A DNA stretch of 63,349 nucleotides, the filler included, from Anaerolineae bacterium (lineage in GTDB: Bacteria; Chloroflexota; Anaerolineae; Epilineales; Epilineaceae): assembly GCA_029262755.1 (NCBI GenBank). It is 7 parts of 7 records of this genome, joined end to end, with 100 filler letters (N's around TTAATTAATTAA, not from the genome) between each part and the next. Parts side by side here need not be neighbours in the genome. Positions count along the whole stretch, not along the records: positions 16,039 to 29,682 come from JAJCYU010000264.1; 6 more parts are not named here. One strand, given 5' to 3'. This document shows, piece after piece, positions 1-63,349 of this stretch (positions are counted from its first letter, which is position 1; every line of letters starts with the position of its first letter). The notes beneath the pieces are model-generated. The model saw only the letters and a list, made by a program, of their open reading frames with translations. It searched no databases and had not been told where the DNA came from. Position numbers and translations under genes: made by a program.

Positions 1-966
1 CTCTTTCAGGTGGAGGTCTACGCGCTGGCGCTCTTCGCCGACTACAGCGCGCACGGCGATGCGGCGCGCGCTGCCTGGTCCGCGCTCTCGCTGGTCTTGA
101 TCGCCGGCGGCGGCGTGCTGATATCCTTCGCGTGGCTGCGCCGCAGCGCGTCGCGCACGACGTGGCGCCCAGATGCGCGGCGAACCTCGGGTTCGCGGGC
201 GTCCGCGCTGCGGTGGCCGCCTGCTTGGCGCGCAGCGCGCTTCCTTGGCGCCGCCTCCCTCGCGCTGCACCTGGCAATTCCGGTCGTGTTCCTTGCCGTT
301 GCGGTCGGCACGCTCGAGCGCATGGCCGGAACGATCTCGTCCGCCGGTGGTGAGATCCGCTACTCGCTCTTGATCGCAGGCGGCACCGTTGTGCTCGGGC
401 TACCGCTTGCGCTCGCCGCCGCTCGCCGGCTCGCTCGCGGAGCGCGGTGGGAGTGGCTGCTCGTCCTGGTGCCGCTTGCCTTGCCGGCACCGCTCGTGGC
501 CGTCGGCTGGATCACGCTCTGGAATCGGCCCGGAATCTCCGGGGCCGTGTACGATGCAGGGGCAGGGCCCGTGCTGGTGGCCCTAGCGCGCTTCCTGCCC
601 TTCGCCGCGCTCGCGCTGTTGGCCTGGCGCCGCCGACGTGATCCGCTGCTCTCCGAGGCCGCACGCGTCCTCGTCCCATCCTGGACACGCCGAGTGCTCG
701 CCGTCGACCTGCCGATCGCCGCGCCCGGTTTGGCCGCGGCTGGTGCGTTGCTCTTTGCGCTTACGCTCGGCGAGCTGGGCGCCACCCTGCTCGTCGTGCC
801 GCCCGGTCATGAGACCGTAGCCATGCGGGTGTTCAGCTACCTGCACTACGGCGCCGGTCATGCCGTGGCGGGACTATGCCTCGCCCTGGCGGTCCTCGTC
901 GCAGCGACGGCAGCGCTCGGTCTCGTCGCCGTCCTGCCGCCTGCGCACGGACATCCTCGTGGGTGA
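1..966 (+). CDS. ABC transporter permease, Fe(III)/FbpB-like (5' truncated by window edge)
   Basis: Multiple TM segments; EAA-like loop (LSEAARVL); 'ALTLGELGATLLVVPPGHET' typical of FbpB-type permeases; adjacent ABC ATPase. Frame is open to base 1. Confidence 0.8.
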   Translation, partial: LFQVEVYALALFADYSAHGDAARAAWSALSLVLIAGGGVLISFAWLRRSASRTTWRPDARRTSGSRASALRWPPAWRAARFLGAASLALHLAIPVVFLAVAVGTLERMAGTISSAGGEIRYSLLIAGGTVVLGLPLALAAARRLARGARWEWLLVLVPLALPAPLVAVGWITLWNRPGISGAVYDAGAGPVLVALARFLPFAALALLAWRRRRDPLLSEAARVLVPSWTRRVLAVDLPIAAPGLAAAGALLFALTLGELGATLLVVPPGHETVAMRVFSYLHYGAGHAVAGLCLALAVLVAATAALGLVAVLPPAHGHPRG

Positions 967-1819
967 GAAAGCCGCGGAGCACACCGCGGGGCACGCTGCT
1001 ACGAACACCGCGGGGCACACCGCGGAGCACACTGCGGAGCACACCGCTACGGGCACCACTGATCTCCCTGCTACGGACACCTCAGAGCACGCTGCTTCGC
1101 ACACCGCTGCGCGCCTGGTCGTAGCGGGTCTCTCGGTCGTGTTGGGTGGCCACGCCGTGCTCGATGGCTTGGACCTCTCCGTTCGGCCGGGTGAGATCGT
1201 GGCGATCCAAGGCCGTTCAGGTAGCGGGAAGTCGACCCTCTTGCGGCTGATCGCCGGCCTCGATGCGCCCGCGAGCGGTACGATCACCATCGACGGCCGA
1301 AGCATGAACGGCGGACGCCACATCGAGCCGCCCCACGCTCGTGGCATCGGCTTTCTGTTCCAGCGAGCCGCCCTGTGGCCGCATCTTCGCGTGCGGGACA
1401 ACATCGCGTGCGCCGTCGCAACCGGCACGCGCACAGTGCGCGCCGCCCGCGCGACAGAACTTCTCGCCGCGGTCGGAATCGCGCAGCTGGCCGACCGCTA
1501 TCCGGATGAGATCTCGGGCGGGGAAGCGCGAAGGGTAGCTCTCGCCCGCGCCCTGGCGGCCCGCCCCGGCTTGGTCTTGCTCGACGAGCCGCTGGCGAGC
1601 GTCGACGCGGAGCGCCGCGCCGAGCTGCGAGAGCTCATCGCCGGTGTGGTCTCGATGGACGGCGCGAGTGCAGCGAATGCGTCGCGAGCGGCGCATGGGG
1701 CCCCCCTCGCGACCGACGAAATCGCGCCCGCCGTTGTGTGGGTCACGCACGATCCGGACGAGGCGGCCATCGTCGCACATCGGGTGTTGCGGTTACAGGA
1801 CGGGAGGCTGCACGCATGA
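959..1819 (+). CDS. ABC transporter ATP-binding protein with His-containing N-terminal repeat
   Basis: Walker A GRSGSGKS, Q-loop LFQ, signature ISGGE, Walker B/D-loop LLDEPLASVD, H-loop VTHD. GTG at 959 overlaps the permease 3' end; exact start uncertain. Confidence 0.88.
   Translation: MGEKAAEHTAGHAATNTAGHTAEHTAEHTATGTTDLPATDTSEHAASHTAARLVVAGLSVVLGGHAVLDGLDLSVRPGEIVAIQGRSGSGKSTLLRLIAGLDAPASGTITIDGRSMNGGRHIEPPHARGIGFLFQRAALWPHLRVRDNIACAVATGTRTVRAARATELLAAVGIAQLADRYPDEISGGEARRVALARALAARPGLVLLDEPLASVDAERRAELRELIAGVVSMDGASAANASRAAHGAPLATDEIAPAVVWVTHDPDEAAIVAHRVLRLQDGRLHA
971..1056 (+). repeat. Degenerate 12-bp tandem repeat (ccgcggagcaca-like) encoding AEHT/AGHT units
   Basis: Translation AAEHTAGHAATNTAGHTAEHTAEHTATGT. 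Confidence 0.75.
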
Positions 1820-4335
1820 GGCGTTCTCGGCTACGAATTGACATAAGGGCATTGCGCCTGCTGGTCACGCATGGAGGAGTCCATGCGGCGTACCGCGGCG
1901 CATCCCGTGCGCCCGGTGCGCTGCGCCGCCGGCTCCTTGCCGGGTCGTGCGCCCTCGGGTTGCTCAGCGCGCTCGCATGGGCGCCTGCCCGGGCCCAGCA
2001 GGGCGCGCTGCCGGATCGCGAGGACCTTGCCGAGGCCTGCGACCAAGACGAAGAGCACAACCCGTGGCTGGCGGCTGTGTGCTACCCGCGCATCTCGGAT
2101 ATGTCGACGCCCACCGGGAGCGAGGCCGTCGTCATGATCTTCCGCGATACGCCGGCTGAATCGCCGATCTACGGCGTCGCCAGCTATGGGCGGATTGGGG
2201 CGGTTTACGGCCTGGCCTTCAGCCGCCCGCAACATGCGCTATACGCCGCGACCTTCCAGAAGCGCGCGGTCGTGCCGCTCGGGCCCAACGGGGCGATCTA
2301 CCGCATTGACCTTGCAACGAACGCGGTCGAGCGCGTTATCGTGGTGCCCAACGCAGGCCGAGCCGGCCATTCGGGAATCGCGGACCAGGACGAACAGGGC
2401 CGCGATGCCGTCGGCAAGAACAGCCTCGGCGATCTGGACCTGAACGATGCGCACGATGAACTCTTCGTCGTGAACCTCAACGATCGCCGGATCTATCGCT
2501 ACAGCCTGCCCGACCACGCGCCGCTCGGATCCTTCGACCACGGCGCCGTAGGCGAAGCATGGGCGGAAGACGCGCGACCGTTTGGCCTGCGCATCCACGC
2601 GGGTCGGGTGTATCACGGGCTCGTTCATAGCGCCGAGGAGACGCGGCTACGCGCCGATCTCGAGGCACGTGTCTACTCTTCGCTGCCGGACGGCACCGAT
2701 ATGCGCCTGGAGGCCGCATGGCCGCTCAGCTATCCCCGCGGCGTGGCCCGGATCGCGACGACCGTCAACGTGCAAGAACCCACGGTCGACGTGTCCCTCG
2801 ACTGGCTACCGTGGCTCGACGGCGAGCAGATCCTGCGCGAAGGCGACGTACAGACCGCGCTCTATCCGCAACCGATTCTGGCTGACCTGGAGTTCGGCGC
2901 CGGTGGTCAGCTCATCGCGGGCCTACGTGACCGACGTGCCGATATGAGCATCGGCTTCCAGTTCACGAACGGTACCCGGATCCTCAAGCCGGGTCTCGGC
3001 CTGGGCGACGTGCTGCGTGGCGATTCCCGCGGGCCCGAACCCGGGGCGGGCTGGAGCGTCGCCACCGATCCCGAGCCCTACCATGACCGCACGAGCTTGG
3101 CCGACGAAAGCGTGGTCGGCGGCCTCGCGCGCATCCCGCTACGGGACCAGGTCGTCGCGGCCGCTGTCTTCAACCTCGATCCCAGCTTGCCCTCCCCGGA
3201 TCAGATCGTCGGCGGCGCGGTCTGGTACACCAACGCCGACGATTCGCTTGGCCGTGCCGGCCAGCGTCGCGGCGTGGAAGCACTTTGCATGGGCCGAGTG
3301 CAGGCACGCCCCCTCGCGTCCGTGCTCGGAGGCAGCAATTCCGGTCCGGAAGCCCGCCTCGCCTGGGACGGTCTAGCGCGCCTCGCCGCGCCGGATCTTG
3401 CCCGGCTCGCGGGCGACGGCCTCCGCCCGAAACCCGGCGACGATTCCGACCACAGAGAGGGCGACGTTCTTACCGACATGGCGCACGCCCCGACCGGCAT
3501 CCAACACAGCGAATGGCAGCCGGCCCGCACGATCGGCGACATCGAAGCGCTATGCGGCCCGGCGCCCGTCGGCCCGCCGCCGCCACCACCACCGCCGAGC
3601 CCAACGCCCACGCCGACGAACACGCCCACGGTCACCCCGACGCCGACCAACACGCCGACGCCGACCCCGACCCCAACGCCGACGCCGGCGCGGATCTACC
3701 TGCCGATCGCGGTCTCGGACCACTGCGACCCGACCGTGCGTAGCGCAGACGTGGTGCTGGTGCTGGACGCGTCGACCTCGATGCTCGACCCCACCCGTGC
3801 CGGTCGCTCCAAGGTCGAGGCGATGGTGGAGGCCGCAGGGCGCTTCGTGGACCGCATGGTCTTCCCCGGTGATCGCGCGGCCATCGTGACCTTCAACGCC
3901 GACGCGCGCGTCCTGCAGCCCCTGACGGGCGACGAAGCGGCGCTGCGCGCTGCGCTCGCCCGGATCGAGAACGTGGAGCTGACGCGCATCCACCGCGGCT
4001 TGGCAGCCGCGCACGATCTGCTCGTGACCACCCCACGCGATGCGGACACCACGCCGACGATCATCCTGCTGACCGACGGGCGCAGCAACCCCGATCCGGT
4101 ACAACGCGCCATCGACGCCGCCGCGGACGCGAAGGCGGACGGAATCGTGATCTTCACGATCGGCCTTGGCGACGACGTCGAGCGCGATGCGCTTCGCGCG
4201 GTCGCGAGCCGGCCCGAGTTCTTCCGCTGGGCGCCGGACGGCGAGGATCTCGCGGAGGTCTATGAGCGTATCGCGGGCGAGATTCCCTGTCCGCCGTCCG
4301 CCTTCTGGCCATACCCCGGGCGGGGTGGACCGTGA
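1816..4335 (+). CDS. Exported protein: N-terminal beta-rich domain, Pro/Thr linker, C-terminal vWA domain
   Basis: ATGA overlap with the ATPase stop; signal-like segment ALGLLSALAWAPARA; (PT)n linker; vWA MIDAS DASTS and LLTDG. Confidence 0.85.
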   Translation: MRRSRLRIDIRALRLLVTHGGVHAAYRGASRAPGALRRRLLAGSCALGLLSALAWAPARAQQGALPDREDLAEACDQDEEHNPWLAAVCYPRISDMSTPTGSEAVVMIFRDTPAESPIYGVASYGRIGAVYGLAFSRPQHALYAATFQKRAVVPLGPNGAIYRIDLATNAVERVIVVPNAGRAGHSGIADQDEQGRDAVGKNSLGDLDLNDAHDELFVVNLNDRRIYRYSLPDHAPLGSFDHGAVGEAWAEDARPFGLRIHAGRVYHGLVHSAEETRLRADLEARVYSSLPDGTDMRLEAAWPLSYPRGVARIATTVNVQEPTVDVSLDWLPWLDGEQILREGDVQTALYPQPILADLEFGAGGQLIAGLRDRRADMSIGFQFTNGTRILKPGLGLGDVLRGDSRGPEPGAGWSVATDPEPYHDRTSLADESVVGGLARIPLRDQVVAAAVFNLDPSLPSPDQIVGGAVWYTNADDSLGRAGQRRGVEALCMGRVQARPLASVLGGSNSGPEARLAWDGLARLAAPDLARLAGDGLRPKPGDDSDHREGDVLTDMAHAPTGIQHSEWQPARTIGDIEALCGPAPVGPPPPPPPPSPTPTPTNTPTVTPTPTNTPTPTPTPTPTPARIYLPIAVSDHCDPTVRSADVVLVLDASTSMLDPTRAGRSKVEAMVEAAGRFVDRMVFPGDRAAIVTFNADARVLQPLTGDEAALRAALARIENVELTRIHRGLAAAHDLLVTTPRDADTTPTIILLTDGRSNPDPVQRAIDAAADAKADGIVIFTIGLGDDVERDALRAVASRPEFFRWAPDGEDLAEVYERIAGEIPCPPSAFWPYPGRGGP

Positions 4336-7001
4336 GCCGCCATCGCGATGTGGCATGTGCCGTGTGCCGGCGCATCGCGACGCGCCATGCGATCTCTCGA
4401 CCACAACGGCGGATCGCAAGCACCGTCGCGACCGGGCGCGTTCAACGCGTGATCTCCGTGTCCGGGGCGACCCTGACGCTCCTCGCAGTGAACATGCTGC
4501 CGATTCCCGCCTCCCTTGCTCCCTGCCCCGTGGTTGCAGACCAAGTGCGCAATGCACCGTGGGCGCGTTATGACCCGGAAGCGACGGTAGGTTCCGTCGC
4601 GAGGGATAGCTCGGGCGAGACGGGCAGCACAGTCACGACCGATACCTCCGTCGCGAGGGCTCTGGTGATCGACGAGCGACCGAGCGCGTTCTGCGATCCA
4701 GCGCTTACGGATGCCGGGCGCATCCACACCATGATCGCGCCGCCACGTGCCTACGCCGCTCCCCTTCCGCAACCGGCCACGCCCCCGATCGGGCCCGCTC
4801 CAGGTGGCACCGCCACGCCGCGCCCGACGTCCGGGCCGCCGCTACCGACATCGCCGCCGGTTGCACCCTTCGAGTTGCTCGGCCAACTCGGTAGCTTCGG
4901 GCAGTTCAACGCCGTAGCTGCCGAAGGCACGACTGCCTGGATCGGCAAGGGGCGAACGGTCGAGGTTATCGACGCGAGCGACCCGTTGCGGCTCGTGCTG
5001 ATCGGTGCGAGCCCGATCCTGCCCGCACCCGTCAAGGACGTCGCGTTGCACGGCGACGTGATCTACGTGGCCCTCGGTCCGGAAGGCGTCGGCATCCTGG
5101 AACGGGGCTCCGCGCCGTCGCTCCGCTCGGTCTACGACACACCGGGCGACGCACAACACCTGCTCCTGGACGCACATCGCGACGGCCAACGCCTCTACGT
5201 GGCCGACGGCTTGGGCGGGGTGCGGATCCTGGACGTTTCGGAGCCCTTCGCGCCGCAACTGCTCGGCGCTTACGACACGTGGCGCGCAAGCCGCATGAGC
5301 GCGGTCGACGGTGACCTGCTCGTCGTCTCCGAGATCGACGCCTTCGACGTGGGCGTGACCACCGTGGACATTGCGGATCCCGCGCAGCCACGAGAGCTGG
5401 CGTTCTACCGCACGCTCGGCGGCGCTGGAGGCATTGCGCTGCGCGGCGGCAGGGCTTTGCTCGCCTCCGGCGCGTTCTTGCGCGATCTCGATGTACGCGA
5501 TCCGAGGCAACCCGTGCAGCGCGGCATGTTTCCGCCGCGCCCGGCGGGAGTCGGCGTCGTCACGGAGCCGTCTCCCGCCCTGATCTGGCGCGGCGACGTG
5601 GCCTACGCGGCGCTGTGGGCGCGGGGACTGCGCGTGTACGACGTGCGCAATCCCGCGCAGCCGACGATCCTGCTCTCGATCGACACGCTCGGCACGGCCG
5701 TCGATCTGTCCTTGGCGGGCGACTCACTGTGGCTGGCGGATGGAGCGGCCGGGGTACACCTCTACGACGTCTCCAATCCGCGCAGCCCGCAGGCGCAGGG
5801 CGTATACGGCGGGTCCGTCGGAAAACCTGTCTCGATCGGCGCTACCGACGGGCGGGTGGTGGTGGGCAACGACACAAGCGGATCGACCACGACCGATGCC
5901 GTCACGGTGGTCGACGTGCGCGTGCCGGAGGCTCCCTTCCCGGTGGGAGGCGAGGCGCAACCGGGCCTGCCGGTGGACATCGCGCTCTCCGGTACCTACG
6001 CCCTTGTGGCGTCATCTGCAACGAACAGTCGCTGCGAGAGCGCGTTGCCCGGCCAATGCGGACTCCATATCGTCGACGTCGCGGATCCCACCGATCCGCG
6101 CGGCGTCGGAGGCGCCGCTCTCGACTACATGGGCCGGGCGGTCGTCGCCGACGGTCGATTCGCCTACCTGGCCACGGGCCGCGGACTGCACCGCGTCGGG
6201 GGTCGTCTCGTGACCGCCTTGCCGGCGCTGCGCGTCATCGATATCGACAAGCCGCTGCGCCCCGCGGAGCGCGGTGCGGCGGAGGACCTCGTCGACCCGC
6301 AGGATGTCGTGCTCGACGCCGAGCGGCAGCTGGTGATCGTCGCTGACGGCACAGGTGGATTGCGTATCGTTGACGTTGCCAACCCGCGCAGCCCCCGTGC
6401 CCAAGGTGTCCTAGGTCTGGACGCAGGCGAGACGGCCATGGCCGTGGCGCACGACGTGGAGCCGAACCGCGTCTGGCTGGCCGGAAACGGCTTCATCCGC
6501 TTGGTTGACGTTGCGGATCCGTGGCGGCCGACCGTCATCGGAACGACGCGCGTGGGCGGCACGATTCAGGCACTCGCACACGATGGCGGGCTCGTGTTGG
6601 CCGGTGTGACCGGCGGAGAGGCGGAGCGAGGGGTGTGGGCCTACAGCCACGACGGTGTTGGCGGCGCGCTGCCCGCCGCGCGATGGCCCGAAATGCCCAT
6701 CAACGACCTGGACCATCGTGCCGGCGTGACCTATGCAACCTCGTCCGACGGAGCCGTGGTTCTGCTGCAACTGCAGAACACCACGGATGTCACGGCCACG
6801 CCTACGCTGCTACCGCCAGCGCCCACCGCGTCCCCGACCGGCGGACCGCCGGCCGGTGCGTCGCCGACGGCCATCCCAACGGCTACGCGCGCCGCGCCCT
6901 CCTCCTCTCCCATGCCCTCCCCCTCCGCGACCCCACCGACCGCGGGCACGCCATCTGTTCGCGACCCGGCCTTCGTCGTGCTCCCGTGGTTGATCCGGTG
7001 A
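4332..7001 (+). CDS. Exported LVIVD-repeat beta-propeller protein
   Basis: Many 'LYVADG..GxRIxDVSxP' repeats; Pro/Thr-rich ends; C-terminus FVVLPWLIR. GTG overlaps the upstream stop; start uncertain. Confidence 0.85.
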   Translation: MSRHRDVACAVCRRIATRHAISRPQRRIASTVATGRVQRVISVSGATLTLLAVNMLPIPASLAPCPVVADQVRNAPWARYDPEATVGSVARDSSGETGSTVTTDTSVARALVIDERPSAFCDPALTDAGRIHTMIAPPRAYAAPLPQPATPPIGPAPGGTATPRPTSGPPLPTSPPVAPFELLGQLGSFGQFNAVAAEGTTAWIGKGRTVEVIDASDPLRLVLIGASPILPAPVKDVALHGDVIYVALGPEGVGILERGSAPSLRSVYDTPGDAQHLLLDAHRDGQRLYVADGLGGVRILDVSEPFAPQLLGAYDTWRASRMSAVDGDLLVVSEIDAFDVGVTTVDIADPAQPRELAFYRTLGGAGGIALRGGRALLASGAFLRDLDVRDPRQPVQRGMFPPRPAGVGVVTEPSPALIWRGDVAYAALWARGLRVYDVRNPAQPTILLSIDTLGTAVDLSLAGDSLWLADGAAGVHLYDVSNPRSPQAQGVYGGSVGKPVSIGATDGRVVVGNDTSGSTTTDAVTVVDVRVPEAPFPVGGEAQPGLPVDIALSGTYALVASSATNSRCESALPGQCGLHIVDVADPTDPRGVGGAALDYMGRAVVADGRFAYLATGRGLHRVGGRLVTALPALRVIDIDKPLRPAERGAAEDLVDPQDVVLDAERQLVIVADGTGGLRIVDVANPRSPRAQGVLGLDAGETAMAVAHDVEPNRVWLAGNGFIRLVDVADPWRPTVIGTTRVGGTIQALAHDGGLVLAGVTGGEAERGVWAYSHDGVGGALPAARWPEMPINDLDHRAGVTYATSSDGAVVLLQLQNTTDVTATPTLLPPAPTASPTGGPPAGASPTAIPTATRAAPSSSPMPSPSATPPTAGTPSVRDPAFVVLPWLIR

Positions 7002-7780
7002 TCGTCCCCGACGCGGTCCTCGCTGCCTACGATCGTTTCGCGGACGTGTACGATCGGCATTGGGGCGCCATGATGACCGCGCCCGTACTGCGTATGGTCG
7101 AAGAGCACTTGATCGGGCAGGACAAGGACGCGGCAACGCCCGCCACCGTGCTCGATCTGTGCTGCGGCACCGGGCAACTCGCCGCCGCGCTGCTGGCAAA
7201 CGGGCACGCCGTGGTGGGCGTCGACGGCTCGGCCGCGATGCTCGCCCACGCCGCGCGGCGTGCGCCGGAGGCCGTCTTGCTGCATCAGGATGTTCGGCAA
7301 CTGCAGCTGGACCAGCCCGTCGACGCCGTGGTGAGCGCATTCGACAGCCTGAACCATCTTCCTGATGTCGAGGACTTTCGCGCGACGATGCAGCGCGTGT
7401 TCGCCTGTATGCGGCCCGGCGCAGGCTTCCTCTTCGACCTGAATACCGAAGAGGGCTTTCGCGAGCGCTTCGCGGACGACTTCTCGATCACCGAAGACAA
7501 CCTCGTCCTCACGGCCCGCGGCGGCTTCGACGGCGAGGTCGGTAGCTATCGTATCGCCTGGCTGAGCCCCGAGGAACGAACATCGGACGAGGTAGCGACG
7601 GGTCGCGTCTGGCGTCGCTACGACGTGGAGCTGGCGCAGCGCTGCTTCCCCAGGGAGGTTGTGCTGGCCGCCTTGCACGACGCAGGCTTCCTCGACGTAC
7701 GCACCTTCGACGCGGTCGCCGATGTCGGAATGGCCGGCCACGTCGGCCGTCGGTTCTACCTGGCGCGCGTGCCGGCATGA
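6998..7780 (+). CDS. Class I SAM-dependent methyltransferase
   Basis: Motif I VLDLCCGTG, GVDGSAAML, FDSLNH; GTGA overlap with the upstream stop. Confidence 0.9.
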   Translation: MIVPDAVLAAYDRFADVYDRHWGAMMTAPVLRMVEEHLIGQDKDAATPATVLDLCCGTGQLAAALLANGHAVVGVDGSAAMLAHAARRAPEAVLLHQDVRQLQLDQPVDAVVSAFDSLNHLPDVEDFRATMQRVFACMRPGAGFLFDLNTEEGFRERFADDFSITEDNLVLTARGGFDGEVGSYRIAWLSPEERTSDEVATGRVWRRYDVELAQRCFPREVVLAALHDAGFLDVRTFDAVADVGMAGHVGRRFYLARVPA

Positions 7781-7831
7781 GCGGTCGCTAGGACCAGCCA
7801 CCCCCGGACGCCAAGAAATCGATCTCGTGGG

Positions 7832-9175
7832 CTACGAACCGCCCGCTCCGACCGACCACGGCAGGTACACCGGGCCACCGATGATGCGCACGTTTGTTTC
7901 TCCGACGTGACTATGGGCGGCGCCCGTCGTGACCTCGACGCGCACCGTGCGCGCTCCTTGCGCTGCGTAGCGCAAACGCAGTCGCGGTTCCGTGGTGACG
8001 ATCACCGGGCGCCCATCCCCCGCGTCCCAGCGCCACCCAACGATCTCGACGCCCGCCGGGACGGTGCTTTCAGCTCGGAACTCGATCCACTCGTCGGCTT
8101 CGGCTCTCGCCGGGCCCTCGACGCGGACGGTGACGTCATCGGACTCGGTCGCCCAACGCCACACGTCGCCGAGCAACTGCGCGCGCGAGATGCCGCCGTC
8201 GACCGGCGTGACGGCCTCCAGGCCGAAGCCGGCGAACAGCGCGCGCCAGGGCACGGCCGGATCGCGCTGCGGCGCGCTGAGCCGGGCGTCGCCCGCGACC
8301 TCGATCATCGCGGCGCCCTGGCCGTCGATCTCGATCATCGGCCGCGCGCGCCGGATCGCGTGCTCGGCAACGAGCGGCGCGGAGATTCCCAGATCGGGTG
8401 GTGCTTGGTTGCCGGCCGCAGCGGTGGTCACGCTCGCGAGCGGCCGGCCAAAGTCCAACACGCCGCCGTTGCCCGCCGCATCGGGACCCGCCTCGGTCGC
8501 GAGATGCACGGGGGCTTCGAAGAGCCGCGACGGTAGCAAGTCGCCCTCCGGCGCCACGTCGTCCGCGATTCGGTCGAAGCCGGCGAAGTAGCGCGGCAGA
8601 ATGTGCATCGAGCCGCTGTTTTGTAGGTCTAGGGACGCGTTTAGCGTGTGGGGCAGGTTCCAGCCGCTGGCCAGCAGGCGGCCACCGCCCAGGAGGTACA
8701 TCTGTAGTGCAGTCATGCCCCCCGGCAGCGCATCGAGCGGTGCGTCGCCGTCACCGGCGGCGAGAAGGACGAGCCGGTAGCGCTGTAGCGTCGACAGGGG
8801 CGGCGTGCCCGCTTGTTGACCGTCAGCCACGTGCCACACGTCGTAGCGCAAGCCGAGTGTGTCCAACGCGTCGGTCCAATAGCCCGCGACATCCGGTCCA
8901 TCGCTCAAGCCGCCGCCACCCGGAAGGCCGGGGATGGCGCCTCCGCCGCTACGCTGCCGCCGCACGGAGAGCAGCAACACGTCGCGTGCAGGCTCGGTGA
9001 TACGCAGATGCCACGTGAAGCGGACCGTGCGCGTCCCGTCGTCCAGGACGATGCGGCCGTCGTAGGAGCCTGCGGGAAGCCCCTCGAGCATCCAGACGGG
9101 ATCCAACCAAGCCTCACCGCCTTCCGGGACGTTCAAGGTCGCAGGGAGTTCGGGCGCGAGTGGGGCCGGCGCGAC
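7832..9175 (-). CDS. C-terminal part of a large exported protein with a PKD-like domain (5' end lost in linker)
   Basis: Frame open to the segment end; PKD-like 'WRWDAGDG...Y...G..TVRVEV'; ends GGPVYLPWSVGAGGS. Confidence 0.7.
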   Translation of the reverse strand, partial: VAPAPLAPELPATLNVPEGGEAWLDPVWMLEGLPAGSYDGRIVLDDGTRTVRFTWHLRITEPARDVLLLSVRRQRSGGGAIPGLPGGGGLSDGPDVAGYWTDALDTLGLRYDVWHVADGQQAGTPPLSTLQRYRLVLLAAGDGDAPLDALPGGMTALQMYLLGGGRLLASGWNLPHTLNASLDLQNSGSMHILPRYFAGFDRIADDVAPEGDLLPSRLFEAPVHLATEAGPDAAGNGGVLDFGRPLASVTTAAAGNQAPPDLGISAPLVAEHAIRRARPMIEIDGQGAAMIEVAGDARLSAPQRDPAVPWRALFAGFGLEAVTPVDGGISRAQLLGDVWRWATESDDVTVRVEGPARAEADEWIEFRAESTVPAGVEIVGWRWDAGDGRPVIVTTEPRLRLRYAAQGARTVRVEVTTGAAHSHVGETNVRIIGGPVYLPWSVGAGGS

Positions 9176-9176
9176 G

Positions 9177-9276
9177 NNNNNNNNNNNNNNNNNNNNNNNN
9201 NNNNNNNNNNNNNNNNNNNNTTAATTAATTAANNNNNNNNNNNNNNNNNNNNNNNNNNNNNNNNNNNNNNNNNNNN
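9177..9276. other. Artificial contig/scaffold linker
   Basis: N-run with central TTAATTAATTAA (stops in all six frames). Confidence 0.98.
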
Positions 9277-9392
9277 CTCCATTTCGCTGCCATGGCTGCT
9301 GGATGATGCCTAGCCGCTTGGCCGGCCTCGCTCGAGGCTCGAGGGACCAACCACGTTGGCATTCGTCCATCGCCACCAACTTGAGGTCTTTC

Positions 9393-11567
9393 GTGATTGC
9401 TCCGAATCGTGCAGCGACCGTGCGTAGTGCAGCCAAACAGCGTGTCCACCGTTTCGGACGCGGCTTGGGCATTGCTCTGGCGATCGCCCTCGCGACCGCA
9501 GCCGCAACCGCCACCGTCCATGCGCAGTCGGAACCGACCGTCGACGCGCTGCTCGGCCCACCGATCGCCAGCGACCTCGCAGCCATCCGCGCCCGCAGTC
9601 CGGAGATCGTGTCATACACGGGCGGACGTGTGATGGCGCTGGCCGCGGAGCGAACGCGTCCGATCGCTTGGGTGGTCCAGGGCTCGCGCGTTGTCGCCTT
9701 CGACGTATCCGGCTACGAGCCGCGCGAACGGGGGCGCACGCCGGTGCTGCCGGATCCGCTCCTCGGGCTCGCCGCAGACGCCGGCCTCGTCCTGGCGTGG
9801 TCGAAGGGCTTCGCGCCCGGCGATGCGTGGCTAATCGACGGGCGTGATCCTAGTTGGCCGCGCGACGTGCGGCCCCTTACGCTGGGCGGGCCGGTGCGCG
9901 CGGCGGTCATGGACGGGCGGACGGCCGTGCTCGTGGTGGGGGACGAGGTGGTCGTGCTCGATGCGGGCGATATGCGGCGGCCTACGATCGTTGCGCGCGC
10001 CCCGTTGCCCGAGGGCGTTCGGGACGAAGGTACACCTCTCGTCGCCTCGCAGGATGGATGGATTGCCGTCGCCGCCGGCGATCGCGCATACGTCGGGCGG
10101 ATCGCGGACGAGGGAGCGATCCGGTGGGCGGCCTACCATCAACGTGGGCGAATCGACCAGATAGAGGTCGCTGGAGATCGCCTCTTCATCCTGGTGGAGC
10201 AACTGCGAATTCAGATCGTAGACTTGAAAGCCGGGGGCTATAGGTTAGAACAGTCCGTCGTCTTCACCCAAGGCGACCACATCATCCTTCGCCTCACGTC
10301 CTTCGTTGCGAGCGAAAGGCAGCTTGTGGTTCGCGAAGCCGGAGTGATTCGGGTGATGGATCGAGTCGGCGGGCCGGATCCCTGGGTCGAGCGCGCCATT
10401 CCACACCTTCGAACAGACGTGAACTGGCTTCAGCGGACCGCAGAGGCTGCCGACGAATTGCGGCTCATTGGGTTGGGGGATGGCCTGGAACTCTTCCGGG
10501 TGCCGGTCTCTCCGATTGGCGCTTTGCGTGCCGTCCTGCGCAGGACGGGCAGCCGCCGGCCCGCGCACGGCCCCCAGTACGCCACGGCGCCGCGCGACGA
10601 CGTGCTGATCACATCGGGTGATCACGAGCTGCGCGTGCTCGACGTCTCGCGTGCGGCGTCGCCCCGGCTTCGCGCTACGGTGGAGACCGACGTTGTGGGC
10701 GCGATTTCGTGGGATATCGTGGGCCGGATCGACTGGATCGGGGACCGTGTTTGGCTTCATGACCGTGACGAGAAGGTGGTCTTTGACGTCGCCGAGTTAG
10801 ACCAACCGCGGCGCCTGGGTAGCGTACCGCACTATCTGCGTGCACCTCCGAACAGCCCGGGCGGCCTCGTGGCCGCGTTGGGGCCGTTTGCCGTGGTGGT
10901 CGATCGTCGCGAAATGGTCGTGCTGGATCAATCCAGTGTCACGGTGCTGCACTCCGAGGTATCGCGCACGGAGTTGCCCGGCTACTCGCTCCGCCTTGCA
11001 GGTGTCTCAGGCGACACGGTGTGGTTCGTCGGGAGCGCACAGTCACGCCTGACTGGCCTGATCGTCGCGGTTGATGCCGGCCGGCCGGAGCAACCGCGGG
11101 TGCTATCAACGACACCGATCGCGCCGCTGGCGAGCGCTGCCACGCTCGTCGCCGATCGCTGGCTCGCGATGATCAGCGTGCCTGTCCCTACCTCCGCTGT
11201 ACTGACGATCATCGACACGAGAGCGGAAGGCGGGCCGCGCGCCGTCGGGCAATTGGAATTCGAGAGCGCCGTGGACGCACGGGCCAGCCTGCGCGCGATG
11301 CCGCATGCCTACGGAAGCGACGTGCTCCTGACGCTGGACGATCGTCGTGTCGTCCACGTCGATCTGAGCGTGCCGGCGTTCCCGGATGAAGAACGCACGT
11401 ATTGGTTGCCCGAGCCGGGTCAATGGCCGTCGCGAGTTGGCGATACGATGTGGTTTGCCGGCAAATTCGGCGGTTTGATGGGCATCCAGCTTGACGGGGC
11501 TCTCTTCGAGCCAGCGACGTGGTTGTCGCTGCCGTTTCTTTCGCGGGCGACGCTTGGGGCGCCGTAG
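9393..11567 (+). CDS. Exported beta-propeller protein (divergent LVIVD-like repeats)
   Basis: Signal segment LGIALAIALATAAATATVHA; repeated 'VLDVSxxxxPR' units; ends WLSLPFLSRATLGAP. GTG 9393 chosen for upstream GAGG; ORF is open from 9303. Confidence 0.75.
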   Translation: MIAPNRAATVRSAAKQRVHRFGRGLGIALAIALATAAATATVHAQSEPTVDALLGPPIASDLAAIRARSPEIVSYTGGRVMALAAERTRPIAWVVQGSRVVAFDVSGYEPRERGRTPVLPDPLLGLAADAGLVLAWSKGFAPGDAWLIDGRDPSWPRDVRPLTLGGPVRAAVMDGRTAVLVVGDEVVVLDAGDMRRPTIVARAPLPEGVRDEGTPLVASQDGWIAVAAGDRAYVGRIADEGAIRWAAYHQRGRIDQIEVAGDRLFILVEQLRIQIVDLKAGGYRLEQSVVFTQGDHIILRLTSFVASERQLVVREAGVIRVMDRVGGPDPWVERAIPHLRTDVNWLQRTAEAADELRLIGLGDGLELFRVPVSPIGALRAVLRRTGSRRPAHGPQYATAPRDDVLITSGDHELRVLDVSRAASPRLRATVETDVVGAISWDIVGRIDWIGDRVWLHDRDEKVVFDVAELDQPRRLGSVPHYLRAPPNSPGGLVAALGPFAVVVDRREMVVLDQSSVTVLHSEVSRTELPGYSLRLAGVSGDTVWFVGSAQSRLTGLIVAVDAGRPEQPRVLSTTPIAPLASAATLVADRWLAMISVPVPTSAVLTIIDTRAEGGPRAVGQLEFESAVDARASLRAMPHAYGSDVLLTLDDRRVVHVDLSVPAFPDEERTYWLPEPGQWPSRVGDTMWFAGKFGGLMGIQLDGALFEPATWLSLPFLSRATLGAP

Positions 11568-11818
11568 TCACACGGATCGCGGGCGACGAACCCGAGCTAA
11601 AGCAAATCGCCGCGCTGGCTCTTGCGTGGCCACGCCCGAAACGCGCATGCCTTTGCGCTCCCACCGCAGCCTCCCCCAATGCCGCACAAGAAATAATCCC
11701 CCTGTACTTGGCCATATCAGAGTAATTTCAGAGTTCGGGAAGGGCCGTCCATCACACTCGGCTCCGTTGAGCCTTGGCGTGGTGAATTGCCGCGCATCAC
11801 ATTGATGGATGGTGGATC

Positions 11819-14800
11819 ATGTCTGCAGTTGCCCCTTTGTCCCGGCGCCCGCGTGTTGCGCGGCGCCTCCTGTTGTGCCTCATTGGAATGCTGTATGTCC
11901 TTGGAGTGATTGGCCTTTTGGAGACCACTTCGTCGGCGCACGGCGTCGACCCCTCGTCCGATGCGATCACCATCGCAGAGGACTTGAATGCGCGTGACCG
12001 GGACCGCAAGGGTCCCACCGTCACGCCGACGAAAGAACCGACGCCGACTCCGTATACGGGCCCGTCGCCCACACCGACGCCCACCGTGTACCCCTTGGGG
12101 CCGCTGGCGCACGTGTTTGGGCTGCGCGCCGAGGACCGCATCGGCTGTAGGAACCGCGGCTTGTACTACACCGACGACGATTTGAGCGAATGCCTTGAGG
12201 AATACGGGCTCAACCAGATGGCAGAGACGCTGCCCGCCACGGGCTGGGTGTCCATCCCGCGCACGAGCACGAAGTTCGTGGTGCCGGACCTGCCGGCCGA
12301 CCCCAACGAGGACGGCACGGTCGACGTGGCCATCACGTTCTCGGCGTTGATTCTCACCGAGTTGCAGGTGGTCGACGCGCCCGTGTACGTGCGTGCGCTG
12401 ATCGACGGCCAGCCGGCCGATCCGGGCAATATCGTTATCTCCGATGGTGAGACGCTGCAGCAGTATCACGTACGCAGCTTCACCTTTAGCGACAAGGCGA
12501 CGCCCGGCATCCACATTGTGGAGATGCAGTGGCTATCGCCCGAGACGAGCGTGCATGTACGGGATGCGTCCGTCGAGGTGATCATCGATCATCCGGAAGG
12601 GAACCTGCACGATCTGGCCGTGCGCAGCTCCAATGGCACGGATCTAGTGCAGATGAACCAGGCCGTTTGGACGGACGTGCCCGACACGCTGCAGGTCTTC
12701 GAGATGCCGGAGAACGGCGAGGTGGCATTTACGTTCGCGGCCAGCTTCAAGATGACGCAGGGTGACTTCTTCATGGTGCGGCCCGTTATCGACGGCGTCG
12801 CGAATGCCGAGCCGCCCTCCATCGAGCTCGGCGGTCGGGTCTTCCACCGCGAAGCGCGTTCGGCCACGTTCACCGTGGATGGGCTCGCACCAGGTTGGCA
12901 CCAGGTGAAGTACCAGTGGCGCGGCAGCCTCACCGACGAGATCGCGATGGCCGAGGTCCGCGGCTACACGTCGCGCGTGCTGGCGGGCCCGAAGCAGACC
13001 GACTCGACGAGCTTCGATGTTTCCGTGCAGCCGGGCCAGGACATGGCGCTGAAGGGGCAAGGATACGTGCCTCTCACGGGCCTGACGGAAGAGATCGAGC
13101 TGCCGGGTAACTCAGAACTCTCTCTTACCTTCAGCGGCGCGGTGACCGGTTGGCAGCCGGTGTTTGTGGCGCCCATGTTGGACGGCGAGGTGCAGTCCGA
13201 CCTCGAGGTCATGGTGCACTACCCGGCCAACTACTGTGACGGCGTGCTGTGCGGCGATGACAACATCACCGATGCCGGCGCCCGCAGCTACACGTTTTCG
13301 TTCAAGAACATGTCGCCGGGTGTCGATCCGCTCGAAATCGGAATGGCTATGCGCGCTTCGGAGAGCGAGAGTGCGTGGGGTATCGTGTGGAACGCGACGA
13401 TGACGGTGCTGCGCCAACCCTATGTCGGCCCGGACCTGGCCGTCGGGGCCAACATGGGCGGCGGATCGAAGAAGAAGCAGGCCATTATCGAGCCGATGCG
13501 CGGTTCGCGTCCGACACTTGCCATCGTCATCGATCCGCAGCGCGAAGATCAGCCCGAGGCGGACGCAGACTATATGAACGGCATCGAGGAACTCGTCTTC
13601 GGGGCCAGCCCGTCGGCCAAGAAGTTCTATGCCGCCAACTCCGGCGGCCGCTTGGACATCGTCAAGGCGGGCCCCGGGGTACTGGGGCCTTACGAGACGC
13701 AGGAGAGCGCGGACCACTACTGGACTCCGCATAGCTGCGTCGGCGACGCGGACGAGGCGCCGGGCGACGAGCAGCACGGCGTGCGCAGCGGCTTCGGCGA
13801 GTTGGTGGCCGAGGCGCTGGCCGCCGCGGACGACGACTTCGACTTCTCAGCCTACGACAACAATCGGGACGGCGTGATCAACTCGGACGAGCTCGCCGTG
13901 ATCGTAGTCACGCCGCAGGAAAGCGCAGGCGGTAGCAGCGCGGTGAGCAACTTCAAGATCAACTGCGAAAGCCCCACCGGCTTCTACAGCGAGGACGGCC
14001 CCGACGGCACGCGCATCCGCCAGTTGCTGCACTGGTACACACCGGGCGTTGGCGATGACCTCGCGACCGCGGTCGCGTCGGCCAACGTGCTCAATCACGA
14101 GTTGGGCCACCTTATTCCGTGGTTGGACGACGCCTACGGTGTCGTACCGGTCTTCAGGCAGGGTCCCAACATAGGCCAGGTCTGCGACATCGACGGCGTG
14201 GACGCCGGCGATCCGGACTGCCAGAAGCGCGTGGTGCCAACCGCGCCGGACATGATCTCGTTGATGTCGCGTTCCGGGTCCAACCTGCCGCACGTGGACG
14301 GCTTCCACAAGGTACAGATGGGCTGGGTGACGCCGGAGTCGGTGATTGCCTCGGGCACCTACACGCTCTCCGACGTCAAGACCGATGGACGGGTGATGAT
14401 CCTACCCCGCCTCAACGCGCCGCACCTCGAGTACTTCTTGCTCGAGACGCGCATCGAGGACAACAACCTGGCCACGGACCGCTACGACTACGGCATCAAC
14501 GACGACGGCTTGGCCATCTATCACGTGATCGAGCCCACCGCGGCCTGCCCGGGCGACCCGGAAGGTTGTGCAACGGCCATGGCGCCGATGTGTGTGCCAC
14601 AGGGCGTGTGGGACAATCACTTCGCGAACTTCGTCCGCACGGGCCTGCGCCTGATCCAGCCCGACGGTGGTCACCGTCTCATCTGCGACCCCGACGGTGT
14701 GTCCAACTGCTACACGGAGACATGGCAGACGTTGTGGGGCGGCGTGGGGCAGTCGATCTGGCAGGACGGTCCGATCTCGTGTCCGCCGGTGATCGGCGAA

Positions 14801-14932
14801 CCCTACCCCGACGGCGGCGCGCCCCAGCTACGCTGGTCCGACGGCACGCCGAGCGGCTACAAGATTCTCAATATCGGCTTCGGCGTGGGTGGCGGCATGG
14901 TCTTCGATCTGGAGACGGCGTATATGCCGTAG
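11819..14932 (+). CDS. Secreted M6 (immune inhibitor A-like) zinc metalloprotease with three N-terminal beta-sandwich repeats
   Basis: 'DFDFSAYDNNRDG' motif, HELGHxxxxxD zinc motif (14096-14128), Met-turn SLMS, 'FHKVQMGW', 'EYFLLETR', 'GLAIYHV'; signal peptide. Confidence 0.85.
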   Translation: MSAVAPLSRRPRVARRLLLCLIGMLYVLGVIGLLETTSSAHGVDPSSDAITIAEDLNARDRDRKGPTVTPTKEPTPTPYTGPSPTPTPTVYPLGPLAHVFGLRAEDRIGCRNRGLYYTDDDLSECLEEYGLNQMAETLPATGWVSIPRTSTKFVVPDLPADPNEDGTVDVAITFSALILTELQVVDAPVYVRALIDGQPADPGNIVISDGETLQQYHVRSFTFSDKATPGIHIVEMQWLSPETSVHVRDASVEVIIDHPEGNLHDLAVRSSNGTDLVQMNQAVWTDVPDTLQVFEMPENGEVAFTFAASFKMTQGDFFMVRPVIDGVANAEPPSIELGGRVFHREARSATFTVDGLAPGWHQVKYQWRGSLTDEIAMAEVRGYTSRVLAGPKQTDSTSFDVSVQPGQDMALKGQGYVPLTGLTEEIELPGNSELSLTFSGAVTGWQPVFVAPMLDGEVQSDLEVMVHYPANYCDGVLCGDDNITDAGARSYTFSFKNMSPGVDPLEIGMAMRASESESAWGIVWNATMTVLRQPYVGPDLAVGANMGGGSKKKQAIIEPMRGSRPTLAIVIDPQREDQPEADADYMNGIEELVFGASPSAKKFYAANSGGRLDIVKAGPGVLGPYETQESADHYWTPHSCVGDADEAPGDEQHGVRSGFGELVAEALAAADDDFDFSAYDNNRDGVINSDELAVIVVTPQESAGGSSAVSNFKINCESPTGFYSEDGPDGTRIRQLLHWYTPGVGDDLATAVASANVLNHELGHLIPWLDDAYGVVPVFRQGPNIGQVCDIDGVDAGDPDCQKRVVPTAPDMISLMSRSGSNLPHVDGFHKVQMGWVTPESVIASGTYTLSDVKTDGRVMILPRLNAPHLEYFLLETRIEDNNLATDRYDYGINDDGLAIYHVIEPTAACPGDPEGCATAMAPMCVPQGVWDNHFANFVRTGLRLIQPDGGHRLICDPDGVSNCYTETWQTLWGGVGQSIWQDGPISCPPVIGEPYPDGGAPQLRWSDGTPSGYKILNIGFGVGGGMVFDLETAYMP

Positions 14933-15139
14933 CGGTGGTACGTTGCGACTACGCGAACACGCGGTAGCAGGCGTGAATCGGCGCCGGCACGGGGGAGCAT
15001 CCCCGTGCCGGCGTCGGTGCGTTTGGGGGGCACAGTGTTGTGCGTAGCGACAACTGTGTTGCAGCATGCGCAAGAGATGGAGCGGAGGGTCCGTCCATAC
15101 AATGCCGGTCATGGGTCCAACGCTATGAGGGAGCGCGCC

Positions 15140-15814
15140 ATGAAGGGACGAATCGCACGACTCCGATCCGCACGGTCGGCACTCCTTATCCTTTTCGCCG
15201 GACTGCTGGCGCCGGCGCAGGCGAGTGCCGAAGGGCTGCTGTTGCTCGCGCCGCCCCTAGACGGGGACCTCGCGGCCTGGCCAGCGCTTGGCATGGCGGC
15301 CGGCGGGGCGGACGGCGGCGCCTCCTACGTGGCGGTGGTGGAGTCGGAGCGGTCCTTGGTGTGGATCGGGCACGGACCGCGGCTACTTGCGCTCGCCGCG
15401 CCGAATGCGGGCGGGAACGGGACGCCATCGGCCGATACAGCCCTGCGCGAGGTGGGCCGCAGTCCGGCGCTTCCCGGCGTGGTGCGGGACATCGCGATCG
15501 GCGACGGCTTCGCGCTCTTGGCCGTCCAAGGGCGGCGCGACACGGCGTGGCTGCTGGATATCAGCGATCCAAGCTGGCCACGCGCCGCGCGTCGCCTGCG
15601 GCTGAGCGCCAACGTGCGCGGTGTTGCGCTCCATGGCGCGATGGCGCTCGTCGCCACCGACAGCGAGCTGGTGCAGCTGCGGATCGACGGACCCGCACGG
15701 GCCGTCGAGGTCTGGCGCACGGATCTGCAAGGCACCGCGCTTGGCCCGGACTCACGCTGGCTTGCCACGGACGGCACGAGGGCGGCCCTCCACCTAAGAG
15801 GCAATCTGGTGTAG
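15140..15814 (+). pseudogene. Probable truncated paralogue of the 9393-11567 propeller protein
   Basis: Shares motifs with the N-terminus of the 9393 protein (REVGRSPALP vs RERGRTPVLP; AWLLDISDPSWPR vs AWLIDGRDPSWPR) but stops after ~224 aa. Confidence 0.5.
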
Positions 15815-15938
15815 GTGTTTCAGCTCGCGACAAGCGCCGCGCCTCGCTCCGAGTTGCTCCTAAACTCTGATCCACTGCGGCGCGTGACGGTGTACATGAA
15901 CCGACTCTGCATGCTGGAAGTGGGGATGGTCGCTCAGG

Positions 15939-16038
15939 NNNNNNNNNNNNNNNNNNNNNNNNNNNNNNNNNNNNNNNNNNNNTTAATTAATTAANNNNNN
16001 NNNNNNNNNNNNNNNNNNNNNNNNNNNNNNNNNNNNNN
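15939..16038. other. Artificial linker
   Basis: N/TTAATTAATTAA/N. Confidence 0.98.
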
Positions 16039-16308
16039 CCCCGCACCGCCGCGGCCGCCCGAAAGCGCAAACGCGGTGGTGACGGCGCTTGCAGTCACGA
16101 GCGCGCCCCCGGTCACGAGCTGCCGCCGCGATATCGCGCGCGATGGCTCGGCCTGATCGTCCACCGGCGATGCGGGCTCGGTCGTGGCGCCGTCGGCGTA
16201 GGTCGCCGCGTCGGTCAAACGATCGAGCTCATGCAGGGCGAACTCGTCGAATCGTGTGAGGCGCTCTGCGATGCGGTCGATGATCACGGTGCGTCGGTCG
16301 TCGTTCAT
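16039..16308 (-). CDS. N-terminus of a protein with a twin-arginine-like signal (3' truncated)
   Basis: MNDDRR...ISRRQLVTGGALVTASAVTTAFALS; runs into the linker. Confidence 0.55.
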
Positions 16309-16384
16309 GCGTTCTCGCTTCCCTGCGTCGGTTCGGGGGCCAGGGCCCCGCTGCGTGCGTGACGGTGCTTGACGGTGCGCAATT

Positions 16385-17044
16385 CTAGCGTGGTTGTGCG
16401 ATTCGCCGCTCGGCGAGCAACACCGGTTCCGAGGCCCCATCCGGCTGCTCGAGCCAGCGCGCGTCACGGCCGTCGGCGTCGAGCTCGACGAACGGGCGCG
16501 CCAGCCCCGGTGTCTCCCACGAAACTCGATCGGGGGACTCCCCATCGCCGGGGAGCCCGCGCACGGTAAACTTCACGGGGCGCACGCGCAGCGCGCCGCG
16601 GTCCACGGTGGATAGGCGAATCAGGGCGGTCATCACGGCGTCTTGGCCGGCTGGGAGCCGGGAGCCGGGAGGCACGCCCAGCGCGAGCATGCGGCCGGCC
16701 AGCGGAGGCCACAAGAGACGGTATCCGGGCGGCAACGCGATGGCCTCGCTCACCGGCTCCGCGCCTCGTCGCCAGATCAGCGCCTCGTCCTCGAAAAACG
16801 TGATTGTGATGTCGATGCGGCCCCGGCCGTCGTGGGCCGGAAGGCGGGCTTGCATGCGCTCCGGACGGCCCGCCTCGTCGAGGCTCAGGTGCCACAACGC
16901 GCCGCGCGCATCCGCAACGCGCACGAGGTGGCGCTCGCCGGGGAGACCGTGGAGCGTCCAGGTCTCGACCTCGCCGTCCGGGCCGACGTAGCTGCCGTGC
17001 TCGATCGGGCGCTCGTGGGCGCCGACGGGATGAAGATTGCGCAC
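16385..17044 (-). CDS. Hypothetical protein
   Basis: GGAGGG SD before GTG at 17044, just downstream of the 6S terminator; globular-looking sequence, no family recognised. Confidence 0.65.
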   Translation of the reverse strand: MRNLHPVGAHERPIEHGSYVGPDGEVETWTLHGLPGERHLVRVADARGALWHLSLDEAGRPERMQARLPAHDGRGRIDITITFFEDEALIWRRGAEPVSEAIALPPGYRLLWPPLAGRMLALGVPPGSRLPAGQDAVMTALIRLSTVDRGALRVRPVKFTVRGLPGDGESPDRVSWETPGLARPFVELDADGRDARWLEQPDGASEPVLLAERRIAQPR

Positions 17045-17073
17045 GAGCGATATCCCTCCGCCGAGCCATAACG

Positions 17074-17102
17074 AAAAGATCGGGGGGCCTGACGCCCCCC
17101 GA
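17074..17102 (-). terminator. Intrinsic terminator downstream of the 6S RNA
   Basis: Minus strand TCGGGGGGC-GTCAG-GCCCCCCGA followed by TCTTTT. Confidence 0.75.
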
Positions 17103-17142
17103 GTTCCAGCAGTGGAGGGCAAAACCCCTCCGAATCATGGCG

Positions 17143-17315
17143 CTGCCGCGCCGGCCGGCGGTGGTCGCTCAACCTGCTTTCGCAGGTGGGTGCCCGCCGG
17201 ACGTCCCGCACACCGTGGGGCCGAACCCCAATTGGGACGGGGCCGTCATCGCGAGTCGGACTCCCAATGAGCTGACGTAGGTTGACGACACATAACACCG
17301 ATCCCGCGCAGCAGT
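17143..17315 (-). ncRNA. ssrS: 6S RNA
   Basis: ~173-nt rod. Terminal pairings CTGCTGCGC/GCGCGGCAG, CGGTG/CACCG, GTCG/CGAC, TCAACCT/AGGTTGA flank a central bubble. TTGGGAGTCCG and GGCACCCACCTGCGAAAGCAGGTTGA resemble Firmicute 6S motifs. Has its own promoter and terminator. Confidence 0.85.
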
Positions 17316-17321
17316 GGCGAC

Positions 17322-17350
17322 AGGCTACCATCGCCCGGTGACGTCGCCAA
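17322..17350 (-). promoter_or_regulatory. Sigma70-type promoter for the 6S RNA
   Basis: Minus strand TTGGCG-17 bp-TAGCCT with TG extension; predicted +1 is the A at 17315. Confidence 0.65.
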
Positions 17351-17376
17351 ACGATTGACATCGCTCGGGTTGGGGG

Positions 17377-17404
17377 TTGACGTAACCGAGGAACCCGGTA
17401 CAAT
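17377..17404 (+). promoter_or_regulatory. Sigma70-type promoter for the RND gene
   Basis: TTGACG-16 bp-TACAAT. Confidence 0.6.
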
Positions 17405-17535
17405 GGGCGTTGGTTATCATCATATTAAGCGGACCGGCTTTCCGACACGTTGGCCCGGCCCGTGGTCTTGGAGGCGGCGCAGTCCCCCACGCGGCGCGCG
17501 CTTCGTGCTCTACGTGCGTGCTGGGAGAACCTGCC

Positions 17536-20500
17536 ATGACCCGATTGACCCGTCTTGCCCTGAACCTTCCTTCCATTACCTTCCTGTTGATGGCCGCCCT
17601 TGTTGTGGCGGGTATCTTCAGCGCCTATGCGCTGAATCAGGAGCTCGTGCCGGACGTCCAGGCGCCTCAAGCCACGATCGTCGTGGTCTATCCGGGCGCC
17701 TCGGCGGACGAGGTGACCAACAGTGTCGTCGCGCCGATCGAGGACGCGATGGAGGAGATCACCGAAATCGAGGTGCTCGAGGTGAGCTCCTTGGCCTCGG
17801 AGTCATTCGCCGCCATCACGGTCTTGTCGGAGTTCGGTATCGATCAGGATGAGATCGAGACCGCGATCGAAGAGAAACTCTCCGACGTCGACTTGCCCGA
17901 TGACGCGGAAGAACCCGAGATTATCCTCTTCAACTTCCAAGACCTGCCGGTGCTGCAGTCGAGCATCAGCGGCGACATTGACGTCCGCGAGTTGCAGCGA
18001 CTGCTCGAAGACGAGATCGTCCCGGAGCTGGAGAAGGTCCCCGGCGTTAGTAGCGTCTCGGTTACCGGCAGCAGCGATGACAAGATATTCCTGCGGCTGG
18101 ACCCGGACGCGCTCGACGAACTCGGCGTTTCTGTTGATCAGATTCGCAACGTCTTGACCGCGAACGATCTGAGCTTTCCCGCGGGTTCGCTGCAGAGCGT
18201 GGGTCGGGTCACGCCGATCCAGGTCACGAACCGGATCGAGACCGCGGAGGCCCTACGTCGCCTGATCATCTCGACGGGCGAAGATTCCAGTGGACCGCCG
18301 GCAGGCGGTCCGCCCGGCGCCGGTGGACCGCCCGTTGGCGCCGCGCGCGCTTCCGCCCCGGCCCAGCCCCTCCCATCGACCGGGCCTTTCCCCATCGCGC
18401 CGGAGCTCCAAGCTCAGGCCCTCTTCTTCGGACTCGACCTGCGTACCACCGATGACCTCACACCCGAGGTCGTTGCCCAGCTCGAGCAGGCGGATCCCGC
18501 CTTCTTGCGCAGCGCGGCCGAACAGATCGTGGACGGGCTGCCGCCGGGCGGGTTCGCGCAATTGCCTGCGGACGTGATCGCGTCGCTGCCGGCGGACCTA
18601 CGCAACGATCTTGCGGCCCGTAGCGCGGCGAACGCCGTTTCGAGCGCCCCCGATGCGGACGCGTCTGATTCCGAGGACGAAGCGTCGGCAGAGGACGATG
18701 AGCCGTCTGAGGAGGAAGACAGGGGACGCGAGAACGCTTCCGTGGTGCGTTTGGTCATCGTCCAAGACGGGGAGACGCTGCAATCGCTCTCGGATCGCTA
18801 CGGCGTGCCGGTCACAACCATCGCAGAAGACAACGGGATTGGCACCGATGCGGAGCTCGAGGCGGGGACGGCGATTCGCATCCCGCGCTCCGCGGACGAT
18901 GCGCTGCCGCTCGTGTGGCAGCTGGTCGGCGTGGACGATGCGTCGGACATCACGCCGGATCAGCTCAACCAGGTCCTATCGATCGCACCAAACTCGCTCA
19001 ACGACCTTACGGCGGACCAGCTGCTCCGCCTCCCGCCGGAGACGATCGAGGCGCTACCGAGTGCGTTGCTCGCGCGGCAGGACGCGGACGTGCTCGACGC
19101 GTTGATTGCGCGCCGTGACGGCGAGGCGGACACGGACGAAGACCTCGCGGACGAGGACGACGAGCCGCTACCCGAGGTGGCCGACAGCGATGACCTGCCT
19201 GAGGGTTGGGTGCGCATCGGCGACGTCGCGGATGTGGTCGTCGGCCCCGAAGATGCCTCGACGATCAACCGGACGAACGGCGATACTTCGCTCGGCTTGA
19301 TCGTGCTCAAGGAGCGTTCGGCCAACACGGTGTCCGTGGTCAAGGCCGTCGAAGAGGAATTTGAAGCGCTGCAGGACGATATCCCTGAGTTCAACGCCCT
19401 CGAGGTGCGGACCGTATTCGAGCAGGCCTCCTTCATCGAGGAGTCGCTCAACGGTGTCCGCAACGAGGGCTTCCTCGGTGGCGTGTTCGCGGTGCTGATC
19501 ATCCTGCTCTTCCTCGGCTCCGTGCGCTCGACCTTGATCATCGGCATCAGCATTCCGCTCTCGATCCTCACCGCGCTGCTCTTGATGCGCGTGTTCGGGC
19601 TCTCGTTGAACCTTCTGACCCTCTCCGGCCTGACGATCGCCATCGGCCGTGTGGTCGACGACTCGATCGTTGTGTTGGAGAACATCTATCGCAACATGCA
19701 ACGCGGCGCGCGGCGCAAGGACGCGATCATCACCGGTACGCGCCAGGTGGCCGCGGCCATCACGGCGGCGACGCTCATCACGGTCGCGGTCTTCCTGCCC
19801 CTGGGCTACGTCGGCGGCCTGACGCGTGAGTTCTTCGCGCCCTTCGCGCTTACGACGGCCTTCGCGCTCTTGGCCAGCCTGATCGTGGCCGTCACCGTGA
19901 TTCCGCTGCTCGCCCGCACCTTCCTGCGCCAAGACCGATTGCCGGAAGAGCGCGAGACGTGGCTACAGCGCGTCTATACGCCCATCCTCGAATGGGCGTT
20001 GGATCACCCGTGGATCACGCTCGGCGCTTCGACGTTGATCTTTGTGGCCAGCCTCGGCCTCGCGCGGTTCATCCCCCAGAACTTCCTGGGTGCTTTCGGT
20101 GACCCTGCGATTACGGTCGAGATAAGCCTGCCCTCGGGTACGGACCTCGCCACGACCGACGCGGTGTCCCTGTTGGTCGAAGAGATCCTCGAGGACGAGG
20201 ACGACATCGAGAACTACGAGACCACGGTCGGGCGCGGCAGCACGTTCTTCGGCGCGTTCGCCGGCGGGGATCCGGGCAAAGCCTTCTTCTTCGCCAGCTT
20301 CCCGGACGACTCCGATCAGGGCTTCTTCGAGAAGCTGTTCAACGAGTCCACGGTCGACGAACCGGACACGGTCGCCAAGCGGCTTCGCGCCGATCTGCGC
20401 GCGCTCAACAGCCTGGATGAGATTGAAGAGCGGCTACCGAGCGCGGGTACCCTGACCGAAGACGAGGCGGAGCGCATCGTAACGAACTTGAGTGGGGCGG

Positions 20501-22302
20501 TCGCGGAAGCGAACCTCGAGCGCGGCTCTGCGGGCGATATATTCGACTTCACCGTGAGCGCTGGATCGAACGGTGGTCCGCCTGGCGGCGTATACGACCT
20601 GCGCGTGACCGGCGAGGACGAGGACAAGGTGCGGGAAGCGACGGGGTTGATCTTGACGGCCTTGCAAGAGCCGACCCATTGGGAAGACCTCGACTACGTG
20701 CTCGACGAAGAAGACGACAACGGCGACGAGGACGACGAGGACGACGAGGACGAGACGGAGGACGACAAGACCTTCTGGGAACGCATCTTCGATACCGGCG
20801 GCGACGACGACGATGACGACGACGACGCGACGGAGATCGGGCTGGACGACCTGCCCATCATCAACATCGGCAGCAACCTCAGCGAAGCGCGGCGGATCCT
20901 GGCCGTGGACGTCGATCCTGGGCTGGCGCTCGAGAACGGCCTCACCACGATCCAGGTCGCGTTCCAGTTGCGCGCCATCTTCGAAGGCGACGAGCTTGGG
21001 AACCTGGAGCTGGTCAACGACGGCCGCAGAGACCGGCTCGAGGTCGTGGCGACCTATCCGGACGATCTGATCACCAACAAGACCTCGTTGGAGAATTATC
21101 GTCTGAAGTCGCCCGGCGGCGACCCGGTCCGCCTCGGCGATATCGCCACGGTCGAGTTGCGCGAGGGCGCCGTGGAGATCACGCGCGTCGACGGAGAGCG
21201 CACGGCCCTGATCTCCGGCGAAATTCTGGACGAGGACGTCTTCGGGATCACGGCGGACGCCAGCTCGATCATCGACGATCTGAAGGAAGATCACGAGGAT
21301 CTCTTCGGCGACGTCAACGATGATCCGGATGACGAAGACTACGAGGAGCCGCCGGTGATCGTCGGCGCGGGTCTGGAATCGTCGCAGCAGCAGGACGGCT
21401 TCAGCGACCTGCTGCTCGCGCTGCCCGTGTCCATCCTGATCGTCTACCTGATCATGGTGGTGGAGTTTGGCTCGCTTGCCACGCCGTTCGTGATCTTGTT
21501 CAGCCTGCCCTTCGCTCTTACCGGAGCGCTCTTCGCCCTCGCGGCGACGCAGCGGGCGCTGTCCATCTCCAGCATGATCGGGGTGTTGATGCTCATCGGC
21601 ATTGTGGTCACCAATGCCATCGTCCTGCTGGATTTTGTGAAACAGTTGCGGGACGAGGGTATGGACATCCGCTCAGCGCTCGTGGAAGGCGGACGGACGC
21701 GAGTCCGGCCGATCATCATGACCGCGCTGGCCACGGTGATCGCGTTGATTCCGCTGGCTCTGGGCTTCACCGAGGGCGCCATCATCGCCGAGGAATTGGC
21801 GACGACGGTTATCGGTGGTCTGACCACCTCCACATTGCTGACGCTGGTCGTCGTGCCCGTGGTCTACCAGTTGATCAGTGGTCTCAGCGACCGCGACTTC
21901 TTCGCGGACGAGGATGGTGATGGGGGCGGAGACGGTGGTGGGGACGACCGAGGCGGAGGCTCATGGACGCCTGCGCCGCCCGAGTCCTACGAACCGGGCA
22001 GCGGCGCGCAGTCGATGGCGGCGCCCGATCCCTTCGCACCGCCTCCGCCCGTCGTGCCGCCGGTCGCACCGACGCTAGCGACGTCGCCGACACCTTCACC
22101 GGCACCCTCATCCGCTCCGTCGCCTTCGGGCTCGGTCGCGGGCACGTTGGGCGCACGGCAGGTGGGCGATGCGGCTCCGGCCGCGGACAACCTAACAGAG
22201 CGCGCGGCCCGGATCGCGCAGGCCGCCGATGATCTGGCCGACGACCTCGAAGACGAGGCGGCGGGCTGGTTCGACGAAGGGGGCGAAGGCGATGGGGCCT
22301 GA
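17536..22302 (+). CDS. RND efflux transporter permease (AcrB/SwrC-like) with large inserts including a LysM domain
   Basis: GRVVDDSIVVLEN (TM4), GIVVTNAIVLLD, RVRPIIMT, VIGGLTTSTLLTLVVVP; GGAG SD before ATG 17536; LysM at 18742-18885. Confidence 0.93.
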   Translation: MTRLTRLALNLPSITFLLMAALVVAGIFSAYALNQELVPDVQAPQATIVVVYPGASADEVTNSVVAPIEDAMEEITEIEVLEVSSLASESFAAITVLSEFGIDQDEIETAIEEKLSDVDLPDDAEEPEIILFNFQDLPVLQSSISGDIDVRELQRLLEDEIVPELEKVPGVSSVSVTGSSDDKIFLRLDPDALDELGVSVDQIRNVLTANDLSFPAGSLQSVGRVTPIQVTNRIETAEALRRLIISTGEDSSGPPAGGPPGAGGPPVGAARASAPAQPLPSTGPFPIAPELQAQALFFGLDLRTTDDLTPEVVAQLEQADPAFLRSAAEQIVDGLPPGGFAQLPADVIASLPADLRNDLAARSAANAVSSAPDADASDSEDEASAEDDEPSEEEDRGRENASVVRLVIVQDGETLQSLSDRYGVPVTTIAEDNGIGTDAELEAGTAIRIPRSADDALPLVWQLVGVDDASDITPDQLNQVLSIAPNSLNDLTADQLLRLPPETIEALPSALLARQDADVLDALIARRDGEADTDEDLADEDDEPLPEVADSDDLPEGWVRIGDVADVVVGPEDASTINRTNGDTSLGLIVLKERSANTVSVVKAVEEEFEALQDDIPEFNALEVRTVFEQASFIEESLNGVRNEGFLGGVFAVLIILLFLGSVRSTLIIGISIPLSILTALLLMRVFGLSLNLLTLSGLTIAIGRVVDDSIVVLENIYRNMQRGARRKDAIITGTRQVAAAITAATLITVAVFLPLGYVGGLTREFFAPFALTTAFALLASLIVAVTVIPLLARTFLRQDRLPEERETWLQRVYTPILEWALDHPWITLGASTLIFVASLGLARFIPQNFLGAFGDPAITVEISLPSGTDLATTDAVSLLVEEILEDEDDIENYETTVGRGSTFFGAFAGGDPGKAFFFASFPDDSDQGFFEKLFNESTVDEPDTVAKRLRADLRALNSLDEIEERLPSAGTLTEDEAERIVTNLSGAVAEANLERGSAGDIFDFTVSAGSNGGPPGGVYDLRVTGEDEDKVREATGLILTALQEPTHWEDLDYVLDEEDDNGDEDDEDDEDETEDDKTFWERIFDTGGDDDDDDDDATEIGLDDLPIINIGSNLSEARRILAVDVDPGLALENGLTTIQVAFQLRAIFEGDELGNLELVNDGRRDRLEVVATYPDDLITNKTSLENYRLKSPGGDPVRLGDIATVELREGAVEITRVDGERTALISGEILDEDVFGITADASSIIDDLKEDHEDLFGDVNDDPDDEDYEEPPVIVGAGLESSQQQDGFSDLLLALPVSILIVYLIMVVEFGSLATPFVILFSLPFALTGALFALAATQRALSISSMIGVLMLIGIVVTNAIVLLDFVKQLRDEGMDIRSALVEGGRTRVRPIIMTALATVIALIPLALGFTEGAIIAEELATTVIGGLTTSTLLTLVVVPVVYQLISGLSDRDFFADEDGDGGGDGGGDDRGGGSWTPAPPESYEPGSGAQSMAAPDPFAPPPPVVPPVAPTLATSPTPSPAPSSAPSPSGSVAGTLGARQVGDAAPAADNLTERAARIAQAADDLADDLEDEAAGWFDEGGEGDGA

Positions 22303-22363
22303 GACCGACAACCTTGGAATCCGAGCACAAGGAGCTGGGAACACGATCATGGAGATTCGAACG

Positions 22364-23464
22364 ATGAACGTCCGACTACTGGCCATCGCCATGGCCGTGC
22401 TTGCGGCAACTTTGTTCGGCGCGCAGGTCCACGCGTCGGTCCCTACACAGACCGGTGACGGCGCCCTGGAGGGCATTGTCTTCCTGGACGAAGACGGGGA
22501 CGGTCAATTGGCTGCTACCGAGGACGGGCTCGCCTCGTTCATGGTGCAGCTCGAGCGCGAGGACGATTCCATCTCCACGCGACAGACCAACCGCGGCGGC
22601 AACTACCGATTCTCCAACCTCGAGGCCGGACGCTACACCGTGCGCCTCGTCGAGCGCTCAGGCTATGCCAAGAGCGGCATCGATGTCTATCTCAACGTCG
22701 AGGTGAAGGACGACGGCCGAGCGATCGAGGGCATCGATTTCGCGGTCATCGAAGTCGACGAAGACGAGATGGACGAAGATGCAGCGGCGGACGAGGATGA
22801 AGACGCGGACGAGGATATGGACGAGGACGCGGATGAGGACGCGGACGACGACGAGGATACCGACGAAGCGATGATGAGCGCTGACGCGGACGATAGCCTC
22901 GACGCGATGGCTGCGGCCGTTGCCGGCGGCGAGCTGCCCGCGGGCATGAGCGCCGAGATGTCGGCGATGATCGCGGACCTGGACGACGCACAGGCCGAGG
23001 CGCTCTCCGATGCACTCGCCGAGCGCGACGAAGAGCAGATGGCCGATGTCGCCGCGGAGCTGAGCGACGCGCAGCGCGCCATGTTGGCCGCGGCGCTGCG
23101 CGAAAGCGGCGCCGACGACATGGCGATGGCCGCCTCCGGTGCATCTATGGATGCGGATGCGGATGCGGACGACGGCGATGACGGGGACGATGGCGATCAC
23201 GGCGATGACGATGATGATGATGAAGCCATGGACGAGGACAACGACGACCGCGAAGCCGACGTCGATGAGGATGACGGCGACGACGACGACGACGGCGACG
23301 ATGAGGGCGGCGACACGGATGATGCCGACGAGGCCGCTTCGCCTTCGAACATGCCGGAGGCCGGGTTGGCTGATTTGGGTGGCCCGGGCTTGCTCGCGCT
23401 GCTCGCGTTGGTCTTCGCGGCGGTCGGTGGCTTCGGGATGTGGCGCGAGCGCCTGCTGAACTAG
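22364..23464 (+). CDS. Exported SdrD-B/CnaB-like domain protein with an acidic low-complexity stalk and LPXTG-like anchor
   Basis: Signal peptide; 'GIVFLDEDGDG...GNYRFSNLEAGRYTV'; Asp/Glu/Met-rich stalk; MPEAG, then a TM helix and WRERLLN. Alternative start 22349. Confidence 0.8.
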   Translation: MNVRLLAIAMAVLAATLFGAQVHASVPTQTGDGALEGIVFLDEDGDGQLAATEDGLASFMVQLEREDDSISTRQTNRGGNYRFSNLEAGRYTVRLVERSGYAKSGIDVYLNVEVKDDGRAIEGIDFAVIEVDEDEMDEDAAADEDEDADEDMDEDADEDADDDEDTDEAMMSADADDSLDAMAAAVAGGELPAGMSAEMSAMIADLDDAQAEALSDALAERDEEQMADVAAELSDAQRAMLAAALRESGADDMAMAASGASMDADADADDGDDGDDGDHGDDDDDDEAMDEDNDDREADVDEDDGDDDDDGDDEGGDTDDADEAASPSNMPEAGLADLGGPGLLALLALVFAAVGGFGMWRERLLN

Positions 23465-23592
23465 ACGTAGGACGTTCGCGCGCGGCAGTACCGCTTGGCT
23501 CCCGGATTAGAGGACGAGGGCACGGTGGGTGGGAACACGCGCACGTAGAAGGACCGCAGCACACGACGAGCGTGGGGACGGATGCACGGATG

Positions 23593-23615
23593 AGGCGACC
23601 TTCGGGTCGCCTTTT
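23593..23615 (+). terminator. Intrinsic terminator
   Basis: AGGCGACC-TTCG-GGTCGCCT followed by a T-run. Confidence 0.8.
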
Positions 23616-23735
23616 CCGTTTTGTAGATCCGTTTCGTAGATCCGGTCCGGAAGGAGCCTCGCGGCCGGAAGGCTGATTGCTTGACTGGCCCCAAGAGCCG
23701 GTGCGCACGGCCCTCCGATCAGCCTCCGCGCATCG

Positions 23736-25538
23736 TCAGCCCTGCGCGTGTGGCTCGTCCTTGGTAGGTCGCACGGCGATGCCGAGGACCTTGAGGTTGG
23801 CGTCGGCAACCGGTGCCGGAGCACCCGTCATCGGATCCGAGGCGACGAGCGTCTTGGGGAACGCAATGACCTCGCGGATCGTGCGCTCGCCGGCGAGCAG
23901 CATGACGGTGCGATCCCAGCCCCAGGCGATGCCGCCGTGCGGTGGGGCGCCGTAGCTGAAGGCCTCGAGCATATGGCCGAACTCTTCCTCCGCCTGCTCC
24001 GGCGCGATGCCGAGCAGACCGAACGCGGCCAATTGAAGCTCAGGCTCGTGGATCCGGACGGAGCCACCGGCGATCTCATAGCCGTTGCACACCAGATCGT
24101 AGGCTTGCGCGCGTACGGCGGCGGGGTCGTCGGCCATGCCGGCTACGTCCTCGGGCCGGGGGGCCGTGAAGGGGTGGTGCACGGCGTCCCAGCGGTCCTC
24201 GTCCGCGTTCCACTCCACGAGAGGCGCATCGACAATCCAACAGCAGGCCAACTCGCCATCGGGGATCAACGCGAGTTGGTCGGCCAGGTCGGTGCGAAGG
24301 CGGCCTAGGGCGGCATGCGCCACGGCAGCCTCGGCGGCGACGAAGAGCAGCATCGCCCCGCCGTCCTCCGACTCGGCCTGGCGAGCCGCGATCGACGCAT
24401 GCTCGCGCATCCCTTCGATCTCTGCCTCGCTCAGGAATTTGGCGATGGGGCCGCGCACGCCCTCGGCCTCGTAGGCAAGCCAAGCAAGGCCGGCGGCGCC
24501 GCGTTGTTTGGCGGTCTCTTCCAGGGCGTCGATCTGCTTGCGGGTGAAGATTCCGGGCACAGCCAGGGCCTTCACGACGCCGCCCTTGGCGATCGTGCCC
24601 GAGAAGACCTTGAAGCCGGAACCCGCGACGACGGCGCTCAGATCAACAAGCTCCAGGCCGTAGCGTAGGTCGGGTTGGTCGGTGCCGAAGCGGGCCATGG
24701 CCTCGTCGAAGGGGATGCGCGGGAAGGGCGTCTCGCGGAAGCGCAGATGCGGCGCGACGGCGGCGGACATCTCGAGCATCAAACGCTCGTTGATCGCCAT
24801 GACGTCGTCGGCGTCGACGAAGGACAGCTCCATGTCGAGTTGGGTGAACTCCGGCTGCCGGTCGGCACGGAGATCCTCGTCACGAAAACAGCGTGCGAAC
24901 TGGTAGTAGCGGTCGACGCCGGCGACCATCAAGATCTGCTTCGTCTGCTGTGGGCTCTGCGGCAAGGCGTAGAAGCGCCCTGGATGCTCGCGGCTGGGCA
25001 CGAGGTAGTCACGCGCGCCCTCGGGCGTCGCACGGGTGAGGATGGGCGTCTCGACATCGAGGAAGGCTTCGCGGTCGAGGAAGGCGCGCGCAAAGGATGT
25101 CGCTTCGTGGCGCAGCCGTAGGTTGCGTGCCATGCGCGCGCGCCGCAGGTCGAGATAGCGGTACTGCATGCGCAGGTTCTCGTCGATGTTGAGCTCGCGG
25201 CTGACCTCGAAAGGCGGTACCTGGCTTGCGCTGAGCACGCGGAGGGCGCTCACGCGTACCTCGATACCACCGGTGTCGAGCTCCGGGTTGGCATCGATTC
25301 GCTCGCTCACCGTGCCGTCGACGGCCACGACCCATTCGTGACCAAGCGAATGCGCCGCTTCGAACGCCGCGGCGTCCACATCGGAATCGAACGTGACCTG
25401 GGTAATCCCGTGGCGATCGCGCAGATCCACAAAGACGAGCCCGCCGTGATCTCGGCGCCGATGGACCCAGCCGGCCAAGGTGACGGATGTGCCCGCGTGC
25501 GCGGCACGTAGCTCGCCGCAAGTGTGGGTGCGCAACAT
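23736..25538 (-). CDS. aspS: Aspartate--tRNA ligase (possibly non-discriminating Asp/Asn type)
   Basis: MLRTHTCGEL, RRDHGG, YRYLDLRR, FYALPQSPQ, FRDEDLRADRQPEFTQ, GAPPHGG. His in RDHGG is associated with non-discriminating enzymes. Confidence 0.97.
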   Translation of the reverse strand: MLRTHTCGELRAAHAGTSVTLAGWVHRRRDHGGLVFVDLRDRHGITQVTFDSDVDAAAFEAAHSLGHEWVVAVDGTVSERIDANPELDTGGIEVRVSALRVLSASQVPPFEVSRELNIDENLRMQYRYLDLRRARMARNLRLRHEATSFARAFLDREAFLDVETPILTRATPEGARDYLVPSREHPGRFYALPQSPQQTKQILMVAGVDRYYQFARCFRDEDLRADRQPEFTQLDMELSFVDADDVMAINERLMLEMSAAVAPHLRFRETPFPRIPFDEAMARFGTDQPDLRYGLELVDLSAVVAGSGFKVFSGTIAKGGVVKALAVPGIFTRKQIDALEETAKQRGAAGLAWLAYEAEGVRGPIAKFLSEAEIEGMREHASIAARQAESEDGGAMLLFVAAEAAVAHAALGRLRTDLADQLALIPDGELACCWIVDAPLVEWNADEDRWDAVHHPFTAPRPEDVAGMADDPAAVRAQAYDLVCNGYEIAGGSVRIHEPELQLAAFGLLGIAPEQAEEEFGHMLEAFSYGAPPHGGIAWGWDRTVMLLAGERTIREVIAFPKTLVASDPMTGAPAPVADANLKVLGIAVRPTKDEPHAQG

Positions 25539-25650
25539 GGTGATTCTCCAGAGGATGGAAGTCGATGACACGGATGCGTCGGTACCCGAGCAGGTCAGGT
25601 TGCCGTTGGACGCATCCCAAGCCATCAGGATAGCGGGCCTCACCTTCTAC

Positions 25651-25698
25651 GCACCAAAGAAAAGAGGCCCCCCGAAGGGAGCCCCTTTTCTTTGGCAC
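25651..25698 (-). terminator. Long C(UUCG)G hairpin/terminator between the sORF and aspS
   Basis: ~22-bp stem with G-U pairs that only work on the minus strand; U-rich 3' arm. Confidence 0.75.
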
Positions 25699-25711
25699 CA
25701 CCGGCCAATCG

Positions 25712-25759
25712 CTAAAGGATCAGCGCGGTGGCACCGACGTACGTACAGTGATCTTGCAT
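25712..25759 (-). CDS. Candidate 15-aa small peptide MQDHCTYVGATALIL
   Basis: AAGGAGGT SD 8 nt before the ATG; lies inside a promoter-terminator unit; not in the supplied ORF track. Confidence 0.45.
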   Translation of the reverse strand: MQDHCTYVGATALIL

Positions 25760-25843
25760 TCGACACCACCTCCTTTTTTTATGGAGTGCGGATAATTCCA
25801 GATGAAAGGGGTGATCAAGGAGATGGTCGATGTGATCGGCGAC

Positions 25844-25872
25844 AGTATGACGGAAGGCCGAGAGCCTGTCAA
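25844..25872 (-). promoter_or_regulatory. Sigma70-type promoter
   Basis: Minus strand TTGACA-17 bp-CATACT. Confidence 0.75.
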
Positions 25873-25917
25873 CCGGTTCGTGGCGGATCCTCGCACTGTC
25901 CGTAGGGGGCCGATCGC

Positions 25918-25947
25918 TTGCTCACGCGGCTGCCCGGGCGGTATACT
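25918..25947 (+). promoter_or_regulatory. Possible divergent promoter for the lipoprotein gene
   Basis: TTGCTC-18 bp-TATACT. Confidence 0.45.
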
Positions 25948-26025
25948 GCCCGCCCCCGGCCGCCCCTCCCGGCGGTCGATTTGTGCGCCACGGCGCCTCG
26001 ACCCTTGAAGCGTGGGAGTTAGACA

Positions 26026-26463
26026 ATGTCAATGATCCATTCGCGCCGACGTGCGCTCTGCTTGACCCTGCTCGCGGCAGTATTGTTGCTTCCGGCCGCG
26101 TGTTCGAGCCCCACGCCCAATTCGCCGGTGGATGCGCCTCCCGGCCTCGAGGACGGCGCCGATGCCGGTGATTCGGCTCCGGCCATGGGATTACCCACGA
26201 TGATACCGCCCGGTGGCGGCGTCGAGTTCTTTTCGATTACCGTCGAGCCGACGGATGATCTGGGCTATCCGCCTCCGCCCACGTTGACCCACGATGAGAA
26301 GAGTCTGCTGGGCTATCCCGCGCCGGGCGATGCGGCTTCGACCGACGGCGATGAGGGCGCGGGCGAAGAAGCGCCCGGAGACGGTGAAGGGGAGGACGGA
26401 AGCGGCGACGGCGACGGCGACGAGGCCGGCGACGGCGAGAGCGACAGCGGTTCCGACGGGTAG
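26026..26463 (+). CDS. Small acidic lipoprotein
   Basis: RRR, hydrophobic stretch, lipobox LPAAC; GYPPP/GYPAP motifs; Gly/Asp-rich tail. Confidence 0.75.
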   Translation: MSMIHSRRRALCLTLLAAVLLLPAACSSPTPNSPVDAPPGLEDGADAGDSAPAMGLPTMIPPGGGVEFFSITVEPTDDLGYPPPPTLTHDEKSLLGYPAPGDAASTDGDEGAGEEAPGDGEGEDGSGDGDGDEAGDGESDSGSDG

Positions 26464-26465
26464 TT

Positions 26466-27341
26466 GTGGTGAGCGATCGACGGGAGAGCGGGCCGGAGAT
26501 CGATGAGCGGCCTTCGAACGTAGCGCCGCCCGCCGAGTCGCCCCTAGCATCCCCGACCCATGCCGCGCCCGCGCCGCCCGAACTCGAGGACTGCGGCGAT
26601 CAGTTGCGCGCCAACCCGCTGACGGCGATCGAGTTTCAGCGCCGGATCCTTCAGGCACTCGTCGAGGAGCCGGGCATTACGCTTGAATCCGCGCGACCGT
26701 TCACGGCTCGACTGCGCCGCGAAGAGCGTGCGTACACCATCCGGCTCGACGGTGCGTTCCGGCGCTATCGTCACGGCGAGGTGGAGCCCGAACAGGCCGC
26801 CGAAGAGATCAAAGCCGCCTTGGGCGTGCCCGGCATCGACATTCAGCGCGAGGGCCCCTTCCCGCGCTTGGAGCGCCGCGAGAACCTGCCGCCCGGCGTG
26901 TTCGCGTTGGATTGCGATTTCGATCCCGCGCTGGTCGTGTCGTTCGTGTGGGCGTTGCCCTACGGGCTCGTGCCGCTCGAGGAGCACGATGTGGCGCGGG
27001 AGTGGCCGGATCTAAGCGCGCTGTGGAAGCAGGCCCTCGAGCAGCTCGGCCGCCGTACGGAGACCGCCCCGGCCTCCGGCTCGGGCGAAGGCTCCACGCT
27101 ACTGCTGCGCTGGAGCCACGGCGACGGGCTTGATGCCGCGGCCATGCTCCTTCCGGACCTCCGCGCCGAAGCGGCCGGCTGGGTCGAGGGGAGCCTGCTA
27201 ATGGCCGCCCCTGCGCGCGACATGCTGGTGGCCATCGGCGACGCAGATCCGGACCATGTCGCGCGCATCGCCGACGAGGTCCGCGAGGCCTACGAGCGGC
27301 TTCCGGAGCCGATCAGCCCGCGGTTGTACGCCGTAGGGTAG
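26466..27341 (+). CDS. DUF1444/YtpQ-like protein
   Basis: 'GDGLDAAAMLL...AAPARDMLV...PEPISP' resembles the DUF1444 C-terminal motifs. Confidence 0.6.
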   Translation: MVSDRRESGPEIDERPSNVAPPAESPLASPTHAAPAPPELEDCGDQLRANPLTAIEFQRRILQALVEEPGITLESARPFTARLRREERAYTIRLDGAFRRYRHGEVEPEQAAEEIKAALGVPGIDIQREGPFPRLERRENLPPGVFALDCDFDPALVVSFVWALPYGLVPLEEHDVAREWPDLSALWKQALEQLGRRTETAPASGSGEGSTLLLRWSHGDGLDAAAMLLPDLRAEAAGWVEGSLLMAAPARDMLVAIGDADPDHVARIADEVREAYERLPEPISPRLYAVG

Positions 27342-27544
27342 TTGGGCCGGCGGTCACTCGTGCGCCTCGTGTTCTCGTGTCCCTCGTGCGACTTGAGGGC
27401 AGCACACCGTGTCCGGGCCGTGGTGTCGTGGGGTTTGCGTCGCGCGATGTCGCGGTTTCGCAATCTTTCGACCAGGCAGCTACCAAGGGCACCGCTGGGG
27501 TAGTCCAGCGATGGCCGAATAGCGCCCTATTGCTTGATGTGCCC

Positions 27545-29682
27545 TTAGCCCCGCCCGGCTTGAGCCGGCTCCGGGGGGCCACCCGCCTTCATGTCTTCCT
27601 TCATGTGGCACTGCTTGTACTTCTTGCCGCTGTCGCACCAGCAGGGGTCGTTGCGGCCGATTTTGGGCCCGACGCGCACCGTCTGCGGCTTCGTCGCGCC
27701 TGCCTTCTTCGCTTGCGCGAGGAGGTCGCCTCGGCCGGCAACCGCGCGGTCCATCACGCGCGGGCGGCGCTGGGCCTGCTGCTCGGCGGCGGGCTCCGCG
27801 AGGAAGACGCCGCGGATGGCGTTCTCGCCGATGACCCCGAGCAACGATTGGAACATGTGGTAGCCCTCGCGCTTGAAGACCGTGACCGGTTTCTCCTGCG
27901 CCAGCGCGCGCAGACCAATACCGGCGCGCAGCTCGTCCAAGGCGGTCAGGTGGCGGATCCAGGCTTGATCGATGGCGCGCAGCAACACGGCGCGCTCCAT
28001 CTGCAGCATGACGTCCTCGCCGAGGCGCTCGACCTTGGCCACGTAGATGTCGTCGGCTAGGGCCAGGATGTGCTCGCGGATCTCGTCCGGTTGCCACTCG
28101 GCCCAGTCCGCCGGGTCCTCGTCCGCGGGCAGCTCAAAGATCGTGCCGACCACCGTGGCGAGGCCCTCAATGTCCCAGTCTTCCGCCTCTTCGCTGGCGG
28201 TATAGGTGCTCACCAGGAGGCCGATCTCTTCTTCGAGCAGGTCCCAGATAATCGGACGCAGATCATCGCGTCGCAGCACTTCGTCGCGCTGGTTGTAGAT
28301 CAAGTTGCGTTGCTGGTTGATTACCTCGTCGTACTCGAGCAGGTGCTTGCGGGTGTCGAAGTTGAAGCCCTCGACCTTGACCTGGGCGCCTTCGATCTGC
28401 TTAGACACCATGCCGCTCTCGATCGGGAGGTCCGGATCAACCTTGAGCCGGTCCATCAGGCTCTTCACCCGCTCGCCGCCGAAGCGGATCATCAGCTCAT
28501 CTTGAAGGCTGACGAAAAAGCGGCTCTCCCCGGGATCGCCCTGACGGCCGGAGCGGCCGCGTAGCTGGTTGTCGATGCGACGCGCCTCGTGGCGTTCCGT
28601 GCCCAGCACGTACAGTCCCCCGAGTTCGAGCACTTCTTCGCGCTCCGATTGCGTGAGCGCCCATGCGGACTTGAGGGCGGGAACCCAATCTCCTTCGTGG
28701 CGGGTCGCAGGATCTTCGCCGCGGCGCAGCATCTGGACGGCGTCCTCCCACTCCAGCGCGGGCAGCTCCGTGAGGTCCATGCCTCGCTTGCGCAGCTCGC
28801 CGCGGGCCATGCCCTCCGGGTTGCCGCCGAGCAGAATGTCGACGCCGCGGCCGGCCATGTTCGTCGCGATGGTCACGGAGCCGATGCGCCCGGCCTGGGC
28901 GATGATCTCGGCTTCACGCTCATGGTTCTTGGCGTTGAGCACTTCGTGGCGGACGCCCTTGCGCGTCAAGCGCTTGTGGAGCATCTCGCTGGTCTCGACC
29001 GCGACGGTGCCAACCAGCACCGGTTGCCCTGCCTCGTGCCGCTCCGCGATCTCATCCACAACCGCGCGCCATTTGGCGTCGCGTTCGATGTAGACCAGAT
29101 CGGATTGGTCCAGGCGGACGATCGGGCGGTGGGTCGGTACGGCCACAACATTGAGGCCGTAGATCAGGTGCAGCTCTTCCATCTCGGTCACCGCTGTACC
29201 CGTCATGCCGGCCAGCTTTTCGTACATGCGGAACAGATTCTGGAACGTGATGGTGGCCAGGGTCAGCGACTCGCGCTGGACCCGCACGCCTTCCTTGGCC
29301 TCGATCGCTTGATGCAGGCCTTCCGAGAAGCGCCGTCCCGGCATCAGGCGGCCGGTGAACTCGTCGACGATGACGACCTCGCCCTCGTCCGTGACGATGT
29401 ACTCCTTGTCCTTCTCGAATAGCGCCCGTGCTTTCAAGGCGTTCTCGAAGTACGGCGTCAGTTGGTAGTGCTCGGCGCTGTACATGTTGTCGATGCCGAG
29501 CATCTGCTCGATTTTCTCGATGCCGTCGTCGGTGGGGGTGACGTTCTTCATTTTCAGGTCGATCTTGAAATCGCCCGGATGTGCTTCGTCGACTTCCGGA
29601 CGCAGGCGCGTGACCATCTCTGCGAAGCGCCCGTACCAGTCGGTCGCCTCCTCGGCGGGACCGGAGATGATCAACGGCGTTC
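27545..29682 (-). CDS. secA: Preprotein translocase subunit SecA (5' truncated)
   Basis: IVDEFTGRLMPGRRFSEGLHQAIEAKE, ATNMAGRGVDI, RIDNQLRGRSGRQGDPG, SEC-C motif GRNDPCWCDSGKKYKQCH. Confidence 0.98.
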
Positions 29683-29782
29683 NNNNNNNNNNNNNNNNNN
29701 NNNNNNNNNNNNNNNNNNNNNNNNNNTTAATTAATTAANNNNNNNNNNNNNNNNNNNNNNNNNNNNNNNNNNNNNNNNNNNN
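29683..29782. other. Artificial linker
   Basis: N/TTAATTAATTAA/N. Confidence 0.98.
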
Positions 29783-30803
29783 ACACCGTCCCCGCGATAC
29801 CCAAGGTGGCCCAGTCCCGTCGCGGCCCCGGCCGGAACATCCGGGTTCGTTGCGATCGTGAGGTCGTGGCAGCCAGCCGGCGATCGTTCGAGGTCGAGCC
29901 GGCCGTCTCGCGCCCTTGCGACGTGCTACGGTCGCCCGCCCCCCGTCCCAACCGCCGCCCCGTTCGCCGGGTCCACGCCCGCCACGCAGCGTGCGCCACG
30001 AGGACCAGCGGCAGCAATCGCCCGCTCGGATGGCTCCACACCGCTCCGGCCAAACACACCCCGCACAGGCCCGCCCACGCCCACCAAGCGATTCTCGATC
30101 GCGACCCGTCGACGATCTCACCGGGCACCCTTCGCCGGCCATCATGACGTGCGTCCGACGATCGAACGCCGACCGCACGGTCCGCGCCCGCTCGACCGTC
30201 CACCGCCCGCGTCGCCATCCACCACGCGCCTACGGCGGCCGTCGCCCACAAGGGGGCGAGGATGGCGCGGATCGCGTAGCGGCTGAAGTGCAGGTGCCAG
30301 GGGCTGAACGCCAGGAAGACCGCCGACCACCAGCCGATCATCCGATTGCCGAGCAAGCGCCCGAGCACCACGCTGCCGAGCGCGATCGTGGTCAAGCCCG
30401 CGAAGGCGCTGACCAGGCGCATCGCGAGCACCGGATGGTCGCGGCCGAGACCGGCCAGCAGGGGCGCGTGCAGCCACGTGAGGAGCACCTCGCGGCCCCC
30501 GTTGTCCGGCAGGAAGAGCGCGCGCTGGCCGTCGAGCATGCGAGCGGCATCGATCGCGTTGTGGGCCTCGTCGAATTGGAAGCCGGGCGGCACGACGCCG
30601 AGCATCACGGTCCGCAGCAAGGCGGCGATGAGCAGCACGACCGCGGGGAGCATGACGTCCCAGAGCTGCGCGACCGAGACGCCGCGGGACGATGTCGAGT
30701 CGGCGTGCTGGTGCGATCGCGCGGGTTCCGGGGGGCTGCCCTGGTTTCCCGGCCCGGATCGATCCGCTGTCCGCCCCTCCCGACCCGCCACGTCAGCGCC
30801 CAC
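29783..30803 (-). CDS. ArnT/PMT-like (GT-C) glycosyltransferase (3' truncated)
   Basis: 'PPGFQFDEAHNAIDA...FLPDNGGREVL', 'WHLHFSRYAIRAIL'; TM helices; start uncertain. Confidence 0.8.
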
Positions 30804-33800
30804 CCACGTCGAGCGTCGCGACGGGCTCGAGCACCCGGCCCGCGTCGCTCGGAACGTCGACGATGGTGCCGGTTGCGTCGCCTTCCGCGCCCTCCGCGCC
30901 CGCCGTAGCCGCAGAATCGCCCCCTCCTCGCGCATACCAGCCGACGAGCACCGAACGCGTATCGCCCGACGAAGGCGTGCCGCCCGACGATCGCGCGCCG
31001 CCGCCGTTGCCGCTACCCCTGTCGTCGCCATCACCGCCGTCGCCGCCCCCACCCTCCGGCGCGAACGCGAGCCACGTGCGTAGCAGCACGATCTCGCCGG
31101 CACGCCAGCGGTCGGTCGGATAGACCCCACCCAGCGGCGGCGCGTCCACTTGGGCGATAGCCGTCCCATCGCCATCGCCGTCGACGACCCGCGTGGTGAG
31201 CGTGAGCGGCGCCTCGGTCGGCCCCGCGACACGCCAGCCCAACGTCAGCCAGACGCCGCGTTCCGGCAGCGCGCCGCGTTCGGGCGACTCGCCTCGTTCC
31301 AGCGACTGGCCGCGCGTAGCTTCCCCTTCCACGCCTTCGTCCACGCCTTCGTCCACGCCTTCGTCCGCGCCAACGCCTGCGCCAACGCCTGCGCCCTCGA
31401 TGGCGTCCTCGCCCTCTCCCACGCCCGATCCCTCGCTCTCGCCATCTCCCGTACCCGCTCTCGCGCTCACGCCCGAGCCCTCCTCGACGCCCTCTCCCTC
31501 GCCGGCGCCCTCGCCCCCTGCCTCGTCCACGCCACCGCCACCGCCTCCGCCTCCATCCCCATCCCCATCACCCACGCCGCTCGAGATCGCGACGTGCACC
31601 AGCTCGAGCGGGCCGAAGCGGACCGGCGACGGTGGCGCTTGCAAGTCGCTCGCGCGCATCCGGACGATGCGGCCGGTGTAGCCCAACGCGGATTGGTCGC
31701 GTTCGTCCACGGAGATGGCGACGCCGCGAGTCGGGCCGGCCTCACCTGCCCACGTCTCGACCAGCACGCGCGGCATGAGGTCGGTTGCGATGCGATCGGC
31801 GAAGAGGTACAGGCCTTCGAGGACCGGTTCGGGGCGATCGGGCAGCACCACGGAGCGCAGGACGAGCCCGGTATCGGCGTCGACGCCGGCCACGTATACC
31901 GCACTCGACGCCCGCACGCTCGGGTGGGCGGCCATCTCGGGCGAAAGGTATACGGCCTTGCCCGCCTGCCAGGCCTCACCGGCCAAGCGGCCGAGCCGCG
32001 CCAGATCGGCGTCGAAGGCGATGGGCGTCTCCGGGTGATCGGCCCACGTCACGAAGTAGTCCCGCGCCGCGGCTTCCCCTGCGCGCAGCGGCACGATGAT
32101 CACCAGCGCCATCGCCGCGAACCATCCGAGTCGAGCACTGGACCCGCTGCGCGTCCAAGCTCGTCGACTACCCAGCGACCCGCCGTCCCGCATACCTGCC
32201 GATGCAACGTCCGGCGAACTCGGCGACCCGCCGTCCCGCATACCTGCCGATGCAACGTCCGGCGAACCCGGCGGCCCGCCGTCCCGCGCACCTGCCGATG
32301 CGACGTCCGGCGAACCCAGCGGCCCGCCGTCCCGCGCACGCGTCGGCCCGACGCTGCGCGCCCCGCCGTCATCCGCGCTCCCAATGCCGCGATCTCCACC
32401 CAAGCCTGCCCCCAAGCCCTCGCCCCAATCCACGATGCGGCCGGCGATCGCGCCGAGGGCGATCGCCGGAAAGGCGAAGATCACGGGCAGGACGCCGATG
32501 GCGCGCGAGAAATTGGGTGCCTGGTCGGCCAAGGCGGCCGGTGCGAGGAGGACGGCCAGCCAGGCCACCGCCAGCGCGGGGCCGCGCTCGCCGCGACCCG
32601 CGGCGCGCACGCACATCCACAGTCCTCCGAGGAAGAGCAGGCCGGTGAGGCCGTCGAAGACCGGTCGGCCGGGCAGGTTGCGCCAGCGCGCGGGGTCGCC
32701 GGCGACGTGGAACATGCCTACGACGTGCGCAATGTTGGCCGCCAGCCCACCCGGCCCCCCGCCGAGCACGGACACCTCGCTTGCGTGGCCGAGGAAGAAA
32801 CCGGGATGCCGCAACCACCACGCGATCGCCGGCAGCGCGACGACCAACGCCACGATCGTAGCGACGCCAAGGGCGCGCGCGATCACGGCGATGCGCAACT
32901 CGCTTTCGACTCCCGCGCGCTCGTCCGCCGGTGCCGGCGCCCCCGCTGACATTCCCGCGCCCTCCGCGACGTCGCTCGCACCGCCCGCCGCCCATCGCGC
33001 GAAGCCGTCATCGTCCTGTTCGCCCGTGTCCTCCCGGTCCCCGTCCGCACCGCCCCGCGCCCGCCACGAGCGCCATGCGAGCCACGCTGCATGCACGGCG
33101 GGGAGCGCGAGCAGCCCGCGGCCGGCCGGATGGCTGTACACCGCAAGACCGAGCGCTACGCCGCACGCGACCGCCCATCCGTCGCGCGCAGAGAGCCGCC
33201 AGCCTCGGCCACCTTCCGGATCGTGACCATCCTGCGTTGGACGTCGACCCTCCGCTGCCCGCTTACCCTCCACTTCCGCCTCTGAACGCCCGCTCTTCGC
33301 ATCCCTTTTACCCCCGGCGCCCTTTCCTCGCTCCGCCATGCCTTCCCGTGCCGTGCCCCCACCTTTCGTGCCCCCACCCTCCGTCGCGCGCAGCCAAAGC
33401 AACACCACCGCGGAGACGAACAGTGGGAAGGTGATGGCGCGGATGCCGAAGCGACCGAAGTGGAGGGTCCAGTAGCTGCCGGCGGTCAGCGCGGCGCAGG
33501 GTAGGCCCACCCACGCACGGGGTACGCCGCGCGGGGCGAGCGCGCGGCCGACGGCCCATGCCAGCGGCACGAGCGCAGACGCGGCCAGGGCGCTTGCGGC
33601 GCGGGCGACGCCGAGGCTGTCGCCGAAGACGGCGAGCAGCGCGGACTGGAGGTAGGTGTAGAGGACCTCGCGGCCGGCGTTGTCGGGGAGGAAGATCGGG
33701 CGCCAGCCCTCGAGCACGCGGCGCGCGTCGAGCAGGTTCCAGGCTTCGTCGACGTGCGGACCGGGCGGGAGCACGTCGAGGCGCCACAGACGTAGTCCAA

Positions 33801-33885
33801 GCGCGATGAGGGTCAGCAGCGCCAGCATCGCCCATTCGGCGCGCCCGGGCCGCGCGCGGTGCGAGGAAGCGCGACCGTCGCTCAT
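30793..33885 (-). CDS. ArnT/PMT-like (GT-C) glycosyltransferase with low-complexity inserts and an extracellular C-terminal domain
   Basis: 'PPGPHVDEAWNLLDA...FLPDNAGREVLY', 'WTLHFGRFGIRAITFP', 'RNLPGRPVFD', 'YPTDRWRAGE'; GAGGAG SD. Confidence 0.85.
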   Translation of the reverse strand: MSDGRASSHRARPGRAEWAMLALLTLIALGLRLWRLDVLPPGPHVDEAWNLLDARRVLEGWRPIFLPDNAGREVLYTYLQSALLAVFGDSLGVARAASALAASALVPLAWAVGRALAPRGVPRAWVGLPCAALTAGSYWTLHFGRFGIRAITFPLFVSAVVLLWLRATEGGGTKGGGTAREGMAERGKGAGGKRDAKSGRSEAEVEGKRAAEGRRPTQDGHDPEGGRGWRLSARDGWAVACGVALGLAVYSHPAGRGLLALPAVHAAWLAWRSWRARGGADGDREDTGEQDDDGFARWAAGGASDVAEGAGMSAGAPAPADERAGVESELRIAVIARALGVATIVALVVALPAIAWWLRHPGFFLGHASEVSVLGGGPGGLAANIAHVVGMFHVAGDPARWRNLPGRPVFDGLTGLLFLGGLWMCVRAAGRGERGPALAVAWLAVLLAPAALADQAPNFSRAIGVLPVIFAFPAIALGAIAGRIVDWGEGLGAGLGGDRGIGSADDGGARSVGPTRARDGGPLGSPDVASAGARDGGPPGSPDVASAGMRDGGSPSSPDVASAGMRDGGSLGSRRAWTRSGSSARLGWFAAMALVIIVPLRAGEAAARDYFVTWADHPETPIAFDADLARLGRLAGEAWQAGKAVYLSPEMAAHPSVRASSAVYVAGVDADTGLVLRSVVLPDRPEPVLEGLYLFADRIATDLMPRVLVETWAGEAGPTRGVAISVDERDQSALGYTGRIVRMRASDLQAPPSPVRFGPLELVHVAISSGVGDGDGDGGGGGGGGVDEAGGEGAGEGEGVEEGSGVSARAGTGDGESEGSGVGEGEDAIEGAGVGAGVGADEGVDEGVDEGVEGEATRGQSLERGESPERGALPERGVWLTLGWRVAGPTEAPLTLTTRVVDGDGDGTAIAQVDAPPLGGVYPTDRWRAGEIVLLRTWLAFAPEGGGGDGGDGDDRGSGNGGGARSSGGTPSSGDTRSVLVGWYARGGGDSAATAGAEGAEGDATGTIVDVPSDAGRVLEPVATLDVGGR
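32171..32338. repeat. 48-bp tandem repeat, ~3.5 copies, in-frame (RDGGxxxSPDVASAGx)
   Basis: Units begin at about 32175, 32223, 32271 and 32319. Confidence 0.9.
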
Positions 33886-33980
33886 GCGGCTCCTCTTGGT
33901 TGGGGGCCACGGTGGCCCTAGGGGCCATGTGGGCCATAGGGTCGGGGCGGCGCGTGGCCGGCGGGCCGGCCGGTACGAAG

Positions 33981-34054
33981 TGGGCGGAGAGGGACTCGAA
34001 CCCCCGACTTCCTCGGTGTAAGCGAGGCGCTCTAACCAGCTGAGCTATCCGCCC
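33981..34054 (-). tRNA. tRNA-Val(TAC), CCA not encoded
   Basis: GGGCGGA/TCCGCCC acceptor stem, GCTC/GAGC D-arm, CCTCG-CTTACAC-CGAGG anticodon arm, GGTTCGAGTCC T-loop; discriminator A followed by CTT. Confidence 0.96.
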
Positions 34055-34240
34055 TAATCTAGCAACACGCGCGCAGGCCGTTCGATCGATTTCCGTCGGC
34101 TTCGAACGATGCGACGCAAGATTAGGCGCGACATTGTACGACGCAGCCCGAGTAGCGGCCAAGCCGCCGCAATCGAGGCAAGCGTTGGATGAGCGTGGGG
34201 TAAACGGCGGGCAGGGAGGCCGCTATGGGCTGGAATCGAC

Positions 34241-34269
34241 TTGCGCACCCCCATAGCGCCCGTTATCAT
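34241..34269 (+). promoter_or_regulatory. Sigma70-type promoter for the LysM-glycosidase gene
   Basis: TTGCGC-17 bp-TATCAT. Confidence 0.6.
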
Positions 34270-34439
34270 CGCGCCGGCTTCGCCGTGAAATGCGGTGACG
34301 CCCGCGACGGTCACCCCCCTGCCCTCGACCGTCCGACGCACCGGCGAAAACGCCGGTGACCCCCCGCAGCCGCCGGCCCCATCCGGGGCCTACTCGGCTG
34401 CCTTATGAGCTGAATAGCCCGAATCGAGGAGGAGCATCC

Positions 34440-35792
<1,353 letters not shown>

Positions 35793-35952
35793 GAAGGCAT
35801 CCCGGAGGCGTAGCGCAGGGCACATTACTCGCCCGAAGTCGATGCGCCGAGGTGCCGGGACGAATGAAGGTAGAATACCGGGGGGTCGCGCGATTACGTG
35901 CGACCCCCCGCGCCGTGCCCGGCAATGCTGGGCGGCTGAGCTGGAGGGGACA

Positions 35953-37602
35953 GTGGGGGACGATCACGTCGATCCAACCGTGATGCGATCCGCAGAGGAT
36001 CCGCAGGCGTACGCGTCACTGCCCGATCCTTGGGGTCTGGCATACACCATGGGCTGCGCCCTCGTCCTCCTGTTGGCTTTCATGACCGTCATGGTCCTCA
36101 CCGGCTGCGCCGGCCCGACGCCCACGCCGCCCCCCGCGCCCACGTCGCCGCCGCCCGTCGTCCGCGACGCCGGCGCGAGCGCGCCCCCCGCGCCCACCGT
36201 CCGGCCGACACCGCGCCCGCTCCGCGTCACGACCGCGCCGCTCTCCGACGACGCCCCGACGCGCCCCGGCGAGCCGGATTGGCGCGGCGCCGACGTGCTC
36301 GCCGGCCCCTGGTCGCCCGACGGAAGCGTGCTCATCGCGTACCGCATCGTGCGCCAGGACCCGCTGCACGGGCCCATCGGCCGCGTCGCGGTCGTCGATA
36401 CGCGGCGCGCTCTCGAAACGGACGGAGCAGAGTCCGGCGTCGGATCCGACGCCAACGACGCGAGTCCCGCGGATGACCTCGTCGCGCCCTCCCCGCGCTG
36501 GGAGACCGGCGACGTGCAAGGCGTGATCGGCCGCGAATCGCCGGCCGACTGGCGCGCGGACGGCACGCTCATCTTGGCCCGTGCCGACCGCCCGTTCGTG
36601 GACGCGGACGGCGCCGTGGTGGCCGAGGTGGCCGGCGGCTTCGGGGTCCAGGTGCGGCAGGTCGATGTGGCGCCCAACGGCCGTAGCGCCCTGATCGCCG
36701 CACGGGATCGGGCGTGGATTCTGGATCCGGACGGCCTCCTGCGCCCCGTGTCCGGCCTCGGCGCCGGCGAGCTCGGCGGCTGGGACTGGCGCTTCGACGG
36801 CGGCGCGCTCGCGTTGAGCGTGGCAGGCGACGGCGTGTACGTCATCGACGCCGCGACCGGGCAGGCCCGCCCGCGCATCGCCGCCGCGCCGGACCCGGAG
36901 GACGCGCCCCCCGGCCCGCCGCCCGCGCCGCGCTGGCTGGCCGATGGCCGTCTGCTGCTCCCGGTGCCGATCGGCTCCCCCGGCGCAGGCGGTCTGGCCC
37001 TCGGCATCGCGGATCCCGCACCCGACGGCACGGGCGGCGGCGCGCTGCACACCTTGCTCGGCCTGCCGCCCAACCCCGAGATGCCGCTCGACGCCTCCGG
37101 ATGGGTGTCGCCGGACGGCCGCTACATCGTGTACCCGCAGGTGGATCGCGGCCGCAACGGCGCAGAAATCGTGGCCCAATGGCTCTGGGACGTCTCCGCC
37201 GGCGCTTCGGCGGGTCTGGCGCCTTTCGGGGAACCGAATTGGGGGCCGGATGGTCGCCGCTTCGCGCTGATCGAGGACGGCGGCCTCCGGGTCGTCGACG
37301 CGGCCGAGGCCATGGCGACGACAAGCGACGCGTCGTATACGCCGCGCGAGATTCTCCCCGCCGGCAGCGGCGTCTCGCGGATCAACTGGTCGCGCGACGG
37401 TGCATGGATCGTATACGCCGGATCCGATGGCGCTGCGTGGCTCGTCGCGTCGGACGGCGGCGCGGGACCCGCGCGCATCGGCGAAGGCACCTGGGACGGC
37501 GACGCGACGTGGTCGCCCGGCGGCGATCGCTTCGCGCTGGCGCTGCGCGCCCCCGAAGGCCCGGCCCGGCTCACGATCGCCCGTTTCGAGATCGGCCGAT
37601 GA
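35953..37602 (+). CDS. Putative lipoprotein with a TolB/PD40-like beta-propeller
   Basis: Lipobox-like VLTGC, Pro/Thr linker, repeated WSPDG/WSRDG motifs; start uncertain. Confidence 0.75.
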   Translation: MGDDHVDPTVMRSAEDPQAYASLPDPWGLAYTMGCALVLLLAFMTVMVLTGCAGPTPTPPPAPTSPPPVVRDAGASAPPAPTVRPTPRPLRVTTAPLSDDAPTRPGEPDWRGADVLAGPWSPDGSVLIAYRIVRQDPLHGPIGRVAVVDTRRALETDGAESGVGSDANDASPADDLVAPSPRWETGDVQGVIGRESPADWRADGTLILARADRPFVDADGAVVAEVAGGFGVQVRQVDVAPNGRSALIAARDRAWILDPDGLLRPVSGLGAGELGGWDWRFDGGALALSVAGDGVYVIDAATGQARPRIAAAPDPEDAPPGPPPAPRWLADGRLLLPVPIGSPGAGGLALGIADPAPDGTGGGALHTLLGLPPNPEMPLDASGWVSPDGRYIVYPQVDRGRNGAEIVAQWLWDVSAGASAGLAPFGEPNWGPDGRRFALIEDGGLRVVDAAEAMATTSDASYTPREILPAGSGVSRINWSRDGAWIVYAGSDGAAWLVASDGGAGPARIGEGTWDGDATWSPGGDRFALALRAPEGPARLTIARFEIGR

Positions 37603-39263
37603 CGCGGCGGCGTACCCTAGTCGCGCCGCCTCGCCGCGCCGCCGCCAGGTTCGCGGATAGCCCCTTGGATCGCCCGCCGACCGCAACTCTTCCGACGGCC
37701 CATGCACGCTCCCTTTCCCAACGCCGCCCATCGTTCACGCCTCCGCAATCAAGCTCCTCCCGTATCCGCCACGCGCCCTTGCCTCTGCGCTCGCTCGGGC
37801 CCCTCCTACTCCCCCTGCTCGTCCTCGCCATCGGCGCGTGCTCCGGCGCGACGCCGACGCCCGAGGTCGATCCGGAAGGACCGCTGCAGCTCTCGCTTGA
37901 GGTGTCGCCCGTCGATGGCGACGCGCCGCACGAGGTGCGCGCGCGCGCCGAGCTCAGCGGGGAGCTCGGGCCGGGCGACGCCGTGCGCTTCCGCTGCGCG
38001 ACGGCCGCGTTCATCATGGGCAACGACACCGTGCAGCACGTACCGCCCGAGCAGCCCTGCGACGATGAGGTCCAGCGTGCGTACGAGACCACCTACACCT
38101 ACGAGGCGGCCGGCACCTATCCCATCTCCGTGCGCCTGATCGCCCGTCCGGTGCGGCCCAGCCGCTCCATCCAGGTCTTCGTACGCGGTGCGACGCCGAC
38201 ACCGGTGTCGGCCGGCGCAGCGTCCGGTCCGAACATCGTGATCGCGACGCCGGTCACCCGCACCGCCGAGCCGCCCACGCAGGCCGCCACCGAGGCCTCC
38301 GCGCCGGCGGCAACGGCGACCCGCATGCACTCCGCCACGCCGGAGCCGGTGGGCCCCGCCACCCGCGTCGCGGTCGATGCGACGCCGGCGATCGGGGTGT
38401 CCGTGCTGCCGGCCGACCTGTACTTCCTGTCCGGCGAGCCCGCTCGCATCGCGCGCCTGCCGGCCTCCGGCGACCCGCCCGAGGCCGTCGGTCCGCCGGA
38501 CGAGCGCTCGGTGTCCGACTACGCGGTGTCCTCGCTCGGCCTCGTGGCGGTCCTGGCTGAAGGCGAGCTGGCCGTGCTGTCGCCGCTGGGCGAGGCGCGG
38601 ATCGTTGCCGCGGACGGCGCGAGCCACCCGACGTGGTCGCGCGACGGCCGCGCCCTGGCCTATGCGCGCAACGGCGTCTTGCACCATTTCGATGTCGTGA
38701 CCTTCAAGGAGCGGTCGCTGGCTACACGTGGCGAGCCCGTCGCGTACTCTCACGACGGCGCTTGGCTCCTTGCACGGGATCCGGAAGGCGCGCCGCTCTT
38801 GCTCCAGCCGGATTCGTCGCCCATCGGGCGCCAACCGCTCCCGCTAGACGGTGCGGCCTACGCCGGGTGGCTACCGGGCCGCAACGTCCTGTGGCTCTCG
38901 GGCCCGGGCCTGCGCTTCGTCTCTGTCGAGGACGCGATCACGGTCGCGCCCGTGCTGGACACGGACGTAGCCACCTCCCCGCTCTTCGTCCGGCCCGACG
39001 AACGCGCTCTCTTGCTGGCCGAGCGCAACGGCTCCTCGACGCTCCATCTGGTCGACCTCACCGCCCCCATGCTCGAGGCGGAGGTCGTCGGCGTACCGCT
39101 CGTGCTGCCGGTCGACGCCGACTTCGCCTGGTCACCCGACGGCCGCTGGCTCGCGGTTGCCGGGCCGTCACGCCTCATCCAATTCAATCCCGTAACCGGT
39201 TTGTCATCCACCCTCGTGGAAGGCCCCGTTCGCCGTCCGAGCTGGGTGCTCAGCGGACGCTAG
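37599..39263 (+). CDS. Putative lipoprotein: PKD-like domain + TolB/PD40-like propeller
   Basis: ATGA overlap; lipobox-like AIGAC; 'YTYEAAGTYPISV'; WSRDG/YSHDG/WSPDG. Confidence 0.75.
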   Translation: MTRRRTLVAPPRRAAARFADSPLDRPPTATLPTAHARSLSQRRPSFTPPQSSSSRIRHAPLPLRSLGPLLLPLLVLAIGACSGATPTPEVDPEGPLQLSLEVSPVDGDAPHEVRARAELSGELGPGDAVRFRCATAAFIMGNDTVQHVPPEQPCDDEVQRAYETTYTYEAAGTYPISVRLIARPVRPSRSIQVFVRGATPTPVSAGAASGPNIVIATPVTRTAEPPTQAATEASAPAATATRMHSATPEPVGPATRVAVDATPAIGVSVLPADLYFLSGEPARIARLPASGDPPEAVGPPDERSVSDYAVSSLGLVAVLAEGELAVLSPLGEARIVAADGASHPTWSRDGRALAYARNGVLHHFDVVTFKERSLATRGEPVAYSHDGAWLLARDPEGAPLLLQPDSSPIGRQPLPLDGAAYAGWLPGRNVLWLSGPGLRFVSVEDAITVAPVLDTDVATSPLFVRPDERALLLAERNGSSTLHLVDLTAPMLEAEVVGVPLVLPVDADFAWSPDGRWLAVAGPSRLIQFNPVTGLSSTLVEGPVRRPSWVLSGR

Positions 39264-39424
39264 CGATAGCGCAGGCCGCGAGCATTCCGGGCGCGTTACC
39301 AAAACACGTCCATCCCGGAGCACCCACTGGATGGACGCCGCGAATTGTTGCCTCCTCGCGCGACCGTCTTATAGAATCGACCGCCCGACAGGCGACACGG
39401 AAAATGCTAGGAGGTGACGGCCTC

Positions 39425-40543
39425 ATGACCCAGCCGACCCGCATCGCGATCAACGGCTTTGGGCGCATTGGGCGCCAACTCGTCAAGGCCATTCACGAGC
39501 GCTACTGGGATGCGCTCGACGTCAAGGCGATCGGTATCACCGATCCGTTCATCACCGAAACCCGCGCGCTCCTGCTGGAGCGCGATTCCGTGTACGGCAC
39601 CTTCGACGCCAAGGTCGAAGCTGTCGTGGAAGGGCGTACTAACGCCATCGTCGTCGACGGCCGCAAGATGGACATCGTCGGACGCAATCCCTATGGCCCC
39701 GTGCCGGAGTGGAAGCGTTGGGACGTCGATCTCGTCGTCGAGGCAACCGGCTATTTCCGCACCCGTGAAAACGCGAGCAAGCACCTGGTCATGGGCGCGA
39801 AGCGCGTGCTGATCACGGCGCCGGGCAAGGATTCCGATGTCACGATCGTGCGCGGCGTGAACGAGATCGACTTCGATCCCGAAGCCCACGTGATCGTCTC
39901 CAACGCCAGCTGCAGCACGAACGCGCTGGCGCCCGCGGCGAAGGTCATCCAAGACACCTACGGCATCCGCCAGGGCCTGCTGACCACGATCCACGCCTAT
40001 ACCTCCAGCCAGGTGTTGCTGGACCACGGCGGCAAGGATCCGCGTCGCTCCCGCGCCGCGGCGCTCAACATCGTGCCCACGACAACGGGCGCGGCAAAGG
40101 CCGTCGGCGAGGTGATCCCCGAACTAAAGGGCCGCTTCCACGGCTCGGCCCTGCGCGTCCCGACGCCCACCGTTTCGCTGGCCGATTTCACGGCCCTCGT
40201 CGAGCGCCCGCCGGCTTCGGCCGATGCGGTCAACGCGGTCCTACGCGCCGCAACCGCCGACACGATGCGCGACGTGCTCGGCGTGATGGACGTGCCGTTG
40301 GTAAGCATCGACTTCACCGGCGATCCGCATTCTTCCGTCGTCGACGCCGGCGCAACGATGGTGCAGGGCGAGCTGGTCAAGACGGCACTTTGGTACGACA
40401 ACGAGTGGGGCTACGCCTGCCGCGTGGCCGACATGGCCTTCTACATGTCCGAACGCGTCAAGGGCCGTTCCCACGCCGACGTGAAGGCCGACATGCATGA
40501 GCGCGCACCCCAAACGCGTGCGCTCCGGGAGGTGGTGGCATGA
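39425..40543 (+). CDS. gap: Type I glyceraldehyde-3-phosphate dehydrogenase
   Basis: INGFGRIGR, NASCSTNALAP (Cys163), TTIHAYT (His190), NIVPTTTGAAKA, WYDNEWGY; GGAGGTG SD. Confidence 0.93.
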   Translation: MTQPTRIAINGFGRIGRQLVKAIHERYWDALDVKAIGITDPFITETRALLLERDSVYGTFDAKVEAVVEGRTNAIVVDGRKMDIVGRNPYGPVPEWKRWDVDLVVEATGYFRTRENASKHLVMGAKRVLITAPGKDSDVTIVRGVNEIDFDPEAHVIVSNASCSTNALAPAAKVIQDTYGIRQGLLTTIHAYTSSQVLLDHGGKDPRRSRAAALNIVPTTTGAAKAVGEVIPELKGRFHGSALRVPTPTVSLADFTALVERPPASADAVNAVLRAATADTMRDVLGVMDVPLVSIDFTGDPHSSVVDAGATMVQGELVKTALWYDNEWGYACRVADMAFYMSERVKGRSHADVKADMHERAPQTRALREVVA

Positions 40544-41111
40544 GCACGCGCGTCGCGATCCACGGTTTCGGCCGCACGGGCCGCCAGGCCTTCAAGGCGA
40601 TCTGGAAGCACTACCGCGACCGTTTGGAAGTCGCCGCGATCGGCATCGAGAATCTGGCCGACGCCCACGCCGCCGCCCACTTGTTGCAATACGATTCGAA
40701 CTACGGCCGCTTCGGCTCCGAGGTCAGCGTGCTCGACCACGAGCTCCGTGTGGACGGCGTCGCGATCCCGCTCGTCGCCGCCGACTCGCTGGCCGAGCTG
40801 CCCTGGAGCCGCTTGGGCGTCGATATCGTCATCGAGGCCACCGGCGTCTACGCCGGCGGCGGTCGCGCGGCGGGCCACCTGGAAGCCGGCGCGAACAAGG
40901 TCATCATCACCGCCCCGAGCGACGACGCCGACTTCACGCTCATCTGCGGCGTGAACGACGCCGACTACGACCCCACCGCGCACCACGTGGTCTCGACCGG
41001 CTCCGACACGACCAACGCGCTCGCTCCGGTCCTGAGCGCGCTGCTCGGTGAGTTCGAGATCAAGAACGCCTTGCTGACGGCGGTGCGCGCCTATACCAAC
41101 GCGCAGAAGCT
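40540..41111 (+). CDS. GAPDH-family paralogue lacking the catalytic Cys/His (3' truncated by linker)
   Basis: IHGFGRTGR, LLQYDSNYG, VIEATG, KVIITAP; active-site segments read STGSDTTNALAP and TAVRAYT. Confidence 0.88.
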
Positions 41112-41211
41112 NNNNNNNNNNNNNNNNNNNNNNNNNNNNNNNNNNNNNNNNNNNNTTAATTAATTAANNNNNNNNNNNNNNNNNNNNNNNNNNNNNNNNN
41201 NNNNNNNNNNN
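41112..41211. other. Artificial linker
   Basis: N/TTAATTAATTAA/N. Confidence 0.98.
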
Positions 41212-43642
41212 GATCGTCCCCGGGCGTCGGCGTCGGCAGGTTCAGACCGGGCGTTGCTGGAACGTCGCGTTGTGCCCACGGCAGGAACACGGTTTGTCCC
41301 ACCGGCGTGCTCGTGGGGCTGGGCGACGGTGTCGCGGTAGGCGTGATGGTACGGGTCGGCGTGGGGCTCGGTGTCGGCGGCGCCTCCAGCACGCATGCCG
41401 ATGCGTCCGGGGTTGCACCGGACGGTGCGCCTTCCGGACCCAACGCGAAGGCCAAGACCCCCAGATGCGCGTCGCTCACGAAGACGCAGTCGCCGTGCGG
41501 GACCGGCCGACCGGCGTCGGCGCGCCACGTAACGCGCCCGACCTCGTCCGGCCGTTCGGGGGACGAGACGTCGATCAACGCGATTCCGCCTTCCCGGCCG
41601 TTCACGCCGAACTGCACCCATGCGCGGCGGTTCTCTCGCGCGATGGGTCCCGGATTCGCCAGATCGAGCTGGCCGATCATCGCCGGCGTCCCAAAGTCCC
41701 GGACGTCGAGTACGGAGAAGCCGAAGCCGAACGAGCTTAGCCACAGACGCTCGCCATCGGGCTCCACGTCGGCGATGACCCCGGCTCCGCTGGGCAACAC
41801 GAACTCGCCTGTTCGCGCCGGTCGTAGCGGATTCCTCACATCGACGCGCTCCACGGTGCCGCCGCTGCCCAAGTACACCGTGTCACCCACCAGGCGCCCA
41901 CTCCTCGGCCGTAGTCCCGGTAAGGGCGCAGAGAGCTTCATCGCTCCATCTTGCCACCACAACAGGTGGCTCCCGGTCGGCGCGACGGCCAGGACCCGAC
42001 CACGGTGGATATCCAGCTGCAGGATGTCCACGGGCGCCGCCTCCTCGCCTTCGCCGGTCGTTGGTTCCTGAGGCGGGGGAATACGCAAGTCACGACGTTG
42101 CACCTGGTTGCCGTATGACCAAGCAAGGTCCCATCCGTCCCCATCGATCTCGGCCCGCCGTGCGGGTCCGTTCGCCCGTTTCGCCAGCTCGATACGCGCC
42201 CCGATGCCATCGGCAGCCAGCGGATCGACGCTGCGCACGCCGTCCCACCAATCCACGGCCCATAGGCGCCCGCCGGCCAACGCGACGCTTTCCACCTGCA
42301 ACGACCCATCGCGCAGCATTCCCATCGCGGCAAGCGGAGACTCCGCTTCCACCGGGACGTCGATTCGCAGCACGCCTTGGTATGGGAGGTTGAATAGCAA
42401 TCCGCCATCGACGGACATGAGCCTGGGAATCACCCTCCCGGAGGGCCTTGGTCCAAACTCGACCGATCTGTCCGCGATCAACTCCCCTCCCGTCGCGCCG
42501 ACGATGCGAATCTCGGCGATCATGTCCTGGTTCGCCAACCAGATTCGATCGTCCGTCACGTGGACGGCGTCCAAGAGCCCATGCAAGCCGTTCGGCAGCG
42601 GCAGGTTGGAAACGGCAGCGAATGCATTCGCCGAATTCAAGTCGTACAGCGCGATCCGGGCTCCTTCCCGACGCACAAACCAGCGCTCGCTCACCGCGAA
42701 TAGATCACCCGACAAGGATCCACCGGATACGAGCGGTCGTTGCCGCGGCTGCAACGGCGCGCGGCCGTCGATGATCTCGAAGATCGGCGGCGGCGGGGTG
42801 GGTGCCGGGAGCCGGGTGATCTGCGGCGCAGGCGTAGGGGCGGGCGTGCCCGGGGTCGTCATCGTTCCGGTCGGTATCGGAGCAGGCGTCGGCCGAGTCT
42901 CGATCCGCAGCAGTTGAACGACGCCGCGTTGGGAAGCCGCGTCGACCTCCATGGCCAGAATGCGCCCGTTCGGGTCGTAGGGCCCCTGGGCCACTGGGGC
43001 TGCCGGTTGGGATACGTCGACGATCTCCAACGCGCTCTCGGTCCATACCCAGGCTGCACTGCCCACACGAAACACGCGGAGCGGGACATCCGGTAGCACG
43101 ACCTCGGCGACGAGGCGCGGGCGCTCCTCGGTGCTTGGATCGTAGACGCGCAGCACACCGCCGCTCGCCGTGGCACCGACCACATAGACGAGACCACGAT
43201 CCGTGTCGACCGCGAGATCCGCGATCGCCACCGTGTCCGGTCCCGTGCTCGACAACGGGGGAGCACCGATCGGTGCCGCGGCATCGAACACGAGCAACCG
43301 CGGCCCGACGGCCACCAGGATCCGATCGCCGAGCACCGCGGCCGCCGCCGCCGGCCCCCCGGTCTGCCCCACGAGCTCGAGGGGGCGCGGACCCTGCGGG
43401 GCCGCCTGTACGCGTCGCTCGCTCTCGCCGACAGACAGCGAGAAGGCCACGACCGCGAACAAGGCCGCGCCGATGAGGAAGGACGTGCGACCGGCAACGG
43501 GATCGACGTGAGCGGTAGGCCGCGTCGCTCGTTGCGTACGGAGGGCATTTCGGCGGAATCGACGTCGAGCGGAATACCGGGCATTGATTCCGACGCTCGT
43601 TCGGGCGCTTCGTCCGCCGTTATGTCCTTTGCGAATCCTCAT
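41212..43642 (-). CDS. Exported LVIVD-like beta-propeller protein (3' truncated)
   Basis: TM/signal segment FLIGAALFAVVAFSLS; 'LELVGQTGG', 'IVDVSQPAAP' repeats; PT linker then VFLPWAQR. Confidence 0.78.
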
Positions 43643-44225
43643 GGGGCTCGGCTCCTTTGCGATCCCGGTGAGTCGAACTTGGGATCGGATTGCGGCTCTC
43701 GGTGGAATAAATATGACCGGTGTCGGTATGCGGAACGTCGAGCGCCATGCGATAGCGTCGGCAGACGGGCCTCGCCGTCGATTTACGGCACGACGACGAT
43801 TGCGATCCGCAAGGCGATCGCCACCGTTTCACGAATCCGTGCTATCCGCCACCATGCTCGCGGTTGCCGGCAACGCCTACCCTGGACCGTGCCGCCGACG
43901 CCAATGGCGGACGACCAACCGTCGCGCGAGTTCGAGATGCCGGCCGAACTCGCACCCTCCTAGCGAGCGACGCTAGTCATCGGTCACCGTTCGCCGGACG
44001 CCGGACGCCGGACGCCCATCGCCGGGCCGGCGATAGGCATGGTGGCCCCAGCAACAATCGTCCTCCATACAGAGAGAACGTATCCGCGGACCAAAAGGGG
44101 ATCCGCAAACCGCACTAGGGTCGTCGCGACGTGACGTTCCCCGATCGATCGAACGTGCAAACGGGCGAACGGGCCGATCGCAGCGACGTAGGCCCCGTAC
44201 TGATCGTCCCGCCCTGCCTTCCCAT

Positions 44226-46259
44226 CTACGGCCGCAGGCTCGACCAGAAATCGCACTCTGCGCCACGAACGCGCTCGACGATACTCGGCGGCGACGCGAT
44301 GCGCAGCGCCGGCTCGCGCGTGAGCTCGTACACGGGCCAGGCGAGGGGGTCTGGGCCAGCCGGATCGCCCGGGGGCTCGGCGCCGTTCGGATCGCCCGTC
44401 GCGGCGAAGCGTGCCCACGTTCGTTGCAAGAGCGCGATCACCGCGCGATCGGCCGGGCCCGCGACGTAGCGGCCGAGACGGCCTTGGAACTCGATCGAGT
44501 CGAAGAGGAAGGGCAGATCGGCGCCGTGGTATGCGCCCCTCGAGCGTGCGAGGGGGCCCGCGTTTTCGGGGACGTGGTCGAACCAGAATCGGAACACGGG
44601 CTCGTCCTGTGCCTGCGTGAAGCGGCGGGCGTCGTTGCGCGCACTGCAGGCGAACTTGAGGTCGCTGGTCAACGCGACGTAGGCATCGCGCGGTGTCGCG
44701 TAGTTGCCGACGGGATAGACGTCGAGCGCGCGCTCGACGAGCGCGGCGGGAAGCCCGCTGCGGGCGAAGTAGGCGCGCACGGCGGCCTCGTAGGCCGCCT
44801 CGTCCGCGATGGGCGGCGCCGAGGCGCCGTTCTCGGCCGACGTCGCCCCGATCATCATCGGCACGGCGTTGTGGCGCCCGGATTCGATGAGGGCTTGCGG
44901 CGCCTCGGGCACCGCGTAGCCGTCAATCACGCCGTCGTAGGTGTTGCGCCCGAGCGTCTCCGTGCCGCCTCCGGGTATCGCGGCAAGGGTGTCCATCAGT
45001 ACCTGCGTCGAGCGAGAGCGCAAGCAGGCCGGCGTATCGGCGGCGTCCGCGCAGCCCACATCGGAGGCTACGGCGACACCGTTGGCCTCCGCACGCGCGA
45101 GCGGTGTCGCGGGGCAGCCACCGCTGTGCATGATCGCGCCCGCGAGGAGCCCCGTAGCAAGCGGCGAGGCCACAAGGCGGCACACGCTGACGGCGCCGGC
45201 GGATTGGCCGAAAATCGTCACCCTCGCTGGGTCGCCGCCGAAGGCCGCGACATTGTCGCGCACCCATGTCAGCGCGGCCAGCTGATCGTGCATCCCGTAG
45301 TTGCCGGATTGGGCGACGCCGCCCTCGGCGCTCAGCGTGGGGTGAGCCAAGAAGCCGAAGGGCCCGAGACGATAGTTGATCGTGACCACGACGACGCCGT
45401 GACGCGCCGCGAGCGTCTGCCCGTCGTAGAGCGGTAGATCGCCGATGCGTTGGGCGCTCGAGCCCTGTTGGTGGCCACCGCCGTGAATCCAGACCATCAC
45501 CGGCCGGCCGCCGGCGCCGGTATCAGGATCGTCCGGCGCGGGCTCGCCTTGGCCAGGCGCCCAAACGTTGAGCGTGAGGCAGTCCTCGTCGCCGAGGAGT
45601 TGGTCATCCTCCCACTGCGGGCACACCGCCCCAAACGAGACCGCGTCGCGCACCCCGGCCCACGCCTCCGGCGGCGAAGGCAGGCGCCAGCGCGCCTCGC
45701 CCACGGGCGGGGCGGCGTAGGGAATGCCGAGGAAAGCGCGTACACCGTCGCGCTGCGTGCCGCGTACGCGGCCGAAGCGCGTGATGGCCTCGTCCGGCGC
45801 GGGGGCCGCAGTGGGGACGTCCGCGGTCGCGATCGCCGTGGGCGATGGGACTCCCGTCGGCGGCACGACGGTCGGACCCGGTACGGCCGGCGTCATCGTA
45901 GGCCCCGCCGTCGGTCGCGGTCGCCGGGTCCGCGTGGGCGGGGCGACCGGCAACGGACCGTCGCCAAGCGCAGGGTCGTCGAGGGCGATGTCGTCGAGTG
46001 TTACGGGCAGATGGATGACGTGCGGCACCGCTTGGGCCGCGACAAAGGAAGATGAGCCACGCTTGATGGCGGGCACGTCGATCGCAAAGGCGCCCGCCAA
46101 GGGGACGGCGATGAAGATCGCGCTCGCAATCGTGACGGGGATCGCGACGGCCGCGACGCCAAACGGCAAGGCGCGCATCCGGAGCAGCCATTCGCGCCCG
46201 CGCTTCATGCCGTGCGCAACACGCAAATGGGGATGGAGTGTTCGATCGTCTGCCACCAT
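44226..46259 (-). CDS. Exported type-B carboxylesterase/lipase
   Basis: FLGIPYAAPP, EDCLTLNVW, WIHGGG, nucleophile motif GQSAG, AYHGADL; GAGG before ATG 46259. Confidence 0.92.
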   Translation of the reverse strand: MVADDRTLHPHLRVAHGMKRGREWLLRMRALPFGVAAVAIPVTIASAIFIAVPLAGAFAIDVPAIKRGSSSFVAAQAVPHVIHLPVTLDDIALDDPALGDGPLPVAPPTRTRRPRPTAGPTMTPAVPGPTVVPPTGVPSPTAIATADVPTAAPAPDEAITRFGRVRGTQRDGVRAFLGIPYAAPPVGEARWRLPSPPEAWAGVRDAVSFGAVCPQWEDDQLLGDEDCLTLNVWAPGQGEPAPDDPDTGAGGRPVMVWIHGGGHQQGSSAQRIGDLPLYDGQTLAARHGVVVVTINYRLGPFGFLAHPTLSAEGGVAQSGNYGMHDQLAALTWVRDNVAAFGGDPARVTIFGQSAGAVSVCRLVASPLATGLLAGAIMHSGGCPATPLARAEANGVAVASDVGCADAADTPACLRSRSTQVLMDTLAAIPGGGTETLGRNTYDGVIDGYAVPEAPQALIESGRHNAVPMMIGATSAENGASAPPIADEAAYEAAVRAYFARSGLPAALVERALDVYPVGNYATPRDAYVALTSDLKFACSARNDARRFTQAQDEPVFRFWFDHVPENAGPLARSRGAYHGADLPFLFDSIEFQGRLGRYVAGPADRAVIALLQRTWARFAATGDPNGAEPPGDPAGPDPLAWPVYELTREPALRIASPPSIVERVRGAECDFWSSLRP

Positions 46260-46647
46260 GACCTCTCGCTCCTGACGCTTCGGCTTGGGTAGGCCCGCCA
46301 ATCGAGTGGACCTCCCGATCCGGCGACCGTAGCCGGCAACGGTAGCCGGCAACAGTAGCCGGCAATTTCTCTCGACGATCAGTTCCTGCGACCGTGGTTC
46401 GTAGTTCTTCGTCCGCGGCCTGTAGCATGCTGGACGCGACACCTCGTTCAACGACACGGAAGCACCCCGCGATAGGGCGGTTGCACCGCTCGCCTCGGCG
46501 CGCGATGATTCACCGTGCTCTTCGGCTTGGTTCGCATCGCACTGAAGGTGCACGTTCGAAGACGGGAGGCATACGGCCACCGCCGATGGTGCGATGCGCC
46601 TTGGGTCTCGACCTCCTTCCCACAATCGCACGACGGAGAAGCAGCGT

Positions 46648-47328
46648 TTGAACCACCTCGCCCACCTGCTCGTCGCGCGCAGGACCGGCACGTCGCCCGC
46701 GGGCGCCTTGCTGGCAGACGCCATGCGTCACATCAACGCGGACGCGTATCCGGCGGCCTTTCTGCGCGGCGTAAAGCTGCACCATGCGGTGGACGATTTC
46801 ACGGACGCCCATCCGGCCGTAGCGCGCAGCCGCGCGCGCCTCGGTGACGGAGCACGGCACTATCGCGGCGTGCTCGTGGACGTCTACTACGACCATTGTC
46901 TCGCGTGTAGCTGGGCGAAGCATACGGACGAGCCGCTGCGTACGTTTGCGGACGCAACCTACCGAGCACTCTCAGTGGAACTCGCCCAGCCGGCGGCCCC
47001 CGCCGCCCCGTGGGTGCGGCGCATGATCGACGCGGATTGGCTCATCCACTTCCGCCGCCCCGAGGGCACCAGCGAGGCGCTGCGCCGCATGACGGGCCGC
47101 TTGCGACGCCCGCGCCTGCTCGACGGAGCGCGCGAGAAGTTGGCCGCCGAGCACGACGGCCTGCAGGCGGACTTCGACGCCTTCTTCCCCGAACTGCTCG
47201 CCCATGTAGACGCCGTTGCTGCAGCGACCGATGGGCCGGCGCCCGGACCCGTGACGCCCCCCACGTCGCGCACGGTGCTCGTCGCCGACCGTACCGACTC
47301 CGCCCCCACCATGGAGCCTGCAGAGTGA
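46648..47328 (+). CDS. acpH: ACP phosphodiesterase (AcpH/DUF479 family)
   Basis: NHLAHL, GVKLHHAVDDFTDAHP, VDVYYDHCLA, FFPEL; TTG start after GGAG. Confidence 0.82.
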   Translation: MNHLAHLLVARRTGTSPAGALLADAMRHINADAYPAAFLRGVKLHHAVDDFTDAHPAVARSRARLGDGARHYRGVLVDVYYDHCLACSWAKHTDEPLRTFADATYRALSVELAQPAAPAAPWVRRMIDADWLIHFRRPEGTSEALRRMTGRLRRPRLLDGAREKLAAEHDGLQADFDAFFPELLAHVDAVAAATDGPAPGPVTPPTSRTVLVADRTDSAPTMEPAE

Positions 47329-47816
47329 ATGCGCCGACGATGCCCGATCCCGAGCTTCCGCAACTCGATCTGCCCGTCATGCCGCCGTTGCTATTCCTGG
47401 GGCCGTTAGCGCTCACGGTCCTCGCGCACGTTTTGCTCGATCTTCCGGCCCTGCCGATCCCGACGCCTACAGCCTATTGGATCGGCGGGATCGTGATCGT
47501 CCACGCCATCGTCTTGTTCGTGTGGTCGATACGCACCTTCATGCAGCACGGCGAGGATCCGCACCCGCCCAAGCCGACCAATACCCTGGTGGACGACGGC
47601 CCCTATGGGTTCAGCCGCAACCCGATCTACCTCGCGATGGCGCTCTTCGTGACCGGCGTTGCCATCGCGATGCGTTCATGGGCCGTGCTCGCCTCGGTTC
47701 CCGTCTCGCTGATTGCGATCCACTACCTTGTGATCCGACGGGAGGAACCGTACCTCGACGCAGTGCTCGGCGACTCGTATCGCGCGTACCGCGACCGGGT
47801 GCGCCGGTACTTGTAA
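47325..47816 (+). CDS. Isoprenylcysteine carboxylmethyltransferase/PEMT family membrane protein
   Basis: GPYGFSRNPIY, IRREE...YRAYRDRVRR; GTGA overlap. Confidence 0.88.
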   Translation: MNAPTMPDPELPQLDLPVMPPLLFLGPLALTVLAHVLLDLPALPIPTPTAYWIGGIVIVHAIVLFVWSIRTFMQHGEDPHPPKPTNTLVDDGPYGFSRNPIYLAMALFVTGVAIAMRSWAVLASVPVSLIAIHYLVIRREEPYLDAVLGDSYRAYRDRVRRYL

Positions 47817-48024
47817 GCGGGGGTACTCGCAGGCGGGGGACCGGAAGGCGGGAGGTACCGGAAGGCGGGGCCGTGGAGGGATTGCAGCGGACGCTCTTCG
47901 GGATCGCGTCAGGCGGTAGGTGCGTCGGAGCGCCATGCGGTCGCGCCCGTTCGCGACAACGGTCTGCGCGACCTGGTCGGCGCTCGCCGACGCGGCTCGA
48001 TCAGCCATGCCTGTGAGCGGCGCG

Positions 48025-49878
48025 TCAGCGATACGCCGCCGGGATCGCCAGCCGCCACGTCCCACCGCGTCGCACGTCCTCTCGTGCTACTCCGGCGACT
48101 ACGGCGTAGACGTCGGCGACCGTGTTCGCGTCGTCTGCGAATAGCGCAGAGCTCGTGCTGAAGACGAGGCCGGCCCGCATGCCGGCCGGCGGGCCCGCGA
48201 ACGGCACGTCGGCGAGCGCGCCGCGGCGTAGCGTGACGCTCGGCGCGGGCTCGGAGATCGCGGGTGGCTCCGGCCAGCGCCACGCTCGTCGCGCCGTCGT
48301 GAAACGGTCCAGCAGGTGGAGCGAGAGGTGCGGGTGCCGCTGCGTAGGGGGCGGCGTGCCGACGCCAAGCGATGCAGCGACCGCACGAAACGCGATCCTG
48401 TGACCGTTGGGCGAGAGGGCGGGTTGATCGGCGTGGGTGCGGTCACGCCCGGGCGAATCACCAGGTTCGTCGCCCGGAGGCGCTTCGATGCGCGACGTCC
48501 GCCCCGTCCGTCGGTCGTACAGGTGGACCGCACGTCGATCGCGTCCCTGAAGGGTGGTGTCCACGTCCGTCACCGCAAACAGCACGCTGCGCCCATCGGC
48601 GGATACGATCGCGGAGTGGCGGTCGCGGACGGCGCCAAGCACGGCGGGGTCGGGCGCACCGCGCACGTCGGACAGCCGCACGGTCGGGCCGTCGGGCAAC
48701 GGGCGAAGAAAAACGTCGACGCGGCCGGTTGAGGCGGGAGACCGCCCCGGAGGATCGCCGCCCGCCGTAGGCGCGACGAGATCGGGCGCATCGGATTCGA
48801 ATACGATGACCGATCCGTCGCCCGACAGCCACGGACGGCGGCTATCGCCATGCGCCGCGCCGCCGGTGTGGGCGGTGCTTGCGATGATCGTCGCGCCCGT
48901 CGCACGGTCGTGCACAAAGACGTCGGCCGCCCCGTTGTCGTCGCCGGCCGTGAGGTTGCTCGCATGGGAGTGAAACGCCACGTAGCGGCCATCGGCCGAT
49001 AGGGCCGGCGCGGCGGAAAGGCCGTTTGCGGGTCCGCCGTCCGTGCCGCGATCGATGCGTTCCAGCGGCGGCATCGCTGCCCCGCGAAGGAGCGGACCGT
49101 CGGGGAGCACGGCCGCGAACAAGCCGACGTCCTCCGCCTCACCCGCGCGCCCGCCGGACGTGGATCGAAACGCTACGACGCGCCCGTTCCCGGAGATCGC
49201 GGGGCGCGCGGTGGGCGCGAAGCGCACCTGGTCGCCGTCCCACACGACCCCGACGCGCACGATGGCCGGCGGGTGTTGCCCACCGTCAGCGGCCAGATCG
49301 CGCGCGTAGATCGATGCAAAGCCCGACTCGTCCGCCCCGCCGCCGTCCACCGGCTCGAGCAGATCCGTGGCCTCCGAGCGAAACACCACCCGGGCACCGT
49401 CGCGCGAGACGGCGGCGTCGGTGCTCGCGCCGTTGGCGGGCACCCCGCTGCCCGTGGCCGAGATCAACACGAAGGGCGTGGGGTTCGTCTGGCCCGCCAC
49501 GGACGGGGCGACGCGATGCGCCGTTGCGAGCGACACGCCTGACAGGAGGATGGTCGACAGGACTACGGGCCGGAGGACCGACGAAGCGGTTTCACAGCAT
49601 CGTGACGGTCGACCGCAGCGCGACCAGGCACGTCGTGCGGGCTCGATCAACGGCCGACGGAGGCGCGACCGGAGACGTCGTACGGGCTCGATAAGCGACC
49701 GCCTTCGGCGCGGCCAGAGACGTGACACGGGCTCGCTTCTTGTTAGCCGGCGCCACAACCAGGACGGTCGCATGGGCAGGTTGCGTGCACGCCATCGGCG
49801 CGACCATACCGGTCGGCCGGACTCCCGCCTTGAACGCCGGTGCGTGGCGCGGGCCGCCAAAACGGCCCGCGCCCGCAT
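48025..49878 (-). CDS. Exported TolB-like (PD40) propeller protein
   Basis: Repeated 'PALSADGRYVAFHSHASNL...DVFVHD' units; ends WRLAIPAAYR; start uncertain. Confidence 0.8.
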   Translation of the reverse strand: MRARAVLAARATHRRSRRESGRPVWSRRWRARNLPMRPSWLWRRLTRSEPVSRLWPRRRRSLIEPVRRLRSRLRRPLIEPARRAWSRCGRPSRCCETASSVLRPVVLSTILLSGVSLATAHRVAPSVAGQTNPTPFVLISATGSGVPANGASTDAAVSRDGARVVFRSEATDLLEPVDGGGADESGFASIYARDLAADGGQHPPAIVRVGVVWDGDQVRFAPTARPAISGNGRVVAFRSTSGGRAGEAEDVGLFAAVLPDGPLLRGAAMPPLERIDRGTDGGPANGLSAAPALSADGRYVAFHSHASNLTAGDDNGAADVFVHDRATGATIIASTAHTGGAAHGDSRRPWLSGDGSVIVFESDAPDLVAPTAGGDPPGRSPASTGRVDVFLRPLPDGPTVRLSDVRGAPDPAVLGAVRDRHSAIVSADGRSVLFAVTDVDTTLQGRDRRAVHLYDRRTGRTSRIEAPPGDEPGDSPGRDRTHADQPALSPNGHRIAFRAVAASLGVGTPPPTQRHPHLSLHLLDRFTTARRAWRWPEPPAISEPAPSVTLRRGALADVPFAGPPAGMRAGLVFSTSSALFADDANTVADVYAVVAGVAREDVRRGGTWRLAIPAAYR

Positions 49879-49883
49879 CCTGT

Positions 49884-51770
49884 TCAGCGCGTCGACGCCG
49901 GCCAGAAGGGCTCGCTGCGGCACGGGATGTCGTCGGTGAAGTCCTGGTAGATCGCGGCGAGGTCTTCGCCGTCCGGGGCCCTACGGTAGGTCGCGGCGTG
50001 GCTGGCCATCTCTTGCAGGGCCTCCTCGTCTACATCGTCGCCCAAGGCCACCGCGTAGAGCAAGACGTCTCGCTGCTTGGCCTCGTCGGCGAGCGCGACG
50101 GCGACATCGACCGGCACCGGGTTCGCGCGTCCGTCGGTCAGGACGATGATGACGGGCGTGTTGCGCTCGTCGCGTGCGGAGTGTTCGAGGGCTGCCATGG
50201 CCGCCGATATGCCGAGGTCGAGGCGGGTTGTGCGAGCCAGGGCGAGATCGCCCAATGCTGCGGTCAACGCCGCCCGGTCGCGGCCGAGCGCGACGTGGGT
50301 CTGCGCGTCGGCGTTGAAGCTCACGAGCGCGGCCTGATCGGCCTTGCCCGCTCCGTTGGGCTCAAAGTCGAGCGCGTTGACGAAGAGCTGCGCGGCCTCG
50401 GCCGCCGCCTCGATCTTGGACCGGCCCGAGCGCGTGAGCTCGGCCATGCTGGTCGACGCGTCGAGCACGAGGATGACATCGGCCCGTTCCTTGTCGGGAC
50501 GGCAGCGTTCGCGCACCGAGATCGGCAAGTAGATCGGCTGCGGCCGCGGGGTGGCGGTCGGCGGGACGGCCGTCGACGTGGCCGTGGGCGGCAGATCGGT
50601 CGGCGTCGGCGGCACGTCCGTCGGCGGAACCGGGGTCGCGGTTGGAAGCGGCGTCGGTTCGGCGCAGGGTTCGCTGACCGAGATGGCCATCGTCGGCGGC
50701 GCGGTTTCGATTTCGCGGTACTGGCTGTCCTGCATCATGACCATCGAGCCCTCGCCGACCATGAACTCGCCCAGCATCGTCGGTCGCACCTGGTAGGTGA
50801 TGGTCAGCGGGGCGTAGAAATCGTCTTCGTCCACGTTCCAGCTACGCGCCCCGGTGACGGGGTCGAGGGCATCGGGCACATGGCTTTCGGTGCCGGAGAC
50901 AACTTCCAGGCCATCGGGGAGCTGCTCGACGAGCGTGACGGAGCGCAGGAAGGTCGAGCGCGATTGCTGGACGACGCCGTCGATCAGCGACGCCAGCCGG
51001 GTGCCTTCGCCGTAGGCCAGGTAGTAGCGCGGTTGGGAGGCAGCGCGGCGCAGCACGGCGTCACAATGCGTCCAGGCGAAGCACGTGGAGAGCACCACCG
51101 CGCCACGCGCCTTGCTCTGCTGCGCGCCCTTCGTGACGCCGGGAGCCGCCTGCGCGGTGTACACGCCCAGCGGCGCGAGGACGACGATCTCATCGACATC
51201 GTCGTCCGGGTATTCCTTCTCGCCGCGTTCGAGGATGCGGTTGGCCTCGCGGAAGCCGCAGTCGAAGCATTGCTGCCGCGCCGCGAAGCGCGAGACCTCC
51301 GGCGGGTCGAGGAAGGAAATGATGCGCGACTCTTCGTTGGTCAGATCGAGCTTCTTGACCGAGGTGCCGCGTTGCATCCACACCACGGCGACCTCGATGT
51401 GCGGGTTCTCGCGCAGCTTCAAGCGCTGCACCGATTGACGCAGGGCCTGCAGCCGGTCCCTGGGATTAGAAAAGTTCGGCTTGTAGACCTCGTCGATGAT
51501 GTACACGACGTGGATTCGCTGCCCCGGACAGGCCGGCTGCAGCGTCACCGTGACCGTGCTCGTTTCGCATTCCTTGATGACCGCAGGCGAGACGGCGCGA
51601 CCCACCGTACAATCACAAGGACTCTTCACCTGGTTCACCGCATCGGTCTGTCGGGCCTCGGCCGACGCGCGGTGAGCACGTGCAGCGGGCGCGAGCAAAC
51701 CGAAGGCGGTCGACAGGCAGGCAAGGGCCATCAACACCGCGACGGCTCGGCGCAAAGAAGTGATGTTCAT
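49884..51770 (-). CDS. Exported double-vWA protein
   Basis: Signal peptide; first vWA-like domain with degenerate MIDAS (IIDEV); PT linker; IYLPISVR; second vWA with DASTS and VLTDG. Confidence 0.85.
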   Translation of the reverse strand: MNITSLRRAVAVLMALACLSTAFGLLAPAARAHRASAEARQTDAVNQVKSPCDCTVGRAVSPAVIKECETSTVTVTLQPACPGQRIHVVYIIDEVYKPNFSNPRDRLQALRQSVQRLKLRENPHIEVAVVWMQRGTSVKKLDLTNEESRIISFLDPPEVSRFAARQQCFDCGFREANRILERGEKEYPDDDVDEIVVLAPLGVYTAQAAPGVTKGAQQSKARGAVVLSTCFAWTHCDAVLRRAASQPRYYLAYGEGTRLASLIDGVVQQSRSTFLRSVTLVEQLPDGLEVVSGTESHVPDALDPVTGARSWNVDEDDFYAPLTITYQVRPTMLGEFMVGEGSMVMMQDSQYREIETAPPTMAISVSEPCAEPTPLPTATPVPPTDVPPTPTDLPPTATSTAVPPTATPRPQPIYLPISVRERCRPDKERADVILVLDASTSMAELTRSGRSKIEAAAEAAQLFVNALDFEPNGAGKADQAALVSFNADAQTHVALGRDRAALTAALGDLALARTTRLDLGISAAMAALEHSARDERNTPVIIVLTDGRANPVPVDVAVALADEAKQRDVLLYAVALGDDVDEEALQEMASHAATYRRAPDGEDLAAIYQDFTDDIPCRSEPFWPASTR

Positions 51771-51965
51771 CTAGGTTCTCCCCCGTTCGGCCGCTCGCCG
51801 GGACGCTCAAGCTCTAGAGCTCATCGAGCACTCCCAGGCCTCAGGACGGCGACCGATTCATGCGCTGCGCGGAGGGCGATCTCCCGCCGCGGCGCGTGTT
51901 GGCGCGGCGCGACCATGCCCAAGGTGCCGGGCGATGTCAAACACGTTCGGAGCCTTGGAAGTGCC

Positions 51966-54900
51966 TCAGCGCACCACCTTGGGCAGCCAAAGGTGGTAGG
52001 CGGAGGCGGCGACCATTCCCGTGACCGCGACGCGCGTGTCGACGGGCGCGGCGCGATCGTCGAGCACGGTGAGCGATGTAATGCGCGGACGGTGCCCGAT
52101 ACGACCCGTGCCGAGAAAGGACATGCGCGCCAGATCGACGCTCGTCGCGTCGAGGGGCGCCCGGCTCTGCGCGGAATCGACCGCACGTTCCGGCATCAAC
52201 CAAACGAGGTGCGCCCGCCCCGCCTCTTGATCGGCAACGTTGCGAAGCACCCGCGCGCCGGCAGGTAGTGAGGCCGGGTCCGCCCATTGCACGCCGGGCA
52301 GGGACGGATCCGAATCCTCCGCGATGAATCCCCGTGGATCGAAGCGCAACGTGAGCGCGATGCCGCGCACTGCGTCGAGATCGCGTCCGCGTAGGCGCAT
52401 CGCGATGCGGTGTGGAGAGGGCGATGCGGAGCTCGGGGGAGCATCTGACTCGGTCGGATCGGTCGGTTGGACACCAGGATCGATCCGTCGCTCGATCTGA
52501 GGGTTCCCGGCCGGTCCGGCCGTACGTTCCTCGATCGCTCCATCCCTGGCCGTCGCGGACGCCGTCTCGAACCTCGCGACCACGGCGTCGAGGCGCAGTA
52601 TCGGGGACGGTTGCCGTCGCGCGGCGTCGTTGGAGGCCGTTCGACCCTCCGGGCGCGCCTCGCCCGCGAGCCACCCGGCGGGGCAGCGCGCATCCAGGTT
52701 GCCCGCGATGATGACCAAATCCACCAGATCGACGAGCCCGTTGCCGTCGACGTCCGCGCACGGAGGATCGATCCGCTCAGTGGCGCCGAAGGCCGCAGCG
52801 GCCGCGGCGAGATCGGGCAGCGCAACGGCGCAGTCGCCATCGAGGTCGCCGAGGGCGGGCTCGACCACGCCGGCACGGGTGAGCGCCCCCGCGCGTAACG
52901 TGAGGGTCGTGGCCGCGGTGAGCGCACAGCGCAACGCGACGCGCACACGGTGCACGCCCGGCGCGAGGCCCGCCGCGTAGAACCGCCCGTCCGGGCCCAC
53001 GGCGATCGTCTCGGACGCGGTCGAAGCGTTGGCCATGGCGGTGCCGGCGCGCGATGCGACGGCGCTCGGTGCGGCGGCACTCGATATATGGGCGCTCGAT
53101 GCATAAGCGCTCGATGCATGGGCGCGCGATGCGACGGCGCTCGGTGCAGCGGCACTCGATACATGAGCGCTCGATGCATAAGCGCTCGATGCATGGACGC
53201 TCGATGCGACGGCGCCCGCGCCGGCCTTCTCGCGGCCGTCGACGACCGACCTCGCGCCGACCGTCCTCGCGACGTCCATGCGCGCGAAGTTCACTCCCGC
53301 GGCGTTCATTCCCGCGACGTCCGGACTCGGACCCTCGATCGTGACCCGCGCCTCGAGCGGCGACATGCCTGGCGGGAGGCGCACCTCCCCGGTCACCGCA
53401 GCCGGGGCATCGGGACATGGCGACCGGACGTCCTCCGTCACTGCCGGGTCCTCGATACGCGGGCACGCGTCGATCGCGCCACCGACTCCCCACTGGTCGC
53501 CGCGGACGAGGACGTGCCGGCCGAGCAGAGCAGGGTCGATCGCGAAGCCGAGCGAGGGGCCGACCACGCCGTCGCAATCGACCAGCACGAAGCCCGGCGC
53601 GGGGCAGCCCTCGCGCGCGCCCCGGTACTCGAGCCGACCGCGCGCCTCGTAGGGCGTTGTCGGCGCGCCGCCGTCTGGAATCGCTTGGACGGCGTGGAAG
53701 ATCTCGCGCTGGCCGTCGCGGTCCACGCCGTACCACAGCGCGTGCGCGCGGCCTGCGTCGTCGAGCGCCGCGGCAGGGTGGCGGCCGTCGGCTGCGGTCG
53801 CGCCGCCGTCCAGCCGCGTGGGGGAGGACCATGCGCCGGCGGACGGGTCGACCGGACGGGGTGGCTCCACGGGCTCATCGGGCGGCGGCGCGGCGCGCCA
53901 GCGCGCGGCGTGGATCGCGCCCTGGCCGTCGCGCACCGCTTGCCACGTGACCCAACTCTCGCCGCCGGCGCCCGCCGCGACCGCCGGGCGGCTCGCGGCG
54001 GCGAAGGAGGTGGGCTCCGCACCGTCGGTGAGCGATTCCGAGACCAGCGTTGGCGCCCCCCAACCGGTCGTGGCGCTCCAGCGGGCGGCGCGGATCGTCC
54101 CGCCCCGGCGGGCGTCGTGCCAGGCGAGCGTCACGCGGCCACGGTCGTCCGCGCGCAGGGCCGGTTCGGCCTGACGGTCGCTTCCCGGATCGTCGTCGAC
54201 GCGAACATCAGGCGCCCACGTCGTGGAGCCCGCAGCGCGCACGGCGGCGCGGATGTCCGGGTCGCCGCGACGGTCGTCCGACCAGGCCACCACGATGTCG
54301 CCGTCCGGCGTCGCGTCGATCGCCGGGCGCTGCTGGGTGCCGGCCGGATCGGCGTGCACGCGCGCCGAGGGCGACCAGAGGCCGGCGGCGTCGCGGTGGA
54401 TCGCGTAGATGTCGCTGTCGCCGTCGCGATGGTCCGACCATGCGACGTGCAGCCCGCCGGCCGCGTCCGCGGCAATCGCAGGCACCCACTGGATGGTCTC
54501 GGTATCGTCGTCGTTGAGACGACGCGGCACGGACCAGGCGTCGGCGCCAAGCGGGAGGCTGCTGAGGAAGATGTCGGGATGGACGAAGCGGTAGTCCGAC
54601 CACACGACATGCACGGTGCCGGCGGCGTCGACGGCAACGTCGGGATCGTCGCGACAGACGGGGCCGATCACCTCGGCGACGCGCGTATTGGCCGTCCAAC
54701 GGTCGGCGCCCGGCTCGCGGCGCGCGTGGTAGATGCCGAAGGCGCCGGCCCCATCCCGAAAATCGACCCACACAGCGTGCAGCGCTCCGTCGGGGCCGGT
54801 GGCCACGGCTGGATCGAATTGGACCACGCCCCGCCCGTCGTCGTTCACCACGCGCGGCGACAGCCACGGGCTCGCGGGCTCGACGAGCGGATTGCACGCA

Positions 54901-54995
54901 GCGGAGACGACGCCGAGCGCGAGAGCCGTCCACCATACACGCGACGACCGCGACGACCGTGGCGACCGTTGCGACCGTGGCGACCGTGGCGACCG
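51966..54995 (-). CDS. Putative lipoprotein: repeat propeller + dockerin-like + cohesin-like domains (5' end at linker)
   Basis: Frame open to the segment end: ...RVWWTALALGVVSAAC (lipobox-like); 'HVAWSDxRxGDxDI' repeats; paired Ca-loops GDLDGDC/ADVDGNG; cohesin-like 'LRFDP...DSDPSLPGVQ'; ends HLWLPKVVR. Confidence 0.8.
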   Translation of the reverse strand, partial: RSPRSPRSQRSPRSSRSSRVWWTALALGVVSAACNPLVEPASPWLSPRVVNDDGRGVVQFDPAVATGPDGALHAVWVDFRDGAGAFGIYHARREPGADRWTANTRVAEVIGPVCRDDPDVAVDAAGTVHVVWSDYRFVHPDIFLSSLPLGADAWSVPRRLNDDDTETIQWVPAIAADAAGGLHVAWSDHRDGDSDIYAIHRDAAGLWSPSARVHADPAGTQQRPAIDATPDGDIVVAWSDDRRGDPDIRAAVRAAGSTTWAPDVRVDDDPGSDRQAEPALRADDRGRVTLAWHDARRGGTIRAARWSATTGWGAPTLVSESLTDGAEPTSFAAASRPAVAAGAGGESWVTWQAVRDGQGAIHAARWRAAPPPDEPVEPPRPVDPSAGAWSSPTRLDGGATAADGRHPAAALDDAGRAHALWYGVDRDGQREIFHAVQAIPDGGAPTTPYEARGRLEYRGAREGCPAPGFVLVDCDGVVGPSLGFAIDPALLGRHVLVRGDQWGVGGAIDACPRIEDPAVTEDVRSPCPDAPAAVTGEVRLPPGMSPLEARVTIEGPSPDVAGMNAAGVNFARMDVARTVGARSVVDGREKAGAGAVASSVHASSAYASSAHVSSAAAPSAVASRAHASSAYASSAHISSAAAPSAVASRAGTAMANASTASETIAVGPDGRFYAAGLAPGVHRVRVALRCALTAATTLTLRAGALTRAGVVEPALGDLDGDCAVALPDLAAAAAAFGATERIDPPCADVDGNGLVDLVDLVIIAGNLDARCPAGWLAGEARPEGRTASNDAARRQPSPILRLDAVVARFETASATARDGAIEERTAGPAGNPQIERRIDPGVQPTDPTESDAPPSSASPSPHRIAMRLRGRDLDAVRGIALTLRFDPRGFIAEDSDPSLPGVQWADPASLPAGARVLRNVADQEAGRAHLVWLMPERAVDSAQSRAPLDATSVDLARMSFLGTGRIGHRPRITSLTVLDDRAAPVDTRVAVTGMVAASAYHLWLPKVVR
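53046..53215. repeat. 75-bp duplication built from 15-bp subunits (SSAHA/SSAYA peptide repeat)
   Basis: Copies begin at about 53046 and 53121; subunit gcgctcgatgcat. Confidence 0.85.
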
Positions 54996-54997
54996 TG
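54942..54997. repeat. 9-bp tandem repeat (gcgaccgtg) at the segment end
   Basis: Directly visible; encodes RSP repeats on the minus strand. Confidence 0.85.
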
Positions 54998-55097
54998 NNN
55001 NNNNNNNNNNNNNNNNNNNNNNNNNNNNNNNNNNNNNNNNNTTAATTAATTAANNNNNNNNNNNNNNNNNNNNNNNNNNNNNNNNNNNNNNNNNNNN
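54998..55097. other. Artificial linker
   Basis: N/TTAATTAATTAA/N. Confidence 0.98.
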
Positions 55098-55248
55098 GCG
55101 ACGTCAACGCACGAAGGCCCCATGCCCGAACGAAGCGCGATCTACGTACCGAGCGCGGGGACGGGGCGGTAGCGGGCGGGCTCTTCGGGCTCTTCGGGCT
55201 CTTCGGGCACTGCGTAGGTTTCGCGTCGATCGGCGAGCGCCCCCCCAC

Positions 55249-56046
55249 TCATCCCTTCGACCGTGATTCGTCCGCTGTCAACGTGATCCGCAGCAGCCGG
55301 GTGCCGGCGACCATGCCCGCCCGTTCCACCGAGCGCCACGAGCCGGTGTTGCCGTAGGCGCAGCCGGCCACCGGCTGCCAGCCCGTCCGATAGCAGATGC
55401 GCTTTAGGCCGGCGAGCGTATCGACCGCGAGCCCCTGCCTGCGCCGCGATTCGTGCACGAAAATGCCGATGCTCGCGTAGGGCGGCAGCAATCGGGGCGC
55501 CTCGATGACCCCCAGGGAGACCATCTCGTCGCCCAGGCGGCCCACGAACAGCCCGTCCTTGGCGTGCAGATCGCGTAGCTCCGGCTCCGACATGAATGCG
55601 CCGATCATCGCGCGAATCGCAGGCAAGTCGTCGTCCTGCGCGGACGAGAGCACGAGCCCCGCGTCGCGCGCCGCCGGCGTGCTCGCCCGGCCCGCGTCCC
55701 GAAACAGCGTGCCCTGGATCCGCAGCGCTGAATGCCGATCCAGCGCACTGGCCAAGAGCCACTCGTCGCTGGTGGCCACCATCACATCGGCGATATCCAG
55801 GGTTGTCACGAGCTCGGCAAAGAGCGTGCGCCCATCAATCGCAGCGTGCGGAACCAGCGTGAAGTGGACCAGCATTTCCTCGCCGTGCACGGCGGCGGAC
55901 CCGATGCGCGCCCCGTCGCGCCGCAACGCGAAGTGGCGGGCCTGTAGCAAGTGATCCTCCACGTACGAGTCGACCGGCGCAGCCTGCTCGGCCAAGAAGG
56001 CACGCAAACGATCGATCTCGGGCTCCGCAAGCGGCACAACGTTCAT
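55249..56046 (-). CDS. GNAT family N-acetyltransferase
   Basis: 'IGIFVHESRRRQGLA' motif A; 'NTGSWRSVERAG'. Confidence 0.82.
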   Translation of the reverse strand: MNVVPLAEPEIDRLRAFLAEQAAPVDSYVEDHLLQARHFALRRDGARIGSAAVHGEEMLVHFTLVPHAAIDGRTLFAELVTTLDIADVMVATSDEWLLASALDRHSALRIQGTLFRDAGRASTPAARDAGLVLSSAQDDDLPAIRAMIGAFMSEPELRDLHAKDGLFVGRLGDEMVSLGVIEAPRLLPPYASIGIFVHESRRRQGLAVDTLAGLKRICYRTGWQPVAGCAYGNTGSWRSVERAGMVAGTRLLRITLTADESRSKG

Positions 56047-56190
56047 AGACGGGACTCCTGGGGCGCGACGACCGCGCGCACCAGGGTACCACGCGATCTC
56101 CGTGATCCCCGCGATCCGGGCGCGCTATCCTGTCAGCGTGCGACGATCCACCTACTTGGGAGCCGACGACGACGTAGGAGCCGATGACGG

Positions 56191-56718
56191 ATGTCCGAAT
56201 ACGACTGGTCGACCTTCGATTTGCACTACTACTACCCGGTGCCGCCCGCGACGCTGTTTCGCAGCTGGGCGACCGCGGACGGGCTGTGCGCGTTCTACAT
56301 CGGCGAGGCGGTGCACTCAGCGCCCGATGGTGCGCCGCGCGCCGCGGACGAGATCGTCCGCGCCGGCGACGGCTATGACTGGCGTTATCGTCACGACTTC
56401 GGCCATGGGGGGCGTTTCACCGAAGTGATTGCCGATCGACGCGTCGCGTTCACCTTTGGCCCCGACATGATCGTCACGGTCGATATCGAAGCGGACGGCG
56501 CGGGCAGCCATCTGCGCTTGCGCCAGACGGGCATCCCCGTGGATCCCCAGGGGCGAGTCCAGATGCACCTCAACTGTCGTAGCTGTTGGATCTTCTTCCT
56601 CGTGAACCTGATGTCCGTGTACCAGACGAACACGGATCTTCGCCACGCCGACCCGGCCCGCGTGAACGGCATCGAGGTCGGATTCCCCGTGCCGGAACCG
56701 GCAAAGGAACGCGCATGA
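56191..56718 (+). CDS. SRPBCC/AHSA1 (START-like) domain protein
   Basis: 'LFRSWATADGL..F', 'GSHLRLRQ', C-terminal helix 'WIFFLVNL'. Confidence 0.78.
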   Translation: MSEYDWSTFDLHYYYPVPPATLFRSWATADGLCAFYIGEAVHSAPDGAPRAADEIVRAGDGYDWRYRHDFGHGGRFTEVIADRRVAFTFGPDMIVTVDIEADGAGSHLRLRQTGIPVDPQGRVQMHLNCRSCWIFFLVNLMSVYQTNTDLRHADPARVNGIEVGFPVPEPAKERA

Positions 56719-57728
56719 ACCTCCTCGTCCTCGGCGGCACCCAATTCGTCGGCCGCCATCTCGTCGCCCAGGCCTTGGAGCGCGGGCATACGGTCACGCT
56801 CTTCCACCGCGGTCGCACGAACCCCGAACTCTTTCCCGAGGCCGAGCACGTGCTCGGCGACCGCGACGGCGGTCTCGATACGCTCGCCGGCCGGAACTGG
56901 GACGCTGTCGTCGATACCTGCGGCTACGTGCCACGCCTCGTGCGCGATGCGGCCAAGGCCCTGCACAGCGCAGCGCCCTTCTACGCGTTCGTATCCACGA
57001 TCTCGGTCTACGCTGAGCCCGGCGGCGAGGGCGAGGGGCCCAACGAAGACAGCCCGCTCGGCGTCCTCGAGGACGAGACGACCGAGACCGTGGACGGCGC
57101 GACCTATGGCCCGCTCAAGGCCTTGTGCGAGGCCGAAGTCCGCAACGTCTACGGCGACGCCGCGCTCATCGTGCGCCCCGGGCTGATCGTGGGGCCGCAC
57201 GACCCGACCGGCCGCTTCACGTGGTGGCCGGCACGTGCCGCACGGGGCGGACGCTTCGTGGCGCCCGACGCCCCGGCTACCCCGACGCAATTCATCGACG
57301 CGCGCGACCTCACCGCGTGGTTGCTCGACATGATCGAGCGCCGCGTCGGCGGTACGTACAACGCGACGGGGCCCGTGCCGCCAGCCACGCTCGGCGACGT
57401 GGTCGCCGCGGGCGTGGCCGCGGCCGGCACGGACGCCGAGCCGGTCTGGCTGCCCGAAGAGACGCTGTTGGCCGCCGAGGTGCGACCGTTCATGGAGCTT
57501 CCGCTGTGGGTGACACGCGAGGGCAGGGGCCTCATGAACGTCGACGTCTCGCGTGCCGTCGCACAGGGCCTGCACTTCCGCTCGGTCTCCGAGACCGTGG
57601 CGGACACGCTCGCCTGGTGGCGCGCGCTGCCGGAGGACGCCCGCCCGGGCGAGGGTCGAGCGGGGATCGCGGCGGAGAAGGAGGCCGCGTTGCTGGCGGC
57701 GGCGGACGCGAGGGACGGGTTGCGATAG
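56715..57728 (+). CDS. NAD-dependent epimerase/dehydratase (extended SDR)
   Basis: LGGTQFVG, YGPLK, RPGLIVGP, QFIDARD; ATGA overlap. Confidence 0.9.
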   Translation: MNLLVLGGTQFVGRHLVAQALERGHTVTLFHRGRTNPELFPEAEHVLGDRDGGLDTLAGRNWDAVVDTCGYVPRLVRDAAKALHSAAPFYAFVSTISVYAEPGGEGEGPNEDSPLGVLEDETTETVDGATYGPLKALCEAEVRNVYGDAALIVRPGLIVGPHDPTGRFTWWPARAARGGRFVAPDAPATPTQFIDARDLTAWLLDMIERRVGGTYNATGPVPPATLGDVVAAGVAAAGTDAEPVWLPEETLLAAEVRPFMELPLWVTREGRGLMNVDVSRAVAQGLHFRSVSETVADTLAWWRALPEDARPGEGRAGIAAEKEAALLAAADARDGLR

Positions 57729-57780
57729 CGGGCGTGCAGTGGGTTGTATGGGTGGGAGGTTGTGCGGGCATTCATTGCCG

Positions 57781-57800
57781 ACTACACTGATCGGTGTAGT
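57781..57800. promoter_or_regulatory. Palindromic operator, probably bound by the adjacent TetR regulator
   Basis: ACTACAC-TGATCG-GTGTAGT lying between TTGCCG (57775) and TAGTGT (57797) promoter-like hexamers. Confidence 0.7.
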
Positions 57801-57833
57801 GTATGTGCAATGCTTCCACCAAGGAGATCCCCC

Positions 57834-58490
57834 ATGACCGTCGTTGTTCGCGCTCTATCCGTGGCCAAGCGGGAGGCCATCCTCACGGCCGCGCAGGCCG
57901 TTTACCGCGACGAGGGCGTGCAAGCGGCCAGCATGGACCGCATCTCCGAGCGCGCCAAAGTCTCGAAACGGACGGTCTACAACCACTTCAAGAGCAAGGA
58001 GGGGCTCTTCTGGGCGGTCGTGGAACGCTTCCTGGCGGAGCTCGCAGAGGACATTGAAGCCCAGCCGCTGGAGGACGGCCCGTTGGAAGGGCAACTGGCG
58101 GCGATCCTCGAGCGGCAGACCGAGGCCCTGCTCCGCGAAGAACCGCTCGCCCTGCTCCGCGCGTTGGTGATCGAGGTCGTGCAGCTGCCCGAATCGGACA
58201 AGTCGTTCTTTGAGCAGACCCGGCTGGCGGAATCGGGCGCCACGGTTGCCTTGATTCGCAAGGCGGCCGCGCTCGGAACCCTACGGGTGCCGGATCCGCT
58301 GCTTGCGGAGGCGATGCTTCGAGGGATGGTGCAGGAGAGCCTGTTCTGGCCGATGCTGTTGGGCCTGCGCCCGATCCCGGCCGCGGAGGAACGAAGGCGC
58401 GTGATCCGCGAGGCGGTGGATGTCTTCCTGAGCAGATACGGCACAACGCCGGACGGCGTCCGACAACCCGGCACCAAGAAGGAAGGCTAA
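57834..58490 (+). CDS. TetR/AcrR family transcriptional regulator
   Basis: SMDRISERAKVSKRTVYNHFKSKEGLF HTH; AAGGAG SD. Confidence 0.93.
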   Translation: MTVVVRALSVAKREAILTAAQAVYRDEGVQAASMDRISERAKVSKRTVYNHFKSKEGLFWAVVERFLAELAEDIEAQPLEDGPLEGQLAAILERQTEALLREEPLALLRALVIEVVQLPESDKSFFEQTRLAESGATVALIRKAAALGTLRVPDPLLAEAMLRGMVQESLFWPMLLGLRPIPAAEERRRVIREAVDVFLSRYGTTPDGVRQPGTKKEG

Positions 58491-58494
58491 GACG

Positions 58495-59775
58495 ATGATC
58501 GCCAACGATCTACGGGACGGCGCGACGTCGCCGATCACCCTGCCGAATCTCGACAAGCCATTCAACTTCATGAGCGAGCACTTTATCGCTCACCGTCACG
58601 CTTACTACGCGCACCTGCGCGAGCAGATGCCCGTCGCGCGTGCGAAGGTATCGGTCTTGAACGTTTACACACTTGCGCGCTACGACGACTGTGTCGCGCT
58701 GCTGAAGGACCCGCGCTTCGTCCGCAACCGCAAGAACTTCGGTGCTCGAGGGCTGATGCCCTTCCCAACACCCAAGAGCGTGCAGCTGGTGGCCAAGAGC
58801 ATGATCTTGGAGGACGAGCCGGAACACCGCCGTCTGCGGCAGTTGGTGCACCGGGCGTTCACCCCGCGTGCCTTGAAGCATCTCGAAGAGCGCATCGAGT
58901 CGCTGACGCACGAGCTCCTCGACGCGGCGGCGGCCGAGGCACGCGCGGGCGGCGGTGTCATCGACCTGATGCAGGCCTATGCGCTGCCGATCCCCGTCAC
59001 GGTCATCCGCGAGATGGTCGGCGTGTCCGAGGAGGACATGCCGCGATTCCAATCAGGCCTACGGGTGTTGATCGACGGCTTCTCCGGCCTTGGGATCCTG
59101 CGCACGTTTCTCTTCGACCTGCCAAAGGCCACGACCTTTCTGCGCGGTCTCATCGCCGATAAGCGTGCGAACCCGGGCGACGACATCCTCACCGGCCTGA
59201 TCCAAGCGGAAGAAGACGGCGAGCGGCTCAGCGAGGACGAGCTGATCAGCATGGTCTACCTGCTGATCTTCGCCGGCTACGAGACCACCGTGCACTTGAT
59301 CACCAACGGCGTCCTGACGTTGTTGCAGCATCCACAAGAGCTGGCGCGGCTGCGAGCGGATCCCGGCATGATGACCTCGGCTGTCGAGGAGATCACGCGC
59401 TACGCTGGACCGATTCTAGGCACAAAGATGAACTACGCCTCCGAGGACGTGAGCTGGCACGGCGTCACCATTCCCAAGGGCGCGGCGGTCATGCCGTTGC
59501 TCGAGTCCGCCAACTACGACCCTGATCATTTCCCCGAGCCGGAGCGCTTCGACATCGCGCGCTCCCCCAACAGGCACCTTGGCTTCGGCCAAGGCATCCA
59601 CTACTGCCTGGGGGCACCGCTGGCTCGCTTGGAGGCCGGGATTGCCTTTCAGAACCTGTGGGACCGCTTCCCCGACCTCACCTTGGCGGTCGCACTGGAG
59701 GCAATCGAGGTAGCCCGCATGCCGTTGTGGTATCGCCACAAGACGTTGCCGGTACGCTTGGAAGGGGCATCTTGA
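58495..59775 (+). CDS. Cytochrome P450 (CYP107/BioI-like)
   Basis: AGYETT I-helix, EEITR (ExxR), FGQGIHYCLG heme motif. Confidence 0.95.
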   Translation: MIANDLRDGATSPITLPNLDKPFNFMSEHFIAHRHAYYAHLREQMPVARAKVSVLNVYTLARYDDCVALLKDPRFVRNRKNFGARGLMPFPTPKSVQLVAKSMILEDEPEHRRLRQLVHRAFTPRALKHLEERIESLTHELLDAAAAEARAGGGVIDLMQAYALPIPVTVIREMVGVSEEDMPRFQSGLRVLIDGFSGLGILRTFLFDLPKATTFLRGLIADKRANPGDDILTGLIQAEEDGERLSEDELISMVYLLIFAGYETTVHLITNGVLTLLQHPQELARLRADPGMMTSAVEEITRYAGPILGTKMNYASEDVSWHGVTIPKGAAVMPLLESANYDPDHFPEPERFDIARSPNRHLGFGQGIHYCLGAPLARLEAGIAFQNLWDRFPDLTLAVALEAIEVARMPLWYRHKTLPVRLEGAS

Positions 59776-59862
59776 TTGCATCCGACGGTGCCGGCCGGGC
59801 AAGGTCCACGGAGGCCGGCGACCATTCGAGCAGCCAGGATGCTACCGGCTCGTAAGGGCTAG

Positions 59863-60468
59863 TCAGCCCGCGGGGACGAGCTCGACCGCGATGCTCGCGG
59901 CCAGGGCGCGACCGATCGTATGCTCGCTCTCTGCGACGCGCACCGTAATCGGGCCTTCGAAGGGTGCCACCGCGATGAGCTCAAGCACGCAGTCCGGGAA
60001 GAGGCCGAGCGCGCCGATATAGCGCAACCGCTCCGCGTCCTCGTCTTCGACGGAGCGCACCACGAGATGCTGTCCGACCGCCTCATCGGAAGCCGCTTCC
60101 GCCAAAGAGGGAAAGCGCGGTTCCTCGAAGGGACCCTCTTTGGGCGGGATCCACCCGCCATGCGGATCGCGTGTTGGGTGGCCGAGGGTCTCGGCAATGC
60201 GGTCCTCGAGCGCCTCGGAGATGTGATGCTCGAGGCGGTGCGCTTCTTCGTGGACTTCATCCCAAGCCAGGCCGAGGCTCTGGGCGAGGAAGGTTTCGAT
60301 GAGCCGGTGGTGGCGCATGATCTCAAGCGCGACCTTGCGGCCGGCCGGGGTCAGGCGGGCGCCCGCGTAGCGCGCGTGGTCGACGAGGCCTTGCTCGTCG
60401 AGGCGCTTGATCATGCCGCTCACCGACGCCGGCGCCACACCGAGACGCTCCGCCAGCGCCGTGGTGCT
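59863..60468 (-). CDS. DtxR/MntR family metal-dependent regulator with a FeoA-like domain (5' truncated)
   Basis: RHHRLIETFL, EAHRLEH, DPHG, LRYIGALG. Confidence 0.92.
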   Translation of the reverse strand, partial: STTALAERLGVAPASVSGMIKRLDEQGLVDHARYAGARLTPAGRKVALEIMRHHRLIETFLAQSLGLAWDEVHEEAHRLEHHISEALEDRIAETLGHPTRDPHGGWIPPKEGPFEEPRFPSLAEAASDEAVGQHLVVRSVEDEDAERLRYIGALGLFPDCVLELIAVAPFEGPITVRVAESEHTIGRALAASIAVELVPAG

Positions 60469-60469
60469 G

Positions 60470-60569
60470 NNNNNNNNNNNNNNNNNNNNNNNNNNNNNNN
60501 NNNNNNNNNNNNNTTAATTAATTAANNNNNNNNNNNNNNNNNNNNNNNNNNNNNNNNNNNNNNNNNNNN
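60470..60569. other. Artificial linker
   Basis: N/TTAATTAATTAA/N. Confidence 0.98.
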
Positions 60570-61003
60570 ACACGACCGACTATCGTGCCGCTGCCGTCCA
60601 CATGGGTAAGGACTGGGAGCCGGGCCGCAACCTTGTCATAGACGGGCGGCCAGCAACCGGATCCACGGACTCTGGTGAGCCCGGGGACGGGAACGCAACC
60701 ATCGTCGGCCGCTCCACTACCGGGATGCGGATTCGCGTCACCGCTAGCCGACCAGGATGGCTTCTCGTCGGATCGAACTACGACCCAGGTTGGACAGCGA
60801 GCATCGACGGCGAACCGACGCCGATCCACCACGCCAACATCGCCTTCATGTCAATCCGCCTGACAGCCGGCGAGCACGCGGTCGTGCTGCGATATCGACC
60901 GTACGGTCTTACTCTCGGTTGGGCTGTGACTGCGGTCGGAGTTGTGCTCACGTCGCTTCTCGCGCTGCGCCGACCGAGCCGACTGCGCGTTGTTCCTGAG
61001 TGA
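60570..61003 (+). CDS. YfhO-family membrane protein, C-terminal fragment
   Basis: 'YDPGWTASIDG...ANIAFMSI..GEHAVVLRYRP' followed by a terminal TM helix. Confidence 0.8.
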
Positions 61004-61184
61004 GCCCGGTTGAGCGTGTCGTCCATGCACAGGTGCACCCGACCGTGCCAGCCTCGGCGAAGGCCCCGCTCCGCGGCCGCCGCCAGAGCCCGCGCTGCGT
61101 CACCTCAGTCCCACCGCAGCGCTGTGAGTTCCGGAATGTCTGACCGGTGGGTGTCCGGAACTCACAACGAACGAGTCCGGCACC

Positions 61185-61218
61185 GATGTCAGCGGCGAAC
61201 TGATGTCAGCGGCGAACT
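61185..61218. repeat. 17-bp tandem direct repeat gatgtcagcggcgaact x2
   Basis: Copies at 61185-61201 and 61202-61218. Confidence 0.85.
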
Positions 61219-61389
61219 GGACACGACCCCCCTGTGTCAGCGTAGCTGCCGCCTCTCTTTGGGGGCCGTGGGGCCCCTGCCAAGGCGCAGCCTTGGTAGG
61301 GCACGGTTCCCTTCTTCCTGCCCGCAGGGCAGGCCCCCCATGGGGGGCGATTTCTGAGACACGATCTCCGGGGGCGTCGGAGACGATCG

Positions 61390-61926
61390 ATGACGACGTA
61401 CACTGCAGGCTTCAAGGGCCGGATGGTCCAGCGCATGGCAGGCCGAGAAGCGATCAGCGCGAACGCACTGGCACAGGAGGTAGGCGTGTCGCAGAACACG
61501 CTCTCGCGCTGGCTGCGTGAGGCGTCGGCGGCGGCGCCTACCGTGGCCGCCATGAAGAAGAAGCACAACGCCCGCAAGAATCCCGCCCGCCGCACCGCCG
61601 AAGAGAAGCTCGAGGTCGTGATGAAGGCGGCCGCCCTCTCGGACGACGAGCTGGGCGCCTTCCTGCGCCGCGAGGGGCTCCACGAGGCCCAGCTCGAGGA
61701 GTGGCGCAGCAAGGCCATGGAGGCTGCCACAGGCGCGCTCAAAGCGCCGCACGGCAAGCGCAGCGAACAGACGCCCGAGCGCCGCAAGATCCGGGAGCTC
61801 GAGCGCGAGCTGCGCCGCAAGAATGACGCCCTGGCCGAGGCCGGCGCGTTGCTGCTGCTAAAAAAAAGGTTCGAGGAAATGTGGGGGGACGCGGACGGCG
61901 AGTCGACCACGAGGAAAGGGACATGA
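61390..61926 (+). CDS. IS3 transposase OrfA (HTH)
   Basis: HTH 'LAQEVGVSQNTLSRW'; 'LERELRRKNDALAEAGALLLLKK'; A8 run at 61860-61867. Confidence 0.9.
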   Translation: MTTYTAGFKGRMVQRMAGREAISANALAQEVGVSQNTLSRWLREASAAAPTVAAMKKKHNARKNPARRTAEEKLEVVMKAAALSDDELGAFLRREGLHEAQLEEWRSKAMEAATGALKAPHGKRSEQTPERRKIRELERELRRKNDALAEAGALLLLKKRFEEMWGDADGESTTRKGT

Positions 61927-62951
61927 TCCTCGGGCTGATCGACGAGGCCGTCGCCGGTGGTGCCCGCCAATCTCGGGCGTGCGACGTGATCGGCCTGGAT
62001 CCGCGGACGCTACAGCGCTGGCGCGCGCAGGACATCGGCGACGATGGCCGCGCGGGCCCCAGGCACCCGCCGCAGAACAAGCTCTCGGCCAAGGAGCGCG
62101 CCAGGGTCCTCGAGATCGCCAACGCCCCGCGGTACCGGGATCTGAGCCCCAAGCAGATCGTTCCCATCCTCGCCGACGAGGGGATCTACATCGCCTCGGA
62201 GTCCACGTTCTACCGCATCCTGCGCGAGGAGAAGCAGCTCGTGCATCGCGCGCCGTCGCGGCTGGCGACCAAGCGCCACCGGCCCGAGGAGTACATCGCC
62301 ACGGGCCCCAACCAGGTCTGGAGCTGGGACATCACGTACATGCGCGGACCCGTGCGCGGCGCGTTCTTCTATCTGTATGTCGCGGTCGACGTCTGGAGTC
62401 GCAAGCTCGTGGCGTGGACGCTCGAGGAGTCGGAGTCCGCCGAGCATGCCCAGGCCATGCTGGCCGCGGCCTGCGAGCGCGAGGGCGTCCGCCGGGACCA
62501 ACTCGTCATCCACTCCGACAACGGTGCGCCGATGAAGGCCGCCACGCTGCTCGCGTTCCTGCAGAGCCTGGGCATCGTGCCGTCCTTCAGCCGGCCGAGC
62601 GTGAGCAACGACAACCCGTATTCCGAGGCGCTCTTCCGCACCGCGAAGTATCGAGCTCAGTATCCGCGGACGAACTTCGAGTCCATCGAGGCGGCCAGGC
62701 GCTGGGCGTGGTGGTTCGTGGGTTGGTACAACACCGAGCACCGCCACAGCGCCATCAAGTTCGTGACCCCGCAGGAGCGACACGCCGGCGAAGACGTCGC
62801 GATCCTCGCCGCGCGAGCAGCGCTCTACCGAGCCGCCAGGGCCAAGAACCCGAAGCGGTGGACGAAGGGCGCGCGGGACTGGAGCCCCGTCGAGGCCGTC
62901 GTCCTCAACCCCGCACTCAACACCGAGAAGATCGCCGCTGACGCGGCGTAG
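61923..62951 (+). CDS. IS3 transposase OrfB (DDE integrase core)
   Basis: WSWDITY, HSDNG, YSEALF; lies in the -1 frame relative to OrfA. Confidence 0.93.
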   Translation: MILGLIDEAVAGGARQSRACDVIGLDPRTLQRWRAQDIGDDGRAGPRHPPQNKLSAKERARVLEIANAPRYRDLSPKQIVPILADEGIYIASESTFYRILREEKQLVHRAPSRLATKRHRPEEYIATGPNQVWSWDITYMRGPVRGAFFYLYVAVDVWSRKLVAWTLEESESAEHAQAMLAAACEREGVRRDQLVIHSDNGAPMKAATLLAFLQSLGIVPSFSRPSVSNDNPYSEALFRTAKYRAQYPRTNFESIEAARRWAWWFVGWYNTEHRHSAIKFVTPQERHAGEDVAILAARAALYRAARAKNPKRWTKGARDWSPVEAVVLNPALNTEKIAADAA

Positions 62952-63349
62952 AAGCATGGCCAGAGGCGACAACTACGTTGACACCCACCGATCGGCTTCG
63001 CACGGGGGCACTCCCCATGGCCTGCGGACTTCGGGCCGCCAGAGTTGGACCAAGTGGTTCTCTGCACGCACGCCTCCGACGCAGATGGCGAACCAGCCCC
63101 AGCGACCCTTCGGCTGGACCTGGAGGCCGGCACTGGGGGAGGGGGGACCATGGATCTGATGATCTGGCTTCACGGCGGAGCCCCTGTCGGCTCGGAATGG
63201 GATTACGTCTAACCCGCCGCTTCAGCTGCCGAGCGGCGGCATCCTCTCCCGCGAGTCCGGTACCATGTCGGCACCGCTCGCAGCTGAGCGGCAGCGTTAC
63301 ACACAGCGGAAGGCGACATGTGGCCGTTTCGAAAGACCGCGACTCCAAC

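Follow-up and report, generated by a model that had tools for sequence, protein, structure and literature searches.

Knowledge of RND pumps comes almost entirely from bacteria with two membranes, where the docking domain meets an adaptor and TolC. The role of this domain where there is a single membrane is far less clear, and a permease gene from an Anaerolineae bacterium (assembly GCA_029262755.1) belongs to a clade that offers a concrete, testable case: a LysM domain lies within its docking domain. LysM domains bind oligomers and polymers of GlcNAc, including peptidoglycan and chitin, and wall enzymes use them for non-covalent attachment to peptidoglycan. No description of an RND transporter with an internal LysM was found in the literature, as covered by titles and the openings of abstracts outside subscription journals. 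The gene was analysed within a window of 63,349 nucleotides, this being the whole stretch of DNA examined, filler included. The sequence-only reading of the window had proposed either a stand-alone RND tethered to the wall glycan or an RND that builds its own trans-wall extension; the former emerges as the best reading and is probably, though by no means certainly, right.

Scaffold of the permease and site of the insert

The reading frame of the permease is open from a TTG at 17410 (17410-22302), and the likeliest start is the ATG at 17536, which has GGGAG 8 nt upstream and gives a protein of 1588 residues. The product matches the Pfam family ACR_tran (PF00873) in three stretches (E 5.7e-187, 624 bits; cut-off 28), which places it in the AcrB/AcrD/AcrF family; the MMPL family scores no more than 34.6 bits, in a secondary match that overlaps ACR_tran. 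Alignment with PDB sequences by phmmer pairs residues 6-1450 with MdtB 14-1025 in three blocks: 6-246 with MdtB 14-256, 559-892 with MdtB 263-603 (AcrB 260-504), and 1183-1450. Over this range the protein resembles the HAE1-like pumps AcrB and MdtB in its 12-TM, two-loop scaffold, its TM4 Asp-Asp pair and its TM11 arginine (R1391). It differs from them in a 312-residue insert in the DN hairpin, acidic segments in loop 2, a 139-residue C-terminal tail, a threonine in TM10, and the lack of an adaptor or outer-membrane partner gene nearby. An AF2 model of residues 30-605 superposes on AcrD (8f4r_B, chain residues 38-311) with a Z of 15.8 and an rmsd of 4.8 over 235 residues, reproducing the fold of PN1, PN2 and DN; it also superposes on MexY and AcrB (about residues 34-311), with the insert left over. 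The porter and docking subdomains are kept. Assignment as a multidrug RND pump was dropped because the whole-protein scores fall far under every NCBIfam multidrug-RND cut-off (NF033617, 541.5 against 1250; NF000282, 390.3 against 1250; TIGR00915, 345 against 940).

The TM4 pair was intact, as had been stated before, and is invariant in alignment A1; its first Asp is missing in two of the ten proteins of the LysM clade described below (P0022 and P0043). In TM10, the residue aligned with the MdtB lysine, presumably at the position of AcrB K940, is a threonine, and T1359 and N1360 are invariant across all eight sequences of A1. This Lys to Thr change had escaped the sequence-only reading. The poly-acidic segment of loop 2 is missing from P0014, P0022, P0043 and P0025, and the C-terminal tail varies between relatives.

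Table 1. Features of the permease locus, in window coordinates; residue numbers refer to the permease unless marked as model numbering.
Feature	Position	Strand	Evidence and remarks
Divergent upstream ORF, 245 aa	16385..17122	-	Adjoins RND gene; counterpart in L173
Promoter-like TTGACG-16-TACAAT, 5' of RND gene	17377..17404	+	10/12 matches; consensus match only
RND permease gene	17536..22302	+	1588 aa plus stop; ACR_tran 624 bits
DN docking subdomain, N-terminal part, about residues 182-246	18079..18273	+	Ends 'AEALRRLII'; MdtB alignment to 256; AF2 strands at model 196-200, 215-217
Linker 1, residues 247-283	18274..18384	+	Pro/Gly/Ala-rich (24% P, 24% G); pLDDT <50 at model 223-250
Helical unit 1, residues 284-364	18385..18627	+	Unit HMM 91.7 bits
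Linker 2, residues 365-405	18628..18750	+	Acidic, 37% D+E; pLDDT <50 at model 342-371
LysM domain, residues 408-450	18757..18885	+	Pfam PF01476
Helical unit 2, residues 455-534	18898..19137	+	Immediately after LysM; unit HMM 70.6 bits
Linker 3, residues 535-558	19138..19209	+	50% D+E; leads back to DN strand 'VRIGDVADV'; pLDDT <50 at model 506-522
TM4 Asp-Asp pair, D708 and D709	19657..19662	+	'GRVVDDSIVV' vs MdtB 'gfvvddaivv'; invariant in alignment A1
Poly-acidic extra segment, second extracytoplasmic loop, residues 1050-1106	20683..20853	+	60% D+E
TM10 Thr1359	21610..21612	+	MdtB Lys aligned there: 'givvtna' vs 'givkkna'
C-terminal low-complexity tail, residues 1450-1588	21883..22299	+	Pro/Gly/Ala-rich, acidic
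Very acidic SdrD_B-like surface protein gene	22349..23464	+	Downstream of RND; Pfam SdrD_B 47.8 bits; pI 4.05

The insert comprises residues 247-558 (18274-19209) and replaces about six residues, standing in place of MdtB 257-262 (AcrB about 254-259) in the phmmer alignment, which picks up again at residue 559, after linker 3. Its length agrees with the roughly 312 residues reported earlier, and the earlier coordinates (18271-19206) were one codon off. Alignment to MdtB and AcrB puts the insertion point at the turn of the DN docking-subdomain hairpin, the subdomain that had been named, and we take this to be a short hairpin that points upward at the edge of the exit funnel. In the AF2 model, pLDDT reaches 80-97 across the two helical units and the LysM but stays under 50 in all three linkers, suggesting folded modules joined by flexible linkers. 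The whole insert is very acidic, with a net charge of -51. Logan contigs of run X1 cross the 5' junction (over 17400-18308) as well as the 3' junction (over 18970-20702), with 0 differences; the 3' junction is also crossed, over 19153-19389 and with 14 differences, by an X4 contig that comes from a separate study. No RNA run stood among the sequencing runs listed for this sequence, which says nothing about its expression. Because contigs from public runs bridge both junctions, the insert is not a misassembly, a doubt that the sequence-only reading had itself raised.

The LysM domain and the helical units

The LysM domain was predicted earlier within 18742-18885, and a Pfam match (PF01476) falls there, at 37.2 bits and E 2.9e-9 in the whole protein, 39.9 bits with the insert alone and 42.6 bits with a 77-residue piece, against a cut-off of 20.9. 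The AF2 model gives the beta-alpha-alpha-beta fold of the family (strands at 374-379 and 417-422, helices at 386-393 and 397-404, model numbering) with pLDDT values of 91-96. The nearest solved sequence is that of a cell wall-binding endopeptidase-related protein (4uz2/4uz3, E 2.6e-8), and others nearby are the cortical-lytic enzyme 4s3j and LytE (8i2e). Judged by its sequence, the LysM is genuine, and its nearest solved sequences mark it as the wall-enzyme kind, with binding of GlcNAc glycans predicted. The LysM-anchored wall enzymes (NlpC/P60, SLT, LytE, SleL) share the same LysM family and include these closest solved sequences, but they carry several terminal copies on a soluble hydrolase (4-11 in the 21 long hits scanned), whereas the pump has a single LysM within a transporter loop. 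The same window also encodes a protein with LysM and GH5 domains; LysM is therefore used on the surface of this cell.

LysM and unit 2 occur at the same site in all ten members of one clade, the window protein and nine other metagenomic RNDs, at 37-74% identity, and the LysM-RNDs form one side of a tree branch with a support of 100. All nine relatives have a LysM above the cut-off (22.1-40.1 bits), the weakest being those of P0011 and P0012 (22.1 and 22.8 bits), which barely exceed it and are counted against a tether. Residues G412, G423, N433, G444, R448 and P450 of LysM and L457, P458, W461, P474, P485, R514 and Q515 of unit 2 are invariant in all ten proteins. The linkers keep their composition and vary in length and sequence, linker 1 included. 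A neutral, lineage-specific decoration or assembly artefact without function would be in keeping with the acidic and Pro-rich low-complexity segments that are frequent elsewhere in the protein; it is largely refuted, and scarcely credible, given the bridging contigs, one of which belongs to a different study, the retention of the invariant LysM and unit 2 residues by ten homologues from separate sources at such identities, and the high confidence with which the folded modules are predicted.

A scan of GTDB genomes for the LysM and unit 2 pattern, derived from a 5-sequence alignment since an alignment of ten modules was too diverse, gave 63 pattern matches and no confirmed clade member, and the corresponding metagenome scan gave only two loci. 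When the whole protein was used for a locus search, the matching was drawn to its low-complexity acidic stretches, and distant diderm RNDs (25-36% identity) were all that came back.

The two Leu/Pro blocks that had been noted on either side of the LysM are two copies of one unit of about 80 residues (284-364 and 455-528), with the motif 'LPxxW..G..TTxDhTPE..AP..L..LTPE..LP' and an end-to-end HMM match in both; the unit HMM (91.7 and 70.6 bits) was built partly from these two copies. In alignment A5 they line up with 25 units, drawn from 9 loci, and they belong to a wider family in Chloroflexota RNDs, which had been missed and in which the number of units is 2-8. No Pfam family covers either copy. 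The AF2 model of the unit has six short helices and a pLDDT of 84.1. Against the PDB, Foldseek gave 0 matches at E <= 0.001 and VIA-align gave none with Z >= 5 among 48,161 chains, the best (Z 4.4) being generic helical repeats or alpha-solenoids. The unit is thus defined as a previously unnamed helical module with no clear solved fold, and this structural null does not prove a new fold. Unit 1 is found in seven of the eight clade proteins with a complete N-terminus, being absent from P0022; it is also absent from the N-terminally short P0043, and P0025 starts downstream of it.

The units of three protomers, with the LysM as a collar, might themselves form a wall-crossing stalk or channel, which is the self-built extension of the sequence-only reading. 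MmpS5L5 is described as a trimer with an alpha-helical coiled-coil tube (PMC12501195), and such a duct would resemble the MmpL5 tube. The repetition of units (2-8 times) in Chloroflexota RNDs, some of which have units in place of the DN subdomain and lack DC too, and the helical insertions at docking hairpin tips in other monoderm RNDs would suit this arrangement. In the protein at hand, however, there are two units only, with low-confidence linkers of 28-30 modelled residues between the modules; the unit is a small bundle of short helices rather than a long coiled coil, its structural neighbours are weak and generic, and P0022 and P0043 have a single unit. The AF2 model shows three folded modules on three low-confidence linkers and no continuous stalk or tube, so the self-built extension finds no support, and we consider a duct decidedly unlikely. 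A complex prediction with three unit copies gave no answer (score 0.00, mark 0.42) and is evidence neither way. As far as their descriptions go, MmpL4 and MmpL5 are alike in being RNDs with a distal extension of their own in the extracytoplasmic domain, instead of an adaptor and TolC duct; they are unlike the present protein in belonging to another RND family, in their long coiled coil and in having no carbohydrate-binding domain. The combination of an MMPL scaffold and a long antiparallel coiled coil was not found in the LysM-RND.

Unit 2 has pLDDT values of 90-97; between it and the LysM the value falls to 80 at the lowest and nowhere under 50, and the two are strongly conserved as one module. 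This conservation, together with the position at the funnel rim and the flexible linkers, could also fit a gate or sensor, in which the arm plugs the funnel and wall binding by LysM frees it, coupling export to the state of the wall. The pTM of the model is 0.37, so how the modules are positioned against the head is not reliably predicted, and a gate of this kind appears very improbable.

Gene neighbourhood and cell envelope

The earlier statement that no adaptor or TolC gene adjoins the permease agrees with a wider scan: none of the 54 other window ORFs scanned, of 139 of at least 150 aa, has an MFP or OEP Pfam family, most of the remainder being under 200 aa or alternative frames that overlap others. 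None was found in the 11 ORFs around the homologue at locus L173 either. The TolC family (PF02321, OEP) was found in none of four related genomes, with a control that was positive in 7 of 14 well-known genomes. The best 80 relatives in GTDB genomes all belong to Chloroflexota or Actinomycetota, which are generally held to be single-membraned. Given the lineages of its relatives and the absence of OEP from related genomes, the host is probably single-membraned. In one AspRS tree it falls nearest to Chloroflexota, the support for the phylum being weak.

The promoter-like site upstream of the permease is the sole one in 17000-23800, where shuffles average 0.7. The divergent 245-aa ORF corresponds to L173:7706-8314(-) (blastp, 50% identity over 162 aa, E 2e-47), which has the same position beside the L173 LysM-RND; it has no Pfam or NCBIfam match. 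This ORF and AspRS are the only neighbours conserved between the window and L173. The first strong terminator-like hairpin after the permease gene lies at 23592-23613, downstream of the SdrD_B-like gene, which from this layout is possibly co-transcribed with it. The SdrD_B-like gene was dropped as a functional partner, as it is not conserved beside the L173 homologue.

These neighbours bear on the possibility that the LysM does no anchoring and captures or escorts an exported amphiphile that contains GlcNAc, for instance a wall precursor, a lipo-chitooligosaccharide or a lipid-linked glycan. A LysM tethered beside the exit funnel would be well placed for such a hand-off, and LysM domains are known to bind GlcNAc oligomers. 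Precedents for the cargo exist in what is available of two accounts: nodulation factors are reportedly exported by one RND family (PMC8277102), and Gram-positive RNDs export lipids and lipopeptides (bioRxiv 10.64898/2026.08.10.744025). Against this, no genes for glycolipid or wall-precursor synthesis adjoin the permease in the window or L173, the conserved neighbours are just the two named above, and the nearest solved LysM sequences are wall hydrolases. A hand-off without anchoring is therefore improbable.

Proposed wall tethering and the docking hairpins of single-membrane pumps

A stand-alone AcrB-type RND trimer with three tethered LysM modules that bind peptidoglycan is the best reading, and a fairly probable one, because the LysM is genuine, the insert occupies the DN hairpin, neighbouring genes for an adaptor or TolC are lacking, the Asp-Asp pair is intact, the relatives belong to lineages generally held to be single-membraned and OEP is missing from all four related genomes. 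In each protomer, the arm would consist of a Pro/Gly linker, a helical unit, an acidic linker, a compact module of LysM and unit, and a second acidic linker leading to DN. If the trimer is AcrB-like, three LysM modules would surround the exit funnel, and their tethers would be of sufficient length for them to meet the wall and bind the GlcNAc-containing glycan strands of peptidoglycan there. Wall binding would fix the pump head and act as a structural stand-in for the adaptor and TolC of two-membrane bacteria, with transport presumably powered by the conserved TM4 Asp-Asp relay. Several points count against a tether: the ligand may be chitin oligomers or other GlcNAc polymers instead of peptidoglycan, each protomer has one LysM so that avidity would hang on the putative trimer, the acidity of the insert may disfavour an anionic wall unless cations bridge the two, and the helical units have no role in the model.

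AcrB-like pumps that work without TolC in a single membrane are known, and in outline those of Bacillus subtilis (SwrC) and Staphylococcus aureus (FemT) export a lipopeptide or lipids (bioRxiv 10.64898/2026.08.10.744025). According to the same outline, AcrB-like pumps of Gram-positive bacteria work with no channel in an outer membrane and are associated with proteins of wall synthesis; the partners reported are enzymes that synthesize peptidoglycan for FemT and a lipoprotein for SwrC (bioRxiv 10.64898/2026.08.10.744025). By analogy with SwrC and FemT, the substrate of the LysM-RND is probably an amphiphilic lipid or lipopeptide. Compared by description only, SwrC and FemT have ordinary docking domains and make contact with the wall through partner proteins, whereas here a predicted wall-binding domain is placed inside the pump.

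The Chloroflexota RNDs with unit arrays (for example L018, L026 and P0006-P0009) share the unit family with the LysM-RND and have it between PN2 and the remaining loop 1. They differ in their 2-8 units, in forming a separate clade and in the absence of LysM (0 of 29), and an Anaerolineae type lacks DN and DC. Taken with the unit arrays and the coiled-coil-like hairpins, the missing DN and DC subdomains point to docking hairpins as a common site of gain for envelope-spanning or envelope-binding parts in monoderm pumps. A bolder proposal, which we put forward tentatively and regard as rather unlikely, is that the docking hairpins of single-membrane AcrB-type pumps host self-encoded distal partners, the LysM form being a peptidoglycan-docked port whose trimer would be bolted to the wall and would release GlcNAc-related or other envelope lipids into the wall matrix, for envelope construction and not for detoxification. 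Delivery of envelope material had been suggested by the sequence-only reading as well, and gained no support from the present results.

Helical insertions at docking hairpin tips were also seen in other monoderm RNDs, with a coiled-coil-like hairpin in Actinomycetota. A related array of three units at the same site (L013) is present in the cultured Herpetosiphon geysericola DSM 7119, which makes experiments possible.

Identity of the permease and site of the insert

On sequence grounds, the RND of the window is placed in PF00873, outside the curated multidrug subfamilies. Pfam matches ACR_tran in three stretches (5.7e-187, 624 bits), with weak overlapping matches to MMPL and SecD_SecF, and all NCBIfam multidrug-RND cut-offs are missed by far (541 vs 1250), so a 'multidrug pump' label is not to be assumed. 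The LysM domain that the sequence-only reading had predicted at 18742-18885 is matched by Pfam at 18757-18885 (2.9e-9, 37.2 bits against a cut-off of 20.9), and the predicted segment thus does carry a LysM HMM hit. The score rises on sub-pieces, to 39.9 bits for the insert alone and 42.6 bits for a 77-aa piece.

In a phmmer comparison with all PDB sequences, RND residues 6-246 align with MdtB 14-256, residues 559-892 with MdtB 263-603 and AcrB 260-504, and residues 1183-1450 with MdtB 775-1025. These block borders indicate that the insert, residues 247-558 (312 aa, DNA 18274-19209), stands for about six residues between two DN strands, in agreement with its earlier placement in the docking subdomain. 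The turn at AcrB 254-259 is what we take to be the vertical hairpin of the docking domain, and Tamura et al. reportedly obtained cross-links from this hairpin to TolC in 2005. Residues 30-605 were modelled with AF2 (22-row alignment, mean pLDDT 78.3, pTM 0.37), and the model fits AcrD, MexY and AcrB over their residues about 34-311, the top structural match being 8f4r_B (Z 15.8, rmsd 4.8, 235 aligned residues); the scaffold is thus an ordinary PN1-PN2-DN loop and the insert an addition to it.

The insert is no assembly artefact. Logan contigs of X1, a sequencing run possibly from the source sample, cover 17400-18308, 18310-18932 and 18970-20702 with 0 differences and thereby bridge both insert junctions, the 5' one with just ~35 bases beyond the junction on the far side, and the 3' junction is also spanned by contigs of X4, a run from another study (19153-19389, 14 differences); the possible misassembly raised earlier is settled by these contigs. 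Two further runs, X2 and X3, contain short stretches from within the insert that are nearly identical to it.

Features of the RND gene, its insert and selected neighbours (DNA positions in the window; residues of the RND)
Feature	Position	Strand	Details
Divergent 245-aa ORF	16385-17122		no family match; 50% identity to L173 counterpart
Promoter-like TTGACG-16-TACAAT	17377-17404	+	5' of RND start
RND ORF	17410-22302	+	open frame, no internal stops
Likely RND start ATG	17536	+	GGGAG 8 nt upstream; protein 1588 aa
Linker 1	residues 247-283		24% Pro, 24% Gly; pLDDT <50 (AF2)
Helical unit 1	residues 284-364		unit HMM 91.7 bits; pLDDT 80-96 (AF2)
Linker 2	residues 365-405		37% Asp+Glu; pLDDT <50 (AF2)
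LysM	residues 408-450		37-43 bits; predicted beta-alpha-alpha-beta, pLDDT 91-96 (AF2)
Helical unit 2	residues 455-534		unit HMM 70.6 bits; pLDDT 90-97 (AF2)
Linker 3	residues 535-558		50% Asp+Glu; pLDDT <50 (AF2)
SdrD_B-like surface protein	22349-23464	+	immediately 3' of RND; 28.5% D+E, pI 4.05
Terminator-like hairpin	23592-23613		3' of SdrD_B-like gene
LysM-GH5 protein	34356-35792	+	LysM 55.8 bits, then GH5 cellulase-like domain; pI 8.6
Integrase-core (rve) transposase gene	61881-62951	+	near window end

The two Leu/Pro helical repeat blocks described from sequence repeat a single ~80-aa unit, whose signature reads LPxxW..G.x.xTTxDhTPE...AP..L..LTPE..L....LP; both match the unit HMM, which was built partly from them, and both have high pLDDT in the AF2 model. 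At the boundary between LysM and unit 2, pLDDT falls to 80 at lowest and never below 50, so the two may move as one module, and the low pTM means that the model offers no placement of the insert modules relative to each other. Net charge is -51 for the insert and -203 for the whole RND (pI 4.05); the pI is 5.0-8.6 for AspRS, GAPDH, a P450 and the LysM-GH5 protein, all encoded in the window, and the acidity is therefore peculiar to the RND and the neighbouring surface protein, not proteome-wide. The LysM of the LysM-GH5 protein shares only 32% identity with that of the RND.

The LysM-RND clade

A word-index search with the insert recovered three RNDs with both ACR_tran and LysM, P0003, P0004 and P0005 (insert identity to the window RND 52%, 50% and 41%), and five more with inserts lacking LysM. 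Scanning 1.84 billion representatives with HMMER yielded 1385 matches at E <= 0.001, mostly multi-LysM proteins, and among the 150 matches listed are six RNDs whose LysM falls at about position 248-266 of the ACR_tran profile: P0011 (LysM 22.1 bits), P0012 (22.8), P0014 (31.0), P0022 (37.3), P0025 (a fragment, 31.8) and P0043 (40.1). The other 21 long LysM matches scanned carry 4-11 LysM copies; they are either LysM-only proteins or hydrolases of the wall (SLT, NlpC/P60, M23, YkuD, phage lysozyme), and none of the 21 is an RND. The nearest solved LysM domains belong to wall-binding enzymes (4uz2/4uz3, E 2.6e-8; 4s3j; 8i2e).

LysM and unit 2 are present in all ten aligned proteins, the window RND and its nine homologues, with G412, G423, N433, G444, R448 and P450 invariant in LysM and L457, P458, W461, P474, P485, R514 and Q515 in unit 2. 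Unit 1 is missing from P0022 and from P0043, which is N-terminally short; P0025 starts past its position, and the linkers vary in length and sequence. A phylogenetic tree of the RNDs was built from 988 columns and 46 rows, with the partial ORF L057 omitted; dropping sparsely occupied columns removed the insert itself. On this tree a single branch (SH-aLRT 100) separates the ten LysM-RNDs from all other rows, which is consistent with a single origin of the architecture. No clade member was found in GTDB species genomes, where the best 80 loci for this RND type are all from Chloroflexota or Actinomycetota. AspRS of the window groups, at 62% identity and with support 100, with the AspRS of L173, a locus carrying a LysM-RND homologue, and the next neighbours are Chloroflexota, with weak phylum-level support.

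No published description of a LysM within an RND docking hairpin was found among titles and abstract openings. MmpL4/5 reportedly have a distal extension of their own (PMC12501195 for MmpS5L5) and so provide a precedent for an RND equipped in this way.

Genomic context and a proposed wall tether

No MFP or OEP match was found in 54 other ORFs scanned in the window (of 139 ORFs of at least 150 aa), bearing out the earlier remark that no adaptor or TolC gene is adjacent, or in 11 ORFs around the L173 homologue. OEP (TolC family) was found in none of four genomes with related RNDs, the window's genome not among them, and in seven of 14 well-known genomes used as a control. Synteny between the window and L173 extends over the divergent ORF, the RND, AspRS and the next gene, and includes no conserved biosynthetic partner.

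The TM4 Asp-Asp pair is intact by alignment, as had been noted, and the TM11 Arg is kept (R1391); unlike in MdtB, the TM10 Lys is replaced by Thr in the window RND and all aligned relatives. We regard the window RND as an active exporter that runs on protons, is of the SwrC/FemT kind and acts like the stand-alone AcrB-type pumps of Gram-positive bacteria. As described in bioRxiv 10.64898/2026.08.10.744025 and PMC8277102, such AcrB-like pumps operate with no outer-membrane channel, export lipopeptides or isoprenoid lipids, and have reported contacts with wall-synthesis proteins or a lipoprotein. In the window RND, the shorter arm to LysM would consist of unit 2 and of linker 3, whose 24 residues could stretch to about 8-9 nm at most, and this arm on a head of about 7 nm could place LysM as far as roughly 15-19 nm from the membrane. 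Such a reach is of the order of the Gram-positive inner wall zone, said to have been described by Matias and Beveridge in 2005. A LysM tether to peptidoglycan is the best reading of the evidence as a whole; cargo hand-off, a self-built duct, a gate and neutral decoration are less likely alternatives. Three tethered LysM modules per trimer would hold the pump head to peptidoglycan, a proposal that we favour with moderate confidence and for which we infer the trimer, the ligand, the envelope type and the substrate.

The N-terminus of the SdrD_B-like protein is signal-like, and its C-terminus, with 'MPEAG', a hydrophobic stretch and a basic tail, resembles a sorting signal; the gene is not kept beside the L173 homologue. 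Upstream of the RND lie several large secreted-looking proteins (11819-14932, 4332-7001, 9303-11567 and 15005-15814 on the + strand; 7832-9136 on the - strand). They include an LVIVD-repeat protein, a PKD-domain protein, two ORFs without any family, and an M6-like metalloprotease domain that has a HELGH motif but reaches only 78.7 bits against a cut-off of 110.8. Six N stretches (9177-9276, 15939-16038, 29683-29782, 41112-41211, 54998-55097, 60470-60569), each two runs of 44 N around 12 bases, fall either between ORFs or at ORF ends and are not natural sequence; SecA (27545-29674) and the GAPDH gene (40540-41163) seem truncated by them.

The helical unit and inserts in other RNDs

The helical unit occurs in 2-8 copies per RND in Anaerolineae, Ardenticatenaceae, Promineifilaceae and other Chloroflexota, is absent from 13 RNDs (those of Actinomycetota and Ktedonobacteraceae and one further partial ORF), and is matched no more than weakly in Herpetosiphon. 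No Pfam family covering it was found. An AF2 model of the unit (27 units; pLDDT 84.1, pTM 0.62) predicts six short helices; Foldseek returned nothing at E <= 0.001 and VIA-align against 48,161 chains nothing at Z >= 5, with generic alpha-solenoids in the top rows, and these model-based results are too weak to assign or exclude a fold. P0099 (184 aa) joins a UPRTase fragment (residues 8-87) to one unit (residues 91-148, 50.5 bits) and probably reflects a chimera or a gene called at a contig edge, not a free-standing unit.

Anaerolineae-type RNDs (P0006, P0007, P0008 and the clade of L014-L018, L023, L025, L026, L038 and L039) align with the canonical actinobacterial RND L019 except at residues 216-303 (DN) and 734-822 (DC). 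An array of 3-8 units stands in place of DN and DC is simply absent; judging from the alignment, the docking/funnel domain has apparently been lost in its entirety from these RNDs. The cultured Herpetosiphon geysericola DSM 7119 encodes a 1304-aa RND (L013:9878-13789) with a ~230-aa insert at ACR_tran profile position about 252, matching the insert site of the window RND; a Gly/Pro linker is followed by three ~57-aa 'FGITSPDQITPAVI.QLP.AGL...' repeats, which are a shortened form of the unit in the window RND, and LysM is absent. Eight Actinomycetota RNDs break the ACR_tran match near the expected DC hairpin, at profile about 781-783 in L072, L073, L077, L086, L088, L021 and L040 and at 840 in L033, with weak coiled-coil family matches in three of the eight. 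The L073 break spans ~170 highly charged, helix-like residues with a Pro-rich stretch at the centre; it resembles a helical hairpin and brings to mind the extension of MmpL4/5. L089 carries a ~200-aa Gly/Met/Gln-rich insert at profile 251.

Follow-up and report, generated by a model that had tools for sequence, protein, structure and literature searches.

The window, a stretch of 63,349 nucleotides joined from contigs of an Anaerolineae bacterium assembly (GCA_029262755.1), revealed two overlapping genes of the glyceraldehyde-3-phosphate dehydrogenase (GAPDH) family on the plus strand. The first, gap A (39425..40543), encodes an intact GAPDH of 372 amino acids, as deduced from its translation, the Pfam domains Gp_dh_N and Gp_dh_C, and a match to TIGR01534 (365.4 bits, slightly below the cut-off of 367.2), with the catalytic residues Cys163 in S-C-S-T-N and His190 in I-H-A-Y-T. 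The second, a GAPDH paralogue here called B, starts with an ATG at 40540 and is represented by its 5' part (40540..41111; 190 codons plus 2 nt). Its end at 41111 is caused by the end of the contig (C265 of genome G000) and not by gene damage, and it is followed by a non-biological assembly spacer without strand (41112..41211), in which the linker TTAATTAATTAA (41156-41167) is flanked by an N run on either side; the next contig (C266) begins at 41212, and six such linkers occur in the window. Direct reading of the junction showed that the stop codon of A (TGA, 40541-40543) forms an ATGA overlap with the start of B, and that a GGAGG Shine-Dalgarno sequence of B (40528..40532, plus strand) is placed within the last codons of A, encoding its E-V-V-A end, and ends 7 nt before the ATG.

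The window copy of B is 43% identical to its neighbour A and was assigned to Gp_dh_N in a Pfam search (E = 4.3e-27). Based on an earlier sequence-only reading, Asp156 (GAC, 41005..41007, plus strand, inside S-D-T-T-N) and Arg183 (CGC, 41086..41088, plus strand, inside V-R-A-Y-T) had been reported at the positions of the catalytic Cys and His, and both were confirmed by direct reading, as were the spacing of 27 residues shared by B (156/183) and A (163/190), the GFGRTG motif at residues 9-14, the Shine-Dalgarno sequence, the ATGA overlap, and an intact frame with neither stop nor frameshift in the 190 readable codons. Thr186 of the A-Y-T motif, equivalent to Thr179, is the only phosphate-site residue visible in this copy. 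Recovery of the 3' end, which the same reading had suggested, did not succeed from any of three sources: the C-terminal half of B was not found in the assembly (84% complete), which contains only three GAPDH-like places; a longer protein identical to the window copy was not found in a database of 5.8 billion proteins; and an independent Logan contig, from what is probably the source run, is identical over 39425-41085 and ends there. The latter covers the Asp codon, with which it agrees, so that the suspicion of a TGC in the reads was not borne out at this position, and the Arg codon lies beyond its end. A PGK match was also absent from this 84%-complete assembly.

Comparison with related genomes revealed the A-B tandem in 16 of 17 species genomes from the family to which the window belongs; the conserved synteny with an intact GAPDH that had been put forward as a check was thus indeed found. 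All 15 A-B junctions read displayed a stop/start overlap (ATGA, GTGA, or TGATG) together with an embedded Shine-Dalgarno sequence, which is GGAGG, with GGGGG in two loci (L011 and L013). Downstream of B, pgk was identified in 14 of 14 loci and also in genome G009 (15 relatives with the flank read); in genome G013, B overlaps pgk as well. The distance from B to pgk varies from an overlap up to about 500 nt, and the A-B junction is fixed. Judged by these junctions, B is translationally coupled to the intact GAPDH A. Gene A itself is conserved at 15 loci and forms a monophyletic clade in the tree. Its product harbors an insertion of two residues after strand 2 and a further four-residue insertion, and it is extended at the C-terminus by about 30 residues; this extension lacks Cys in the window copy, and its last residues are constrained by the Shine-Dalgarno sequence of B. 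An AlphaFold2 model of A built from 15 sequences (mean pLDDT 60.3), in which the catalytic domain did not resolve, is of insufficient quality for further use and hints at no more than a short helix at residues 348-358 of this extension.

Searches in a large protein database assigned B to a clade of 65 clusters, and the next 55 matches listed after it all keep the Cys (54 with Cys/His/Gly, one with Cys/Gln/Gly). The closest database protein to the window copy is P0011 (343 aa, 83% identity), and full-length orthologues from 14 family genomes revealed identities of 57–71%; overall, full-length orthologues comprise 338–349 aa without internal stops. In the tree, B is monophyletic (SH-aLRT of 100) and forms a separate, long-stemmed clade that is not sister to A, so that B did not arise by a recent duplication of its presumed partner. 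B was absent from all 18 other genomes of the order outside the window's family, and the public names on matches to the clade were Ardenticatenales and Anaerolineae. As far as searched, the clade is limited to one family of the order, with public matches named Ardenticatenales (Chloroflexota). A locus scan of genome contigs with the B alignment used patterns that correspond to generic GAPDH motifs and is not informative on the range of B; it returned at least 80 loci at most 50% identical to B, of which 75 of 80 carried S-C-x-x-N and none of 80 the Asp motif.

In regard to selection, the NG86 dN/dS of B amounted to 0.07–0.28 in seven of eight within-genus pairs (0.04–0.09 for A); the remaining pair, G011/G001, yielded 0.45 (B) and 0.30 (A). 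B is under purifying selection; it is not the product of an error, nor is it a pseudogene. The proposal that the substitution is selected and not a sign of decay therefore stands, given the conserved clade, the full-length orthologues, and the within-genus ratios, and the concern that no other genome might carry the variant is removed by an Asp/Glu clade found in 16 genomes and 65 clusters, a recurrence that goes well beyond chance.

Residue numbers used for the active site follow the Geobacillus stearothermophilus convention, in which Cys149 and Asp32 alone are backed by PDB titles; the other equivalences, e.g., His176, Thr179, Arg195, and Gly209, we partly take to be those of this numbering. 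Among the 65 members of the B clade, the Cys149 site is occupied by Asp (52), Glu (10), Gly (2), or Ser (1) and never by Cys. The three Gly/Ser members possess a Glu two residues upstream, and at least one carboxylate at site 0 or -2 was found in 65/65. Two further exchanges are located in the region missing from the window copy: the Gly209 site in the Thr208-Gly209 loop, i.e., the inorganic-phosphate site, is Arg in 62 members, and the Asn of the AALN motif (site 202) is replaced by Ser in all 65. At the His176 site, 43 members harbor Arg and 22 His, with about four His/Arg switches on the tree, at least two of which are forced by well-supported branches. The earlier notion of a paired, charge-complementary exchange of Cys to Asp and His to Arg could not be upheld in view of the 22 of 65 members with His and the repeated flips of this site, the constant companions of the acid being Arg209 and the Ser of the AALN motif. 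On the alignment, the conserved new pair is acid-149 with Arg-209, not Asp/Arg-176.

The surroundings of these sites are largely retained in the clade. This applies to the equivalents of Ser148, Thr150/151, and Asn152, to Thr179 (Thr in 58, Ser in 6 of 65), to the arginines 194 (65), 197 (65), 195 (60), and 231 (56), and to the nicotinamide-side residues Asn313 (64), Glu314 (61), and Tyr317 (60). GxGxxG is near-invariant, and the S-loop of B is highly conserved, with invariant Q191, L193, D195, R202, R205, A207, and S210-P213. The column aligned to Asp32, which contacts the adenosine ribose, is variable (Asp 20, Asn 11, Glu 8, and Arg 8 of 65), in an alignment disturbed there by a two-residue insertion; dinucleotide binding by B is therefore not assured.

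B orthologues carry both Gp_dh_N and Gp_dh_C, the best PDB sequence match is 8wwz_A (E = 2e-91), and the AlphaFold2 model of orthologue P0003 (pLDDT 90.3) matched GAPDH structures best (TM-score 0.88–0.95). Both orthologues scored against the TIGR01534 equivalog model remained below its cut-off of 367.2 bits (335.9 for P0003 and 345.9 for P0011). Thus, features of a GAPDH that B displays are the two-domain fold, the substrate-phosphate site formed by Thr179/Arg195/Arg231, and Asn313, and those it lacks are Cys149 (0/65), an unchanged Gly209 loop (Arg in 62/65), and, in the window copy, His176. As in a pseudoenzyme, an essential ancestral residue has been lost (Cys, 65/65) from a protein retained under selection.

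The explanation we tentatively put first, with a confidence that stays somewhat below an even chance, is that B is a thiol-less, ligand-binding, non-catalytic partner subunit produced together with GAPDH A. A and B would be made in a fixed ratio and assemble as mixed tetramers, in which B, itself non-catalytic, would still bind, in a pocket remodelled towards more positive charge, a dinucleotide as well as an anionic or phosphorylated metabolite, and would thereby tune the GAPDH/PGK step. In the GAPDH mechanism, the Cys thiolate forms a hemithioacetal and a thioester. Without the thiolate, neither can be formed by B, and the canonical route of phosphorylating glyceraldehyde-3-phosphate oxidation is therefore closed to it. 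The clade signature, the retained ligand residues, the GAPDH fold, the selection, and the A-B coupling and synteny argue for a partner subunit. On the other hand, coupling of this kind is also seen between consecutive pathway enzymes, A and B do not group as sisters in the tree, and the kept substrate and nicotinamide sites together with the fixed acid-149, Arg209, and Ser202 favour a working active site, since their preservation would be unexpected in a passive structural subunit. A complex prediction with the B alignment and the 33-residue extension of A (score of 0.00 against a mark of 0.32, with the controls not folded) speaks neither for nor against such a pairing.

The foremost alternative, though in our estimation rather unlikely, is that B has neofunctionalised on the GAPDH fold into an NAD(P)-dependent dehydrogenase or some other catalyst. 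Carboxylate-149 would then serve as general base, aided by His/Arg176, and Arg209 together with Thr179/Arg195/Arg231 would bind a sugar or acid that bears a phosphate. Such a mechanism would resemble the Asp/His general-base chemistry of Gfo/Idh/MocA oxidoreductases. Such a role is consistent with the interchange of Asp and Glu and the compensating Glu at -2 wherever site 0 is Gly or Ser, by which a carboxylate is kept in 65/65, with the clade-specific fixation of Arg209 and Ser202, with the retained phosphate-site and nicotinamide-site residues, and with the purifying selection on B. It is at odds with a His site that takes His or Arg and flips repeatedly, which would be unusual for an essential acid/base residue, and none of the candidate reactions gained support. 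The more specific version, in which Asp/Glu149, Arg209, and His/Arg176 replace the thiol in an enzyme of the GAPDH/PGK node whose substrate is a triose- or glycerate-phosphate, alone or in an A-B complex, we likewise regard as unlikely. If it were true, no earlier catalyst on the GAPDH fold would have worked independently of a thiol, and B, without an oxidisable active-site cysteine, would resist oxidants and electrophiles.

Two individual reactions were considered. A substitute for triose-phosphate isomerase (TIM) was rejected, as 14 of 17 family genomes encode TIM and the other three are 65–84% complete. A substitute for 3-phosphoglycerate dehydrogenase (SerA) remained unsupported: long-type SerA (TIGR01327) scored above cut-off in two of the 17 family genomes, compared to 14 of the 18 others in the order, and SerC_1 is also rare (3 of 17 family genomes, over cut-off in 2), hence no pathway gap is evident. 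Short SerA-like matches of 337–383 bits were identified in four family genomes, including that of the window, and in genus g2, B coexists with both SerA and SerC.

Improbable is a B homotetramer that would, without catalysis, bind or buffer a metabolite that is labile or regulatory, e.g., 1,3-bisphosphoglycerate or NAD(P)H, and could pass it on to PGK. In every locus read, B stands between gap and pgk, and this position, a pocket with additional Arg residues and without reactive thiol, and the highly conserved S-loop would fit such a function, but the idea is purely inferential, a carboxylate beside the acyl-phosphate site would repel the ligand, and it is the A-B junction that is fixed, while the spacing between B and pgk varies. 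Finally, a sequencing error or decaying pseudogene is a highly improbable and effectively refuted reading: though the window copy is incomplete at an assembly depth of about 6, the assembly contains neither its 3' half nor pgk, and the copy in genome G014 seems C-terminally truncated (303 aa, only query residues 4-298 matched), the same residues recur across the clusters and genomes named above, orthologues are full length without internal stops, dN/dS is well below 1, and the Logan contig confirms the Asp codon.

Altogether, B is, as far as our searches show, a conserved, selected, and undescribed GAPDH variant. Some B proteins are publicly named 'type I glyceraldehyde-3-phosphate dehydrogenase', which is very probably wrong because they lack the catalytic cysteine. 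To our knowledge, few enzymes have been studied as thoroughly as GAPDH, and its Cys149-His176 dyad is regarded as universal; full-text searches, judged on the entries listed and the openings of abstracts, yielded no paper describing a Cys-less bacterial GAPDH paralogue. The B clade is a natural, conserved, selected case in which the thiol gave way to a carboxylate and the phosphate pocket was rebuilt, tied by translational coupling to a normal GAPDH and upstream of PGK. Should B prove to be an enzyme, it would represent new chemistry on a textbook fold.

Among known systems, type I GAPDH (EC 1.2.1.12/13; TIGR01534; G. stearothermophilus 1GD1, B. subtilis GapB 8WWZ) is 45–50% identical to B and shares both Pfam domains, and the neighbouring pgk gene recalls classical gap-pgk operons; B differs in having Asp/Glu for Cys, Arg for Gly209, Ser for the AALN Asn, and often Arg for His. 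Erythrose-4-phosphate dehydrogenase (Epd) and the ArsJ-associated GAPDH, both paralogues with a diverged function, belong to the same family and keep the catalytic Cys. B scored 262–298 bits against their NCBIfam models, far short of the cut-offs (530–539 and 450), and the neighbouring genes read in genome G013 did not include arsJ. The engineered Cys149Ala and Cys149Ser forms of G. stearothermophilus GAPDH (1NPT, 1NQ5) took ranks 1 and 7 when the P0003 model was compared with known structures, and their titles ('complexed with NAD+') indicate that fold and NAD binding survive the loss of the thiol; these are laboratory Ala/Ser exchanges, with no natural carboxylate and no Arg209/Ser202. Catalytically dead regulatory subunits are known from PPi-phosphofructokinase and ADP-glucose pyrophosphorylase. 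Like them, B is conserved, lacks a key residue, and is co-encoded with an active paralogue, but it keeps ligand residues and fixes new ones, so that its pocket looks remodelled rather than degraded. PDB entries 7q54 and 2pkq were among the sequence matches of B. Chloroplast GapA/GapB (A2B2) resembles the A-B pair in consisting of two GAPDH-fold paralogues, one with a C-terminal extension, and in the mixed regulatory tetramer that is proposed here. In plants, both subunits are catalytic with Cys149, and the CP12-like extension is found on GapB and is redox-active via two cysteines; here the extension is placed on the catalytic A and is without Cys in the window copy, and B is without Cys149. 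If B is a regulatory partner, the A-B pair would correspond, in bacteria, to the regulated A2B2 enzyme of plants, and B would be a GAPDH pseudoenzyme that is undescribed as far as the searches show.

The window carries an intact GAPDH gene, A (372 aa; 39,425–40,543, plus strand), whose translation reads S-C-S-T-N at Cys163 and I-H-A-Y-T at His190, followed on the same strand by the 5' part of a second GAPDH-like frame, B (40,540–41,111), which begins at ATG 40,540 with M-S-T-R-V-A-I-H-G-F-G-R-T-G. The TGA stop of A (40,541–40,543) overlaps this start codon, and a GGAGG (40,528–40,532, plus strand) lies within the final codons of A. The B fragment revealed a Gp_dh_N domain (Pfam, E = 4.3e-27) and 43% identity to A over 192 aligned columns, with Asp156 (GAC, 41,005) at the Cys position of A and Arg183 (CGC, 41,086) at its His position; direct reading of the window confirmed every coordinate and residue of an earlier sequence-only reading. 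Upstream of A, a long ORF (36,714–39,263, plus strand) gave only a weak PD40 (beta-propeller) match, and in the related genome G013, A is preceded by an ORF without annotation (about 586 aa; locus L034, 7158–8918), for which G015, G005, and G004 have matches of 33–64% identity, likewise upstream of A.

The B frame stops at 41,111 because its contig (C265) ends there, followed by a spacer of N, TTAATTAATTAA linker, and N (41,112–41,211) and by contig C266 from 41,212. Six N-flanked TTAATTAATTAA linkers were read in the window (9221, 15983, 29727, 41156, 55042, and 60514), which is therefore a chain of seven contig pieces of a draft genome in 428 contigs with 84% completeness, and neighbours across a linker are not neighbours in the genome. 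The missing 3' end, sought following the sequence-only reading, was not recovered: neither the C-terminal half of B nor any PGK match was found in this 84% complete assembly, and the database of 5.8 billion proteins held no identical longer version, the closest protein being P0011 (343 aa, 83% identity across all 190 residues). A Logan contig of the probable source run was identical to window positions 39,425–41,085 at a depth of about 6 and ended there, so that it confirmed the Asp codon, the Arg codon lying beyond its reach; since this contig stops as well, the break in B is a low-coverage assembly gap. GAPDH-like places in the assembly were three only, namely A, B, and a Cys-containing third copy on contig C375 outside the window (13,186–14,205), which is 46% identical to A, sits on a very long tree branch (1.36), and has an equivalent in most genomes of the family.

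Among 40 relatives searched, 14 genomes from the family of the window carried a B orthologue (57–71% identical to the window fragment), in each case with an A orthologue in the same orientation at a distance of about 1.1 kb. After extraction and alignment they proved to be full length (338–349 aa, one of 303 aa) with zero internal stops. The short copy (L014, G014:C240) aligns to query residues 4–298 and may reflect a frameshift or assembly error near the 3' end; the copy in G008, of the same genus, has 338 aa. A fifteenth family genome (G009) harbors a more divergent B, flanked by pgk and by an A that is cut at a contig end. Including the genome of the window, the A-B pair thus occurs in 16 of the 17 species genomes of the family, so that the tandem synteny to be looked for according to the sequence-only reading holds; the sole exception is G006, a 65% complete genome without any GAPDH match. 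The order's 18 remaining genomes yielded no B; the closest scorers there were second GAPDH copies of the sister family f4 (47–50% identity), all retaining Cys, His, and Gly209. Three of these A-like copies (G025:C69, G019:C41, and G027:C191) share a 2-residue insertion with A (AAIGVTDPT), carry the motif SSSSCTTT(S/C)LAP, differ from A in their C-terminal extension, and showed no B-like or pgk match within the 4–6 kb fetched around them. In the large protein database, the B clade comprised 65 clusters at 90% identity, with source names 'Ardenticatenales bacterium' and 'Anaerolineae bacterium', before a sharp change to canonical sequences. In a library clustered at 50% identity it had one representative (P0009), and the signature of Asp/Glu plus Arg209 occurred in none of the other 146 best matches below 520 aa, eight unrelated singletons among which lack the Cys in other ways. 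Within these searches, the taxonomic range of B is narrow.

In the near-complete genome G013, A (L034, 8990–10,108), B (10,105–11,154), and pgk (11,151–12,431) are consecutive, overlapping genes. Downstream of B, pgk was found in 14/14 loci and also in G009, and seven longer flanks share the core A-B-pgk, followed by a 3-hydroxyisobutyrate-dehydrogenase-like gene in genus g8 only. The spacing between B and pgk differs among loci, from overlap up to about 500 nt. The junction of A and B is much more rigid, with GGAGG (GGGGG in L011 and L013) in the final codons of A, then ATGA, GTGA, or TGATG, in all 15 loci. A itself is unusual in carrying four inserted residues and, at its C-terminus, about 30 additional residues that include a conserved G-R-S-H-x-D-V-R-A-D core; the E-V-V-A end of this extension is conserved because of the dual-coding constraint imposed by the embedded GGAGG and the B start. 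In a tree of 73 sequences, A and B were each monophyletic (SH-aLRT 100) and not sisters, B being placed on a long stem. Translation of B is coupled to that of a catalytically complete GAPDH, with pgk located downstream.

For site comparisons over 65 B-clade members, we take His176, Gly209, Thr179, Arg195, and the remaining GAPDH site numbers to follow the G. stearothermophilus convention. The numbers Cys149 and Asp32 in this convention are backed by PDB titles. The Cys149 site is Asp in 52 members, Glu in 10, Gly in two, and Ser in one, while the position two residues before it is Asp in 10/10 Glu forms and Glu in 3/3 Gly/Ser forms; a carboxylate is therefore retained in this loop throughout (65/65). 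The Gly209 site is Arg in 62 (Thr in two, His in one), and the Asn of AALN is replaced by Ser in all 65. Judged from these sequences, the fixed innovation of the clade is the combination of acid-149, Arg209, and Ser202, the latter two falling in the part of B absent from the window. On the clade tree, the Cys site changed state three times and site 209 twice. The His176 site (Arg in 43, His in 22) switched about four times, at least two of these changes being forced by well-supported branches, and the Asp/Arg-176 pair on which the sequence-only reading had centred is thus not a conserved pairing, but a secondary, recurrent variant. By raw counts that ignore kinship, an acidic residue five positions after site 176 occurs in 17/22 His forms versus 5/43 Arg forms, and all 43 Arg forms carry Glu, never Gln, at a column where canonical enzymes have Asp.

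The clade keeps GxGxxG, Thr150, Thr151, and Asn152, with Ser148 (Ser 55, Thr 10), Thr179 (Thr 58, Ser 6), Arg194 (65), Arg195 (60), Arg197 (65), Arg231 (56), Asn313 (64), Glu314 (61), and Tyr317 (60 of 65); the Asp32-aligned column is variable (Asp in 20/65) and adjoins the 2-residue insertion common to A and B. An AlphaFold2 model of clade member P0003, built from a 65-row alignment, had a mean pLDDT of 90.3 with uncertainty only in the S-loop (193–208) and tail, and Foldseek matched it to GAPDH structures with TM-scores of 0.88–0.95, best to a Cys149Ala mutant with NAD+. By sequence, the best solved relative was B. subtilis GapB (8wwz). B departs from type I GAPDH on four counts: the equivalog score, the Cys149 and Gly209 sites, and, in the window copy, also His176. 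It scored below every NCBIfam equivalog cut-off (TIGR01534: 335.9 and 345.9 versus 367.2 bits), and no curated family in NCBIfam covers the clade, whose public name GAPDH is probably a misannotation.

Nei-Gojobori dN/dS was calculated for eight within-genus pairs (dS 0.12–0.44). In seven of them, values were 0.07–0.28 for B and 0.04–0.09 for A, and the eighth (G011/G001) gave 0.45 and 0.30, respectively. Compared with A, B changes two to three times as fast, yet it is clearly constrained. The sequence-only interpretation is borne out in part, namely in selection and synteny but not in its specific Asp/Arg-176 pairing.

Altogether, B is a GAPDH-fold protein that lacks the thiol, is conserved and under selection, and has a remodelled anion pocket of more cationic character. 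Lacking the Cys, it can form neither hemithioacetal nor thioester, so that the canonical GAPDH reaction is impossible. Tentatively, we favour B as a partner subunit, based on how rigidly B is coupled to A, on their strict co-occurrence, and on the many dead paralogue subunits that serve as precedents: B would be produced in a fixed ratio with A, enter mixed tetramers with it, bind a dinucleotide and/or phosphorylated metabolite, and in this way tune the GAPDH/PGK step. The strongest rival, a new enzyme with the carboxylate acting as base, seems somewhat less likely: old ligand residues are retained, new ones are fixed, and the carboxylate is never lost, an active-site-like pattern, but switching between His and Arg would be odd at a catalytic site, and no fitting reaction was found. 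A homotetrameric metabolite binder is improbable, and an artefact or decaying gene can practically be discounted.

Two substitute roles were dropped. For TPI, TIM was found in 14/17 family genomes; for SerA, SerC_1 was found in only 3/17, and B coexists with SerA and SerC in genus g2. Long SerA scored above cut-off in 2/17 family genomes versus 14/18 others of the order, and short SerA-like matches were found in four family genomes. This short gene appears split, with an in-frame TAG, in G013 (C4, 949,716–950,604; 5 contigs, 97% complete) and is intact in G007, G015, and G016 of the same genus.

Other diverged GAPDHs were also identified. Two family genomes harbor a further tandem of two GAPDH-like genes (G002:C33:9500–15,500 and G004:C32:7000–13,000), the first gene canonical (SNASCTTNC, HAYT, TTTGAA, WYDNE) and the second divergent (SNGSCTAHC in G002, SNGSSTAHC with Ser at the Cys site in G004) and without WYDNE. 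P0184, a protein of 2089 aa from a low-GC source with a hydrophobic N-terminus, combines in a single chain a PGK-like stretch with four GAPDH-like modules that contain Cys, and tops the clade profile only because of these four modules. At the aligned catalytic position, the eight Cys-less singletons noted above, representatives of GAPDH-family clusters (P0227, P0247, P0249, P0272, P0273, P0278, P0306, and P0321), carry Gly, Ser, Pro, or Ala; since their signatures differ from that of clade B, the thiol was lost in other lineages too.

A natural Cys-less bacterial GAPDH paralogue was not found in a full-text literature search whose coverage excludes most subscription journals, and the thiol-less clade would be a real surprise for GAPDH workers. 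For the proposed mechanism of A and B, the nearest analogy is the chloroplast GapA/GapB heterotetramer, in which, however, both subunits are catalytic and the B subunit bears a regulatory extension, while clade B lacks Cys149.
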